A DNA stretch of 46,973 nt from a virus (IMGVR_UViG_3300046671_000016:1-46973); one strand, 5' to 3'. Counted from the stretch's first letter, positions 1 through 46,973 are shown. Program-made: numbers and translations. Notes: generated by a model not told the origin, from the sequence alone.

Positions 1-127
1 CAGCGGATCATCGTTCAGGTCGGGACTCTCGGTGGAGCAGCGGCTGGAAGCGTCAATGCCATTAAGGTCACGGTGAACGGCGTTGACTCGAACGCCGACA
101 AGACATTCACCGTGCAGATTGGCGACA
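1..127. repeat. Terminal overlap, copy 1 (identical to 46847-46973)
   Basis: Exact 127-nt match CAGCGGATCATC...ATTGGCGACA at both ends; the reading frame continues across the join. Confidence 0.97.
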
Positions 128-1476
128 CCTACTTTGTCGCCATAACCGGAAGCGACGCGACAGGGACAAAGAACGATATTACGAAGCCCTACCGTTTCGT
201 GCAGCAGGCGAACGGAGCTTCGACCTTCACCGGGATATGGGCGACGATCCAAGCCGGGGACAGCATCGTCATGCGCGGCGGAACATGGTCAGATCAGGTC
301 GGCTTTGATGCCCGTTTCTTGCGCTTTCGCACGCAGAGCGGCAGCGCCCCAACGGGGGTTATCGGACACGGCTACATCCATTGCACCGCCTATCCTGGTC
401 CGATCCTGGGGCATACGATAGAGACTGTGCTGGTTCGCTCCCCAGCGGCTGGACGAGGGTGTTTCCAGGGCTCCGGGACATCGAACTCGCAGGCTGGCGG
501 CGGGCAGTATTTCACGCTGAGCAATCTCTCGATGAGCTGCGTCAGCACGTCCAGCACCACGGATGCCTGCCCGGTGAATCTACAGACCGGGGCGCACTTC
601 TGGCGCGTCGTCGGCTGCGACCTTACATGGCCTTCTACTGACACCGGAGCGGCGCACCAGAAGGCCGGGGGCATCGCTGGCGACGGCACTGGAGCGGTGC
701 TGCTCGGGAACTACGTTCACGACATCTCGGGCGGCGATGCGTCGTCGCTTGAGAACCACGGCATTTACCTCGACGGAAACCTGAACTGCGCGGCGAATTG
801 CGAGATCGCCTATAACTGGGTCAAGAATGTAACGACCGGTTCATCAATCCAGTGCCACAACGGCGTGGCCGCCGACACCTTCACAGGAATCAAGATCCAT
901 CACAATTTCTGCGAAACGAGCGCGAAGTATGGCATCAACCTCGACAGCTTCACGACCATCGATGTCTACAACAACGTGGTTTGCCACACGTTCCGCAACG
1001 GGCTGCGCTTCAACCCGAACACAAGTCAGACCGGGATCGCAGTGAACATCGAGTACAACACCTTCTACGACTGCTACCAAGATACTACGGGCTCCTACAC
1101 CGCAACGATCAGTCAGGAAGCCTCGCCGACCAGCGGCCCTATCAAGATTTCGCACAACGTCGTAGTGCTCTCGGCGACCCGCACCAACACCGCTGCCTTC
1201 ATCAACGACAACGGCAACTACTGCACGCTGGCGCAGAACCTATGGTATGACCTGCAGGGGAACTCATCGGCCCCGTCGCTGGACGCGACTAAAGTGGTGG
1301 CGAATCCGCTCTTCACCTCGGTTGCAAATAACGATTTCACGCTCCTCGCCGGTAGTCCTGCGCTCGATGCCGCGACCGGCACGCAGTTGCTGACCGTAAG
1401 CGACGACTTTCTCGGAACGCCGCGACCGCCTGGGCTTAGTCGAGACATCGGCGCTTTCGAGGGTGTCGGCACATGA
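1..1476 (+). CDS. 3' part of the origin-spanning right-handed beta-helix (pectin-lyase-like) protein; candidate receptor-binding protein or depolymerase
   Basis: Beta-helix rungs (GNYVHD, HGIYLDG, IAYNWV, IHHNF, VYNNV, IEYNTF); C-terminal NPLF...DFTL.AGSPALDA...DDFLGTPRP...DIGAFE motif typical of secreted beta-helix proteins. Confidence 0.8.
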   Translation, partial: QRIIVQVGTLGGAAAGSVNAIKVTVNGVDSNADKTFTVQIGDTYFVAITGSDATGTKNDITKPYRFVQQANGASTFTGIWATIQAGDSIVMRGGTWSDQVGFDARFLRFRTQSGSAPTGVIGHGYIHCTAYPGPILGHTIETVLVRSPAAGRGCFQGSGTSNSQAGGGQYFTLSNLSMSCVSTSSTTDACPVNLQTGAHFWRVVGCDLTWPSTDTGAAHQKAGGIAGDGTGAVLLGNYVHDISGGDASSLENHGIYLDGNLNCAANCEIAYNWVKNVTTGSSIQCHNGVAADTFTGIKIHHNFCETSAKYGINLDSFTTIDVYNNVVCHTFRNGLRFNPNTSQTGIAVNIEYNTFYDCYQDTTGSYTATISQEASPTSGPIKISHNVVVLSATRTNTAAFINDNGNYCTLAQNLWYDLQGNSSAPSLDATKVVANPLFTSVANNDFTLLAGSPALDAATGTQLLTVSDDFLGTPRPPGLSRDIGAFEGVGT

Positions 1477-2756
1477 CCCAGCCAGTCAGAGTCCAGACGA
1501 GCGCGCGGCAGCGATACTCCGCTGCGGGCGGCACGTCGGTATTCAGCGGCAATGTGGTCGCCGGGAACACCTGCATCGTTCTCTGCGGGACGCATGACCG
1601 CGCAAACGCTACTGTCCCAACCGACACACTGAGCACGAGCTATGTGCTGGACAAGGAATTCAAGGAAACGACCTATTCTGGCTGGGCGGTCGCCGTGTAT
1701 CGCGGTGTGTTCGGATCGAGCGGCGCGTGTACCGTCACCGTGCCGCGTTCCTCGGCAGAGGAATTGAGCTTCGTATGCGAGGAACTGAGCGGCCTTGTCA
1801 GCTCTCCATTGGATATCAGCAACACGGGAACCGTCAGCGCGAACTGGGGCACGGGTTCCGATACCGTCACAACGACCGGCACACTGGTTCAGGCCGACGA
1901 GATTATCTACACGCTCGCAATGGGTCGCTGCGACCAGACGGTCCCGGCGGGCTTCTCGACGCTTCCGCCGCCTACAGGATTCACGTCCATCGGCACGGCT
2001 TACTTGGGCGACGGAACGACCACCGGATCACCCTGCCACTTCGCCTACAAGCTGGTGAGCGCGACCACCGCCGTCGCTCCGATATGGTCTGGCACAGAAG
2101 CACAGACCAACCTTCACCCAAATGCCGCCGCGCTTCTCACCGTAACCTACAAGGGCGGAGCGGCTGGGCCGTCAGTAACGGCGGTCAGCAACGCAAGTCC
2201 TGCGAATGGCTCGGCGCTCACCATCACCGGAACCAACTTCGGCGCTTCGCAAGGCGCTGGCGGCGTGACACTTGGCGGCGTCGCGCAAACCGTGACGAGC
2301 TGGGCGGCAACGTCAATCGCCATCACGGTAGCTCGCGGAGTTAACCAGTACGGCGTCGCGCTAAACATCGTTGTATCGGACAACTCAGCTGCTGCGAGCA
2401 ATGCCTTCCCGATCACCGGCATCGTCCCACAATCAGGATGGAGCTATGTCAACCTGACAGCGCAGAACGCTGATTCGACCAAGCGGCTCACCGCCATCGC
2501 AGACCTCGCAAGCGGCGATCAGGTCGCCTACGATAACAAGGCAACGCTCGCCACCGTATTGGCCGACAGCACGTTCTACTGTACCTCGGCTGTCGCGTCG
2601 TTCAACTGCGAGGCGTGGACGAGTGGCGGCTGGGGAACGACCGCGCTGCAGACGATTAACGCTGTTGCTCCACCGCCACCTCCGCCACCACCGCCAGATC
2701 CGATTCCTGTGCCCTTGCCTCCGGTTCCGGCTGGCAGATGGAACAAGGTGCTATGA
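1473..2756 (+). CDS. Putative virion structural/adhesin protein: N-terminal domain paralogous to 30031..30756, IPT/TIG-like domain, poly-Pro tail
   Basis: ATGA overlap; PSVTAVS...GSALTITGTNFGASQG IPT signature; Thr/Ser/Gly-rich. Confidence 0.75.
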   Translation: MTQPVRVQTSARQRYSAAGGTSVFSGNVVAGNTCIVLCGTHDRANATVPTDTLSTSYVLDKEFKETTYSGWAVAVYRGVFGSSGACTVTVPRSSAEELSFVCEELSGLVSSPLDISNTGTVSANWGTGSDTVTTTGTLVQADEIIYTLAMGRCDQTVPAGFSTLPPPTGFTSIGTAYLGDGTTTGSPCHFAYKLVSATTAVAPIWSGTEAQTNLHPNAAALLTVTYKGGAAGPSVTAVSNASPANGSALTITGTNFGASQGAGGVTLGGVAQTVTSWAATSIAITVARGVNQYGVALNIVVSDNSAAASNAFPITGIVPQSGWSYVNLTAQNADSTKRLTAIADLASGDQVAYDNKATLATVLADSTFYCTSAVASFNCEAWTSGGWGTTALQTINAVAPPPPPPPPPDPIPVPLPPVPAGRWNKVL

Positions 2757-2935
2757 GCTGGATCTTCCCGCATTACGAGCTTACGCTCATGCCAGCCGAC
2801 TTCGGCACTACTTGGTATGACCCAGGCTTTGCGGCCACCTGCACGCAGACTGGAATGAGCGCGGTGCCAGACTCAGCGGTTCCCGATTGCGCTGTACCTG
2901 ATTTCCTGAGCGATGGATTCGTCGCTGGAGCATAG
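2753..2935 (+). CDS. Small tail-associated hypothetical protein with (S/C)AVPD x3 repeat
   Basis: ATGA overlap with the previous gene; ends 2 nt before the tailspike start. Confidence 0.6.
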   Translation: MSWIFPHYELTLMPADFGTTWYDPGFAATCTQTGMSAVPDSAVPDCAVPDFLSDGFVAGA

Positions 2936-2937
2936 AT

Positions 2938-4764
2938 ATGGCCGATCAAGTCCCTCCCTTCATCCCCGGCGATCTGAATCTCTCGAATCGCATCAAGTCT
3001 GCGTGGCTGAACGATGTCAATAATCTGCGCTATCAGTCAGGCGACGCCACGCGCGGCGCTGCGCTCCTCACTATGGTTCAGGCAGGCACCGGCGCAGTCG
3101 CGCGGACGGTGCAGGATAAGGAGCGGGATGCGGTTCATATCTTGGACTTCGGCGCAATTGGCGATGATGCGACTGACGATAACACGCATCTGCAGGCGTT
3201 CCTGAATCGCGGCGGTAAGCTCGTTCTCGGCGGAGGCAAAACATACCGCAATCTCGCTGCCAATCTCACCTTCGTCGCTAACACGGAACTCTGGATCGAA
3301 CGCGGAACAACTTTGCACCTTGATACCACGCGCTTGACGGCACTTAATGTCAACGATGTGCAGATTCACAATCACGGCGTTATCAAGAGTACTGGCCTGA
3401 ACACGACGGATGCGCTGCCGACGAACTGGAACGGTCGAGGTATTGTTGAGTTTGGCGGCACGATTGCGAGTCCCGCACTTCGCGTAGGTATTGACGGCCC
3501 TGGCACTGTGTTCGGTGATTTCGTCGGGACTCCGGGTACAGGCCCCGCCTTAGGAGCAACAGACAAGCGGCGCGGCATCCTGTTCAACAATGTTCAATCA
3601 GCATGGGCGAAGTTCAATAATGTCTATGGGATTATTGCCGAAGCTATTTGGCACAACGGAACGGTAGGCGTCGATCAGGATATCGACATCGACTACAACC
3701 GCGTCCATGACTGCAACCACGACGCCATTTCAGCACAGCAGACAGTTACGACCACATTCAGGACTCGCGGAAACACAGGCTGGAACTGTCTGAACGGCAT
3801 TGAGGCGTCAGTTGGCGATCACCAGCACAACATAATGTTCAACATGATAGGAAGTGGCTATTCCTTTGGAGGAAGTTCGCCTGCGGATAACGGTAGTCCG
3901 GTGATCTATGCCAACAATACCGGAATGAATAACGGAAATAGCGGCGCTGGTGCTTCAGACTTCAGTCTGCAGGGTGCTACGACAGCCGGGGGAGTGGCTG
4001 TTATTGAGAACAATACTTCCTACGGGGCAGGAGCTTTTGCGTTCTTTGTGTCTTACGCCAAGACCGCAATAATCATAGGCAACAAGGCGTATGGATGGGG
4101 AGCAACCGCCTCTGGAAGCGGATTGGCAACAGCGAATTGCACCAACGTAATTGTTGATGGAAACGGTCTCGCCAACGAGAACGCCGCGCACAGTAATGGT
4201 GGTTACAACATTTCGGCTACTGGACAGGTTATTTTCGGAAATAGCAATACTGTATTCGGGGTAGTTACACCTTACGTTAACTTTGCATCGTCAGCGCAGG
4301 GACTAAAAGCCTCGCCGATTCCAGTCTATTCTCGCGTCGGGCAAAGTTCGCATACCGGCGATACGAACCCTTTTACCCTCGGGACATACACGATCAAGGC
4401 TCACGCCTGCGGTTTGACTGGCGGTGTCCGTGTTACGGCAGGAGGAACCCTAGCAGGAGTAGCGAACACAAAGACCCTGAATCTTACCTACGGCGGGAAT
4501 GGTTTCGCTCAACTAATCATTCCAGCAGCGGCAACCCGGTGGAGGCTAGAGGCAGAGTTCTACAATACCGGAACGACTGGCAACCAGGCTTATTCGAATA
4601 CCGGACTGAGCGGCACAGCCGTTATCAGCACTGATAGCGGAACTTTTGCGACAGACAGCACGGTAGACAAGGACATTGTACTTAGTGTCACCAACCAAAA
4701 CGCTGGCGATACATTGACGCAAAATATATTCATGATCGAGCCAATTATAGGATTCGTTCAATGA
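2938..4764 (+). CDS. Tailspike / tail fibre with pectate-lyase-like beta-helix
   Basis: N-terminal SAWLNDVN anchor; QAGTGAVARTVQDK..D.V.I.DFGA.GD..TDD motif typical of tailspikes; Asn/Gly-rich helix rungs. Confidence 0.85.
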   Translation: MADQVPPFIPGDLNLSNRIKSAWLNDVNNLRYQSGDATRGAALLTMVQAGTGAVARTVQDKERDAVHILDFGAIGDDATDDNTHLQAFLNRGGKLVLGGGKTYRNLAANLTFVANTELWIERGTTLHLDTTRLTALNVNDVQIHNHGVIKSTGLNTTDALPTNWNGRGIVEFGGTIASPALRVGIDGPGTVFGDFVGTPGTGPALGATDKRRGILFNNVQSAWAKFNNVYGIIAEAIWHNGTVGVDQDIDIDYNRVHDCNHDAISAQQTVTTTFRTRGNTGWNCLNGIEASVGDHQHNIMFNMIGSGYSFGGSSPADNGSPVIYANNTGMNNGNSGAGASDFSLQGATTAGGVAVIENNTSYGAGAFAFFVSYAKTAIIIGNKAYGWGATASGSGLATANCTNVIVDGNGLANENAAHSNGGYNISATGQVIFGNSNTVFGVVTPYVNFASSAQGLKASPIPVYSRVGQSSHTGDTNPFTLGTYTIKAHACGLTGGVRVTAGGTLAGVANTKTLNLTYGGNGFAQLIIPAAATRWRLEAEFYNTGTTGNQAYSNTGLSGTAVISTDSGTFATDSTVDKDIVLSVTNQNAGDTLTQNIFMIEPIIGFVQ

Positions 4765-4820
4765 ACATCTCCGCTGCTGGCATTGCGCTCATCAAGGAGT
4801 CAGATGAATCTCACTCTTAG
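4761..4820 (+). pseudogene. Vestigial N-terminus of a GH24-type phage lysozyme (MNISAAGIALIKES...)
   Basis: 19-codon ORF coupled to the tailspike stop by ATGA; matches the MxISxxGIxLIKxxEG start of phage lysozymes but breaks off before the catalytic EG. Confidence 0.55.
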
Positions 4821-5235
4821 GCGTCAGCCGAGTGGCATTGATTCGACGATAGGTGAGCTTTCTATCGATGGCGCAGTTGAGTGTTTTACCCTTGAGGACG
4901 TTGTACGCGAGGTTCCCGGCAAGCCGGTGTCGGAGTGGAAGGTTCCGAAGGAGACGGCGATCCCTGCTGGAACATACAACGTAATCATCAACGAGTCTGC
5001 GCGTTTCAAGCGCCCGCTGCCGTTGCTCGTAAATGTGCCGGGGTTCTCCGGTGTACGTATCCACCCAGGCAATACGTCTGAGGACACCGAAGGGTGTATC
5101 CTTGTCGGGTCTCAGGTCAATGGGGATGCGATCATAGAGTCGCGCAAGGCATTTGATGCGCTCTTCGAGAAGCTGAAGGACGCATTCGAGTCTTGGCAGA
5201 CCGTGCATATCACCATTGTCAACGGGAGCAATTGA
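4804..5235 (+). CDS. DUF5675-family putative endolysin
   Basis: RBS AAGGAG before ATG 4804; STIGEL...CFTLED...TAIPAGTY...RIHPGNT..DTEGCILVG...SR.AF motifs; position at the head of the lysis module. Confidence 0.8.
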   Translation: MNLTLRRQPSGIDSTIGELSIDGAVECFTLEDVVREVPGKPVSEWKVPKETAIPAGTYNVIINESARFKRPLPLLVNVPGFSGVRIHPGNTSEDTEGCILVGSQVNGDAIIESRKAFDALFEKLKDAFESWQTVHITIVNGSN

Positions 5236-5250
5236 CGGAGGCTTGCATGA

Positions 5251-5628
5251 ATGGAAGAACGACGCAAGGCGGACGATGCGTTCATGGAGAAGTTCTTCAA
5301 GCTCGAATCGGCTGTCCAGCGGCTGACCGAGCATGAGAGGGACGATAGGCCAAAGTATGAGCGGTGGCACAAGGAGACTTTGGATGCGCTCGCTGAAATG
5401 GGCAAAATGCGCCTTGAGCTTTCAAACGGGAGACTGACAGCCCTTGAGACTAGGCCTATCCTTGTTCAGCTTACTGAGAAGGAGATCAAGGCTTTCTTCG
5501 ATGAATGGGGGGAAACTCTTGCCGGGAGGCTTTCGTTCAGATTCATTCTTTCGGTGGCTGGGACACTTGGCGTTGTCCTCACGGCCATCGTTACCGCCGC
5601 AATCATTGCCTACATCAAACTCAAATAA
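5251..5628 (+). CDS. Membrane protein with C-terminal TM helix (holin/antiholin-like)
   Basis: GGAGG RBS; EERRK start, coiled coil, hydrophobic C-terminus. Confidence 0.6.
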   Translation: MEERRKADDAFMEKFFKLESAVQRLTEHERDDRPKYERWHKETLDALAEMGKMRLELSNGRLTALETRPILVQLTEKEIKAFFDEWGETLAGRLSFRFILSVAGTLGVVLTAIVTAAIIAYIKLK

Positions 5629-5637
5629 GGAGCGACC

Positions 5638-5772
5638 ATGACCCAAGACGAACTGCGTAAAATCTACCAGCAACTGGAGCACGCTGCGAAGGCGTTGGAA
5701 GACCTTGCAAAGCTGCTGCGAGAGATCAGCGACAAGCTCGCATCTGGCGGCGGGCCGGGTGAAGGTCACTAA
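5638..5772 (+). CDS. 44-aa amphipathic helical peptide ending SGGGPGEGH (not in the ORF track)
   Basis: Strong RBS TAAGGAG; MTQDELRKIYQQLEHAAKALEDLAKLLREISDKLASGGGPGEGH. Confidence 0.7.
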   Translation: MTQDELRKIYQQLEHAAKALEDLAKLLREISDKLASGGGPGEGH

Positions 5773-5955
5773 GTGAAACCAGAAGAAGAACTCAGCGCGC
5801 ATAAAGCTAAGGCCGCATTCTTCATGGGCGTTGGCCGCGCCAGAGGCTTGCATTGCGGCGACGAATATAGCCTGCCGCTTTTCCCGTTGGTTCTGATTAT
5901 GCAGGCAGAAGGATTGCTGGCACGAGATGCGTCAAGGATACTGGAGCGCGCGTGA
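5773..5955 (+). CDS. Hypothetical protein
   Basis: GTG directly after the previous stop. Confidence 0.45.
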   Translation: MKPEEELSAHKAKAAFFMGVGRARGLHCGDEYSLPLFPLVLIMQAEGLLARDASRILERA

Positions 5956-6051
5956 AATGGATATTTTCTTGAACGGGCTAGTAATTCTTCTAATATTTAC
6001 GCTTCCGATAGCGCCTCTACTCTATCTAGCAATTTTTACGCGATATGACGA

Positions 6052-6570
6052 ATGAAATGGCTAGGGCCGATCCTGCTGGTGGGGGTGTTCGTCAGGCACG
6101 ATACTTCGTCGTGGCTACCAGGATACACCCCAGCGGCATGGTTCTACATTCTTGGTGGCGTATGGGAGATGATATTGTGCACGGTCCTTCTATTGTTCCT
6201 GCGTACACCTTTAGCGGTGGCAGCTCTATGGATTGGAGTCTTGGAAGGCGCGCAAATCTCAGCGTGCCGCCTGCTGACGAAGGACTATAGCGCAGTCCCA
6301 AAATGGCAAAATCTCTGTGACCATCTCACCGGACTTCCCGTCGGCGCAATCATGACTGGCCTCTATCTCTACATCGTCTGCCAAGCTATCGGGAAATCAT
6401 GGCATGGATTCTTCGGGAGCGGTCACGAAGTGGCGTTTGGCATCACACTGACAGCCCTAATGATAATCGCGGGCAACGAGATTGCTCATCTCGTAAGCCC
6501 GTGGGCTGCCCTTTTAGTAATGGCTGCGGCGTGCCTAGCTGGGGTATTCGCCTATGAGCGGGGATCATGA
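6052..6570 (+). CDS. Multi-pass membrane protein
   Basis: Several hydrophobic segments in 172 aa. Confidence 0.65.
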   Translation: MKWLGPILLVGVFVRHDTSSWLPGYTPAAWFYILGGVWEMILCTVLLLFLRTPLAVAALWIGVLEGAQISACRLLTKDYSAVPKWQNLCDHLTGLPVGAIMTGLYLYIVCQAIGKSWHGFFGSGHEVAFGITLTALMIIAGNEIAHLVSPWAALLVMAAACLAGVFAYERGS

Positions 6571-6895
6571 ACTTCCCGAACACTTCGTCCTTAAGTGGAT
6601 GCGCGACTATGAGGACAAGGTCGAAAGACTGGAGGAATTGAATGCGGATGAAGTCGTCGCAGAGAGGAAGCGTAATGCCTCAGTCTTCTCGGATGTTCAG
6701 ACTGAGCGAATCGAGGGTTATATTGCCAAAGCACTCGTGGCCCTTCTCGGAAGCGACGCCTTCTCTCGCGCAGTTGCTAAAGAAGTCACCTTCATCGCCT
6801 CTTCGCAGGCTCTACGTTTATGGGTGTGGGTTGCTGGGAGCTTTACTGCTGGAGCCATCTCGGTCGCGGTCGGATACTGGCTCAAGGCGCACTAA
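6554..6895 (+). CDS. Hypothetical protein with C-terminal TM helix
   Basis: Overlapping start; LWVWVAGSFTAGAISVAVGYWL tail. Confidence 0.6.
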   Translation: MSGDHELPEHFVLKWMRDYEDKVERLEELNADEVVAERKRNASVFSDVQTERIEGYIAKALVALLGSDAFSRAVAKEVTFIASSQALRLWVWVAGSFTAGAISVAVGYWLKAH

Positions 6896-7051
6896 ATGAC
6901 ACTCGGCGCTACCAATAGGGAAATGCGCGACCTGACGCAGCGCGTAGTCGCCCTCGAAGGCAAGGCCAAGTCCGCCTATCGACGCCTGCTCGCGTGGTCG
7001 ATCGCTGCGGCGGTGGTGAGTTCGGCGTCGATCTGGCTGCTCGTGCGGTGA
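6896..7051 (+). CDS. 51-aa peptide with C-terminal TM helix (not in the ORF track)
   Basis: ATG right after the previous TAA; MTLGATNREMRDLTQRVVALEGK...LLAWSIAAAVVSSASIWLLVR. Confidence 0.5.
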   Translation: MTLGATNREMRDLTQRVVALEGKAKSAYRRLLAWSIAAAVVSSASIWLLVR

Positions 7052-7116
7052 TCGAACGCCGCATAGCGCAACGCAGGAAGTGGTGGAGACTTTCAATTCG
7101 AGATAGGAGAGCAGTC

Positions 7117-7368
7117 ATGCGGCTAGTCGAAGATGCTAGAAGTGCTTGGAAGTGGCTCTCGATGTGGGGACTGGCTATAATCGCCACCACACCGCATGCT
7201 TACGAATACGCGCTTGCCGTATCTGGCGCATTGACTGGACAAGGCGTTGCGATACCGCCAGCCCTGAAGTGGACGATCACCGCGCTCGCCGTGGCTACGG
7301 CTATGGGGCGGCTCATCAAGCAGGACGCTCCTGCTCCTGCGCCGGTTGAGGCTCCGAAGGCTCCATGA
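7117..7368 (+). CDS. Putative holin
   Basis: RBS TAGGAG; MRLVEDARSAWKWLSM...RLIKQ pattern typical of small proteobacterial phage holins; two hydrophobic segments. Confidence 0.75.
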   Translation: MRLVEDARSAWKWLSMWGLAIIATTPHAYEYALAVSGALTGQGVAIPPALKWTITALAVATAMGRLIKQDAPAPAPVEAPKAP

Positions 7369-7547
7369 GTTACTTCCTTGGAGCTATTATCTTGATGTGG
7401 ATTACGTGCGGCTTGCTTTATAGATCAACTCTTGAGGGCCCGAGAGATAATTTCGGAGCAGCATTTCCGCTCTTACTTCTTGGCATCGCCATTATATCTA
7501 CGCTCGTCTATGTCTGCATGGCCTTCTGGTTGCACCGCTTCCTATAA
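7365..7547 (+). CDS. Small two-TM membrane protein (AT-rich accessory)
   Basis: ATGA overlap; hydrophobic. Confidence 0.55.
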   Translation: MSYFLGAIILMWITCGLLYRSTLEGPRDNFGAAFPLLLLGIAIISTLVYVCMAFWLHRFL

Positions 7548-7565
7548 TATATAAAATGGAGAAAT

Positions 7566-7853
7566 ATGAAATCGCCAACTATCATAAACGCTTTTCCTGG
7601 AGAGGCCGTAGAGCAAGCTAGACTTTGTGGTGATAATGCATCAGTTCCAACTTTGCTCTGCCCTGCGCATAATAACTGGAATCTGCCTTACAGCATAGCT
7701 TACGCTGATGCTCAAGAGAGATTAAAAACTGGAGAACAGCAGCAGCAATGCAAGAGTTGTGGTAAATGGATATGGCAAAGTGAATTCACTGACACGTCAA
7801 AAATGGGAATGACAGAGCTAGTATTCAAACATCTAATGAAGCAAAAACACTGA
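7566..7853 (+). CDS. Hypothetical protein with CxxH/CxxC (possible Zn binding)
   Basis: GGAG RBS; CPAH and QCKSCGKW. Confidence 0.6.
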   Translation: MKSPTIINAFPGEAVEQARLCGDNASVPTLLCPAHNNWNLPYSIAYADAQERLKTGEQQQQCKSCGKWIWQSEFTDTSKMGMTELVFKHLMKQKH

Positions 7854-7860
7854 CAGTGCG

Positions 7861-8055
7861 ATGTTTGATCTAAAGCATAGATGGCCCTTCAATATTAACG
7901 GGCGCGTCTATCGGTTCATAATGAAGATCGCACACCACTATAACTGGCACTATGCTCCACCGATTTATCCTGAACACGATACGCAGTTATGGTGCAAATG
8001 GTGCGGATTCAGAATGACGCTTCCACGCAAGACTGGCAAAGAAATATCTCCATGA
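7861..8055 (+). CDS. Small hypothetical protein (HxxH...CKWCG)
   Basis: ORF track; stop overlaps the next ATG. Confidence 0.55.
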   Translation: MFDLKHRWPFNINGRVYRFIMKIAHHYNWHYAPPIYPEHDTQLWCKWCGFRMTLPRKTGKEISP

Positions 8056-8285
8056 TCGCCAAGCTGTGGGGCTACCTCCTGACGGTGCTGACCGCAATCG
8101 GAGCCGTCGCCGGATTCTTCTTCTACGCCAAGCGGCAGGGGAAGAAGGACGAGCAGGCCGCCGAAGTGAAGAAGTCTCTGGAACAAGCGAGGCAAGCCAA
8201 TGAAATTGACACTGAAGTGCATAATCTGTCTCAGTCCGATCTTGATGCAAGGATGCGCGCTTCTCGACGCCCTCCGCCCCACTGA
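8052..8285 (+). CDS. Putative i-spanin (Rz-like)
   Basis: N-terminal TM segment followed by a charged helical domain; overlapped by a lipoprotein gene. Confidence 0.7.
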   Translation: MIAKLWGYLLTVLTAIGAVAGFFFYAKRQGKKDEQAAEVKKSLEQARQANEIDTEVHNLSQSDLDARMRASRRPPPH

Positions 8286-8394
8286 ATGTTCCTGGTCGAA
8301 AGCGATATCAACGTCGGTTGACGACAAGTTCACGCGCATCACCGAGGAAGAGATCGAAGCGCATAACGAGAAGGTAAGGAAATTCTGCCCGTGA
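8200..8394 (+). CDS. Putative o-spanin lipoprotein (Rz1-like)
   Basis: Signal peptide with lipobox-like LMQGC; C.W...I..S.DD..T..T...I.AHN....C pattern; +1-frame overlap with the Rz-like gene. Confidence 0.7.
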   Translation: MKLTLKCIICLSPILMQGCALLDALRPTECSWSKAISTSVDDKFTRITEEEIEAHNEKVRKFCP

Positions 8395-9842
8395 TCGCCG
8401 ACAGCCTCAAGGCAGTCCACGCGGCCATAGCCTCGCTCGGTGCGGCCTTAGACGCGCTGGCGAATGACATAGCGGCCATTCCAGCCGTTCCCGTTGTGCC
8501 GCCGGTAGTCATCCCGCCCATAGCCACCACGGCGAGCGCGACGTTCTCCAGCACGACGGCGGAGATCCCCAACCCTGAGCGCGGGCTGTCGAAGCAGTGG
8601 CAGAACCTGAGCGACCTGACGCCTGCTTGGCTGACCGCTCATCACGACGCTGGCTACCGTCTGGTGATGCACCGGCAGCTTCTGGCTCCCTACTGGAACG
8701 TCGCCACGTTGCCCCAGTCGTTCCTCGATGCGCTCAACGCCGGTGCCGCTCTGCACCGCTCCACAGGCACCAAGATCGTGATGCAGTTCAGCTACGACAA
8801 TGTGGGTGGCGGCCCGGAGCCCACGCTGAGCACGATCCTCGGACATATCGCGCAGCTCAAGCCATTCTTCACGGCTAACGCGGACGTGATAACGGCTGTG
8901 CACTCCGGCTTCATCGGCACCTACGGCGAGTGGGCATTCTCGACCGAGCCCAGCGTAGGCAACCCGACGCCCTCGGCTGCGACGCGGATAGCCGTGCGTG
9001 ACGCGCTCTATGCCGCCGTGCCCGCCGGCATTCAGATCGGCTTCCGATCACTGGCGGATCTGCGGACGTGGTATCCAACGCCGCTGACCGCGACTCAAGC
9101 CTTCAGCAGCATCAACCAAGCCCGGTCGGGCGTTCACAACGACTGCTTCCTCAACAACAACGACGACGCCGGGACGTACTGGGCACTTGGAGTATCGCCC
9201 ACTGGCAGAACGCCAGCGGACAACATCTTCCGCGCCTACCATCAGCAAATCTCCCCCTTCACCACCACGGGCGGGGAGAACTGCGGCGACGGCCAATTCA
9301 AGGCATGCTCCGACGTGCTGACCGACGGCGCGCTCTACCACTGGCGCTATCTGCGCGATGACTGGGGCACGATCTTCCACGATGGCTGGAAGGCTCAAGG
9401 GTGTTACCCGCAGATCAAACGGTCGTTAGGGTATCGGTTCCAACTGGACGCGATCTCGCATCCAACAAACGCCGCCTCCGGAACCTCCGTAGACTTTGCC
9501 ATCGACCTTCGTAACATCGGCTGGGCGAGAATGTTCAGCCCGCGCAAGCTGGTCGTGACGTTGGCGAACAAAGTGACAGGAGTTGTGATCGCAGGCAGCG
9601 CGGGCGATATGAGGTTCTGTTCATCGCAAGCAACCTACTCAACGCGCTTCGTCGTGCCCGTAGCCGTCCCGAGCGCAGGCACCTACGATGTCTACGTCAG
9701 CATGCCCGACATCTGGCCGGGGACGAAAGACAAGGCCGATTACGCCGTGCGATTCGCCAATGCCGATGACGCGGCCAAAGGCCAAGCGTGGGACGCGGCT
9801 AACTTCAGATTCAAGATGGGGACGACGCTGACGAGCGTGTGA
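8391..9842 (+). CDS. DUF4874/DUF4832-like glycoside-hydrolase-fold protein
   Basis: PNPERG, GFIGTYGEW, R.GVHNDCFL, GGE, LGYRF, N.GWA and Y.VRFAN motifs. Confidence 0.75.
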   Translation: MIADSLKAVHAAIASLGAALDALANDIAAIPAVPVVPPVVIPPIATTASATFSSTTAEIPNPERGLSKQWQNLSDLTPAWLTAHHDAGYRLVMHRQLLAPYWNVATLPQSFLDALNAGAALHRSTGTKIVMQFSYDNVGGGPEPTLSTILGHIAQLKPFFTANADVITAVHSGFIGTYGEWAFSTEPSVGNPTPSAATRIAVRDALYAAVPAGIQIGFRSLADLRTWYPTPLTATQAFSSINQARSGVHNDCFLNNNDDAGTYWALGVSPTGRTPADNIFRAYHQQISPFTTTGGENCGDGQFKACSDVLTDGALYHWRYLRDDWGTIFHDGWKAQGCYPQIKRSLGYRFQLDAISHPTNAASGTSVDFAIDLRNIGWARMFSPRKLVVTLANKVTGVVIAGSAGDMRFCSSQATYSTRFVVPVAVPSAGTYDVYVSMPDIWPGTKDKADYAVRFANADDAAKGQAWDAANFRFKMGTTLTSV

Positions 9843-10086
9843 TCTCGGCGTCGATGGCGGCGTCTAATTCATCATCTCCGAATTCTGTCATCGTGTCGCC
9901 CCAGATATAAATACCGATCTCCTTTAGCCACCTATATCTCTCCGCATCCTTCTCCACCTCCGCGAGCCTCGACTGGGCGAGGGCTAATTCGCGTTCGAGT
10001 TGGCGGGCGTGACAAAATATGTCGTCAAAATCGGCTGACGAAAGCGCATCCGTTCTTGGCGTATCCGGCGTCGGCTCGGCAGTCAT
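9811..10086 (-). CDS. Hypothetical phage protein (DTPRTDA / DAERYRWL...LDAAID family)
   Basis: Common phage early-gene motifs. Confidence 0.7.
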   Translation of the reverse strand: MTAEPTPDTPRTDALSSADFDDIFCHARQLERELALAQSRLAEVEKDAERYRWLKEIGIYIWGDTMTEFGDDELDAAIDAEITRSSASSPS

Positions 10087-10523
10087 GGCTTGCCCTTAGA
10101 GGCTTCGGTGGCGGAGAGCATGGCGAATAGTTCACGTCTAGCTTTATCGTGAACTGAGCGCCACTCGGCTTGCCTCGCGCTTCCTTCGAGGGATAAACGA
10201 CACTGGTTCATAGCATCAACCATTTCGTCTGCGAGCTTCATTCCTCGCACCATCACCATGCCCTCCGGCTGGCGCTTATATAGGGGCTTCCACCCGTCAC
10301 CTTTAGGTCGCTCTCCGTCCTCGCTGTAGACAGTGACATATTCGTCGGTTATATCTCGTGTCGTGCGATACCAGCAAAACGGTTCGATAGTCTCCGGCTG
10401 GCTGCGGCGAAGCGCGGCGATGATTTGCTGCCACAACTTATCGCTAAGAGATATATTCCCGCCATTGAACTCGGTTTGTGGCAACCGTACCTCAATCTCC
10501 TCCGCCAGCTCGCGGTCATTCAT
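10083..10523 (-). CDS. Hypothetical phage protein
   Basis: Start revised to ATG 10523, overlapping the upstream stop; EPFCW...WKPLY motif. Confidence 0.6.
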   Translation of the reverse strand: MNDRELAEEIEVRLPQTEFNGGNISLSDKLWQQIIAALRRSQPETIEPFCWYRTTRDITDEYVTVYSEDGERPKGDGWKPLYKRQPEGMVMVRGMKLADEMVDAMNQCRLSLEGSARQAEWRSVHDKARRELFAMLSATEASKGKP

Positions 10524-11271
10524 CTGAGGCTCCGGGCGCGAGGGGAAGTATGGCAAGGGGAACAATTGTCCGCGTGTCATTAGGGTAATCTCGATTCCGC
10601 CGCGCCATACACTCTATGGCAGCTCCTTTGATACAAAAGATGTCATCGGTGGTTTCTCCATTCCATGTCACCATCCAAGCCATCGGCACCCAGCCCTGCC
10701 CGAGCCGCGCGAGGAGGGCGGAAAGCTCTCTGCACGCCAGTTCAATGATCTGTGCAGATTGGTCTAGGCCATCATCCCAAAGCTGGTGCCCCAAATCCAT
10801 TAATCGAGTTATCGCAGGGTGCTCCGCCACGTCGGGTGCAGACACCGGGACGGCCGGGATCGTCGTAGCGGCATGATTTGCGGATGTGACACTAGTTCGG
10901 TCCATCCTTTCCGGAGCCGGTACACTCTCGCTGTCAACGGGCTGGATACCTCCGCCCGGGTCTGCACTCGGTTCGCGCTTGAGGGCGCGGATGGCTTCGG
11001 CACATTTTGTGATCCCGGCGCAGAACCATATTAGCTCTCGCGTTCCTGGATCAGCAGCACACGTTACCTCCTCACACATCTTCGCTGCCTCTTCCAGTCC
11101 CATTAAGAAACCAAGCACCTGCCCTGCATTAGCATCCCGGTGGGTCTGGAGTGCGCACACTTCATTTGTGATCGCGTTTGCCAAATCGGCGTCCATTTCC
11201 TTATGCATATTCGCAGTCGCACACCAGCCACGCGCAACGGCTCCAGCGACTTCCTCTCTCATCCTATCCAC
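10516..11271 (-). CDS. Hypothetical mosaic phage protein
   Basis: ARGWC...MD..LA.AI and LEEAAKMCE...AEAIRAL motifs common in phage early genes. Confidence 0.65.
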   Translation of the reverse strand: MDRMREEVAGAVARGWCATANMHKEMDADLANAITNEVCALQTHRDANAGQVLGFLMGLEEAAKMCEEVTCAADPGTRELIWFCAGITKCAEAIRALKREPSADPGGGIQPVDSESVPAPERMDRTSVTSANHAATTIPAVPVSAPDVAEHPAITRLMDLGHQLWDDGLDQSAQIIELACRELSALLARLGQGWVPMAWMVTWNGETTDDIFCIKGAAIECMARRNRDYPNDTRTIVPLAILPLAPGASDE

Positions 11272-11370
11272 GTCGGCCTCCCTTCCTCGCCGCAGCGTGC
11301 GCGGCGCAGAGATGACCTGGCCGCAGGTTTCCCTGCTCTTTGGCGTGGGCTTGCACCACCTTGTAGTTGC

Positions 11371-12477
11371 TCACAGGTCGTCCTTCGCGGTCTGCGCTTC
11401 GAGTGTTTGTTTGCGCTGGTCTTTTGCGGCTGTAAGCGTTATGCGATCGTCTTTCGATAGCGTCTTCCAGAATGCCGCCAGTTGCTCCAGCGTCGTGCAG
11501 CCTGCGATCTCGACGAAGCTGTCGACGATGCGATACTCGTCCTTCGTCAACTCGGAGAAGTGAGCGCGCCCGAAGGCGATGCCGATGTACTGCTTGACGG
11601 TATCGCGGTCGAGTTTCAGTTCCGAGATCTGCGCTTCGAGGCGCTTTCGCGCGGCGTCGGTGATGACTTCTGGCGGGCGATGGTTTCCTTGATTGTCAAT
11701 GCCAAGACGACTTTCCTCCACCGACAGTGCTTGCGGATCTGGCGCGGACAACTGCTTGGCCGCCGCCTTCATCCTCGCCTGCTCGCGTTTCATCGCGCTG
11801 CGCTGCTTGGAGTCGAAGTGCGTCCAAGTGTAGATAGATTGCTCGGCATTGAGACCAGCGTTCTCCATGAGATAAACGGCATCGCCTATCGAACCTTGGG
11901 CGATCCATTCCCGCATCCCTGCGACGATTTGCTCAACCTTCGCGACTTCCTCCTGCGTAAGCTGCTCCTCCACGCCAGCGGACGGAGTAATGTCCTTCTC
12001 GCGTGCAATGTCCCGGACTTCCTCTGGCACGTACATCCCGCTCGTCGCCATCGGGCAAACGGTGCGGATGCCCTCGGACACGGTGCGCGAGCGCAGCATC
12101 TGGCGCGGATACTTCTTCCACATATCGCGTCCGCCCAAGCCTGCCAGCGTAGCGCGCTTCAAATCCCACGCGATGCGGACAGACCCGCCGGAAGGATGCG
12201 AGAAAGTAGCGTCCGCTATCGTGTCGTCAAGCTTGTGCCACTCGACCTTGCCATCCTGCTCCAGGAAATCGCGGAGCATCGCTTCGGTTTTCTTCGCGGG
12301 GCGACCCTGGATAATATCGTAGTCGCGTGCCGCAAGGGCCGGGTGCCTCCCCTCGGCCTGAGCGATCAGCATGAGCGCCAGAGCCTGATCGGCAGTCTTG
12401 ACGCCGAATAGACCGGACTTCGCCACAGCCTCCGCCATCGTCTGAATCTCGTGCATCGGTACGAGCGCGTTGCTCAT
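11371..12477 (-). CDS. RecT-like single-strand annealing recombinase with C-terminal extensions
   Basis: GGAGGG RBS before ATG 12477; AKSGLFG...IIQGRP...WKKYPRQMLRSR..SEGIR..CP....GMYVPEE. Confidence 0.75.
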   Translation of the reverse strand: MSNALVPMHEIQTMAEAVAKSGLFGVKTADQALALMLIAQAEGRHPALAARDYDIIQGRPAKKTEAMLRDFLEQDGKVEWHKLDDTIADATFSHPSGGSVRIAWDLKRATLAGLGGRDMWKKYPRQMLRSRTVSEGIRTVCPMATSGMYVPEEVRDIAREKDITPSAGVEEQLTQEEVAKVEQIVAGMREWIAQGSIGDAVYLMENAGLNAEQSIYTWTHFDSKQRSAMKREQARMKAAAKQLSAPDPQALSVEESRLGIDNQGNHRPPEVITDAARKRLEAQISELKLDRDTVKQYIGIAFGRAHFSELTKDEYRIVDSFVEIAGCTTLEQLAAFWKTLSKDDRITLTAAKDQRKQTLEAQTAKDDL

Positions 12478-12725
12478 TTTCCCTCCGGTAGTGGCGGTAA
12501 ATCCATCCAATGGGTAATGCCGAACTCTTGCATTCCATAGCTAGATGAGTCATCTCCCCAAAATGTTTCAACCCACGTAATTTCTCCATTTCTTCCTCTG
12601 CCGCTAAATGGCGTGCGATACATAACGCACGGTGCCCACTCTGGGCCGAAGGCCACCACATGCTCTCCAATCTCCGGCAATCTCTCGCTCACCGGAATCC
12701 ACCTCACGGCAACCTCCATCTGCAA
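12474..12725 (-). CDS. DUF551-like protein
   Basis: RWIPVSERLPE...ITHWMDLPPLP. Confidence 0.8.
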   Translation of the reverse strand: MQMEVAVRWIPVSERLPEIGEHVVAFGPEWAPCVMYRTPFSGRGRNGEITWVETFWGDDSSSYGMQEFGITHWMDLPPLPEGK

Positions 12726-12889
12726 AATTCCTCCACTTCATCCTCCGGCTCGAAGGCGAATATGCTCGAATCCCTCCAGTGATACTTCGGCCCCTGCGCT
12801 GTGGTGGCGCTGAGTTTGACGAACGTCACGCCGCCGTCCTTGAACGGCTCGTTCAGCGGCACGTCAGCGAAGGTCATTATTCGCTCCAC
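12704..12889 (-). CDS. Hypothetical protein
   Basis: Fills the operon with overlaps at both ends. Confidence 0.55.
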   Translation of the reverse strand: MERIMTFADVPLNEPFKDGGVTFVKLSATTAQGPKYHWRDSSIFAFEPEDEVEEFCRWRLP

Positions 12890-13113
12890 TCATCCCACAC
12901 GGCGCATGGCAGATCTAAGATCTGATCTGGCGCCTTGCTGAGATTCATCATGCTCCAATCCTTCTGCTCACGAGATGGCGAACCATAACTCATAGTTATA
13001 GCGTACTTTGAGCACGCCAATTCCCGAGCATACTCCAAAGTGTCGGCAATCGCATAAACATGAGAGCCGCCATAACTAACGCGGTACGGATCGTTCCAAA
13101 TGTACAACTTCAC
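12877..13113 (-). CDS. Hypothetical protein
   Basis: GGGAGGAG RBS before GTG (VKLYIWNDPY) overlapping the upstream TGA. Confidence 0.55.
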   Translation of the reverse strand: MKLYIWNDPYRVSYGGSHVYAIADTLEYARELACSKYAITMSYGSPSREQKDWSMMNLSKAPDQILDLPCAVWDEWSE

Positions 13114-13373
13114 TCTCTCCTCCCTTTCAGCGGATGACTGAACTGCGGAATCCAGTTCGGGCTGCTGAAGCGCATGACTTGCTCGCAATGCTCCGTATTG
13201 TGATTTTCGCTGGGCTTGCGCACGTAGTAAGCCGTCGTGTCGGGCCTATCTATGCAGATGCTCTTTTCGCCAGCGTGCGCGGCCATTGACCAATCATGCA
13301 CAATAATCCCCCCGCACAGCCCTACCGCGCAGCCAGCGAAGAACGTGCACAGCAGCTTGTCGGCGGGGATCAC
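13110..13373 (-). CDS. Hypothetical protein with N-terminal TM segment
   Basis: GTGA overlap; hydrophobic N-terminus. Confidence 0.55.
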   Translation of the reverse strand: MIPADKLLCTFFAGCAVGLCGGIIVHDWSMAAHAGEKSICIDRPDTTAYYVRKPSENHNTEHCEQVMRFSSPNWIPQFSHPLKGRRE

Positions 13374-13630
13374 GATTTCTCCCTTTCGGCTATCATCGCG
13401 TCGGCCTGTTGATACGCAATCAGCGCGAATGTTGCAGCAGAGATTGGCATATCAAACGGTTTGCCCTTATCATCACAGATCGATGCGGGCTCGCAAGTTA
13501 AATATGCTTGCAGCGCCGCCGCCGCGAAGTAGTCCCTGATGCTCATGCCGGGATTGCCGAGCTTCGCGCGCTGCTTCTCGCTCTGCGCCCGCCCCGGATC
13601 TGGGAAGGCAGGCCCGCCATCGTCTCTCAC
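13370..13630 (-). CDS. Conserved phage protein (DGGPAFP / GMSxRDYFAA family)
   Basis: DDGGPAFP...GMSIRDYFAAAALQ...AY..ADAMIAER; start revised to GTG 13630. Confidence 0.8.
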   Translation of the reverse strand: MRDDGGPAFPDPGRAQSEKQRAKLGNPGMSIRDYFAAAALQAYLTCEPASICDDKGKPFDMPISAATFALIAYQQADAMIAEREKS

Positions 13631-13854
13631 GCTCCCTCCCGCTTCACGCTCGGTCGCTCGGCCTTCGTCTGCGCGAGGCAGGATTGCATACACTCGATAA
13701 GGCCGTCGCGGATCAGCGGCGGCAGCGCGTCCTTGTGCGCGACGGCCCAGCGGAGAACCGCGTGCTGCATTTGCTGCTGACCTATCATTCTGTTGTCATG
13801 CTCGATCACGTTGTCCAGCGACTTGATAAAATCGGTGACTTCTAAGCTCATCAT
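13627..13854 (-). CDS. First gene of the leftward early operon, hypothetical
   Basis: AGGAGG RBS before ATG 13854. Confidence 0.6.
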   Translation of the reverse strand: MMSLEVTDFIKSLDNVIEHDNRMIGQQQMQHAVLRWAVAHKDALPPLIRDGLIECMQSCLAQTKAERPSVKREGA

Positions 13855-13884
13855 GCCCTCCTGTACGCAAGTGTCCACGGCAAG

Positions 13885-13914
13885 ATTATTGGCATAGCTT
13901 GCAAGCACGGTCAA
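13885..13914 (-). promoter_or_regulatory. Putative sigma-70 leftward promoter TTGACC-N18-AATAAT
   Basis: Read on the minus strand, 30 nt upstream of the ATG at 13854. Confidence 0.5.
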
Positions 13915-13953
13915 GCGTTTTCTGTGATCTGTTACGATTCAATAGCTTGCAAG
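13894..13953. promoter_or_regulatory. Two operator-like ATAGCTTGCAAG repeats (13894-13905, 13942-13953) with palindromic core CTTGCAAG
   Basis: Exact 12-nt direct repeat in the divergent intergenic region; copy 1 lies in the promoter spacer. Confidence 0.55.
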
Positions 13954-13994
13954 TAAGCCTTGCGCGGGTCTGTTTTTTGTGTTTTCATGCGGCC

Positions 13995-14183
13995 ATGACA
14001 GCCCCATTCCTTCCGAAGGACTTCCTCAAGAAACTGCGCAGGGAGTTTGCCGCCGCAGGCGGTCGAGCGCGACGCGATGCATTAACGTCAGAGCAACGTA
14101 TCGCTATCGCACGCAAAGCTGGACGGGCGCGGGGCAAGCAGATGAGGCTCGCAGCAAGAGCGGCTAAAAGGAACGGGAGCTAG
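13995..14183 (+). CDS. Small basic protein, possible DNA-binding regulator
   Basis: GGRARRDALTSEQRIAIARKAGRAR motif; first gene of the rightward operon. Confidence 0.65.
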   Translation: MTAPFLPKDFLKKLRREFAAAGGRARRDALTSEQRIAIARKAGRARGKQMRLAARAAKRNGS

Positions 14184-14184
14184 C

Positions 14185-14409
14185 GTGGTGAAGCGCTGGT
14201 ACAACTGGTGCTCGGCAACGCATAAGCACGAAATGGCGCCAGACGATCAAGGCCACTACGTGCGGCATTCCGACTACCTCGCCCTGCAAGCCGCGCTCCG
14301 GGAGGCGCTGGACGCGTGGGAATTCAATAGCGACAGGGATTGGACGGAGAAAACGGAGCTGCGCATCGCCAAACTCCGCGCACAATTCCTCGACGAAGGA
14401 ACGCCATGA
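14185..14409 (+). CDS. Hypothetical phage protein
   Basis: G.YVRHSDY..L motif; GGGAG RBS. Confidence 0.65.
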   Translation: MVKRWYNWCSATHKHEMAPDDQGHYVRHSDYLALQAALREALDAWEFNSDRDWTEKTELRIAKLRAQFLDEGTP

Positions 14410-14636
14410 AAATCTACGTCAGGCGCAGGCATATTGAGAGGGGGAGGCGCGGTGTCGGCCATGCATGCCCGATTGCGCTCGCATTCGAGGAGGTTACTGG
14501 CGAGCGTCCCGAGGTTGATGGCTACTGCATCAATACCCACGATGACAGTTTCTCATTGACGAGCAAAGCTGCGCGATTCGTAGAGCTCTTCGACTCCGGC
14601 AAGCCGGTGAAGCCATTCGCGTTCGTGCTGAAATAG
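14406..14636 (+). CDS. Hypothetical phage protein
   Basis: ATGA overlap; CPIALA...FDSGKPVKPF.F. Confidence 0.65.
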   Translation: MKIYVRRRHIERGRRGVGHACPIALAFEEVTGERPEVDGYCINTHDDSFSLTSKAARFVELFDSGKPVKPFAFVLK

Positions 14637-14644
14637 GAGACATC

Positions 14645-14977
14645 ATGTTTGTAGACACGCAGGTCAGGCCGCAGGGTGAGCAGGTAGATGCAGTCGCGCC
14701 GAGCAGGATGAAGTTGAGCGACGCTGTGAGGGAATGTGGATACAGCAAAGCAGAGAGTTTGCAGCATTGCGTCTTGGGGCGTGCTTATACAAAACTGACG
14801 GGGCGCAGCCTATTGGATGACACATACGCTCCCACGCGTTATCAATACAAGTGGCTTCCGATTGCCGCTGAGGCTTTCCGCGTACCGCTTGCGATCGTGA
14901 CTGAGACGGAAGCAATGTGCTACCGAGGCGAATCGCCAGCGCAAATCGCCGACTGGCTCGAAGCGCAAGGTCTATGA
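14645..14977 (+). CDS. Hypothetical phage protein
   Basis: AGGAG RBS; MKLSDA...CVLG.A...QIADWLEAQGL. Confidence 0.7.
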   Translation: MFVDTQVRPQGEQVDAVAPSRMKLSDAVRECGYSKAESLQHCVLGRAYTKLTGRSLLDDTYAPTRYQYKWLPIAAEAFRVPLAIVTETEAMCYRGESPAQIADWLEAQGL

Positions 14978-15141
14978 GCGACCTTGTGACCCTCGACGGC
15001 ATTCGCTACCGGATCACCGATCGGCAGCTCGTCCGCTACGACCTTCCCGAGACCGCCGCCGAGCGCAAGCTGCGCGGGGCCAAGCCGCAGCCGGTGGTGG
15101 CGTACACGATAGCAACGATAGAGAGGGTGCGCGATGAGTGA
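14974..15141 (+). CDS. Small hypothetical protein
   Basis: ATGA overlap. Confidence 0.5.
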   Translation: MSDLVTLDGIRYRITDRQLVRYDLPETAAERKLRGAKPQPVVAYTIATIERVRDE

Positions 15142-15342
15142 GGTAATTGAGGATACGCGCCGTGGAGCAGAGACAGCTCGCCAGGCTGGAAGCCCGACAG
15201 ATTCGCCGTCCAGCGCGAGAAAGTTTGCCAGAGTTGCGGCGTTAGGAAGCACCTGGAGCAATTCTCCTTTAGTGGCTCACGCTGCAAGGTATGCGACAAG
15301 GCGATGCGCGACAAGTGGATCAAGACGGGAAGGCGCGCGTGA
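15134..15342 (+). pseudogene. Probable frame-disrupted CxxC...CxxC zinc-finger gene
   Basis: Frame 15151-15342 encodes KVCQSCG.RKHLEQF...CKVCDK and ends in GTGA coupled to the MTase start, but has no in-frame start upstream of the finger. Confidence 0.4.
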
Positions 15343-16043
15343 AGCCGTTGGCGATTGACCTCTATTGCGGTCTCGGCGGCTGGACTGAAGGGCTGCTCGC
15401 GGAGGGTTATGACGTGATCGGCTTCGACATTGAACGCCACGATTACGGTGCTGGGGGCTATCCTGCGCAACTTGTGCTCCAAGATGTGCTGACGCTGCAC
15501 GGCTCGCAACTTAAGGATGCGGCTCTCATCGTCGCCAGTCCGCCGTGTCAGGGCTACAGTTATCGAGCAATGCCGTGGAGTCGCGCAAAGGCTCTGCCAC
15601 CGCCAGACAACTCTCTCTTTGAGGCGTGCTTTCGCATCCAGCGCGAGGCAATAGAAGCCGCTGGGCATTTCATTCCGCTTGTAGTTGAGAACGTGCGCGG
15701 GGCGCAGAAGTGGATCGGGCGGGCGCGATGGAACTATGGCAGTTATTATCTGTGGGGTGATGTGCCGGCGCTGATGCCGATGGGTGGAAAGGCAAAAACT
15801 CCTGGTCGCAATATGAATTTTGGCACTACTCACAAATGGGGCACGCACAATATGGGTACGGCAGATGAAATTCATAGAGAACTCAGTGGAATTAAACAGG
15901 GCGGCGATAACGCTTCACAACCCTCTATTTCACGTTTGACTAGCTCAAAAAGCAACGCCCGCAAAGCCGCCTCTGCCATGATCGCGAAGATCCCCTTCGT
16001 TTTGGCGCGGCACATTGGAGCGGTCTGGAAACCATATGCGTAG
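15339..16043 (+). CDS. Short C5-cytosine DNA methyltransferase
   Basis: Motif I IDLYCGLGG, motif IV SPPCQGYS, motif VI VVENV. Confidence 0.8.
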   Translation: MKPLAIDLYCGLGGWTEGLLAEGYDVIGFDIERHDYGAGGYPAQLVLQDVLTLHGSQLKDAALIVASPPCQGYSYRAMPWSRAKALPPPDNSLFEACFRIQREAIEAAGHFIPLVVENVRGAQKWIGRARWNYGSYYLWGDVPALMPMGGKAKTPGRNMNFGTTHKWGTHNMGTADEIHRELSGIKQGGDNASQPSISRLTSSKSNARKAASAMIAKIPFVLARHIGAVWKPYA

Positions 16044-16542
16044 CTTCCGCCGCTATGCCGACAAGAAAGCGCAGATCCGCGTCGCGCATATCTGGACGCA
16101 TGCAATGTGGGGCGATGGCAGACCGCCGCAAGTTACGCTCCCGCCGCTGAAGCCGAAGCGGGCGAAGCGCGAGGCTGATCCGACGATACCGAGCGAGCAT
16201 CAATCGCAGGCTGCGGTGATTAGCTGGTGGGCGCTCGCTTGCAACAGATACGGTCTGCCGCCTGCGAGTCTTGCGGCCATTCCGAACGGCGGCGCACGCG
16301 ACATAATCACTGGCTCGCAACTGAAAGCCGAGGGCGTGCGTGCGGGTTTTCCCGACTTGATTTTGACGGTCAAGCGTGGAGAATATGGAGCGTTGTTAAT
16401 AGAGATGAAAAAAGGCGGGAACTACCCGTCAGCAGCGCAGAGGGAAATTATCGCGTACCTCAATGGTGCGGGATATGACTGCGAAGTCTGCTGGAGTGCC
16501 GATGAAGCAATAGCGAAAATCACCAGTTATCTCAAGCGTTGA
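16036..16542 (+). CDS. VRR-NUC domain nuclease (Holliday-junction resolvase-like)
   Basis: SEHQSQ...AIPNGG...EGVRAGFPDL...LIEMK...Q PD-(D/E)XK motifs. Confidence 0.88.
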   Translation: MRSFRRYADKKAQIRVAHIWTHAMWGDGRPPQVTLPPLKPKRAKREADPTIPSEHQSQAAVISWWALACNRYGLPPASLAAIPNGGARDIITGSQLKAEGVRAGFPDLILTVKRGEYGALLIEMKKGGNYPSAAQREIIAYLNGAGYDCEVCWSADEAIAKITSYLKR

Positions 16543-16564
16543 TAGGCTGGAGAGTCTTCAAGTT

Positions 16565-19012
16565 ATGGCAACCGACGCTGAGTTGGAGGTTCTTCGTCAC
16601 TCCGTTGATCTGGTTTCTTATATTTCTCAGCATGTCCAACTAACGAAGCGCGGCAACGAATATCGTGGACTCTGTATTTTCCACGATGACCATACGCCCA
16701 GCCTCAACGTAGTTCCCAGCCGACAAATATGGAACTGTTTTTCATGTAATGAACATCTAGTCCACGGATCCGACGTATTCGGCTTCGTGCGCTCATTGTA
16801 CGGCTGCACCTTCCCCGAAGCCGTGCTCAAGCTTCAGAACGGGAACGGCGCTGGCGATGCGAAGCCGATCATCCGTCCTCCGCTGAAGAAGCGCCCGCCT
16901 CATGAATTGCTGGTTCCGCCCGAAGGCTCGATGCCGGACATGGAACGCGGCGACATGGGCAAGCCGCTCAAGTATTGGACGATCACCACGCTTGACGGGC
17001 GACCGTTCATGTACGAAGCCCGATACGTCGCGCTGTCGGGGCCGACGAAGGAAACTCGGCCCTTCAGCTACGGGCGCTACTCGCCTTCCGATCCGCCGCG
17101 CTGGGAGTGCCGCTGGCCGGAGAAGGATCGGCCCTTCTACGGCCTGGATCAGCTCGGAGCGCGCCCGAACGATCAGGTCATGATCCACGAGGCGGCGAAG
17201 AAGGCCGAGGCTGCGGCGGAGCTATTCCCGCGCTTGGTGCATCTGGGCTTCGTCGGCGGCTGCAACGCGGTGGCGAATACGGACTTGAGCGTGCTGAAGG
17301 GCAGGCGGCTGGTGATGCTGCCGGACAATGACCGAGTGGGCGTCGAGGCCATGCAGGGTCTGTGCAGGCTCGCTATGGCGATCGGGGCGAAGCAGGTTAG
17401 TATGATCGACCCCAGCACGCAGCCGGACGGCTCACCATCGCCCGAGGGCTGGGATGTCGCCGATGCCACCGACTGGACTCCCGTCATTGCCCTCGCGTGG
17501 GCGAAGGCGAGGAAGAAGGACCCTCAAAATATTCCAAGAAATATTCCAAATGCTGCGCCGCAGGTTCCGGACGGAACCGACACGAGGAGGCGAACCGACA
17601 CGCGCCCTGCGGATTCTGCTGGCGCAGCTCCCAACGCGGCCCCTGAGCCCGGCCCGGTAAACCCCTCCGTCGCGCCCGCGACACCGGAACCGGCTCAGGA
17701 GGCTGCTCCAGACAAGTCAGAACGCGCCCAGCCGCATCCGAAGGGCAACGGCGGCGCAATGCCATTAGTCACCGCCCAGCCGCTCACTTGGGACGGCCTG
17801 AACCTCATTCTAGGCAGCAAGGGCGAGATCAAGGCCTGCGAGCACAACGCGAAGGAACTGATGGCCGGCGCCAAGCAGTATGACTGTCTACATTTCGACA
17901 AATTCCTCTACCGCACCCGTCTTGGCGAGCGCGACTGGTCCGATGCCGATGACCGGGACGCTGTGGTGTGGCTGCAGTCGGCACACCGGGTATCGGGCTT
18001 CACCCTGAACCAGGCCCGCACTGCAGCGATGGCGCTAGCCCATGCGAGGCAGCACGATTCGCTTTTCGAGTTCGTGATGGGGCTGCCAGAGTGGGACGGA
18101 GTGCCTCGGATCGAGACGGCCTTCATTGAGGCTTGGGGCACGCCTGACACTTTGCTGACGCGGGCCGCGAGCCGCAACTTTTTCATCGCCCTACACGCGA
18201 GGGCGGTCAAGCCGGGGGCGCAGGTTGATAACCTTTGGGCTATCGAGGGGCCGCAGGGGAAGCTTAAGTCGGCTTCTTTACGCGCGCTGGGTGAGCACTT
18301 CCACGCGGAGATCACGGCGCAGATAGGAACCGCTGACTTCCTCCGGGAGCTGCGCGGAATATGGATCGCCGAGCTGTCTGAGCTCGATTCACTGCGTGGA
18401 CGTGAGGCTTCGACAGTGAAGCGCTTACTCTCAGCGCCTTCGGATCGCTTTGTAGAGAAGTTCGAGAAGCACGCCACGGCCTATCCACGGCGCGCGGTGG
18501 CGGTGGCCACCACGAACGAAGCCACCTACTGGCAGGACTCAACCGGTGCACGCCGCCTCATCCCTGTTTCGGTGCGCGATATCCGCCTGGATCTGATCGT
18601 CGCGAACCGCCTGCACTGGTTTGCCGAGGCGCGCCACGCCTATCAGACCGGAGCCGAGTGGTGGAGATTCCCCGACAGCGCGGCCCTAGAGCAAGAAGAG
18701 CGGCAGGCCGTAGATCCGTGGGAGGATACACTCAAAGACGCCATCCAGAACGGGCAGCAGGACCAGGATGGCTATGCGCGACCGTGGCCGACTGGCTGGG
18801 TGGCTTCGGCCATCATCTTACGCGACTGGCTGCGGGTGGCGCCCTCGATGCAGGGCAAGGCATCCAGTTCGCGACTGGGGCACGTCATGCGACGGCTGGG
18901 ATTCGAGCCGAGGCGCAACAATACCGGGGAAGAGCGCGGCTGGGCTCCTATCGGCTGGCGTTGGGGCGACGATGAACCAAACGAGCTGCCCAGCGAGCCC
19001 AGCGACAAATAG
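16565..19012 (+). CDS. Primase-helicase: CHC2 zinc finger + Toprim-like domain + VirE/VapE P-loop domain
   Basis: GLCIFHDDHTPS...WNCFSC; HEAAKKA, PDND..G, GWDVAD; WDGVPRI, EGPQGKLKS (Walker A-like), ELSELD, ATTN...DSTGARR. Confidence 0.88.
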   Translation: MATDAELEVLRHSVDLVSYISQHVQLTKRGNEYRGLCIFHDDHTPSLNVVPSRQIWNCFSCNEHLVHGSDVFGFVRSLYGCTFPEAVLKLQNGNGAGDAKPIIRPPLKKRPPHELLVPPEGSMPDMERGDMGKPLKYWTITTLDGRPFMYEARYVALSGPTKETRPFSYGRYSPSDPPRWECRWPEKDRPFYGLDQLGARPNDQVMIHEAAKKAEAAAELFPRLVHLGFVGGCNAVANTDLSVLKGRRLVMLPDNDRVGVEAMQGLCRLAMAIGAKQVSMIDPSTQPDGSPSPEGWDVADATDWTPVIALAWAKARKKDPQNIPRNIPNAAPQVPDGTDTRRRTDTRPADSAGAAPNAAPEPGPVNPSVAPATPEPAQEAAPDKSERAQPHPKGNGGAMPLVTAQPLTWDGLNLILGSKGEIKACEHNAKELMAGAKQYDCLHFDKFLYRTRLGERDWSDADDRDAVVWLQSAHRVSGFTLNQARTAAMALAHARQHDSLFEFVMGLPEWDGVPRIETAFIEAWGTPDTLLTRAASRNFFIALHARAVKPGAQVDNLWAIEGPQGKLKSASLRALGEHFHAEITAQIGTADFLRELRGIWIAELSELDSLRGREASTVKRLLSAPSDRFVEKFEKHATAYPRRAVAVATTNEATYWQDSTGARRLIPVSVRDIRLDLIVANRLHWFAEARHAYQTGAEWWRFPDSAALEQEERQAVDPWEDTLKDAIQNGQQDQDGYARPWPTGWVASAIILRDWLRVAPSMQGKASSSRLGHVMRRLGFEPRRNNTGEERGWAPIGWRWGDDEPNELPSEPSDK

Positions 19013-19060
19013 GGTCGAGCAGCCGCCACGCGAGCCAATACGCGCTCAAGCGCAGCAGCC

Positions 19061-19591
19061 TCACGCGCCCCTCACCTTCGAGAGCGCGGCGCGGGCAGCT
19101 TGGGCGATCTGACTGTTCTGCGTGCCGCCAGGAAGTTTACCTTGTGCAATGGCCAAATCGAAGGCATTCGTTAGGGACAATAGCGCCTCCACCAGTTCTT
19201 TCTCGCGCGCCCGGAGCTGGTCGATTAGCTGAAGGTGATCGCGCAGGCCAGCTCCAGCCATTTCCACCGCATCATCAGGGACGCCTTCTAGGGCGTTGAC
19301 GCAGGCCACGATCCGGCGGGCGTTAATGACGTGCAAAGGAAGCGTCCCAGGCCACCAAAGTGAGAATGTTTTGCCTATTTCAACTGAGCTCTGCCCGCAG
19401 ATGCTGGAAAAGCCTTCTCCGCCGCCAGTATTCCCGATTGAAAAACCATTACCTCCGCCGCCGTTGATGCTCCACGGCCCCTTCGTATGCTCGCCCGCGC
19501 GGGGCTTCACGTTAGCGGGTGGTTCTATTCCTGTGGGGTTGAGTGCCATTTTGTCCTCGAAGCTCAATTCGTGTTTAGCTGGCATCGTCAT
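19061..19591 (-). CDS. Hypothetical phage protein (HTxGPW / NARRIVACVNA family)
   Basis: CAGGAG RBS; recognisable motifs. Confidence 0.7.
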   Translation of the reverse strand: MTMPAKHELSFEDKMALNPTGIEPPANVKPRAGEHTKGPWSINGGGGNGFSIGNTGGGEGFSSICGQSSVEIGKTFSLWWPGTLPLHVINARRIVACVNALEGVPDDAVEMAGAGLRDHLQLIDQLRAREKELVEALLSLTNAFDLAIAQGKLPGGTQNSQIAQAARAALSKVRGA

Positions 19592-19610
19592 CTCCTGTCG
19601 GTCGAGCGGG

Positions 19611-20012
19611 TTAGGCGCAGCACGCTACGCCGCGCGTGTAGTTGTGATCTGGCAGCGGCTCGTTGCTCACGTACAGAGCGCAGCCGCGCGGATCGGTCTG
19701 GTGGTAGAAGTGCAGGCCGTGCGCATCGCATATCGCCTTGACGCGGCGCAGGGCTCCGGCTTCGCGGTCAGCCACACGGTAGCGGCGCATCTCGCCCTTG
19801 TACGGGTAGACACACTTGTAGGGAACGCCGGTCTGTTCGTCGCGCTCGATTGCCCAAGAGCAGTGATCGTTCCCGTCGCCGCACTCCATCTCGCCCCACC
19901 GCTGCAGCGTCAGTTCAGCGCGCCGCAGCGTGTTCGCCTCATCGAAGCTCAACGAGATACCGCGAGCGCCCAGTTGCTGCATGAGTCCGTAGGTTGCTTG
20001 TCTGGCTGTCAT
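19611..20012 (-). CDS. Conserved hypothetical phage protein (DPRGCALY motif)
   Basis: AAGGAGG RBS; ECG.G...ERDE.TG.P...DRE.GA..R...QTDPRGCALY. Confidence 0.75.
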   Translation of the reverse strand: MTARQATYGLMQQLGARGISLSFDEANTLRRAELTLQRWGEMECGDGNDHCSWAIERDEQTGVPYKCVYPYKGEMRRYRVADREAGALRRVKAICDAHGLHFYHQTDPRGCALYVSNEPLPDHNYTRGVACCA

Positions 20013-20030
20013 GGTGATGCCTCCTTGCTG

Positions 20031-20264
20031 TTATCTTCCATCCCCGGGAGCGCCGGGTGCGCTTTTAGCCTTTGCCGCGAGTTTGCGTATTACGTACCAG
20101 TTGATCGACTGCGAGTTAAACCCGCCGGTCAATTCCCTTGTGGTCGCGCTGAATATCGTCGCGCCTTGCTTGGGCTGCTCCGCGCGGATGGCCTCAAGCT
20201 TCGCGCGGCAGTCAACTGGGCTAAGGTGCCGAATCTTTTGTCCGAGTGTTGCGCGCCAGTTCAT
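20031..20264 (-). CDS. Hypothetical protein
   Basis: GGAGGG RBS. Confidence 0.6.
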   Translation of the reverse strand: MNWRATLGQKIRHLSPVDCRAKLEAIRAEQPKQGATIFSATTRELTGGFNSQSINWYVIRKLAAKAKSAPGAPGDGR

Positions 20265-20285
20265 GATCCCTCCGTTGTTGGAATG

Positions 20286-20516
20286 CTAGGGCTGCGGCCA
20301 CTTGCAGCCGTTGTCTTCCCAAATACCCTCATCGCGCTTTTGCTGCAAAGCCTCCTCCCGCATCGCCACCGCATCCTTGCCGGCGGCCAGCATGCGCGTC
20401 CAATAGTCCGGAGCGGTGCGGTCTGACCCGACGTTCTCAGCATCCACGCAAGGATCTGAAAGCGGCTCGCTCCGTACCCAGTCGTAGTATTGTTGCTCGG
20501 TGATCTGTTTGGTCAT
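20286..20516 (-). CDS. Hypothetical protein, first gene of the second leftward operon
   Basis: ORF track; lies just downstream of the sigma-54-type motif. Confidence 0.55.
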   Translation of the reverse strand: MTKQITEQQYYDWVRSEPLSDPCVDAENVGSDRTAPDYWTRMLAAGKDAVAMREEALQQKRDEGIWEDNGCKWPQP

Positions 20517-20530
20517 GGTGAGCTAGTACA

Positions 20531-20546
20531 CGCAAGCACCGTGCCA
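20531..20546 (-). promoter_or_regulatory. Consensus sigma-54 (-24/-12) promoter TGGCACG-GTGC-TTGC
   Basis: Exact match to TGGCACG-N4-TTGC; intergenic and oriented toward the leftward operon. Confidence 0.6.
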
Positions 20547-20634
20547 CCACCCTCACCCAGTAGCGCATTGCACCGCAGCACACCAAACTGACGCCCAGCG
20601 TCACTTCTGGACGCAATTTGCGGCTCGCACACCA

Positions 20635-20911
20635 TGACACAGACACCTAGACAGCCAACAAACAGCGAGGTGTCAGAGGAGGTGTCAGCCTATGATTCTG
20701 ACTCCTCTGACACCTATATATATATATATCCATATATACTACGCACGCATCACGCGCATGTATGTCTACGGCAAACCCTCTTTTTAGGTGGCGGAGGTGT
20801 CAGTAGCGCTGATTCGCGTGCTAGATCATGGGCTTGGAACCTGACACCTCACGAAAAGCAGGTGTCAGTAGCCTATTTTAGGTGTCGGGAAGGCTTCGGA
20901 AGCGATGTCAG
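20635..20911. repeat. Iteron-like AGGTGTCAG array around a (TA)n tract: candidate replication origin
   Basis: Perfect copies at 20668, 20680, 20795, 20860 (+) and 20707, 20841 (-); degenerate copies at 20642, 20698, 20786, 20880; TA tract at 20715-20729. Confidence 0.75.
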
Positions 20912-21237
20912 CGGCTCCGATCCAGTCCTCGCCCTGTGCGCAAGTCGGGGGATAACCTGTGCACGTCAGGCTGACAATGGGCGATCTAGGGAAATAATGT
21001 CAGGCTTGGAGGCTAAGCCGCTGATTGCGTGCGCATATCATGCTCGTTTGTCGCATACGTGTATTGTGTTAAATGGCAAAGATGCTCAGCGATGGTGCAA
21101 AACGATGATCTAGAGCCAATGCGCCAGGCGAAAGCATGCTTGATCAGAACTCGCAAGACAATCGCAGCCGGAGGCTCGGCTGGCGGGCGGCTATGGCACT
21201 CCACCCCTCTCCGCTTTGCTTTTGTTTTTCCAAAAAT

Positions 21238-21266
21238 TTGACATTTCCATGTAACGGGAGTAAGTG
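21238..21266 (+). promoter_or_regulatory. Putative late promoter TTGACA-N17-TAAGTG
   Basis: Perfect -35 and weak -10; AT-rich upstream tract; lies at the head of the packaging/structural operon. Confidence 0.45.
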
Positions 21267-21271
21267 ATGGC

Positions 21272-21517
21272 ATGCCTTATGAACTAGGCCCTGGGATGCC
21301 TTTGCGGATGGAGCCGAGCGTTGGTTCCGGTGGTGAGCCGCTGGGGCTTCGGATGGACTCTGGGTTGGGCGGGCAGAATGCACCGTCGATACCCCCTGCG
21401 TGGTTTCTGATGCTGGAGGAATACCTGCGAAGGCACGGGAGCGGAGGGGTGGCTGATCGCGCTCCGGTTGCGCCTCCGATTGGGGTGCCGAGCGGGATGG
21501 TTGGGGTACGGGGATGA
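21272..21517 (+). CDS. Gly/Pro-rich hypothetical protein
   Basis: Fills the gap between the promoter and terS; GGGAG upstream. Confidence 0.4.
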   Translation: MPYELGPGMPLRMEPSVGSGGEPLGLRMDSGLGGQNAPSIPPAWFLMLEEYLRRHGSGGVADRAPVAPPIGVPSGMVGVRG

Positions 21518-21521
21518 TGCC

Positions 21522-22025
21522 ATGACCCAGGAGGTGCAGGGTGATCGGATTGCGCGGCTGGTGGCGTGGCAGGACGCGGTACAGACGGACGAGGGGCGTG
21601 AGGAGTTTTTGCAGAAGTGTTCGAAAGCGCGGTCGGTGGATGCGGTGTGTACGGAGATGGATCTGCCGAGGGACAGGGTAGTGGCGTTTCTGGCGATGCA
21701 TGCGGAGCTAGATGGGGCGGCGAAGCGGGCGCTGGAGTCGTATGCACATGCGCGGATGAGCGAGATTATCGAGATTGTGGACCGGGACTCGCCGTATGTG
21801 CAGCGGGACCGGTTGCGTATGAATGGGCGGGCGCTGCTCGCGCAGTTCTACGCTCCGAGGACGTATGCTCCGAGGCAAGAGGTGACGCACGAGCTGGGGC
21901 AGAGCTTTACGGAGGCGCTCTTGGAGATCAGCCGGAGAAGGATGCTGGAGAGGCCGATAGAGACACAGCCAACGGCGCGGGTGATTGATGTAACGCCGGA
22001 GCAGGCTGATGAGGGGGAAATTTGA
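21522..22025 (+). CDS. terS: Terminase small subunit (Sf6/P22-group-like)
   Basis: N-terminal HTH-like region; A..EIIEIVD...VQRDRLR...A....P.TY; upstream of terL. Confidence 0.75.
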   Translation: MTQEVQGDRIARLVAWQDAVQTDEGREEFLQKCSKARSVDAVCTEMDLPRDRVVAFLAMHAELDGAAKRALESYAHARMSEIIEIVDRDSPYVQRDRLRMNGRALLAQFYAPRTYAPRQEVTHELGQSFTEALLEISRRRMLERPIETQPTARVIDVTPEQADEGEI

Positions 22026-22534
22026 CTGCATACAGTAAAATTTGCGCGCTATGTAAAAAACAAAAACATTTATCTGAATTTCATAATCACCCATACTCCA
22101 AAGATCTAAAACAATGTCGGTGTAAGGAGTGCGCGTGCGGAGTGGCTAGGCTTTACTACAGAAAGAATAAGGGAAGGTGCGCGTTGAATATGGTCCGCTG
22201 GAGAACAGACAACCCAGTTAAGAACGCCGGTTACAAGAGACTCTGGAAGAAGAAAAACCGGTCAAAGTTAAACGCGTCTTTGTGGAAGTATCGTGCTGCA
22301 AAATTACGCGCGAACGTGAATTGGGCCAATGAATTCTTCATTAGAGAAATTTATGACTTAGCTCAACTTCGCTCGAAAGCTACTGGAATCAAATGGCATG
22401 TAGACCACATAGTTCCATTAAAGTCAAAGATAGTATGCGGCCTTCATGTGGAGAATAATCTCCAAGTTATACCGGCTATCGCGAACGTTCTCAAAAGCAA
22501 TAAGAGTTGGCCCCATATGCCCGGAGCCATCTAG
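22022..22534 (+). CDS. Free-standing HNH endonuclease with N-terminal Zn finger
   Basis: KICALC...CKEC; WHVDHIVPL...VCGLHVENNLQVI...N..KSN; AT-rich relative to its flanks. Confidence 0.9.
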   Translation: MTAYSKICALCKKQKHLSEFHNHPYSKDLKQCRCKECACGVARLYYRKNKGRCALNMVRWRTDNPVKNAGYKRLWKKKNRSKLNASLWKYRAAKLRANVNWANEFFIREIYDLAQLRSKATGIKWHVDHIVPLKSKIVCGLHVENNLQVIPAIANVLKSNKSWPHMPGAI

Positions 22535-23940
22535 TGCCTGACCACGCTGCGCTGAGCCCGGAACTGAAGGCGCTCATCGCTGGGTGGTATTCCGACCCGG
22601 ATCAGTTCGACCGCGACGTATGGTCATCGCCCGGCGATGCTCCGGAGAAGTGGCAGAGCGAGGCGTCGCGGTTGGTCGCATCTAACGACAGGGTGGCGAT
22701 CCGGTCGGGGCACGGTGTGGGCAAGACCGCGTGGCTTGCGCGGCGCATTATATGGTGGGGCTCGACCCGCTACCCGTGGAAGGTAGGGGTGACGGCACCG
22801 TCGAGCAGTCAGATGTACGACGCCCTGTGGTCGGAGCTGGCGAAGTGGCACTCCAAGATGCCGCCGGGGTTAAGAGCGTGCTTCGAGTGGAAGACCGAGC
22901 GGTTCGAGTGGGCGGAGGAGCCGCATGTGTCCTTCGCCTCGGCCAAGACCGCCCGCCGGGAGACCCCGGAAGCTTTAGCCGGGCTGCACTCGGAGAACAT
23001 GCTTTTCGTCATCGACGAGGCTCCTGGGGTGGATGACATCATTTTCGAGACAGCGCGGGGCGCGATGAGCACCCTCGGGGCGCAGACCATCATGACCGGG
23101 AACCCGACCCGCCTGTCGGGGTACTTCTTCGAGGCGTTCCACAAGAATCGCAAACACTGGGCGACGATGAAGGTCGCCTGCTTTGACTCCACCCGTACCA
23201 ACTGGAAGGAGATCGAGCAATGGAAGGAAGAATATGGTGAGGATTCAAATTTCTTCCGCGTCAGAGCGCTGGGAGAATTTCCCGATTCGGAAGACGGGGT
23301 CATTATCCCTCTGTATCTCGTGGAGGCCGCTGTCAAGCGGGACGTGGAGCAGGTTCCGAGTGAGGAAGTCTGGGGACTGGACGTGTCTGGAGCTGGGTCC
23401 GATCAGTGTGCTCTGGCTAAAAGGCGTGGAAACATAATGCCCGAGGCCATTCGGGTCTGGAAGTCAGACGATACGATGGTGACGGTCGGCAAGGTCATGG
23501 CCGAGTATCAGGCGGCGAAGGTGAAACCGGCGCAGATCTGCGTGGATTCGAACGGCATCGGGGCCGGGGTCGCCCACCGCCTCTCGGAGCTACAGATTCC
23601 CGTCCAGTGCATCAACGTGAGCGAGTCGCACTCATCCAACGACCGCTACCTTCGCATGCGGGACGAGATGTGGGAGCGGGCCCGCGACTGGTTCTACGCG
23701 AAGGACTGCAAAATTCAGGACGACGCCGCCTTCATCGGCGAGATCACCCGCATCAAGTGGGGACTGACATCGAACGGCAAGATGACGGTGATGAAGAAAT
23801 ACGACATGAAACTCGCCCCGCCTCGCGGGATCGGCAAGTCCCCTGACCGCTCGGAAGCGTTCTGCTTCACCTTTATGGCCGGAGCGGGCATCATCGGCAA
23901 GGCGAAACCGATCAAGTACAGGAGCATGGGCTATGCGTGA
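22534..23940 (+). CDS. terL: Terminase large subunit
   Basis: Walker A RSGHGVGKT, Walker B FVIDEA, motif C TGNPT, RuvC-like GLDVS...D and KSPD; start revised to GTG 22534. Confidence 0.95.
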   Translation: MPDHAALSPELKALIAGWYSDPDQFDRDVWSSPGDAPEKWQSEASRLVASNDRVAIRSGHGVGKTAWLARRIIWWGSTRYPWKVGVTAPSSSQMYDALWSELAKWHSKMPPGLRACFEWKTERFEWAEEPHVSFASAKTARRETPEALAGLHSENMLFVIDEAPGVDDIIFETARGAMSTLGAQTIMTGNPTRLSGYFFEAFHKNRKHWATMKVACFDSTRTNWKEIEQWKEEYGEDSNFFRVRALGEFPDSEDGVIIPLYLVEAAVKRDVEQVPSEEVWGLDVSGAGSDQCALAKRRGNIMPEAIRVWKSDDTMVTVGKVMAEYQAAKVKPAQICVDSNGIGAGVAHRLSELQIPVQCINVSESHSSNDRYLRMRDEMWERARDWFYAKDCKIQDDAAFIGEITRIKWGLTSNGKMTVMKKYDMKLAPPRGIGKSPDRSEAFCFTFMAGAGIIGKAKPIKYRSMGYA

Positions 23941-24097
23941 CAGCGAGCGGGCCTACGAGATCGTGCAGAAGCTTAAGGAAATCTGCCGCGAGGCGCAGTC
24001 GCCAGAGGAAGCGGTCGAGAAGGCTGCCGAACTGGGTTGCGACCGGGAGTTGCTGGAACAACTCTCATCCTACCGGGCGCGCTTCCATGCCCAGTAA
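23933..24097 (+). CDS. 54-aa hypothetical protein (not in the ORF track)
   Basis: AGGAG RBS; MRDSERAYEIVQKLKEIC...FHAQ overlaps both neighbours. Confidence 0.5.
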   Translation: MRDSERAYEIVQKLKEICREAQSPEEAVEKAAELGCDRELLEQLSSYRARFHAQ

Positions 24098-24293
24098 AAC
24101 ACCCAAGCAGGCGCGCTTCATGGCGGCGGTCGCGCACAACCCGCAATTCGCCCGCAAGGTCGGTGTGCCGCAGTCCGTGGGCGAGGACTTCAACGCCGCC
24201 GACGAAGCCGCCGGCCCGCTCTCCAAACTGATGTCCAACCCGAAGCGCCGCAAAAAGCGCATAATCGGCCCGCTTTCGAACGGACCCGCGTAA
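24087..24293 (+). CDS. Conserved small phage protein (MPSK...MAAVAHNP.FA.KVG.PQSVG.DF)
   Basis: Motif I recognise from phage head regions; start revised to ATG 24087. Confidence 0.75.
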   Translation: MPSKTPKQARFMAAVAHNPQFARKVGVPQSVGEDFNAADEAAGPLSKLMSNPKRRKKRIIGPLSNGPA

Positions 24294-24309
24294 AGGCAAA
24301 GGAACCGCT

Positions 24310-24636
24310 ATGTCGCAAAGTCTTCAAGGCATTACCCCGGTTATCCAGGGACCGTTCGAATACGAAACGGTCGCCGTGTCGCAAACCGGGCAGGTGCTGG
24401 GTGTCACAGGAGGGGCGGGCGATTACCTTGAGTCCCTTGTGTTGCAGAACATCACCGTTGCCACCGCTTCCGTAACTCTGCTGGACGGCACGACTTCGAT
24501 CGTCCTGCAGACTGGCGCGGCGGCGCTTCCAACTGGCGTGGTCACGATCCCGCTCAAGCTGCGGTCAGTTAACGGCGCATGGAGCATCACCACAGGCGCG
24601 GGTGCTACGGTTATCGCCATCGGCAAGTTCACATAG
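24310..24636 (+). CDS. Small beta-rich putative structural protein
   Basis: AAGGA RBS; Thr/Gly/Val-rich. Confidence 0.7.
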   Translation: MSQSLQGITPVIQGPFEYETVAVSQTGQVLGVTGGAGDYLESLVLQNITVATASVTLLDGTTSIVLQTGAAALPTGVVTIPLKLRSVNGAWSITTGAGATVIAIGKFT

Positions 24637-24645
24637 GAGAGAGTT

Positions 24646-24885
24646 ATGTTCAACGGGAAAATGAAATCCAGTCTCACCGGGTACGTTACCGGAGTGGGCC
24701 GCGCCGTGGGCAATCTGCAAAAGCCCAAGACGGCCTACATGATGCCGCCCAAAAACTCACAGAACCGCGAGGGCAATGGAACGGTCAAGAAAACCGCTCC
24801 TGTGACGCCAAAGCCCGCCACCGCACTGCCGACACCGCGTGGGCGCAAGAGCCTCAAAAGCTTCGGACGCTTGGGGACGACATGA
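24646..24885 (+). CDS. Basic Lys/Pro-rich hypothetical protein
   Basis: AGGAG RBS. Confidence 0.6.
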   Translation: MFNGKMKSSLTGYVTGVGRAVGNLQKPKTAYMMPPKNSQNREGNGTVKKTAPVTPKPATALPTPRGRKSLKSFGRLGTT

Positions 24886-25076
24886 ACTCAGGGAACGAAA
24901 AGATTCTCGCAGACTACCTGCAGCGGCACGAGGGAGACATCGCCGCCGGGATAGACGACTTTGCCGACCTACGCGGCATTTTTATCGAAGTGTTCAACCG
25001 CAAGCCGGACGCCAAGATAGAAGACCAAACTGTTCCAGGCTTCGCCGCCAGCGCCTTGTTTCGGGGATTTAAATGA
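24882..25076 (+). CDS. Hypothetical protein
   Basis: ATGA overlaps at both ends. Confidence 0.55.
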   Translation: MNSGNEKILADYLQRHEGDIAAGIDDFADLRGIFIEVFNRKPDAKIEDQTVPGFAASALFRGFK

Positions 25077-25252
25077 GCATCGCCACAGACGCCAAAGTGC
25101 GCGAGCTTGAAAAGCGCGTGATCGAACTCGAAAAAACGATCAGCGAGCAAGGGGGGCGAATTATTATGCTTGAAATGGGAACGTCACCATCTGAGCGTCG
25201 TAAGGTCGCAGAAAAAATAATGACCAAAGCGAGAGAACTGACCGACATCTGA
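25073..25252 (+). CDS. 59-aa coiled-coil protein (not in the ORF track)
   Basis: MSIATDAKVRELEKRVIELEK...; TGATG overlap with the portal gene. Confidence 0.6.
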   Translation: MSIATDAKVRELEKRVIELEKTISEQGGRIIMLEMGTSPSERRKVAEKIMTKARELTDI

Positions 25253-27726
25253 TGGCCGATACCGATACCTCCATCGTCGATGACGAAAGCCTGCCCGCGA
25301 TCATCGAGGGTGAGGTCGCCAACGCCATCGGTCACTGGGATGGCTTGCTCGCAGCCGAACGCAAGATCGAGCTTGACTACTACAACGGTCGCCCGTTCGG
25401 GAACGAAGTCGAGGGCGAGTCGCAGGTTGTCTCAACAGACGTAGCCGATACGATCGAGGGCATCCTTCCGTCAATTCTTCGTATCTTCACCGCCTCTGAC
25501 GATGCCGTGCGTTTCGATGCCAACGGCCCGGAAGATGAAAAAGTCGCGCAGCAGATGTCCGACGTGTGCAATTACGTCTTCTACCGGCAGAATAACGGTT
25601 TTCTCGTCCTCTACGAATGGTTCAAGGACGCGCTGATCCAGAAAAACGGCATCGTCAAATACTGGTGGGAGGACAAGCAGACCGTTTCACGTGAAACGTA
25701 TCATGGGCTGACCGAAGGCCAGTACCTGATGATGAAGCAGCAGCCCGAGATGGAAATTGTCGAAGAAAACGCCTACGACGATCCCGCCGCCGCCCAGCAA
25801 AAGCAGTTCCTGACAGACCAGATCACGCAGACCATTCCCGCCAAGATGCGCGGGCAGGCGCTGGCACAACTAAACGCGCAAAAACTGCCACAGCTCTACG
25901 ACTGTACGCTCAAGATCACTAAGGACGCTTCGAAGTGCTGCATCCAGGCGATACCGCCGGAGGAATTCGGCATCTCAGCCAAGCACAACTGCGTGTCGAT
26001 ACAGGATGCGCCGTTCTGCTATCACCGCTCCAAGCAAACCATCTCGCAACTGCGCGAAGCCGGATGCCCGGAAGAGGTAATCGCCGACATCGCGCAGGAT
26101 AGCGAGGCCGATACGAGTCCAGAGTCGATGGCGCGCGACCGCTTCCTCGTAGACCAGACGCAGCGCGACAACCGCGCGACCGATCCGTCCATGCGCGACA
26201 TCTGGGTGACGGAGTGCTTCATTCGCATCGACTACGACCACGACGGGGTAGCCGAACTGCGCCACATCATCATGCCGGGTCGAACCATCTGGATCAACGA
26301 GGAAACAGAACATATCAATTTCGCCGCTATCACCCCGGTCATAATGCCGCACCGCTGGGTTGGGCGCTCGGTGTCCGAACTCGTCGCCGACATCCAGTTC
26401 ACCAAGTCCGTCATCTGGCGGCAGATGCTGAATAATCTCTACCTCACGAATAACCCGCGCAAGGCGGTGCTTTCTAGCGCCGGTGGAATCGTGCAGGCGA
26501 ACTTGGACGATCTCCTGACCTCTCGCCCCGGCGGAATTGTCAGGGAATACTCCCCGAACGCCGTGCGAGACCTTGAAACACCCTTCGTCGCCAATGCCTC
26601 CTTCCCGATGCTCGAATACATGGACGGGATCAAGGAAAACCGCACGGGTGTCACGCGCTACAACCAGGGTACGGACGCCAACTCGCTCAACAAGACCGCT
26701 CGCGGTATCAACGCCATCATGTCCGCTGGGCAGCAGAGAATCGACTTGATCGCCCGCATCTTCGCCGAGACCGGAGTGAAAGACTTGTTTCGCGGCATCG
26801 CCTACATGCTATCCAAGTATTCGAGCAAGGCGATGACGGTAAAATTGCGTAATAGCTGGGTGGACGTAGACCCACGCGAGTGGAAAACGCAGTTCAACAC
26901 GATCATCAACGTCGGCTTGGGCACCGGGAACCGCGATGTCCAACTCCAGCACCTCTCCGCGCTGCACGAGTCGCAGATCGCCCTTATGAAAGAGGGTCGC
27001 GGCTACATGGTGACGGACGAAAACCTATTCAATCTCTACACGAAGATGTCTGAAGCGATGGGCTTCAAGCATCCCGAGCTATTCGTTACCGACCCGCGCC
27101 AGATCCCGCCGCAAGCGAAGCAGCAGCCCCCCGACCCTGCGGCCATGAAGGTGCAGGCCGACGCTCAAGAGGGCCAAGCGAAACTCCAATTCGGCGCTCA
27201 AAAAGAGCAACTGAACGCCCAAACTCTGACGCAACTAGAGCAGATCAAGGCCAATGCGCTCCTGCGCGCCAACGCAGCGGACAATCAGACGAAAAAAGAA
27301 ATCGCCGCGATGCAACTGCAGCATCAGGCGCAGATCGAGGTGTTCAAGCAGCATGCTGGTCTCAATACCGACTTCGAGAAGTGGAAAGCCGAACTCGATA
27401 ACGCAACGAAGGTGCTGGTCGCGCAGATCTCGGCGAAAGCCGCGCTCGACACGACCGCGATGCAGGCCGAAGCCGCCGCCGACAAGGTTGTCGCGCGCAC
27501 TGAAGCGCCCCTTAAGGAACAAATCTCTAATCAGAGTCAGCAGGTAGTGGATCAGATCGGCGGAATCAGCAAGATTCTCGACAATCTCTCCAAACTTCAC
27601 GCCACGCAGATCCAGATTCACCAGGAGGCGAAGAAAAACGCCGGGGCACCCAAAAAACTCAGCCTAGAGAATATCCAGGTCGGCAAAGACGGGATAATCT
27701 CGGGAGCCACGGTAAAGTCGAGCTGA
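25252..27726 (+). CDS. Portal protein (P22-like, long C-terminal helical barrel)
   Basis: YYNG.PFGNE.EG.SQVVS.DV, FKDAL..KNGIVK, RTGVTRYNQG.D...LNKTA, IARIFAETGVK.LF. Confidence 0.93.
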   Translation: MADTDTSIVDDESLPAIIEGEVANAIGHWDGLLAAERKIELDYYNGRPFGNEVEGESQVVSTDVADTIEGILPSILRIFTASDDAVRFDANGPEDEKVAQQMSDVCNYVFYRQNNGFLVLYEWFKDALIQKNGIVKYWWEDKQTVSRETYHGLTEGQYLMMKQQPEMEIVEENAYDDPAAAQQKQFLTDQITQTIPAKMRGQALAQLNAQKLPQLYDCTLKITKDASKCCIQAIPPEEFGISAKHNCVSIQDAPFCYHRSKQTISQLREAGCPEEVIADIAQDSEADTSPESMARDRFLVDQTQRDNRATDPSMRDIWVTECFIRIDYDHDGVAELRHIIMPGRTIWINEETEHINFAAITPVIMPHRWVGRSVSELVADIQFTKSVIWRQMLNNLYLTNNPRKAVLSSAGGIVQANLDDLLTSRPGGIVREYSPNAVRDLETPFVANASFPMLEYMDGIKENRTGVTRYNQGTDANSLNKTARGINAIMSAGQQRIDLIARIFAETGVKDLFRGIAYMLSKYSSKAMTVKLRNSWVDVDPREWKTQFNTIINVGLGTGNRDVQLQHLSALHESQIALMKEGRGYMVTDENLFNLYTKMSEAMGFKHPELFVTDPRQIPPQAKQQPPDPAAMKVQADAQEGQAKLQFGAQKEQLNAQTLTQLEQIKANALLRANAADNQTKKEIAAMQLQHQAQIEVFKQHAGLNTDFEKWKAELDNATKVLVAQISAKAALDTTAMQAEAAADKVVARTEAPLKEQISNQSQQVVDQIGGISKILDNLSKLHATQIQIHQEAKKNAGAPKKLSLENIQVGKDGIISGATVKSS

Positions 27727-27727
27727 A

Positions 27728-29620
27728 ATGCCAGCGACGGTATCCCATGCGTTGTCGATGACAACGCCCAATGATGCCGCCTTCGAGAATCAGCCGCAGC
27801 ACTGGAATTCATCGCACCTCGTCACATTCAATGCCGTCGGGTCTGAAATATCCGGCGGATTCGCCAATGCGGGTGGTGTTACCTTTGGCTATGACGGCAC
27901 GAACGTAACAGCCGTCGCCCCAGCGGGCGCTCCAAGTCCGATCAATTTCTCTGCCGGGACGACCTCAAGCAATATAGGCTCGGTTGTCTTTAGTAACTCA
28001 AACGGTGTCAGCTTTGGCCTGAACGGCAGCACCATCACCGGGACGGTAGCGACGAACTATCAGAGTCAAGGGGCGTACCTCACGACGGCAGCCCTATCCG
28101 GGGATACGACAAAGTATGCGGGCGTAGGCGAAACCGTAGGAACCGTTGCAGGTACGGATGTCGCCATTACGATGAATACGGACGGGTTGAGCCTTCTCTA
28201 CCCGAAATACATCACGACCGCGATGGCCTCGAATAGGGGCAGCGATTTTGTGCAGGCTACGGCGGCATTTGCCGGAACGAGCGCCTCCGGGACGATTGCG
28301 AGCAACGGCATCTCGGTTAGCATCGGGCCGTATATCACCACGGGAGCATTAAGCAATCACTCGCACGGCGTGACCGCAGCCAATGGTGGCTTCAACTTCC
28401 AGACGCTTTCGTTCTCGAATGCAAACGGCATCAGCTTTGGCACGAGCGCCGGCTCTGCGATCACCGGAAGCCACAATGCGATTACCACTGGACGGGCTTC
28501 GACCGACGCCATCGGCCTAAACACCGCGCAGTCGAATGTCACGTGGACGGTCAATTCTAGCGGCTTGAGCCTCGATGCTCGCGGGTATGCCGGGACTGGC
28601 ACTTCCGCCACGAATGCCTCGATCACGCTCAATAGTGTCGGGCTTGCGATCTCGGTCGCAGCGCCCGGTGCTGGCGTGGCGGCGGGTGTAAGTAATACGG
28701 GTAACACGCTCGGGAATACCGGGACAGTCTCATCCGGGACGCTCGTATTTGCCGCGTCTGGCGGCATCACCGCGAGCGAATCGACAGCAGCCGGTCAGTC
28801 CACCATCTGGTACTCAGCGCCCGCGACCTCCAGCATCGTCGGAACGAGCGGCCTGAGTATTTCAACGGCTGGCAGCACGATTTCAGCCCTGCCCGTAGCC
28901 TTGAGCGTATGGGACCCCTACCCGATCATCACCGGGACGGCTGTTTCGAGTCATGCGCCAGCGTCGTTTTGGTTCAGCAAGATGATCCTCAACTGGCCGG
29001 TGGTGATGAGCTACGCAAACGTGCTGAAATCCTTGAGCGTAGGCGCGCCGGGGATGAGTTCGCAGAACTCCTCGCTCACGAACAAGTTTTCCTACTCGCA
29101 CGGTCTCACGCTATTCACGCGCAACGGGTTTGGCGCCAATTCCAGTCAGATGAGCCAGTGGACGACAGCGAGCTTCGGCATGACAGGCTCACTGTCGCAG
29201 TCCTCAAGCTCCGCAAGCGTCGCGTTGAGCTGGGTGACGAATAGCACGGGCGGCACCACATCGTTTAGCACGACGAGCGGGTCGAATCTGTGGACGAATT
29301 TCTTCACCGGAATGCAGATGTTCCGCATTCCGCTCGTGACGACGCTGACACCGGGCGAGTATTTCATCGGGCAGGCACATTCGAGCACGACAGCGACGGT
29401 GGGCAGCAACTTCACGCTCTTTAGCGTGAGTAACCTGCATATCGCGCCGCAGTCGAACACATTTGCAACGATCACGAGCAGCGGTTCACTGGCCTTCAGC
29501 AGTCCAGAGGGTCACGGGGTGGGAGTGGCTTCAGCTGTCACAACCAATAATACGATGGCGATGTCTGTGATTTCAGCTGGGACACAGAACTGGTGGTACA
29601 TGAACTTCAGCAACACTTAA
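27728..29620 (+). CDS. Ser/Thr/Gly-rich fibre-like structural protein with internal repeats
   Basis: Repeats FANAGGVTFG, VFSNSNGVSFGLNGSTIT and SFSNANGISFGTSAGSAIT; almost no charged residues. Confidence 0.75.
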   Translation: MPATVSHALSMTTPNDAAFENQPQHWNSSHLVTFNAVGSEISGGFANAGGVTFGYDGTNVTAVAPAGAPSPINFSAGTTSSNIGSVVFSNSNGVSFGLNGSTITGTVATNYQSQGAYLTTAALSGDTTKYAGVGETVGTVAGTDVAITMNTDGLSLLYPKYITTAMASNRGSDFVQATAAFAGTSASGTIASNGISVSIGPYITTGALSNHSHGVTAANGGFNFQTLSFSNANGISFGTSAGSAITGSHNAITTGRASTDAIGLNTAQSNVTWTVNSSGLSLDARGYAGTGTSATNASITLNSVGLAISVAAPGAGVAAGVSNTGNTLGNTGTVSSGTLVFAASGGITASESTAAGQSTIWYSAPATSSIVGTSGLSISTAGSTISALPVALSVWDPYPIITGTAVSSHAPASFWFSKMILNWPVVMSYANVLKSLSVGAPGMSSQNSSLTNKFSYSHGLTLFTRNGFGANSSQMSQWTTASFGMTGSLSQSSSSASVALSWVTNSTGGTTSFSTTSGSNLWTNFFTGMQMFRIPLVTTLTPGEYFIGQAHSSTTATVGSNFTLFSVSNLHIAPQSNTFATITSSGSLAFSSPEGHGVGVASAVTTNNTMAMSVISAGTQNWWYMNFSNT

Positions 29621-29649
29621 CATGATAACTATAAAGCCTAGGAACTATC

Positions 29650-30030
29650 ATGCCTACTTGTGTTCATTTGAATTCCATAGACGGATGTCTCCCGACTTAT
29701 GATGCAACGCCGACGCAAATTCTCGCAGTGCCGTGCTTCGAACCGTATGTCACCATGCGCGTTGAAGTGCAGATTATTGCGAGAAGCATGAATAACGTCG
29801 ATGCCAAAACATGGCAGCAGCTGTTGCTGATCGACAAGACATCGGGCGCGACGCCTACGCAGGCTGCAAATATCAGTCTCATGAACCCCGCCGGGACGCT
29901 TGGCGCTGCCGCGTGGACGTTCAGCGTGACGTTCGACGCGAACCACGTCTTCCTCAATGTCATCGGGCAGGCCGCTTCGACGATCAACTGGATGGCTTCT
30001 GCCTGGGGCATGCAGGTTATGGGAGACTGA
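29650..30030 (+). CDS. Small beta-rich putative structural protein
   Basis: AGGA RBS; context. Confidence 0.65.
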   Translation: MPTCVHLNSIDGCLPTYDATPTQILAVPCFEPYVTMRVEVQIIARSMNNVDAKTWQQLLLIDKTSGATPTQAANISLMNPAGTLGAAAWTFSVTFDANHVFLNVIGQAASTINWMASAWGMQVMGD

Positions 30031-30756
30031 TTGGCTCAACCAGTCATCGTTCAAACGAGCGCTCGCCAACGGTATCTCAACGTTGGCGGAGACTCTGTGT
30101 TCGGCAGCAATGTCGCGTCAGGGAATACATCCATTGTCCTTTGTGGCACACATGACCGTTCCAACGCTACGGTTCCGACGGATACCCTCGGTACGGTTTA
30201 TGTGCTGGACGGCTCTTATTTGGAAACGACATTCAGCGGATGGGCCATTGCTGTTTATCGAGGCGTATTCGGTTCAAGTGGGGCCAACACTGTCACTGTG
30301 CCGCGCGCTTCAGCCACTGAAATTAATGTTGTCTGCCACGAACTGAGTTCGATGGCTGCGTCGCCTCTGGACATAACTCCAACTACCACTGGGACGACTG
30401 CAAGCAATTGGGGAACTGCATCGGATACAGTTACTTCCACTGGCACGCTCTCCCAAGCCGATGAGATTGTCTATACCCTTGCAATGGGTCGTTGTGATCA
30501 GACCATTGCAACTGGCTTTGCTACGCTCCCACCTCCGAGCGGATTTACGTCGATTGGAACGGCGTATTTAGGAGATGGCACTACGACCGGCTCTCCTTGT
30601 CATTTCGCCTATAAACTCGTGTCTGCAACAACGGCCGTCGCCCCTGTGTGGGCTGCCACAGAAACGCAGACCAGTCTACAACCATTCGCCGCTATGGCGA
30701 CGATCACTTACAAAGGATTGGCTACTTCGGGGAATATCGCATGGATCAAAGCGTAG
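30031..30756 (+). CDS. Putative structural protein; stand-alone paralogue of the N-domain of 1473..2756
   Basis: GGAG RBS, TTG start; long identical peptide blocks shared with 1473..2156. Confidence 0.8.
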   Translation: MAQPVIVQTSARQRYLNVGGDSVFGSNVASGNTSIVLCGTHDRSNATVPTDTLGTVYVLDGSYLETTFSGWAIAVYRGVFGSSGANTVTVPRASATEINVVCHELSSMAASPLDITPTTTGTTASNWGTASDTVTSTGTLSQADEIVYTLAMGRCDQTIATGFATLPPPSGFTSIGTAYLGDGTTTGSPCHFAYKLVSATTAVAPVWAATETQTSLQPFAAMATITYKGLATSGNIAWIKA

Positions 30757-31457
30757 GAAGGCACAATCAGGATATACAGAAGTCCACCGCCCGCATCATC
30801 GAAGGCGGTTCGTGGAAGCGCCAGCGGGTGGTCATGCTCATCCCAGCGGGCGAGATGATCCCGACGAAGGTGTATCTGAACCATTGCTCGCTCATCTTCC
30901 CGCCGAATCAGCCCGCATACAGGCTTGCGACCGAAGATATGGAAGTAGGCGAGGCGTTCAGTACCTCAATTCAAGGGATACTGGATCATCCAGAGTTCAG
31001 CAAGTGGGAATTCCTGCTTACGATCGAGCACGACAACCTCGCCCCGAGCGACGGCATCGTCAAGCTCATCAAGCGCATGGAAGCGCATCCTGAATTCTCG
31101 GCTATCGGCGGACTCTACTGGACGAAGGGCGAGGGTGGGGTGCCGCAGATTTGGGGAGACCCGAAAGATCCGCTCGTCAATTACCGCCCGCAACCGCCCG
31201 ATCCGAGCGGAGGCTTAGTCGAGTGCTGCGCGACCGGCATGGGCTTCACGCTCTGGCGACTCAAGATGTTCAAGGACGCACGCCTTCGCAAGCCGTGGTT
31301 CAAGACAGTCGCAGATCACACAGGCGTCGGCACCCAAGACCTGCACGCTTGGAGTGACTTCAGGAAATACGGATACCGCTGCGCGATTGATTGCTCATGC
31401 CTTGTCGGGCATTACGACCATGCCGGGGTCTTTGGTCCGGCAAAAACTGTTTGGTAA
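30741..31457 (+). CDS. GT-A fold (GT2-like) glycosyltransferase
   Basis: VMLIPA, FLLTIEHDN (DxD-equivalent), IGGLY, ATGMGFTL, QDL, AID...VGH. Confidence 0.75.
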   Translation: MDQSVGRHNQDIQKSTARIIEGGSWKRQRVVMLIPAGEMIPTKVYLNHCSLIFPPNQPAYRLATEDMEVGEAFSTSIQGILDHPEFSKWEFLLTIEHDNLAPSDGIVKLIKRMEAHPEFSAIGGLYWTKGEGGVPQIWGDPKDPLVNYRPQPPDPSGGLVECCATGMGFTLWRLKMFKDARLRKPWFKTVADHTGVGTQDLHAWSDFRKYGYRCAIDCSCLVGHYDHAGVFGPAKTVW

Positions 31458-31467
31458 AGGACACCAT

Positions 31468-31665
31468 ATGTTCAAACGTGGCGATTTGGTAAAGCACAAG
31501 ATAGGGAAAGACACCTGGATGGTAGAAGAGGTGAAGGAAGAGAAATCATGGCCTTGGAGTAAGCCGCGCACGATAGTTACCGTTCTGCACAGGATTCCCA
31601 ATGGTAGCGGACTCGATTATGGAAATAGTGGGCGCTACGCTCCTGATGAATTAGTCCCCGCATGA
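31468..31665 (+). CDS. Small SH3-like (YodC/DUF2158-like) protein
   Basis: AAGGA RBS; MFKRGDLVKHK...MV...Y.PDEL. Confidence 0.55.
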   Translation: MFKRGDLVKHKIGKDTWMVEEVKEEKSWPWSKPRTIVTVLHRIPNGSGLDYGNSGRYAPDELVPA

Positions 31666-32207
31666 AACGCAAACTCAAGCCCGTTGAAATCGCCGCGCCT
31701 TTGCGCTTGGACCTCGGCTGCGGGAAAAATAAGCAGCCCGGCTTCATCGGAGTCGATGTTATCAAGTTCGACGGCGTGGATACGGCGCTAGATCTTGCTA
31801 AACCGTGGCCGTGGGCCAATGACTCCGTAGAGCAGGTTCACAGCTCCCACTTCCTTGAACATCTCGGAAGCGAACAGCGAATTCACTTTTTCAATGAACT
31901 TTGGCGCGTTCTACGCAAGGACGCAAAGGCCACGATCATCACTCCGCACTGGCGTTCCGGGCGTGCTTATGGAGACCTGACGCACCAGTGGCCTCCGGTG
32001 GTCGAATTCTTCTGGTATTACCTCGACAAAAACTGGCGCGCTGCCAATGCGCCTCACTTGGCTCTGAACTGCGATTTCGCATGCAGTTGGGGCTACAACA
32101 TCGCGGCACCGTGGACATCTAGGAACCAGGAAGTGCAGGGGTTCGCGCTGAATCACTATTCCGAAGTCGCGCAGGACATGATTACGACCGCGACAAAACG
32201 TGGCTAA
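31662..32207 (+). CDS. Class I SAM-dependent methyltransferase (type 11-like)
   Basis: RLDLGCG, GVD, WPW..DSV...SSHFLEHL, ELWRVL, DLTH. Confidence 0.88.
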   Translation: MKRKLKPVEIAAPLRLDLGCGKNKQPGFIGVDVIKFDGVDTALDLAKPWPWANDSVEQVHSSHFLEHLGSEQRIHFFNELWRVLRKDAKATIITPHWRSGRAYGDLTHQWPPVVEFFWYYLDKNWRAANAPHLALNCDFACSWGYNIAAPWTSRNQEVQGFALNHYSEVAQDMITTATKRG

Positions 32208-32610
32208 TTTCGCCTATCAGGTAACGAATTTCGCCTATCAAGGCGCGGGCAAGTTCGCCTATCAAGGATCGACGGATGCTGTTTCTACTCCGCCGGGCGT
32301 CAAGCATCACAGACCTCCGGTCATTCGCTTCAGAGAATTCGAGAAGCGCGAGGACATCGCTGCATTTCTCAAGGCGCAGCTCAAACTGCGGCACCCAGCT
32401 TCCGCTTTCGAGATTGAAGTCGAGCCTGCGCTGGTTGAATCTCAGCGCGAAGCGCGGGCAGAACGCGAGGCTGAAATGCGAGCGAACGCACAGCAGGCCG
32501 AACGCGAGAGTTTGATTTTACGAGAAAAAGAGCGTACAAGGCGCATTACGGACACCAACAATGCCATTTTGTCAATCCTCTTAGCGAGCTACGAAGACGA
32601 TGAGTCCTGA
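32200..32610 (+). CDS. Hypothetical protein with N-terminal FAYQ x3 repeat and coiled coil
   Basis: ANFAYQ VTNFAYQ GAGKFAYQ. Confidence 0.7.
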   Translation: MANFAYQVTNFAYQGAGKFAYQGSTDAVSTPPGVKHHRPPVIRFREFEKREDIAAFLKAQLKLRHPASAFEIEVEPALVESQREARAEREAEMRANAQQAERESLILREKERTRRITDTNNAILSILLASYEDDES

Positions 32611-32887
32611 ACAAGAATTGCAGCGCGCCGAGCAAGCCCGTCAGGTGATGGAAACTCCGCTCGTCAGGGAAACGCTTGAATTGATGGAGCGCGAGATCGT
32701 CGAGGCATGGATCGCCTGCCCCGCGCGCGATACCGAAGGCCGGGATTGGCTCTGGCGGCAAATTGTATCCACCCGCAAGTTCAAAGACACGCTGCGCGGC
32801 GTCATGGAGTCAGGCAAGCTCGCGCAGGCACGGTTGAAAGAGAAGCAAACGCTCGCCGAGCGTGCGCTTAACTTAGTCAGACTATAG
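32600..32887 (+). CDS. Small helical head-assembly-region protein
   Basis: Position directly before the scaffold gene; W...PARD.EGR.WLW...GKLA. Confidence 0.75.
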   Translation: MSPEQELQRAEQARQVMETPLVRETLELMEREIVEAWIACPARDTEGRDWLWRQIVSTRKFKDTLRGVMESGKLAQARLKEKQTLAERALNLVRL

Positions 32888-32898
32888 GAGAATAGAAA

Positions 32899-33909
32899 AT
32901 GCCAGACGCAGGCCAAGCGGCAGCACCCGCAGCCACGGACATCGTACAAAGCATTCAAGCGAAATTGAATCTGGAGCAGCCGACAGAGCCACAGGCTACC
33001 GCTCCAGCAACACCCGCTGAAGGCGAACCTCAACCGGTGCAGGAGCCGGAAGCGACGCCCGAGGCACCAAAGGTCGAAGGGGAAGACGCGCCTAAAGAGG
33101 ACGCTCCGGTGGCGACCGAAATCCCACTCGACCAGTTAGAAGCCATCGCCCTCGAAGTCACCGTAAAGGGCGAGGACGGCAAGGATGTAGTCGAGAAGCC
33201 TACCGTAAAGGAGCTTCGTGAGGGCTACATGCGGCAGAAGGATTACAGCAGGAAGACGGCGGAAGTCGCCAGGCAGCGCGAGGAAGTGGGCAATCAAGTG
33301 CGCCAGGCCGTAGATGGTGAACGAAGCCAGTATGCGAAACAACTCCAGGAACTGCAAAACGTCCTTTTGGAGACCGTAGCCCCGGACTTGAAGGACGTGA
33401 ACTGGAACGATCTGGCGAAGAACGACCCATTCAAGTATGTGGAACTTCGCAATCGCGCCGATCAGATTACAAGCACGCTCTCGAAGATCCAGCAGCAACA
33501 GACGGAATTGACCGCCAAGCAGCAGACCGAGCAAAAGGAGGCGAATCTCAAAGTCGCCGCCAAGACGCTCGAAAAACTGTCAGCGGAGATCCCCGGCTGG
33601 AGCCCCACTTTGTATCAATCGTTGCTCAAGTCCGGCGAAGCGGTCGGATACAAGCACGAAGAAGTGGCGAATTGGATCGACGATAGAGCCATCAGACTGC
33701 TACACAAAGCCTACCTGTATGACCAATTGAAGTCTGACAAACCCGCTGCGGACAAGAAAGTTGTCGTCGCACCTAAGGTTGTGAAACCAGGAGCGGCAAG
33801 CACGGCGACGCAGGCTCAGTCTCGTTACGGAGAGGCGATGAAGCGGTTGGGAAATTCCGGCCGAATTGAGGATGCAGCGGACGCAATCCGCGCCAAACTC
33901 GGCCTTTAG
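32899..33909 (+). CDS. Capsid scaffolding protein
   Basis: Acidic Pro-rich N-terminus; EL..GYMRQKDYSRKT.E; coiled coil; D.R...LLHKA..YDQL; precedes the capsid gene. Confidence 0.88.
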   Translation: MPDAGQAAAPAATDIVQSIQAKLNLEQPTEPQATAPATPAEGEPQPVQEPEATPEAPKVEGEDAPKEDAPVATEIPLDQLEAIALEVTVKGEDGKDVVEKPTVKELREGYMRQKDYSRKTAEVARQREEVGNQVRQAVDGERSQYAKQLQELQNVLLETVAPDLKDVNWNDLAKNDPFKYVELRNRADQITSTLSKIQQQQTELTAKQQTEQKEANLKVAAKTLEKLSAEIPGWSPTLYQSLLKSGEAVGYKHEEVANWIDDRAIRLLHKAYLYDQLKSDKPAADKKVVVAPKVVKPGAASTATQAQSRYGEAMKRLGNSGRIEDAADAIRAKLGL

Positions 33910-33921
33910 CAGGAGAGTGTT

Positions 33922-34887
33922 ATGGCAGTACCAGCAGGAGCGTTTCAGACGTTCCAAAGCATAGGCAACAGGGAAGACCTCGAAGACGAGATATACCAAA
34001 TCTCGCCCGTCGAGACCCCCTTCCTCACGATGGCGAAGCGCACGGAAGCGACAGCCGTCTTCCACGAATGGCAAACGGACGCGCTGGCAACAGCGGCAGC
34101 GAACAGGCAAATAGAAGGTGACGACGCGGCTAACGCTACGTCCACGCCGTCTGTGCGTCTGGGTAACTATCAGCAGATTTCAAGCAAATTTGCAATCGTT
34201 ACCGATACGGAGAACGCAATCAAGAAAGCGGGTCGAGGCAACGAAATGTCCTATCAGATCGCCAAGCGGTTGGGTGAGCTGAAGCGGGAGATGGAACTTG
34301 CCCTGACTCAAAATCAAGGTTCATCGGCTGGCAGCGCTACCGTAGCGCGGTCTTCGGCCTCCGTTGAAGCCTGGATTTTCAGCAATCGCACTTCGCTTGG
34401 AACGGGCACGTCGCAGACGACTCCGGGATTCATTTCCGGTACGGTTGCGGCTCCGACCGATTCCACGGTGACGGGCGCGTTCACGGTAGCATCGTTGAAG
34501 ACGATCATCGCGGCAGCTTGGACCGCTGGCGGGTCTCCTGGGATCATCATGGTGGGCGGCACTCAGAAGCAGGTTGTATCTGGGTTCGCCGGAATCGCCA
34601 CGATCTACCGGGAAGCTGGCAGCACGTCAAAGGGCACGGCGATCGTTGGGGCGGCGGATCTCTACATTTCAGATTTCGGAGAGCACCGCGTTGTCCCCAA
34701 TCGTTTCAGTCGCAACCGCACGGCTTTAGTCCTCGATATGGACTACTGGGCGGTGTCCTACCTGCGGAAGGTTTCCCAAAAGGAAATCGCTCGCACTGGC
34801 GGGGCGCAGAAGCGGTATCTGGACGTGGAGTTCGGTCTGGTATCGCGCAACGAAGCGGCGAGCGGGAAGGTTTCCGACTTGACGTAA
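33922..34887 (+). CDS. Major capsid protein (DUF5309 / SU10-type HK97 fold)
   Basis: GNREDL.D.IY.ISP.ETPF, HEWQTD.L, N..QI..K, ELKR.ME, D.Y.SDFG..VVPNRF. Confidence 0.92.
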   Translation: MAVPAGAFQTFQSIGNREDLEDEIYQISPVETPFLTMAKRTEATAVFHEWQTDALATAAANRQIEGDDAANATSTPSVRLGNYQQISSKFAIVTDTENAIKKAGRGNEMSYQIAKRLGELKREMELALTQNQGSSAGSATVARSSASVEAWIFSNRTSLGTGTSQTTPGFISGTVAAPTDSTVTGAFTVASLKTIIAAAWTAGGSPGIIMVGGTQKQVVSGFAGIATIYREAGSTSKGTAIVGAADLYISDFGEHRVVPNRFSRNRTALVLDMDYWAVSYLRKVSQKEIARTGGAQKRYLDVEFGLVSRNEAASGKVSDLT

Positions 34888-34894
34888 CCATGAG

Positions 34895-34922
34895 GGCTGG
34901 GGGCGAAAGCTCCCAGCTTTTC
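34895..34922 (+). terminator. Intrinsic terminator or attenuator after the capsid gene
   Basis: Stem GGCTGGGGGC-GAAA-GCTCCCAGCT followed by a short T run. Confidence 0.75.
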
Positions 34923-34925
34923 TAG

Positions 34926-35267
34926 ATGGCTGAGAGATTGCTGAGTGTTGATCCGCTGACCGGGATCAGCACGTTTCACGACTATGACGAGGATACCGAC
35001 CAGACGATCATCCGCTACACGGGTGACTGCGAGCCTACGCTGGAAGCGAACAAGGCGCGCGCCAACGATGCGGAGTTCAGTGCAGATGGCATCAGGAGCG
35101 ACATGTGGCTTTTTGCAAGCATCCCTGCGGCTCTTCAGTGCAAGTGGCTGATCGAGGAAGGGCTGGATGTTTATAAAAAGGAACATAGCGACAGATTGTT
35201 CAGGAAACTGAACGATCCCGAGTACAAGTATCTGAAGTGCACGACGGGGAGGCATATCGTTAAATGA
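34926..35267 (+). CDS. Conserved small protein downstream of the capsid gene
   Basis: D.EP.LE.NK...ASIP...W..EG...LNDPEY.YL. Confidence 0.75.
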   Translation: MAERLLSVDPLTGISTFHDYDEDTDQTIIRYTGDCEPTLEANKARANDAEFSADGIRSDMWLFASIPAALQCKWLIEEGLDVYKKEHSDRLFRKLNDPEYKYLKCTTGRHIVK

Positions 35268-36670
35268 ACGCGCTTCTCACCGAACGCCTGCAGGAGGTTA
35301 CGGACGAGCCTGTCAAGGAAATGCCCAAGCAGTTGGCGATTGCCGAACTGCTGCGACAGAAGGGTGAGTTGGACGAGGCAATGAGAATTTGTAATGAGTT
35401 CCTGAATGGGAACTTCGGCGATATTGGCGCTATTGCCCTCGCATCGCACATTCTTATTGACTCTGGAAGGCTCGGGCTGGCGAACGCCTTGCTCAAGCTG
35501 GCGGTCAAGATCAATCCAGAGTCTTCGGTACTCTGGTCTAATCTCGGGCTGACATTTCAGGAAGGCTCAGACCTTGCCGAGGGCGAGGCTGCATTCATCA
35601 AGGCGATCAACCGCGATCCGCGCAACGCCTTTGCGCTGAACAACCTCGCGCAGCTCTACGTCAACACGGCCCAGCCGCAGAAGGCGATCAACTGCGCGAC
35701 GAAGGCGATTGAGCTTGATCCTTCGCTGCCAGAAGCGCGGTACAACCTGGGGCTGGCGAACCTTCAGCTCGGTAACTGGAAGGAAGGTTGGGACGGGTAC
35801 GAATACAATCTCGGAGCGCATCGGCATCGAAGGGAGCGCGTCTATGGCAAAGTACCACGCTGGGATGGAACGAAGGGCAAGACTGTTATCGCGTATGGCG
35901 AACAAGGACTCGGAGATGAGATTAGCTTCGCCTCGTGCATCCCTGATCTGCTACGGGAGTGCCGCGTCGTTTTGGAGTCCGACAAGCGGCTGGATGCACT
36001 GTTCCGGCGCTCGTTCGGCGTCCCGACTTATGGCACGCGTAAGGAAGCCGGGATAGGCTGGGTCAAGGAACACAAGCCCGATGCGAGCGTTGCGTTCGGG
36101 TCGCTACCTCACTTTTATCGTAATAGCACCGAGAGCTTCCCCGGCACGCCATACCTGAAAGCCGATCCTGAGAGGCGGCTGATGTATCGCGCGCTGCTGG
36201 ACTCACTCGGCCCGCAGATGAAGGTCGGCCTAGCGTGGACTGGCGGGCTGAAGAACACCGGCAAGGAACGCAGATCAGTGGAGCTGAAAGACTTAGCTCC
36301 GATCCTCGCTCAAGATGCTATCTTCGTCAGCCTGCAGTACATGGACGCGCCAGAGGTTGCCGGGACGAAGGTGCATCACTGGCCGTTCGCTGTGCAGACG
36401 CAGGACTACGATGATACGGCGGCGCTCGTGGCGGAACTCGATCTGGTGATATGTGTAACCACGGCGGTCGTTGACCTGTGCGGTGGGCTGGGTATGCCCT
36501 GCTGGGTACTGACGCCTAAGGCTCCTATGTGGCGCTACGGTCTGAGCGGTGAGGCGTATGTGTGGTCTAATGCCGTGCGGCTCTACAGGCAGACGAACGA
36601 GTGGATTCACCCGATCAGCGAGATTGCGCGTGATTTGAGAGAAAAGGCGGCGGCATGGGCCTCACGGTAG
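35264..36670 (+). CDS. TPR-repeat + GT-B (GT9-like) glycosyltransferase
   Basis: TPRs (WSNLG, ALNNLA, ARYNLG); GW..YE, EQGLGDEI.F, VGLAW.G, FVSLQY, DTAALVAELDLVI.V.TAV..L.G.LG. Confidence 0.88.
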   Translation: MNALLTERLQEVTDEPVKEMPKQLAIAELLRQKGELDEAMRICNEFLNGNFGDIGAIALASHILIDSGRLGLANALLKLAVKINPESSVLWSNLGLTFQEGSDLAEGEAAFIKAINRDPRNAFALNNLAQLYVNTAQPQKAINCATKAIELDPSLPEARYNLGLANLQLGNWKEGWDGYEYNLGAHRHRRERVYGKVPRWDGTKGKTVIAYGEQGLGDEISFASCIPDLLRECRVVLESDKRLDALFRRSFGVPTYGTRKEAGIGWVKEHKPDASVAFGSLPHFYRNSTESFPGTPYLKADPERRLMYRALLDSLGPQMKVGLAWTGGLKNTGKERRSVELKDLAPILAQDAIFVSLQYMDAPEVAGTKVHHWPFAVQTQDYDDTAALVAELDLVICVTTAVVDLCGGLGMPCWVLTPKAPMWRYGLSGEAYVWSNAVRLYRQTNEWIHPISEIARDLREKAAAWASR

Positions 36671-37317
36671 CCGGTCTGACGGTCATCTCGAAGTACCCAT
36701 CGCGCAGGGTGCTATCGCTCGGCTATCCGGACATCATCGCCACGGGCGAGTTCATCAAGACGCTTTTCAACGTCGAGCCGCAGACCTTCGTTCCGAACGG
36801 CGGCTGGCACGGCGTCGATTACGAGCTGCCTGAGAGCGTCGAGTTCTTCCGGCTGATCGGTTCAGAGCTGTCCTGCATCGACGTGCACGCGAGCCGAGGT
36901 GTGGAAACGGTCGTGGATCTCAACTATCCGCACGACTTAGGCAAGTTCGACATGGTGATTGATCCTGGCACGGTCGAGCATTGCTTCAACATCGGGCAGG
37001 CGATCATCAATGCGGCTACAGCGGTTGCCGAGGGCGGGGTGATCTTCCACACACCTCCGATGACCATGATCAACCACGGCTTCTACAACCTGAACCCGAC
37101 GCTATTCTTCGACTTCTACATGCAGAATGGCTGGGACGTGGAGATGGCGATGGGGGTGAAAGACGGGGCGCTATTCGAACTGCCGTCGCATCAGCGGGTC
37201 ATTATCCCAGCCGAGTCGAGCATCTACTTCGTAGCGCGACGGACGAACATGAATCCGTTGTCGTTCCCTGTTCAGTATAAGTATCAAGTTAACCCGGATT
37301 TGAAGGTGATGCATTGA
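36655..37317 (+). CDS. SAM-dependent methyltransferase-like protein
   Basis: VLSLG, CIDV, DLN, FDMVIDPGTVEHCFNI.QA, NHGFYN.NPT.F. Confidence 0.8.
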   Translation: MGLTVAGLTVISKYPSRRVLSLGYPDIIATGEFIKTLFNVEPQTFVPNGGWHGVDYELPESVEFFRLIGSELSCIDVHASRGVETVVDLNYPHDLGKFDMVIDPGTVEHCFNIGQAIINAATAVAEGGVIFHTPPMTMINHGFYNLNPTLFFDFYMQNGWDVEMAMGVKDGALFELPSHQRVIIPAESSIYFVARRTNMNPLSFPVQYKYQVNPDLKVMH

Positions 37318-37925
37318 CCTACAAGAACGTAGATGGCTTCGTTTTCCCGGACAGCGATCTTGACTGCGCTCCGGCGATGTTTGCTACCGTTGGCGATCTT
37401 GAGCTGTACTACCCGTTCGTGCAGAGCTTCGATGTGGCGGTGCAGGCTGGCGGCAACGTAGGAATCTTCCCGGCGAAGATGGCCGAGCGGTTCAAGTTCG
37501 TCTATACCTTCGAGCCAGATGCGATCAACTTCAACTGTCTCTGTCGGAACGCGCCACTGGAGAACATCATCAAACTGCAGGCTGCGCTAGGCGAGAAGCA
37601 CGGACTCGTCGGCATCCAGAAGGTTCCGCAGAACGTCGGGGCGAACTATGTATCTGGGGCAGGCAACGTCCCGACGCTCAAGATAGACGATCTCAACCTC
37701 AATACCTGCGACATGCTGATGCTGGATGTTGAGGGGATGGAACTGGCGGCGTTGAAAGGCGCGCTGGGCACGATCATGGCCTTTCATCCGTGCATCGTGG
37801 TCGAGGAAAAGGACTTGGGCAACCGTTACGGCTACCCGCATGGGGCCATCGCGGAGTTTCTGGCCTCCATCGGCTATCGTGAAGTTCACCGCAAGCACCG
37901 CGATGTGGTATACACATGCGGGTAG
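37314..37925 (+). CDS. FkbM-family methyltransferase
   Basis: VQAGGNVG, VYTFEPD..NF, AALG, IDDL.L, LDVEG.E..AL.GA. Confidence 0.9.
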   Translation: MTYKNVDGFVFPDSDLDCAPAMFATVGDLELYYPFVQSFDVAVQAGGNVGIFPAKMAERFKFVYTFEPDAINFNCLCRNAPLENIIKLQAALGEKHGLVGIQKVPQNVGANYVSGAGNVPTLKIDDLNLNTCDMLMLDVEGMELAALKGALGTIMAFHPCIVVEEKDLGNRYGYPHGAIAEFLASIGYREVHRKHRDVVYTCG

Positions 37926-38620
37926 TCGGCTTTCTCTACGTCGATTGCGGCAAGCCCGAGTATGCGGCGATGGCGGAGAACATGGTTCATTGGGTGCGCG
38001 AGGCGATGCAGGATGCCTATATCGTGCACATGGCCTCGCCCAACACGGTCAGTATCGCTGGCGTCAGTCGGCGCATCAACCGCGAAGTCACGCAAGAGAA
38101 CGCGCCGCTCATGATCTATCGCCTGGAGCACTTGGCGAATTTCCCCTACGAGCAGATGTTACTGCTGGATGTGGACGTGGTGATGAACCGCGATCCGTGG
38201 AAGGTCTTCGACACACCGTTCGACATGGCGTTCACGACACGTGACAGGGACGCGATTGTTGATGGCGAATCAATCGCAAGGAAAATGCCGTACAACATCG
38301 GCGTCATGTTCAGCCGCAGCCCTGCGTTCTGGCGCGAGGCGCATGCCTACGTCAAGACCCTTCCGCCTGACCATCAGCAATGGTGGGGCGATCAACTGGC
38401 AGTCAAGCATCTGGCCGACAGCGGGCGCTACCGCATCCATGAAATATCGAGCGATCCGTACAACTATTCCCCCGACCTTGCGGACGAGGATGTAACCGAC
38501 AAGTTCATGGTGCACTATAAGGGCGCGCGCAAGGCGCGGCTATTCGACAAGTTCCCATCCATCCTGCGTCGCCTGAACGGGCCGCAGGGCTATCACTATC
38601 GCAGCGAAAGGGCCGCATGA
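37916..38620 (+). CDS. GT-A fold glycosyltransferase (GT8/GT77-like)
   Basis: LLLDVDV (DxD), YNIGVMF, WGDQ.A, YNY, VHYKG.RK. Confidence 0.82.
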   Translation: MRVVGFLYVDCGKPEYAAMAENMVHWVREAMQDAYIVHMASPNTVSIAGVSRRINREVTQENAPLMIYRLEHLANFPYEQMLLLDVDVVMNRDPWKVFDTPFDMAFTTRDRDAIVDGESIARKMPYNIGVMFSRSPAFWREAHAYVKTLPPDHQQWWGDQLAVKHLADSGRYRIHEISSDPYNYSPDLADEDVTDKFMVHYKGARKARLFDKFPSILRRLNGPQGYHYRSERAA

Positions 38621-39255
38621 GCATTTCAACCTACGCCGAGTTATCCACGGCAATCGTGAACTGGCTCGATGTCCCCGCTGCATCGTTCCCAAGCGGCGGG
38701 ATTAGCGACCTGATAACCGTGGGCGAGAAGCGCCTGTTCCGCGAAGCTCGGTCGCGCGACATGGAGTACGCACTGAGCGACACAATCGCAGCAGGAGTCA
38801 TCGCGCTCCCTGCGAGCTACGTATCGCTCAAGTTTGCCTATATCAATGGCTCGCCGATCTCACGCTTGGAGCGTCGCCCGGCTGAGTGGATCTATCAGCA
38901 ATATCCGATTCGCTCGTCCACCGGAAGGCCGAAGTTCATCGGGCGCGACTCAACGAACTTCGTCTTTGGCCCGTATCCAGACTCGGGATATACGGTGAAA
39001 GGCATCTACTACCGCCGTCTGACCGTCATTGAGACAGCGCCGAACGCGCTGTTCTTGGCGAATCCAGACCTGTACTTGTTCGCATGCCTCGCCGAGTGCG
39101 AGCCGCTGATCGGACGCGACGCCCGCATTACCTTGTGGGAGGCGAAATACCAGAAGATTCTCAGCATGATAAACGGCGAGGATCGTGCCGAAGACGCTTC
39201 CGGCGGCGGTTTGCAGATGCGTGTATCGGACAACCTGCAAATGGTGTCGCGATGA
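38617..39255 (+). CDS. Head-tail adaptor / connector protein
   Basis: MSISTYAEL..AI.NWL, GRP, GPYPD..Y....YY, PDLYL.A.L.E. Confidence 0.82.
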   Translation: MSISTYAELSTAIVNWLDVPAASFPSGGISDLITVGEKRLFREARSRDMEYALSDTIAAGVIALPASYVSLKFAYINGSPISRLERRPAEWIYQQYPIRSSTGRPKFIGRDSTNFVFGPYPDSGYTVKGIYYRRLTVIETAPNALFLANPDLYLFACLAECEPLIGRDARITLWEAKYQKILSMINGEDRAEDASGGGLQMRVSDNLQMVSR

Positions 39256-39893
39256 ACCTCCAAGTGTATATCGGCACCGATTCGCGCCAGCCCATTGCGG
39301 CGCAGGTTCTGATGCACTCTATCTGCGCCCGCGCCTCCTGGCCGATCAGCATTACTCCGCTGGTGCTCTCGCAGCTTCCAATGAAGCGGCGCGGGTTGAC
39401 GGAATTCACTTTCAGCCGCTACATGGTGCCGTTCCTGTCAGAGTACAGAGGCCGCTCGATCTTCATGGACGCTGACATGTTATGCCTCGCCGATGTGTGC
39501 GAACTGGTAGAGCTTGCCGATCCGCTCGCTGCCGTATCGGTCGTGAAGAATAAGCTGCGCTTTGAATGGCCGAGCCTGATGGTGTTCAACAACGCGATGT
39601 GTATGAAGCTACAGCCTTCATGGATCGACGACGAGAGCACCGCGCCGCAGTCGCTGTCGTGGGCGAAGCAGGTAGGCGAGCTACCGTCCGAATGGAATCA
39701 CATCGTCGGATACGACGCTCCGCGCACAGATGCCAAGATCGTCCATTTCTCCGCTGGTATCCCCTGCTGGCGCGAGACGCAGGACTGCGAGTATGCCGCC
39801 GAATGGCACAGGGAACGAAAGCTTTGCAACTCCTCCGTGTCGTGGGAGGACTTGATGGGCCGCAGCGTACATCGGGAGAAGGTACTTGGCTAA
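39252..39893 (+). CDS. GT-A fold (GT8-like) glycosyltransferase
   Basis: VYIG.D.RQ, TEFTFSR..VP, IFMDADML (DxD), W.SLMVFN, LP.EWN..VG, IVHF..G.P; start revised to ATG 39252. Confidence 0.85.
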   Translation: MNLQVYIGTDSRQPIAAQVLMHSICARASWPISITPLVLSQLPMKRRGLTEFTFSRYMVPFLSEYRGRSIFMDADMLCLADVCELVELADPLAAVSVVKNKLRFEWPSLMVFNNAMCMKLQPSWIDDESTAPQSLSWAKQVGELPSEWNHIVGYDAPRTDAKIVHFSAGIPCWRETQDCEYAAEWHRERKLCNSSVSWEDLMGRSVHREKVLG

Positions 39894-41403
39894 AGCGCAG
39901 CGCGTATCGCGCCCCGACGAGCCGAATCTAGTGGTGCCGCTCGCCACGTCGATTAATGAGCGAGGCATTACCGGCTTCACGCATTCGATCACGAACTCGG
40001 AAGACCAGAGGAAGCTCAACTGTTTCTATGAACTTTCTAAAAATCCGATGACCGGCAAAGGATCTCTGACGCTGGTGGTAAGGCCCGGCGTTACGATCGA
40101 CGCATTCACTTACGGCGTATCCGGGCAGGCGTCTTATCTTGTTCTAGATGTTACTGGGAGCCCAGCGCCGGTAGCTGACTTCGTAGTGAATATCTCAGGC
40201 GGGAATATTATAAGCACAACAAGTTCTACCGCCGATACGGTAGTGGCTGCGGGGTTATACCTGCCTGCGTATATAGATACGACATCCCTTAGCAATGTTC
40301 GGCAAGCGTGCCTTCAATTACGGAAGGTTACGAACGCCATAGATCAGCGAGTATTTTTCAAGCCTCTTGTCGGCGGAGCGTGGACGGAGATTGTCGATGC
40401 AGATTTCACGACTCCTGGACACGTCGGGAAGATGGAGCACCTTGACGGTTATGCGTTTATTCTCGCCGATACCGGACTAATATGGAGTTCAGACGTTAAT
40501 AGCCTTGCGAACTGGACTTCGACGAGTTTCTTGGCGAAGCAGATCAAGCAGGATTTTTCTGTCGGTCTCGCGCGCCTCGCTAATCAGATCATCGCCTTCG
40601 GTGACAATACAGCGGAGATGTTCTACAACGCTGGCAATACGACCGGGAGTCCACTAGGACGGCTGCCGCACTTGCATCAGAGGATCGGCTTGATAAATAC
40701 CACTATCGTCGGCGGGACTCACTATTACGCCACGCTTGAGAATCGCATCTACTTCGTCGGGCGGCGCTCAGGCGGTAGCGGCGGGCCTTCGATAGGAGCG
40801 TTCGCCTATGACGGAGCGCGCTTCGAGAAGATCAGTACGCCCTACGTTGACAAGATACTGTCCGAGAAATACACGGCACTCTATTCTGTCAACGCAATCG
40901 GCTTTCACGGTCAGAGCGCCATCGCATTCTGCTGGACAGCTCCAGGTGCAGCGACGCAGCAATGGCTGATGTTCTTCCCTGACTGGAAGGAATGGTTTGA
41001 ATGGAGCAGCACCGTATTTGCCCCGGTCAATAGCGGCACATTCTATCTCGGCGTCGGCTCGAATCAGCACAAGCTCTATAAGTTTGCCTCATCCGATAAC
41101 TGGCAGGATAACGGCACATCCTACCAATGGTTCACCCAGTTCAAGCTGCCGAACAAGGGGACAGTGCGCCGGTTCATGCCGATGTACGGTGTGGAAGCAG
41201 ATACCGCGCGTACCACGAACAATCTGACTGTTGAGATCAGCACGAACGACTGTGTGACGTTCTCCACTCTGGGCACCATTGATCTGACGCAAGACCGTAA
41301 AATACTATTTCGCGGTGGTTCGTTCAGAACGGCGCATATTAGACTCGGAAGCACGAATGGCGCTGAAACACGGATTCAGAACTTCCTCGCCCGGATCGAC
41401 TGA
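39886..41403 (+). CDS. Tail hub / DNA-stabilisation protein (P22 gp10-like)
   Basis: RPG start motif, LDGY.F, FG..T.E.FYN.G, KIST..VD..L; position after the adaptor. Confidence 0.8.
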   Translation: MAKAQRVSRPDEPNLVVPLATSINERGITGFTHSITNSEDQRKLNCFYELSKNPMTGKGSLTLVVRPGVTIDAFTYGVSGQASYLVLDVTGSPAPVADFVVNISGGNIISTTSSTADTVVAAGLYLPAYIDTTSLSNVRQACLQLRKVTNAIDQRVFFKPLVGGAWTEIVDADFTTPGHVGKMEHLDGYAFILADTGLIWSSDVNSLANWTSTSFLAKQIKQDFSVGLARLANQIIAFGDNTAEMFYNAGNTTGSPLGRLPHLHQRIGLINTTIVGGTHYYATLENRIYFVGRRSGGSGGPSIGAFAYDGARFEKISTPYVDKILSEKYTALYSVNAIGFHGQSAIAFCWTAPGAATQQWLMFFPDWKEWFEWSSTVFAPVNSGTFYLGVGSNQHKLYKFASSDNWQDNGTSYQWFTQFKLPNKGTVRRFMPMYGVEADTARTTNNLTVEISTNDCVTFSTLGTIDLTQDRKILFRGGSFRTAHIRLGSTNGAETRIQNFLARID

Positions 41404-41639
41404 TGGAACCAGCCGTTCAGCCTCTCTACGATCAGACCTCCCCGGCTTGGCAATGGCTGATCGGGCAGGCTCCCGTAAAGCTGTCATTTGGTCTTTTCAG
41501 CCTACATATCGTTTTAGGCGTACCATCTGCCGCATTAGGAGCCAACAATGACTATGCCTTGCGTGGGGATGGAGCGGCTGGAGCGAACACGACGCTTTAC
41601 CACAAGGAAGCGGGCGCGTGGGTCGCCTGCACCTTATGA
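41403..41639 (+). CDS. Small tail-associated protein
   Basis: G.P....GA..DY.LR.DG......LY.K..G.W motif; TGATG overlap. Confidence 0.65.
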   Translation: MEPAVQPLYDQTSPAWQWLIGQAPVKLSFGLFSLHIVLGVPSAALGANNDYALRGDGAAGANTTLYHKEAGAWVACTL

Positions 41640-41881
41640 GCTTCGACCCGGCACAGGAATACGGCAACGCGGTCGCCAATACTGGCTTCGCTTCGGGGAA
41701 GGAATACATTGAGGCAATCATCGAAGACGCAAAGAAAACCCTACCGCCCGGCACCGAGTTCTCTTTTATTTCTTGGACGCAGGACGGAGCGCGACAGACA
41801 GGTTGGGTCTACAACCTACAAACGCCACGCGAGCAACAGAAGCTCTTTAATCCACTGAAGCCGACAGCACCACGGACGTAG
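41636..41881 (+). CDS. Hypothetical protein
   Basis: ATGA overlap. Confidence 0.55.
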   Translation: MSFDPAQEYGNAVANTGFASGKEYIEAIIEDAKKTLPPGTEFSFISWTQDGARQTGWVYNLQTPREQQKLFNPLKPTAPRT

Positions 41882-41890
41882 GAGAGGAAT

Positions 41891-42397
41891 ATGGATTTTG
41901 GCAACTTGTTAAGCGCAGGAACCGGGTTACTCGGGCAGCTCTGGGGGCGCAATCAGACTCAAGGCACCGCGAGCCAATACGCAGGCATGGGAGCGCCCTA
42001 CCGTGAGCGCCTGTCCGCAATCTCCGCCGACCCGAACCTCTACTACAAATCTCCCGAGGCTACCGCGCTTGCCAATGCTTCAGACCGCCGGTACTCGTCC
42101 ATCGTCGGCAACCCTGCAGGGTCTGGTACAGCCCAGCAAGCGGCGCTGGAAGCCATGCTGCGCGGCTATGGGACGGAGCGCGACCGCCTGTTCAACTACG
42201 GCGGCGGGGCTTACTTCAATCAAGCCGCACCGGGAGCGCAAGGCAATGCGACGAACGCAGGCATGGGCATCTTCAGCTCGCTCGGGCCACTGATGCAGTT
42301 GATGACCAGAGGGGGTGGCGGTAGCGGTGGAGGAGATATAAGCGGGCTTCTCGGCAACTCTGACTACATGAGCGGTGGCGGCATGGGGCTCGCCTGA
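41891..42397 (+). CDS. Putative DNA ejection/pilot protein (P22 gp7-like position)
   Basis: GGAGAGG RBS; Gly/Ala/Gln-rich. Confidence 0.65.
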   Translation: MDFGNLLSAGTGLLGQLWGRNQTQGTASQYAGMGAPYRERLSAISADPNLYYKSPEATALANASDRRYSSIVGNPAGSGTAQQAALEAMLRGYGTERDRLFNYGGGAYFNQAAPGAQGNATNAGMGIFSSLGPLMQLMTRGGGGSGGGDISGLLGNSDYMSGGGMGLA

Positions 42398-42957
42398 TGA
42401 GTCGTTTAGGCGACTTCTTCAGCGATACCTTCGCTCGGGCGAAGTCTCACGAGCCGGGGTGGATTCAACGTCTGCCCTCGATGCCAGGATCGCCTCAGGC
42501 GCTTCAGGATGCGTTCATCACCAACCGCTGGAGCCACCCATACGGCTCGGACGCGAGCAGCATGGACGTATTCGCTGGCGGGGTCGGGCATCCGGCCTCC
42601 TCGGAGCAGCCGTGGGCGCGGGCGATAGGACGCACCATCGGCAGCATCTTCCTCGGCAAGGGTCTCAACACCCTCACCGGCACGCAATACGCAGGGCCAG
42701 CCGCTAGGGGTGCTGCGAACATCTTGAGTGGGCAGGGGGACACCAATGCAGCGCCCGGCCTCATGGGTGGCGGCATGGGAATGATGCCCGCGAATCGCCC
42801 ACTGATCCAGCCCCTAGCGACTCCAGATCCGTTCGCCGAGCAGGGCGGGCAAATCTCGCCGGGCCTGATCGCTATGTTACTGGCCTCGCGTCAAGGTGGC
42901 GGCGATGAAACGCAGCAGTCTCAGGCTCCCTACATAAGCGCCGGGGGTCTTGCATGA
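42397..42957 (+). CDS. Gly-rich putative internal virion protein
   Basis: TGATG overlap; context. Confidence 0.55.
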   Translation: MSRLGDFFSDTFARAKSHEPGWIQRLPSMPGSPQALQDAFITNRWSHPYGSDASSMDVFAGGVGHPASSEQPWARAIGRTIGSIFLGKGLNTLTGTQYAGPAARGAANILSGQGDTNAAPGLMGGGMGMMPANRPLIQPLATPDPFAEQGGQISPGLIAMLLASRQGGGDETQQSQAPYISAGGLA

Positions 42958-43286
42958 ACTTCGGCCATTTCTTCAGCAGCCTTCCAAGTCCGTTCAGCGG
43001 TGGAAGCAGCGGCGGGGGATTCCCCGGATTGCCGCAGTTACCGGGCATGCCCCAGCTTCCCGGTATGCCGGGCTTCCCCGGAATGGGTGGGCAGCCGCAG
43101 CCTTCCTACGGCGGAGGTTACGGCGGTGGCGGTCTTGGCGGGACAATGCAGACTATGGTCGATCCAAGTTCCGGAAGCTATGGCTCCAGCCCGACCGATA
43201 CGCAAGGGCTGCTGCAAATGCTGATGACACAGAATAGACAGCCCGGAGGTGGGCAGAGCTATCTCGGTGGACAGGGGTTGATCTGA
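42954..43286 (+). CDS. Gly/Pro/Gln low-complexity protein
   Basis: ATGA overlap; FPGLPQLPGMPQLPGMPGFPGM. Confidence 0.55.
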   Translation: MNFGHFFSSLPSPFSGGSSGGGFPGLPQLPGMPQLPGMPGFPGMGGQPQPSYGGGYGGGGLGGTMQTMVDPSSGSYGSSPTDTQGLLQMLMTQNRQPGGGQSYLGGQGLI

Positions 43287-43287
43287 C

Positions 43288-44688
43288 ATGCCTGAAACAT
43301 TCGGGTTCAACCAAAACTGGATGCACGGTCTCGGTGGCTTGCCACGCGAGCCGACTTCGCTTGAAGGCACCCTCGCTGCAATTCCAGGCGTAGGGAGTTA
43401 CATCGCTTACGGCAGATACCTAGATGCCGAGGCGCAGAAGAAGCGTGCTCTACAGGATGAAACAGCGTTCAGGGCAGAACGTGCTGCGCTCGGGCCGGGC
43501 GCTACGCCGGAAGACATGTTTCGTACAGGAGCTCGCTATGCAACTCCTGCAGATCTCATGGGGAAGTCCGACGAGTGGGCAAAAATCACCGAAGCGAGGA
43601 AGAGCCGTGAGGCTATGCAAGCCGGATTGGAGAGGATTTATGGCGGCGGGGTAGCTCCAGCACAAGCACAAGCCGAACCGCAACCACTCGGGATGGGTTT
43701 CCCGGTTGGCGGCGCTCCCGAAACAGCACCTCAAGCTGCCCCTGATCCTGAAGCTAGAATCGCGCAACTTACTGCTACTCGCCTCCTCTATGCTGGGAAT
43801 CAAGCTTATCAATCGGCTATCGACAGGGAGATTGATAAACTTCGCGCTGTAAAGTCTGACCAACCCAGCGTGCATGTTGTGCAAGATAAGACCAGCCCAA
43901 CTGGTTGGTCTTATTCTGATGTCAAGACGGACAAGATTCTGAGCAAGGGGGCTCCACCACCGGCTGCTGCCGCACAACAGCAGGCAGCGGGCGCGGTGGC
44001 TCCTGAGACGATCAAGCAACTGGCGGAACGCTATCGCGTTGACGGTACATTGCCGAGCTTCGGCTGGGGCGCATCTGGCGCTATTGTAAGGGCGAAGATT
44101 CTGAACGAAGCCGCTAGTCAAGCCGCAGCAGAAGGTTCTACTGGCGAGCAAGAGCGAATCCGCCAAGTCGGGCTGGGGACGATCAAGCAGGCTCTTGGAC
44201 AGCTTGAGAAGAATCGCGCCAATATTACGGCCTTCGAGAACACGGCGGCTCGCAACGCTGATCTAGTGTTGCAGGAGTCGGAAAAGGTTGATCGTCTAGG
44301 CTCTCCAGCCATTGACCGCTGGATACAGGCAGGGAAAAAGAATATCGCCGGAGATCCGCAAGTAGCGCGCCTCGATCTTGCCATGCGGACGTTCATCAAC
44401 GAGTATGCGCGAGTGACCACGACGGTAACTGGCGGCGGTGTGACCTCGGATACAGCACGCAAAGAGATTGAAAGCCTGCTGGCGAGCAAGATGACCAAGA
44501 CGCAAGTGAGAGAAGTGGTGGGACTAGCGAAGCAGGAAATGCGGAATCGCTTGGCTTCGTATGACGATCAGGTCAAAGTCTTGCGGGATAGGATGAGTGT
44601 TCGGCCCGGTTCAGCGCCAAGTAGTATTGAAGCTCCGACTGCGGCCCCCTCTGCTCAAGGTAGCTGGCGAGTCACACCAGTCCCATAA
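43288..44688 (+). CDS. Putative DNA ejection protein
   Basis: Ala/Gln-rich helical 466-aa protein in the P22 gp20-like position. Confidence 0.7.
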   Translation: MPETFGFNQNWMHGLGGLPREPTSLEGTLAAIPGVGSYIAYGRYLDAEAQKKRALQDETAFRAERAALGPGATPEDMFRTGARYATPADLMGKSDEWAKITEARKSREAMQAGLERIYGGGVAPAQAQAEPQPLGMGFPVGGAPETAPQAAPDPEARIAQLTATRLLYAGNQAYQSAIDREIDKLRAVKSDQPSVHVVQDKTSPTGWSYSDVKTDKILSKGAPPPAAAAQQQAAGAVAPETIKQLAERYRVDGTLPSFGWGASGAIVRAKILNEAASQAAAEGSTGEQERIRQVGLGTIKQALGQLEKNRANITAFENTAARNADLVLQESEKVDRLGSPAIDRWIQAGKKNIAGDPQVARLDLAMRTFINEYARVTTTVTGGGVTSDTARKEIESLLASKMTKTQVREVVGLAKQEMRNRLASYDDQVKVLRDRMSVRPGSAPSSIEAPTAAPSAQGSWRVTPVP

Positions 44689-46304
44689 TGCCTAAATTCA
44701 GGATCACCTCTCCGGACGGAAAGAACTTCGACGTAGAAGGCCCTGAAGGTTCCACCGCAGATCAGGCGCTGGCGCAGGTTCAGGCGCAATATAAGCCACA
44801 GCAAGAAACGAGCGGTTCTCCGGCGGTGTCCGGTATGGCAAGTCTTGCCGCGACTGTCGCAGGGATTCCAATAGACGCAGTGCAAAATATCTACAATCTT
44901 GGCAAGGCTGGCGTAGGACTTGCCACAGGCCGTTCGCAGGACTTTCCATTAGTCGAAGGAACCCCCGGCGGTTCTGAATCAATCCGCAATGTATTACGTA
45001 AGGCATCGGAAATGAGTGGATTGACAGGCCTAAGTCCAGATAACCCTACTCCAGGAAGTCAGATTGGAACTGCGGCATATGATTTTGCATCTCGCGGTGG
45101 CGTCATTCCAGGCGCGGCTCTCCCAGCCGCAGCCTCGATGGTCGCTGAAAAGACGCTCGGCCCTCAATATGCAGGTATTGGTGCGCTGGCTCCGTCTGCG
45201 GCAACCCTCGCATATAACACGGCGAGAGCGCCAGCTTTGGCGAATGCTCAGGCACAGAATGTAACAAGGGATGCGACTATCAATCGCTCACGCGAGGCTG
45301 GTCTTGTCATGCCTCCAGCGCAGACGAATCCTAGCGTTACCAACAAGGTTCTGGAGGGCACGGTAGGCACACCTTCGCTTGAGGCTCTTGGCTCAACTAA
45401 AAATCAGCAGATCATAAACGACCTCGGACGCCGTGCGCTGGGCGTCGGTAAGAATGTCCCAATCAACGAAACATTGCTCGATAACCTTCGCGCTGACGCT
45501 GGCAAGGCCTATCAAGCCATCAAGGACTTCGGTGGCGGGAGAATAGCGTTCAAGCCTGATGCGAAGTTTCAGAACGACATTGATAATCTCGGCGGCGGGA
45601 TAAGCGACACGGCTAAACGCTACCCCACGGCTGCCAAGACAGCGGATGTCGAGGCGCTGAAACAAGACCTGACCAAAGGGCCGATGGCTCCTGGTGATGC
45701 GATTGAGCTTACAAAGAAACTACGACGTGATGCCTCGGCCAACTTCCGCGCCTCAGACGATCCGGCAAAGCTCGACCTTGCCAGAGCGCAGCGCGGCGCC
45801 GCGGATGCTATCGAAGGACTCGTAGAGCGCAATCTTGGCAAGGCTGGACGTGGCGATCTAGTCAAAGACTTCCGTGAAGCGCGAATCACGATAGCAAAGA
45901 CATATGACGTTCAAGCCGCGCTCAACGATGCTACGGGGAACCTCAATGCTCGCACGTGGGCAAATATATCGAACAAGGGGAAACCGCTCGGCCCAGAAAT
46001 GCAACTGGCGGCTGATTTCTCCAACGCCTTCCCGCGCTCATCCTTGATGCCTGAGAAAGGCGGGAACAGGACTGGAATAGGCACATGGGATGCAATCTTG
46101 GCTGCCGCTGGAGTCGGTGGCGCAGTAATGCATCCCGCTATCGCCGCTCTCGGAGTCGGCAGGCCGCTCGCTCGTTATGGGCTGCTTACGAAACCTTATC
46201 AGAACTGGATGGGTGCGCCATCCTACGAACCGGCTATGATGCCGCAGAATCCGCAGCAAGCGGCGATCATGCAGAGCGTTTTAGCTAATCAAGGCCCACG
46301 GTAA
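44688..46304 (+). CDS. Putative DNA ejection protein (P22 gp16-like position)
   Basis: MPKFRITSPDGK.FDVEGPEG N-terminal motif; Ala/Gly-rich with hydrophobic patches. Confidence 0.72.
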   Translation: MPKFRITSPDGKNFDVEGPEGSTADQALAQVQAQYKPQQETSGSPAVSGMASLAATVAGIPIDAVQNIYNLGKAGVGLATGRSQDFPLVEGTPGGSESIRNVLRKASEMSGLTGLSPDNPTPGSQIGTAAYDFASRGGVIPGAALPAAASMVAEKTLGPQYAGIGALAPSAATLAYNTARAPALANAQAQNVTRDATINRSREAGLVMPPAQTNPSVTNKVLEGTVGTPSLEALGSTKNQQIINDLGRRALGVGKNVPINETLLDNLRADAGKAYQAIKDFGGGRIAFKPDAKFQNDIDNLGGGISDTAKRYPTAAKTADVEALKQDLTKGPMAPGDAIELTKKLRRDASANFRASDDPAKLDLARAQRGAADAIEGLVERNLGKAGRGDLVKDFREARITIAKTYDVQAALNDATGNLNARTWANISNKGKPLGPEMQLAADFSNAFPRSSLMPEKGGNRTGIGTWDAILAAAGVGGAVMHPAIAALGVGRPLARYGLLTKPYQNWMGAPSYEPAMMPQNPQQAAIMQSVLANQGPR

Positions 46305-46532
46305 GTGGACTTCGGCACCACATGGCTCGATCTTAGTTTAGGAGTGAACATGGCAACGATAAACGTAGCCCTGACCTATGCGGAACTGAAGGGTTTCACC
46401 ACGGTGAACAGGTTCGGCACGGTGATCGTGCTTGGGCGCTTCTCACCCGCAGACGGCGATGGCGGAATCTGGTGGTGGAATGCAACGGATACGCGCACCG
46501 ATAACGGCACCACGGTACTGGCTCCAACGTGA
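46305..46532 (+). CDS. Short, possibly truncated tailspike-anchor-like domain (alternative start ATG 46350)
   Basis: LG....DGDGG.WWW...D...DNGTTVLAP motif; AGGAG RBS before 46350. Confidence 0.65.
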   Translation: MDFGTTWLDLSLGVNMATINVALTYAELKGFTTVNRFGTVIVLGRFSPADGDGGIWWWNATDTRTDNGTTVLAPT

Positions 46533-46973
46533 GCAAAAACGTCGTCGCCAAGAGCTGGAGCATCCTGCCATCATTCGACGGCCTGCTTTATAGCCAGTAT
46601 CCGCTCGGTGACAAACCTGTTCCAGCGCCTACCGGCGGACCGAAGATCGCCTTTACTGACATCGTTTCCGGGCCTACGTCTGGCGGCGAGTTCAATCGTG
46701 GCGCGTATCTCTCCATCTTCGGCTGGGGCTTCGGCACGCAGGCGACGCTGGGGACGGCTGCGGGGGCAAAGGTCTTCATCGGTGGCGTAGAAGTAGATAA
46801 CTACCGCGCTCTAAACCCGGCTCCATCGTTTCCGCGCAACGGCTTGCAGCGGATCATCGTTCAGGTCGGGACTCTCGGTGGAGCAGCGGCTGGAAGCGTC
46901 AATGCCATTAAGGTCACGGTGAACGGCGTTGACTCGAACGCCGACAAGACATTCACCGTGCAGATTGGCGACA
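46529..46973 (+). CDS. 5' part of the origin-spanning gene (continues at 1..1476; 597 aa in total): IPT-like N-domain plus right-handed beta-helix protein
   Basis: GTG at 46529 overlaps the upstream TGA; MSKNVVAKSW...PKIAFTDIVSGPTSGGEFNRGAYLSIFGWGFG is open and in frame with position 1. Confidence 0.85.
   Translation, partial: MSKNVVAKSWSILPSFDGLLYSQYPLGDKPVPAPTGGPKIAFTDIVSGPTSGGEFNRGAYLSIFGWGFGTQATLGTAAGAKVFIGGVEVDNYRALNPAPSFPRNGLQRIIVQVGTLGGAAAGSVNAIKVTVNGVDSNADKTFTVQIGD
46847..46973. repeat. Terminal overlap, copy 2 (likely assembly k-mer overlap of a circular contig)
   Basis: Identical to 1-127. Confidence 0.97.

Follow-up and report, generated by a model that had tools for sequence, protein, structure and literature searches.

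Our analysis suggests that virion proteins of an uncultured podophage may be glycosylated in the cytoplasm during late expression by two separately inherited sets of soluble enzymes, a reading to which we give somewhat better than even credence. If it is true, the phage would carry a variable, methylated sugar coat on its virion proteins. The whole stretch of DNA analysed here (the window) spans 46,973 bp, carries direct terminal repeats and corresponds to a complete virus record in IMG/VR. It encodes seven enzymes of interest, and comparison of related loci indicates that their genes form two separately inherited modules, A and B, common to hundreds of uncultured phage contigs; neither module was found in the cultured phages searched. 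An earlier note had listed the same seven genes as four glycosyltransferases and three methyltransferases. The genes are real and the assignments hold, those of the GT2-like enzyme and of a 220-aa methyltransferase on fold evidence only. That note had also combined the seven into a single pathway with one priming, three extending and three capping enzymes, which has to be given up, since the GT2-like gene and the first methyltransferase gene lie in a separate mobile cassette.

The head-tail operon of the window is of the SU10/LUZ24/phiM5 type according to profile matches. A portal (PF23899 at 1e-204 in the profile search of the window ORFs) and a scaffold (phrog_3927 match) were recognized among the ORFs, together with the following genes:

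33922..34887, plus strand: major capsid protein, SU10 type (PF17236 at 2e-86)
34926..35267, plus strand: conserved 113-aa protein between the capsid protein and the TPR glycosyltransferase, TPR-GT (phrog_3982)
38617..39255, plus strand: adaptor protein, SU10 type (PF24175 at 3e-21, phrog_2941)

The stop codon of the 113-aa protein gene overlaps the start of the TPR-GT gene. This small gene was detected in 55 of 80 TPR-GT loci, where it is placed between capsid and TPR-GT; it is homologous to gp15 of phiM5 (32% identity, E 2e-12) and is also conserved in phages without the TPR-GT. The gene at 39886-41403, previously called a hub, matches phrog_578 (head closure Hc3), and in relatives it carries the annotation 'phage stabilization protein'. 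As had been proposed, the enzyme genes are packed against their neighbours, end to end or overlapping, in a late operon with tight coupling; the overlaps measure 4 to 16 nt at the TPR-GT/methyltransferase, methyltransferase/FkbM, FkbM/GT77, GT77/adaptor, adaptor/GT8 and GT8/next gene junctions, and their GC3 resembles that of the structural genes. From the hosts of the capsid relatives only, we infer a Gram-negative host.

All seven enzymes look soluble from their sequences, as none contains a stretch of 19 residues averaging 2.0 or more on the Kyte-Doolittle scale, in line with the earlier claim that they have no TM segment. The 56 window ORFs scanned gave no match to Gtr, sugar-nucleotide or base-hypermodification families, which the earlier note had also reported, and no heptose-synthesis gene was seen among the window ORFs scanned. 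With no Gtr-family match in the scans and no hydrophobic segment in the enzymes, the genes do not fit a GtrA/GtrB/GtrC O-antigen conversion cassette, whose flippase and glycosyltransferases are embedded in the membrane. The window also encodes a C5 cytosine DNA methylase-like gene at 15291-16043.

Module B covers 35264-39893, with a TPR + GT9-fold glycosyltransferase as its anchor. Its genes, apart from the adaptor gene given above, are:

35264..36670, plus strand: TPR-GT, with TPR at about residues 20-185 and a GT9-fold GT-B domain at about residues 200-465
36655..37317, plus strand: cargo, probable class-I methyltransferase, 220 aa (Atlas structure and feature matches)
37314..37925, plus strand: cargo, FkbM-family methyltransferase (PF05050 4e-12, TIGR01444 2e-15, phrog_8156)
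37916..38620, plus strand: cargo, GT-A 'Nucleotid_trans' (GT77-like) glycosyltransferase (PF03407, D-V-D motif)
39252..39893, plus strand: cargo, GT8-like glycosyltransferase, after the adaptor here and before the adaptor in most relatives

The TPR-GT has Pfam TPR matches at residues 60-180, and its TPR part matches human OGT at 7e-48 by sequence profile. The predicted structure (pLDDT 86.5) has helices at residues 22-184 and an alpha/beta part beyond, which consists of two Rossmann-like domains superposable on WaaC and WaaF. In the fold search, residues 201-467 matched 3tov with Z 16.8 and rmsd 3.4 over 249 aligned residues, and this C-terminal domain also matched WaaF (1psw, Z 16.2), WaaC (2h1f, Z 15.3) and TibC, a heptosyltransferase that acts on protein (Z 14.8, rmsd 3.3, 237 aligned). 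The whole-length model matched bacterial OGT homologues (2jlb with Z 17.3 and 364 aligned residues, 5djs with Z 17.2). The N-terminal TPR arm joined to a GT-B catalytic domain is shared with the known protein glycosyltransferases FlmG and bacterial OGT homologues, in line with the earlier note. Sequence signals of the catalytic domain are faint: PF01075 matched 13 of 21 orthologues weakly (best E 7e-4) and not the window protein itself, a PDB profile search gave no match, and no GT41 sequence signal was seen in the TPR-GT. Of the motifs, the glycine-rich GEQGxGDE loop does not vary and DYDD varies hardly at all.

We found 2,760 TPR-GT homologues among 7,999 candidates scored, the best 119 of the 2,760 (self excluded) being 51-67% identical. 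The enzyme was confirmed in 590 of 600 IMG/VR stretches scanned, and about 1,100 stored stretches match two TPR-GT motifs by the tool's estimate. More distant homologues of cellular origin (29-35% identity) come from records of Caulobacter, Sphingomonas and Rhodospirillaceae. Among the 80 related IMG/VR loci kept, the TPR-GT is located after the capsid gene in all 70 with a capsid in view, and an adaptor gene lies downstream in 52/52 loci where one was detected. Because the loci, mostly fragments and some of them near-duplicates, were retrieved via the very enzymes counted, these numbers do not represent independent events. The pairwise identities of TPR-GT and capsid protein rise and fall together (Spearman 0.55, n=54, with 0 of 500 permutations as high); the same comparison gave 0.57 for the portal and 0.31 for GT8. 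Judged from its position and from this parallel divergence, the TPR-GT belongs to the core of the capsid module and is passed on vertically in a large clade of uncultured phages.

The slot between the TPR-GT and the adaptor, which is its downstream border in relatives by synteny, holds 0 to 9 ORFs across 52 loci, and in four of these the TPR-GT stands alone with no other glycan gene before the adaptor. Its cargo was scanned at E <= 0.01 in 99 of 120 ORFs, after 21 from near-duplicate loci were excluded. We observed 18 GT8 and 5 GT9 glycosyltransferases, 8 FkbM and 25 other class-I methyltransferases, one each of HAD, nucleotidyltransferase, DegT aminotransferase and HNH, and 39 ORFs with no match. 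The genes behind the TPR-GT thus constitute, on this profile evidence, a hypervariable glycan island of exchangeable glycosyltransferase, methyltransferase and sugar-nucleotide genes; the comparison of synteny among relatives, which the earlier note had suggested as a check, fits its proposal.

In the window, the FkbM protein scores well over both cut-offs (PF05050 47 bits versus 22.7, TIGR01444 57.7 bits versus 37.7) and the GT77-like protein passes PF03407 (2e-5, 25 bits versus 22). The GT8-like gene was found in 58/80 loci. PF01501 scores 17.5 bits on the window protein, under the cut-off of 24.3, while the orthologues pass at 30-35 bits. Its D73 and D75, the DxD motif of GT8 enzymes, and H165, in the place of their C-terminal metal-binding His, are invariant in 23 sequences, and PDB profile matches include WbbM (1e-3) and the GT8 enzyme 5gvv. 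The 220-aa protein has no Pfam match and has homologues in 5/80 loci; its Atlas model resembles a Methyltransf_23 cluster (TM 0.82), a class-I methyltransferase likeness that makes it a probable class-I methyltransferase.

Module A lies upstream of the capsid gene, at 27728-32207, where a Ser/Thr-rich probable fibre gene is joined by genes for a GT-A glycosyltransferase and its partner methyltransferase:

27728..29620, plus strand: Ser/Thr/Gly/Ala/Asn-rich repeat protein, 630 aa, probable fibre (composition, repeats)
29650..30756, plus strand: two small ORFs between the fibre and GT-A genes (126 aa; 241 aa with 27% S+T)
30741..31457, plus strand: GT-A fold ('GT2-like') glycosyltransferase, 238 aa (fold matches, conservation)
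31662..32207, plus strand: class-I SAM methyltransferase, partner of the GT-A enzyme (Methyltransf_11, phrog_6636, 3dli)

The last two genes had been seen before; the probable fibre gene was outside the earlier list. Comparison of the loci identifies the module as a mobile cassette, and it recurs across contigs of 4 to 160 kb. The 630-aa protein has 30% S+T, 4% charged residues and repeats of roughly 40-45 aa, with no Pfam or PHROG match. Counting only the GT2-like loci with >3 kb upstream (n=61), we found a protein of at least 330 aa and at least 55% STGAN within 2.6 kb upstream in 58, versus 11 of 494 control ORFs. Four of 46 such upstream proteins carry an Mtd_N domain. A fibre repeat of ~60 aa occurs in 39/80 GT-A loci versus 0/80 TPR-GT loci, and in only 32 of the 61 GT-A loci having enough upstream DNA. 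NxS/T sequons are not enriched in the window fibre (14 observed versus 13.4 expected) and mildly enriched over 69 STGAN-rich proteins (1,390 versus 1,121; 16 of the 69 individually significant). Relatives such as L087 and L090 have ORFs of like size and composition at the position of the two small ORFs, and homologues of the 126-aa ORF were found in 3/80 loci.

The GT2-like protein has no Pfam match. It has 4,956 homologues, of which the best 120 are 71-87% identical, with E96-H97-D98 at the DxD position and GTQDL invariant. AF2 gave a model of middling confidence (pLDDT 69.6) that is poor over the first 60 residues. The best fold match is STIV A197 (Z 15.0, rmsd 3.1, 170 of 191 residues, 14% identity), SpsA follows with Z 12.0, and nearly all of the 50 matches listed are nucleotide-sugar enzymes of the GT-A type. 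SpsA also gave a sequence match over the DxD region (E 0.02), and PF00535 matched 6 of 22 orthologues weakly (best E 0.014), the motif being E-H-D and not a canonical DxD. The partner methyltransferase has a DLGCG motif and matches Methyltransf_11 (4e-4, 21.3 bits versus a cut-off of 21.2), phrog_6636 (8e-12) and the PDB profile 3dli (1e-4). It is located no more than ~1.7 kb from the GT-A gene, mostly adjoining, in 79/80 loci.

In our proposal, a conserved virion protein, with the capsid protein as the first candidate, would dock on the TPR arm, and the GT9-fold domain would place the first sugar on it. The GT8-like and GT77-like enzymes could lengthen the glycan, and the FkbM and class-I methyltransferases may O-methylate it. 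The GT-A enzyme of Module A would glycosylate the neighbouring fibre, with the partner methyltransferase methylating that glycan, and the outcome would be a strain-variable, methylated glycan coat on the virion. The capsids of TPR-GT phages have no distinguishing insertion or tail compared with those of three relatives without the gene.

The main alternative, which we consider rather unlikely, is that the target is not the virion but the host envelope (LPS core, capsule or another surface glycan), which the enzymes would remodel, masking receptors against superinfection or stopping progeny from sticking to debris. GT9 and GT8 are classic LPS-core families whose glycosyltransferases are peripheral proteins without TM segments, so the lack of a TM segment, which the earlier note had pointed out, is compatible with LPS-core work. 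The GT9 fold fits WaaF and WaaC no less well than TibC (Z 16.2 and 15.3 versus 14.8) and the GT8 profile matches the O-antigen enzyme WbbM, but the TPR arm and the whole-length OGT-type likeness point to a protein acceptor. Fibre genes commonly neighbour receptor-related 'moron' genes, so the GT-A/methyltransferase pair might accompany the fibre gene through shared receptor specificity and not as enzyme and substrate. Mtd_N, the domain seen in 4/46 fibres, is one of a receptor-binding protein, and the GT-A enzyme is conserved very strongly between phages that are not related, as would suit a conserved host acceptor. Against this, the TPR-GT is a core gene between capsid and adaptor that co-diverges with the capsid, whereas conversion genes are usually accessory and located elsewhere. 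The 56 window ORFs scanned gave no integrase or repressor family match, the window scans showed neither a flippase nor a membrane partner of the Wzy or Gtr kind, and an envelope change made late in the lytic cycle would probably arrive at the surface too late to matter.

It is still less probable that the roles are split, with only Module A glycosylating the virion, at the fibre, and the TPR-GT mainly helping to assemble the head-tail joint or acting as its chaperone, catalytic or not. TPR domains often serve as assembly scaffolds, and the TPR-GT is located between capsid and adaptor beside a small protein that phages without the enzyme also conserve; the 4/52 loci with the TPR-GT alone would fit such a role too. 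The conserved nucleotide-sugar-binding face, with its GEQGxGDE and DYDD motifs, argues for catalysis instead, and hardly anything but glycan and methyl enzymes occupies the slot behind the TPR-GT, which is sensible only if a first sugar has already been placed. That the enzymes add sugars or methyl groups to phage DNA bases to evade restriction is hardly credible: phage DNA glucosyltransferases are soluble GT-B enzymes and the C5 cytosine methylase-like gene would fit, but the 56 ORFs scanned included no recognizable gene for a hydroxymethylase, a thymidylate-synthase-like enzyme or any other base hypermodification, and the enzymes are encoded in the late structural operon and not in the replication module. 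The sugar aminotransferase and nucleotidyltransferase cargo of locus L062 suits glycan building, and no TPR arm, GT8, GT77-like or FkbM enzyme is known to take part in DNA modification.

Several known systems come close to parts of the one proposed here. The capsid protein of STIV is glycosylated, and its A197 is, like the Module A enzyme, a small viral GT-A protein; STIV is an archaeal virus, and the DxD of A197 is replaced by E-H-D in the Module A enzyme. The GT41 OGTs (among them the bacterial XCC0866 and T. terrenum OGT) combine a TPR superhelix and a GT-B catalytic part in one protein, and such bacterial homologues are the best whole-length matches of the TPR-GT, but with rmsd >= 9 over both domains versus 3.4 for GT9 over the catalytic domain. 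The domain plan is also that of FlmG, the flagellin O-glycosyltransferase of Caulobacter crescentus, which PMC7591256 describes as a soluble, cytoplasmic enzyme with an N-terminal TPR part that binds the flagellin substrate and a C-terminal GT-B domain of ~280 residues, acting on a protein later assembled outside the cell; the phage gene differs in being located in the capsid operon. The autotransporter heptosyltransferases TibC/Aah use a GT9-type fold on protein and not on LPS, and act on Ser-rich repeat proteins with a beta-helical structure (PMC4358343). TibC differs in having no TPR arm, in forming an iron-bound dodecamer and in a sequence similarity to the TPR-GT undetectable by PDB profile search. 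In the mycobacteriophages Che8, Corndog and Myrna, compared here by description, virion proteins are modified by glycosyltransferases that the phage itself encodes, and are thereby shielded from antibodies (PMC12363180, citing Freeman et al. 2023); these are actinobacteriophage siphoviruses and myoviruses, and the accessible text of that paper reports no TPR-anchored enzyme, cargo slot or methyltransferases for them. In the chlorovirus PBCV-1, also compared by description, the major capsid protein receives a methylated glycan made by soluble virus-encoded glycosyltransferases and a sugar 2-O-methyltransferase (PMC7019647); this is a giant virus of eukaryotes, its glycans are N-linked and its enzymes are fused in one protein (A064R).

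The window, 46,973 bp long with direct terminal repeats, makes up an entire IMG/VR virus record. The genes below give the setting of the candidate glycan enzymes.

27728-29620, 630-aa ORF, inferred fibre (30% Ser+Thr, 4% charged, repeats of ~40-45 residues)
+ strand, small and large terminase
+ strand, portal (PF23899, 1e-204)
+ strand, scaffold (phrog_3927)
33922-34887, + strand, SU10-type major capsid protein (PF17236, 2e-86)
38617-39255, + strand, SU10-type adaptor (PF24175)
+ strand, head-closure/'stabilization' protein

The window capsid is 36-48% identical to its nearest GenBank relatives, which include uncultured spring-water phages, Bradyrhizobium phage ppBeUSDA76-2, Sinorhizobium phage phiM5, a Pelagibacter phage and LUZ24-like Pseudomonas phages. 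A megablast search of the phage set found no near-identical phage DNA on record. The window ORFs scanned gave no recognisable DNA polymerase, and none of 13 proteins matched a PADLOC defence family. A C5 cytosine DNA methylase-like gene (15291-16043) adjoins a VRR-NUC nuclease and a primase/VapE-type helicase. Probable tail-associated proteins that act on or bind carbohydrates are a DUF4874+DUF4832 protein (8391-9842) and, at the window start (1-2756), ORFs carrying DUF5123 and IPT/TIG domains.

The earlier note had described four glycosyltransferases and three methyltransferases woven among the head genes. All seven are open frames at the positions it claimed, based on ORF calling, and the gene coupling that it saw is confirmed by stop/start overlaps of 4 to 16 nt at six junctions from 35264 to 39893. 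The enzymes look soluble as it had supposed, none having a hydrophobic stretch of membrane-spanning strength. ORFs were called mechanically throughout this work, and many Pfam matches fall short of the curated thresholds. The FkbM methyltransferase (37314-37925) and the TPR part of the TPR-glycosyltransferase (TPR-GT, 35264-36670) are clear from the sequence. The GT77-like assignment of 37916-38620 holds, with PF03407 at 25 bits against a cut-off of 22 and a D-V-D motif. The GT8-like protein (39252-39893) scores 17.5 bits, below the cut-off of 24.3, whereas its orthologues score above it; its family profile matches the GT8 domain of WbbM (1e-3). The first methyltransferase (31662-32207) is borderline in Pfam, and its class is supported by PHROG 6636, a DLGCG motif and a PDB profile match to 3dli (1e-4).

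Predicted structures bear on the remaining assignments. The probable 220-aa methyltransferase (36655-37317) is assigned on fold evidence only and resembles class-I methyltransferase clusters (Atlas). The 'GT2-like' gene (30741-31457), likewise assigned by fold, has no Pfam match and is predicted to encode a GT-A fold (pLDDT 69.6). Its model matches STIV A197 (Z 15.0, rmsd 3.1, 170 aligned) and SpsA (Z 12.0), and nearly every fold match listed is a nucleotide-sugar enzyme of the GT-A type. The C-terminal half of the TPR protein, which had been called GT9-like, is modelled as a GT9 fold (3tov Z 16.8, WaaF 16.2, WaaC 15.3 and TibC 14.8), and the whole model superposes on bacterial OGT homologues with Z of 17.3 and 17.2. 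Motifs of the catalytic face are conserved. The GT-A family has an invariant E-H-D, which aligns to the SpsA DxD region, together with conserved GTQDL and VGH[YFWL]D-like motifs, and all 23 GT8-like sequences compared keep the DxD and a C-terminal His. An hhalign comparison found no relation between the GT-A and GT8 families. PDB sequence searches gave nothing useful for the GT2-like single sequence, the 220-aa methyltransferase, the TPR-GT C-terminal profile and the GT77-like protein. A 103-aa ORF with a GTG start (31354-31665) shares 104 nt with the 3' end of the GT-A gene, and may not be a gene since none of 160 related loci contains a homologue.

The TPR-GT is a core gene of the capsid module, and we refer to it as the anchor of Module B (35264-39893). 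Of the 7,999 candidates that were scored, 2,760 are its homologues, the best 119 of which are 51-67% identical to it. A scan of viral contigs with the window TPR-GT sequence alone gave no match, and the alignment-based scan succeeded. The anchor pattern was confirmed in at least 590 IMG/VR stretches, out of the 600 scanned, and an estimated ~1,100 stretches in the collection match the pattern; protein clusters for both key enzymes number in the thousands. The best 80 anchor loci were kept and window proteins were mapped on them at E <= 1e-4. Many of these loci are fragments, hence the counts are lower bounds: the capsid was detected in at least 70, the GT8-like protein in 58, the 113-aa protein (34926-35267) in 55 and the adaptor in 52, while FkbM and the first methyltransferase (11 each), the 220-aa and GT77-like proteins (5 each) and the GT2-like protein (1) are rarer. 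The loci were recovered via the enzymes themselves and include near-duplicates. Where detected, the gene order is constant, namely capsid, 113-aa gene, TPR-GT, variable genes and adaptor.

The pairwise identity of the TPR-GT tracks that of the capsid with a Spearman correlation of 0.55 (n=54), a value reached in 0 of 500 label permutations. The corresponding correlations are 0.57, 0.58 and 0.31 for the portal, the 113-aa gene and GT8, respectively. In the same comparisons the mean identity of the anchor (42%) is higher than those of the portal (39%) and the adaptor (34%). The 113-aa protein is homologous to gp15 of phiM5, which precedes the adaptor in that phage, where the TPR-GT is absent. 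An alignment of 60 capsids from TPR-GT-bearing phages and three from phages without the gene revealed no evident feature specific to the former. A bacterial locus of Caulobacter endophyticus (L178:5947-7521) encodes a 524-aa TPR protein, 35% identical to the phage enzyme in the best segment, between nusG and the ribosomal protein L1 gene with no glycan gene in view.

The slot between anchor and adaptor is rich in glycan enzymes and turns over among relatives. In the 52 loci showing both flanking genes, it ranges from no ORF (4 loci) to nine. We scanned 99 of the 120 slot ORFs at E <= 0.01, the 21 omitted being from near-duplicate loci, and found 18 GT8 and five stand-alone GT9 glycosyltransferases, eight FkbM and 25 other class-I methyltransferases, and one each of HAD phosphatase, nucleotidyltransferase, DegT-type sugar aminotransferase and HNH endonuclease. 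The 39 ORFs without a family match include several tblastn homologues of the window GT8-like, GT77-like or 220-aa genes. The nine-ORF slot (L062:11407-17724), which holds two class-I methyltransferases and the phosphatase, nucleotidyltransferase and aminotransferase, looks like a small nucleotide-sugar pathway within the capsid operon. HNH/homing endonuclease genes lie immediately 3' of the TPR-GT in two relatives (L036:4383-4739 and L085:10472-10948), and it is possible that such enzymes drive slot gene exchange.

The relatives also show a second variable region, between portal and scaffold. We scanned 52 of its 112 ORFs and 12 have family matches, covering GDSL esterases, pectate-lyase-like proteins, an endosialidase-chaperone fibre, Laminin_G, CBM, an apiosidase-like hydrolase, GH108 and GT9. 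In one relative (L051:2436-3812) this interval encodes a 458-aa fusion of a class-I methyltransferase and an MptE/Maf-like domain (PF01973), a family which we take to include the Maf-type flagellin glycosyltransferases.

Module A (27728-32207) links the fibre, the GT-A gene and the first methyltransferase. We counted 4,956 homologues of the GT-A enzyme, and the closest 120 share 71-87% identity with it, far tighter than the capsid. The GT-A scan of IMG/VR was confirmed in 319 of 338 stretches, and the 80 that we kept come from contigs measuring 4 to 160 kb. In 79 of these 80 loci the first methyltransferase has a homologue no more than ~1.7 kb away from the GT-A gene, mostly as the immediate neighbour. 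A TPR-GT homologue and a window-type capsid are each present in one GT-A locus, and hence the pair travels outside the clade of Module B.

The fibre belongs to this cassette as well. Among the 61 loci with >3 kb of upstream DNA, 58 encode a large STGAN-rich protein resembling the 630-aa window ORF (at least 330 aa and at least 55% S/T/G/A/N), whose end is no more than 2.6 kb upstream of the GT-A gene, compared with 11 of 494 long ORFs of the Module B loci used as the control. A fibre repeat of ~60 aa was found in 39 of 80 GT-A loci vs 0 of 80 Module B loci, in just 32 of the 61 with enough upstream DNA, and is at most 96% identical elsewhere. This repeat (aa 245-312 of the window protein 27728-29620) is 86-96% identical in divergent phages, e.g. 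L103, L113, L129 and L146, whose fibres differ from the window protein outside the repeat unit. Pfam scanning of 46 STGAN-rich proteins gave an N-terminal Mtd_N domain of receptor-binding fibres in four, DUF3060 in one and no match in 41. We considered N-glycosylation of the fibre by an HMW1C-like route and dropped it, as NxS/T sequons in the window protein are at the level expected from composition.

Both modules are absent from all the cultured phages of the GenBank set, in which the uncultured spring-water phages are the sole carriers. Nine close matches to the anchor are on short contigs of genome bins assigned to Opitutaceae, Nitrospira, Sediminibacterium, Pyrinomonadaceae, Nitrososphaerota and Betaproteobacteria. 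These taxa are mutually inconsistent, so the host is not assignable from bins and we rejected this route. The contigs (L166-L174, 5-44 kb) carry the capsid-module TPR-GT in MAGs of unrelated phyla, one bin being archaeal, and are probably mis-binned phage DNA.

On balance, we lean towards the explanation that these enzymes glycosylate the phage's own virion proteins in the cytoplasm. The TPR arm would bind a conserved virion protein; the TPR domain of FlmG is described as binding flagellin in this way (PMC7591256), and over the whole length the best fold matches are OGT-family enzymes. The first sugar would be set by the GT9-fold domain. GT-A enzymes would extend the glycan and methyltransferases would cap it, and the PBCV-1 enzyme A064R is described as extending and methyl-capping a capsid glycan (PMC7019647). 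In Module A, the GT-A enzyme may act on the adjacent Ser/Thr-rich fibre. A bolder and more doubtful proposal is a 'serotype locus' in the capsid operon of a large uncultured podophage clade: the TPR-GT9, with conservation on a par with the portal, would prime a capsid glycan, the slot would vary it from phage to phage like bacterial O-antigen loci, and the mobile fibre-plus-glycosyltransferase cassette would spread a glycosylated fibre among unrelated phages.

Several points count against virion glycosylation. No acceptor was found, no clade-specific feature was evident in the capsid, N-sequons are not enriched, and LPS-core enzymes are an equally good fit for the GT9 and GT8 folds. In addition, receptor-related neighbours are frequent beside fibre genes. 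For these reasons the alternative that the enzymes remodel the host envelope keeps some weight, and we rate it as unlikely. A role of the conserved anchor as an assembly factor is less probable still, and we give very little credence to DNA modification by these enzymes.

If virion glycosylation is true, sugar coats would belong to the core traits of a very abundant environmental phage group and would be diversifying there, with bearing on how phage particles are recognised, adsorbed, grazed and inactivated in nature, on capsid-surface evolution and on the annotation of metagenomic 'auxiliary' glycosyltransferases. The soluble TPR-guided glycosyltransferase and the 238-aa viral GT-A enzyme with its natural repeat-protein partner are both compact candidate tools for protein glycosylation.

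To our knowledge, virion glycosylation by phage-encoded enzymes has so far been documented in a few actinobacteriophages and giant algal viruses. Published accounts describe phage-encoded virion glycosylation in mycobacteriophages (PMC12363180, which cites Freeman et al. 2023) and virus-encoded methylated capsid glycans in chloroviruses (PMC7019647). A full-text search of a limited literature collection returned no account matching either a phage capsid module with a TPR-linked glycosyltransferase or virion glycosylation outside actinobacteriophages. What is new compared with these systems is a TPR-guided GT9-fold enzyme as a core capsid-module gene, an adjoining exchangeable slot of glycan genes and a mobile fibre-plus-GT-A cassette, all three belonging to very abundant uncultured phages.
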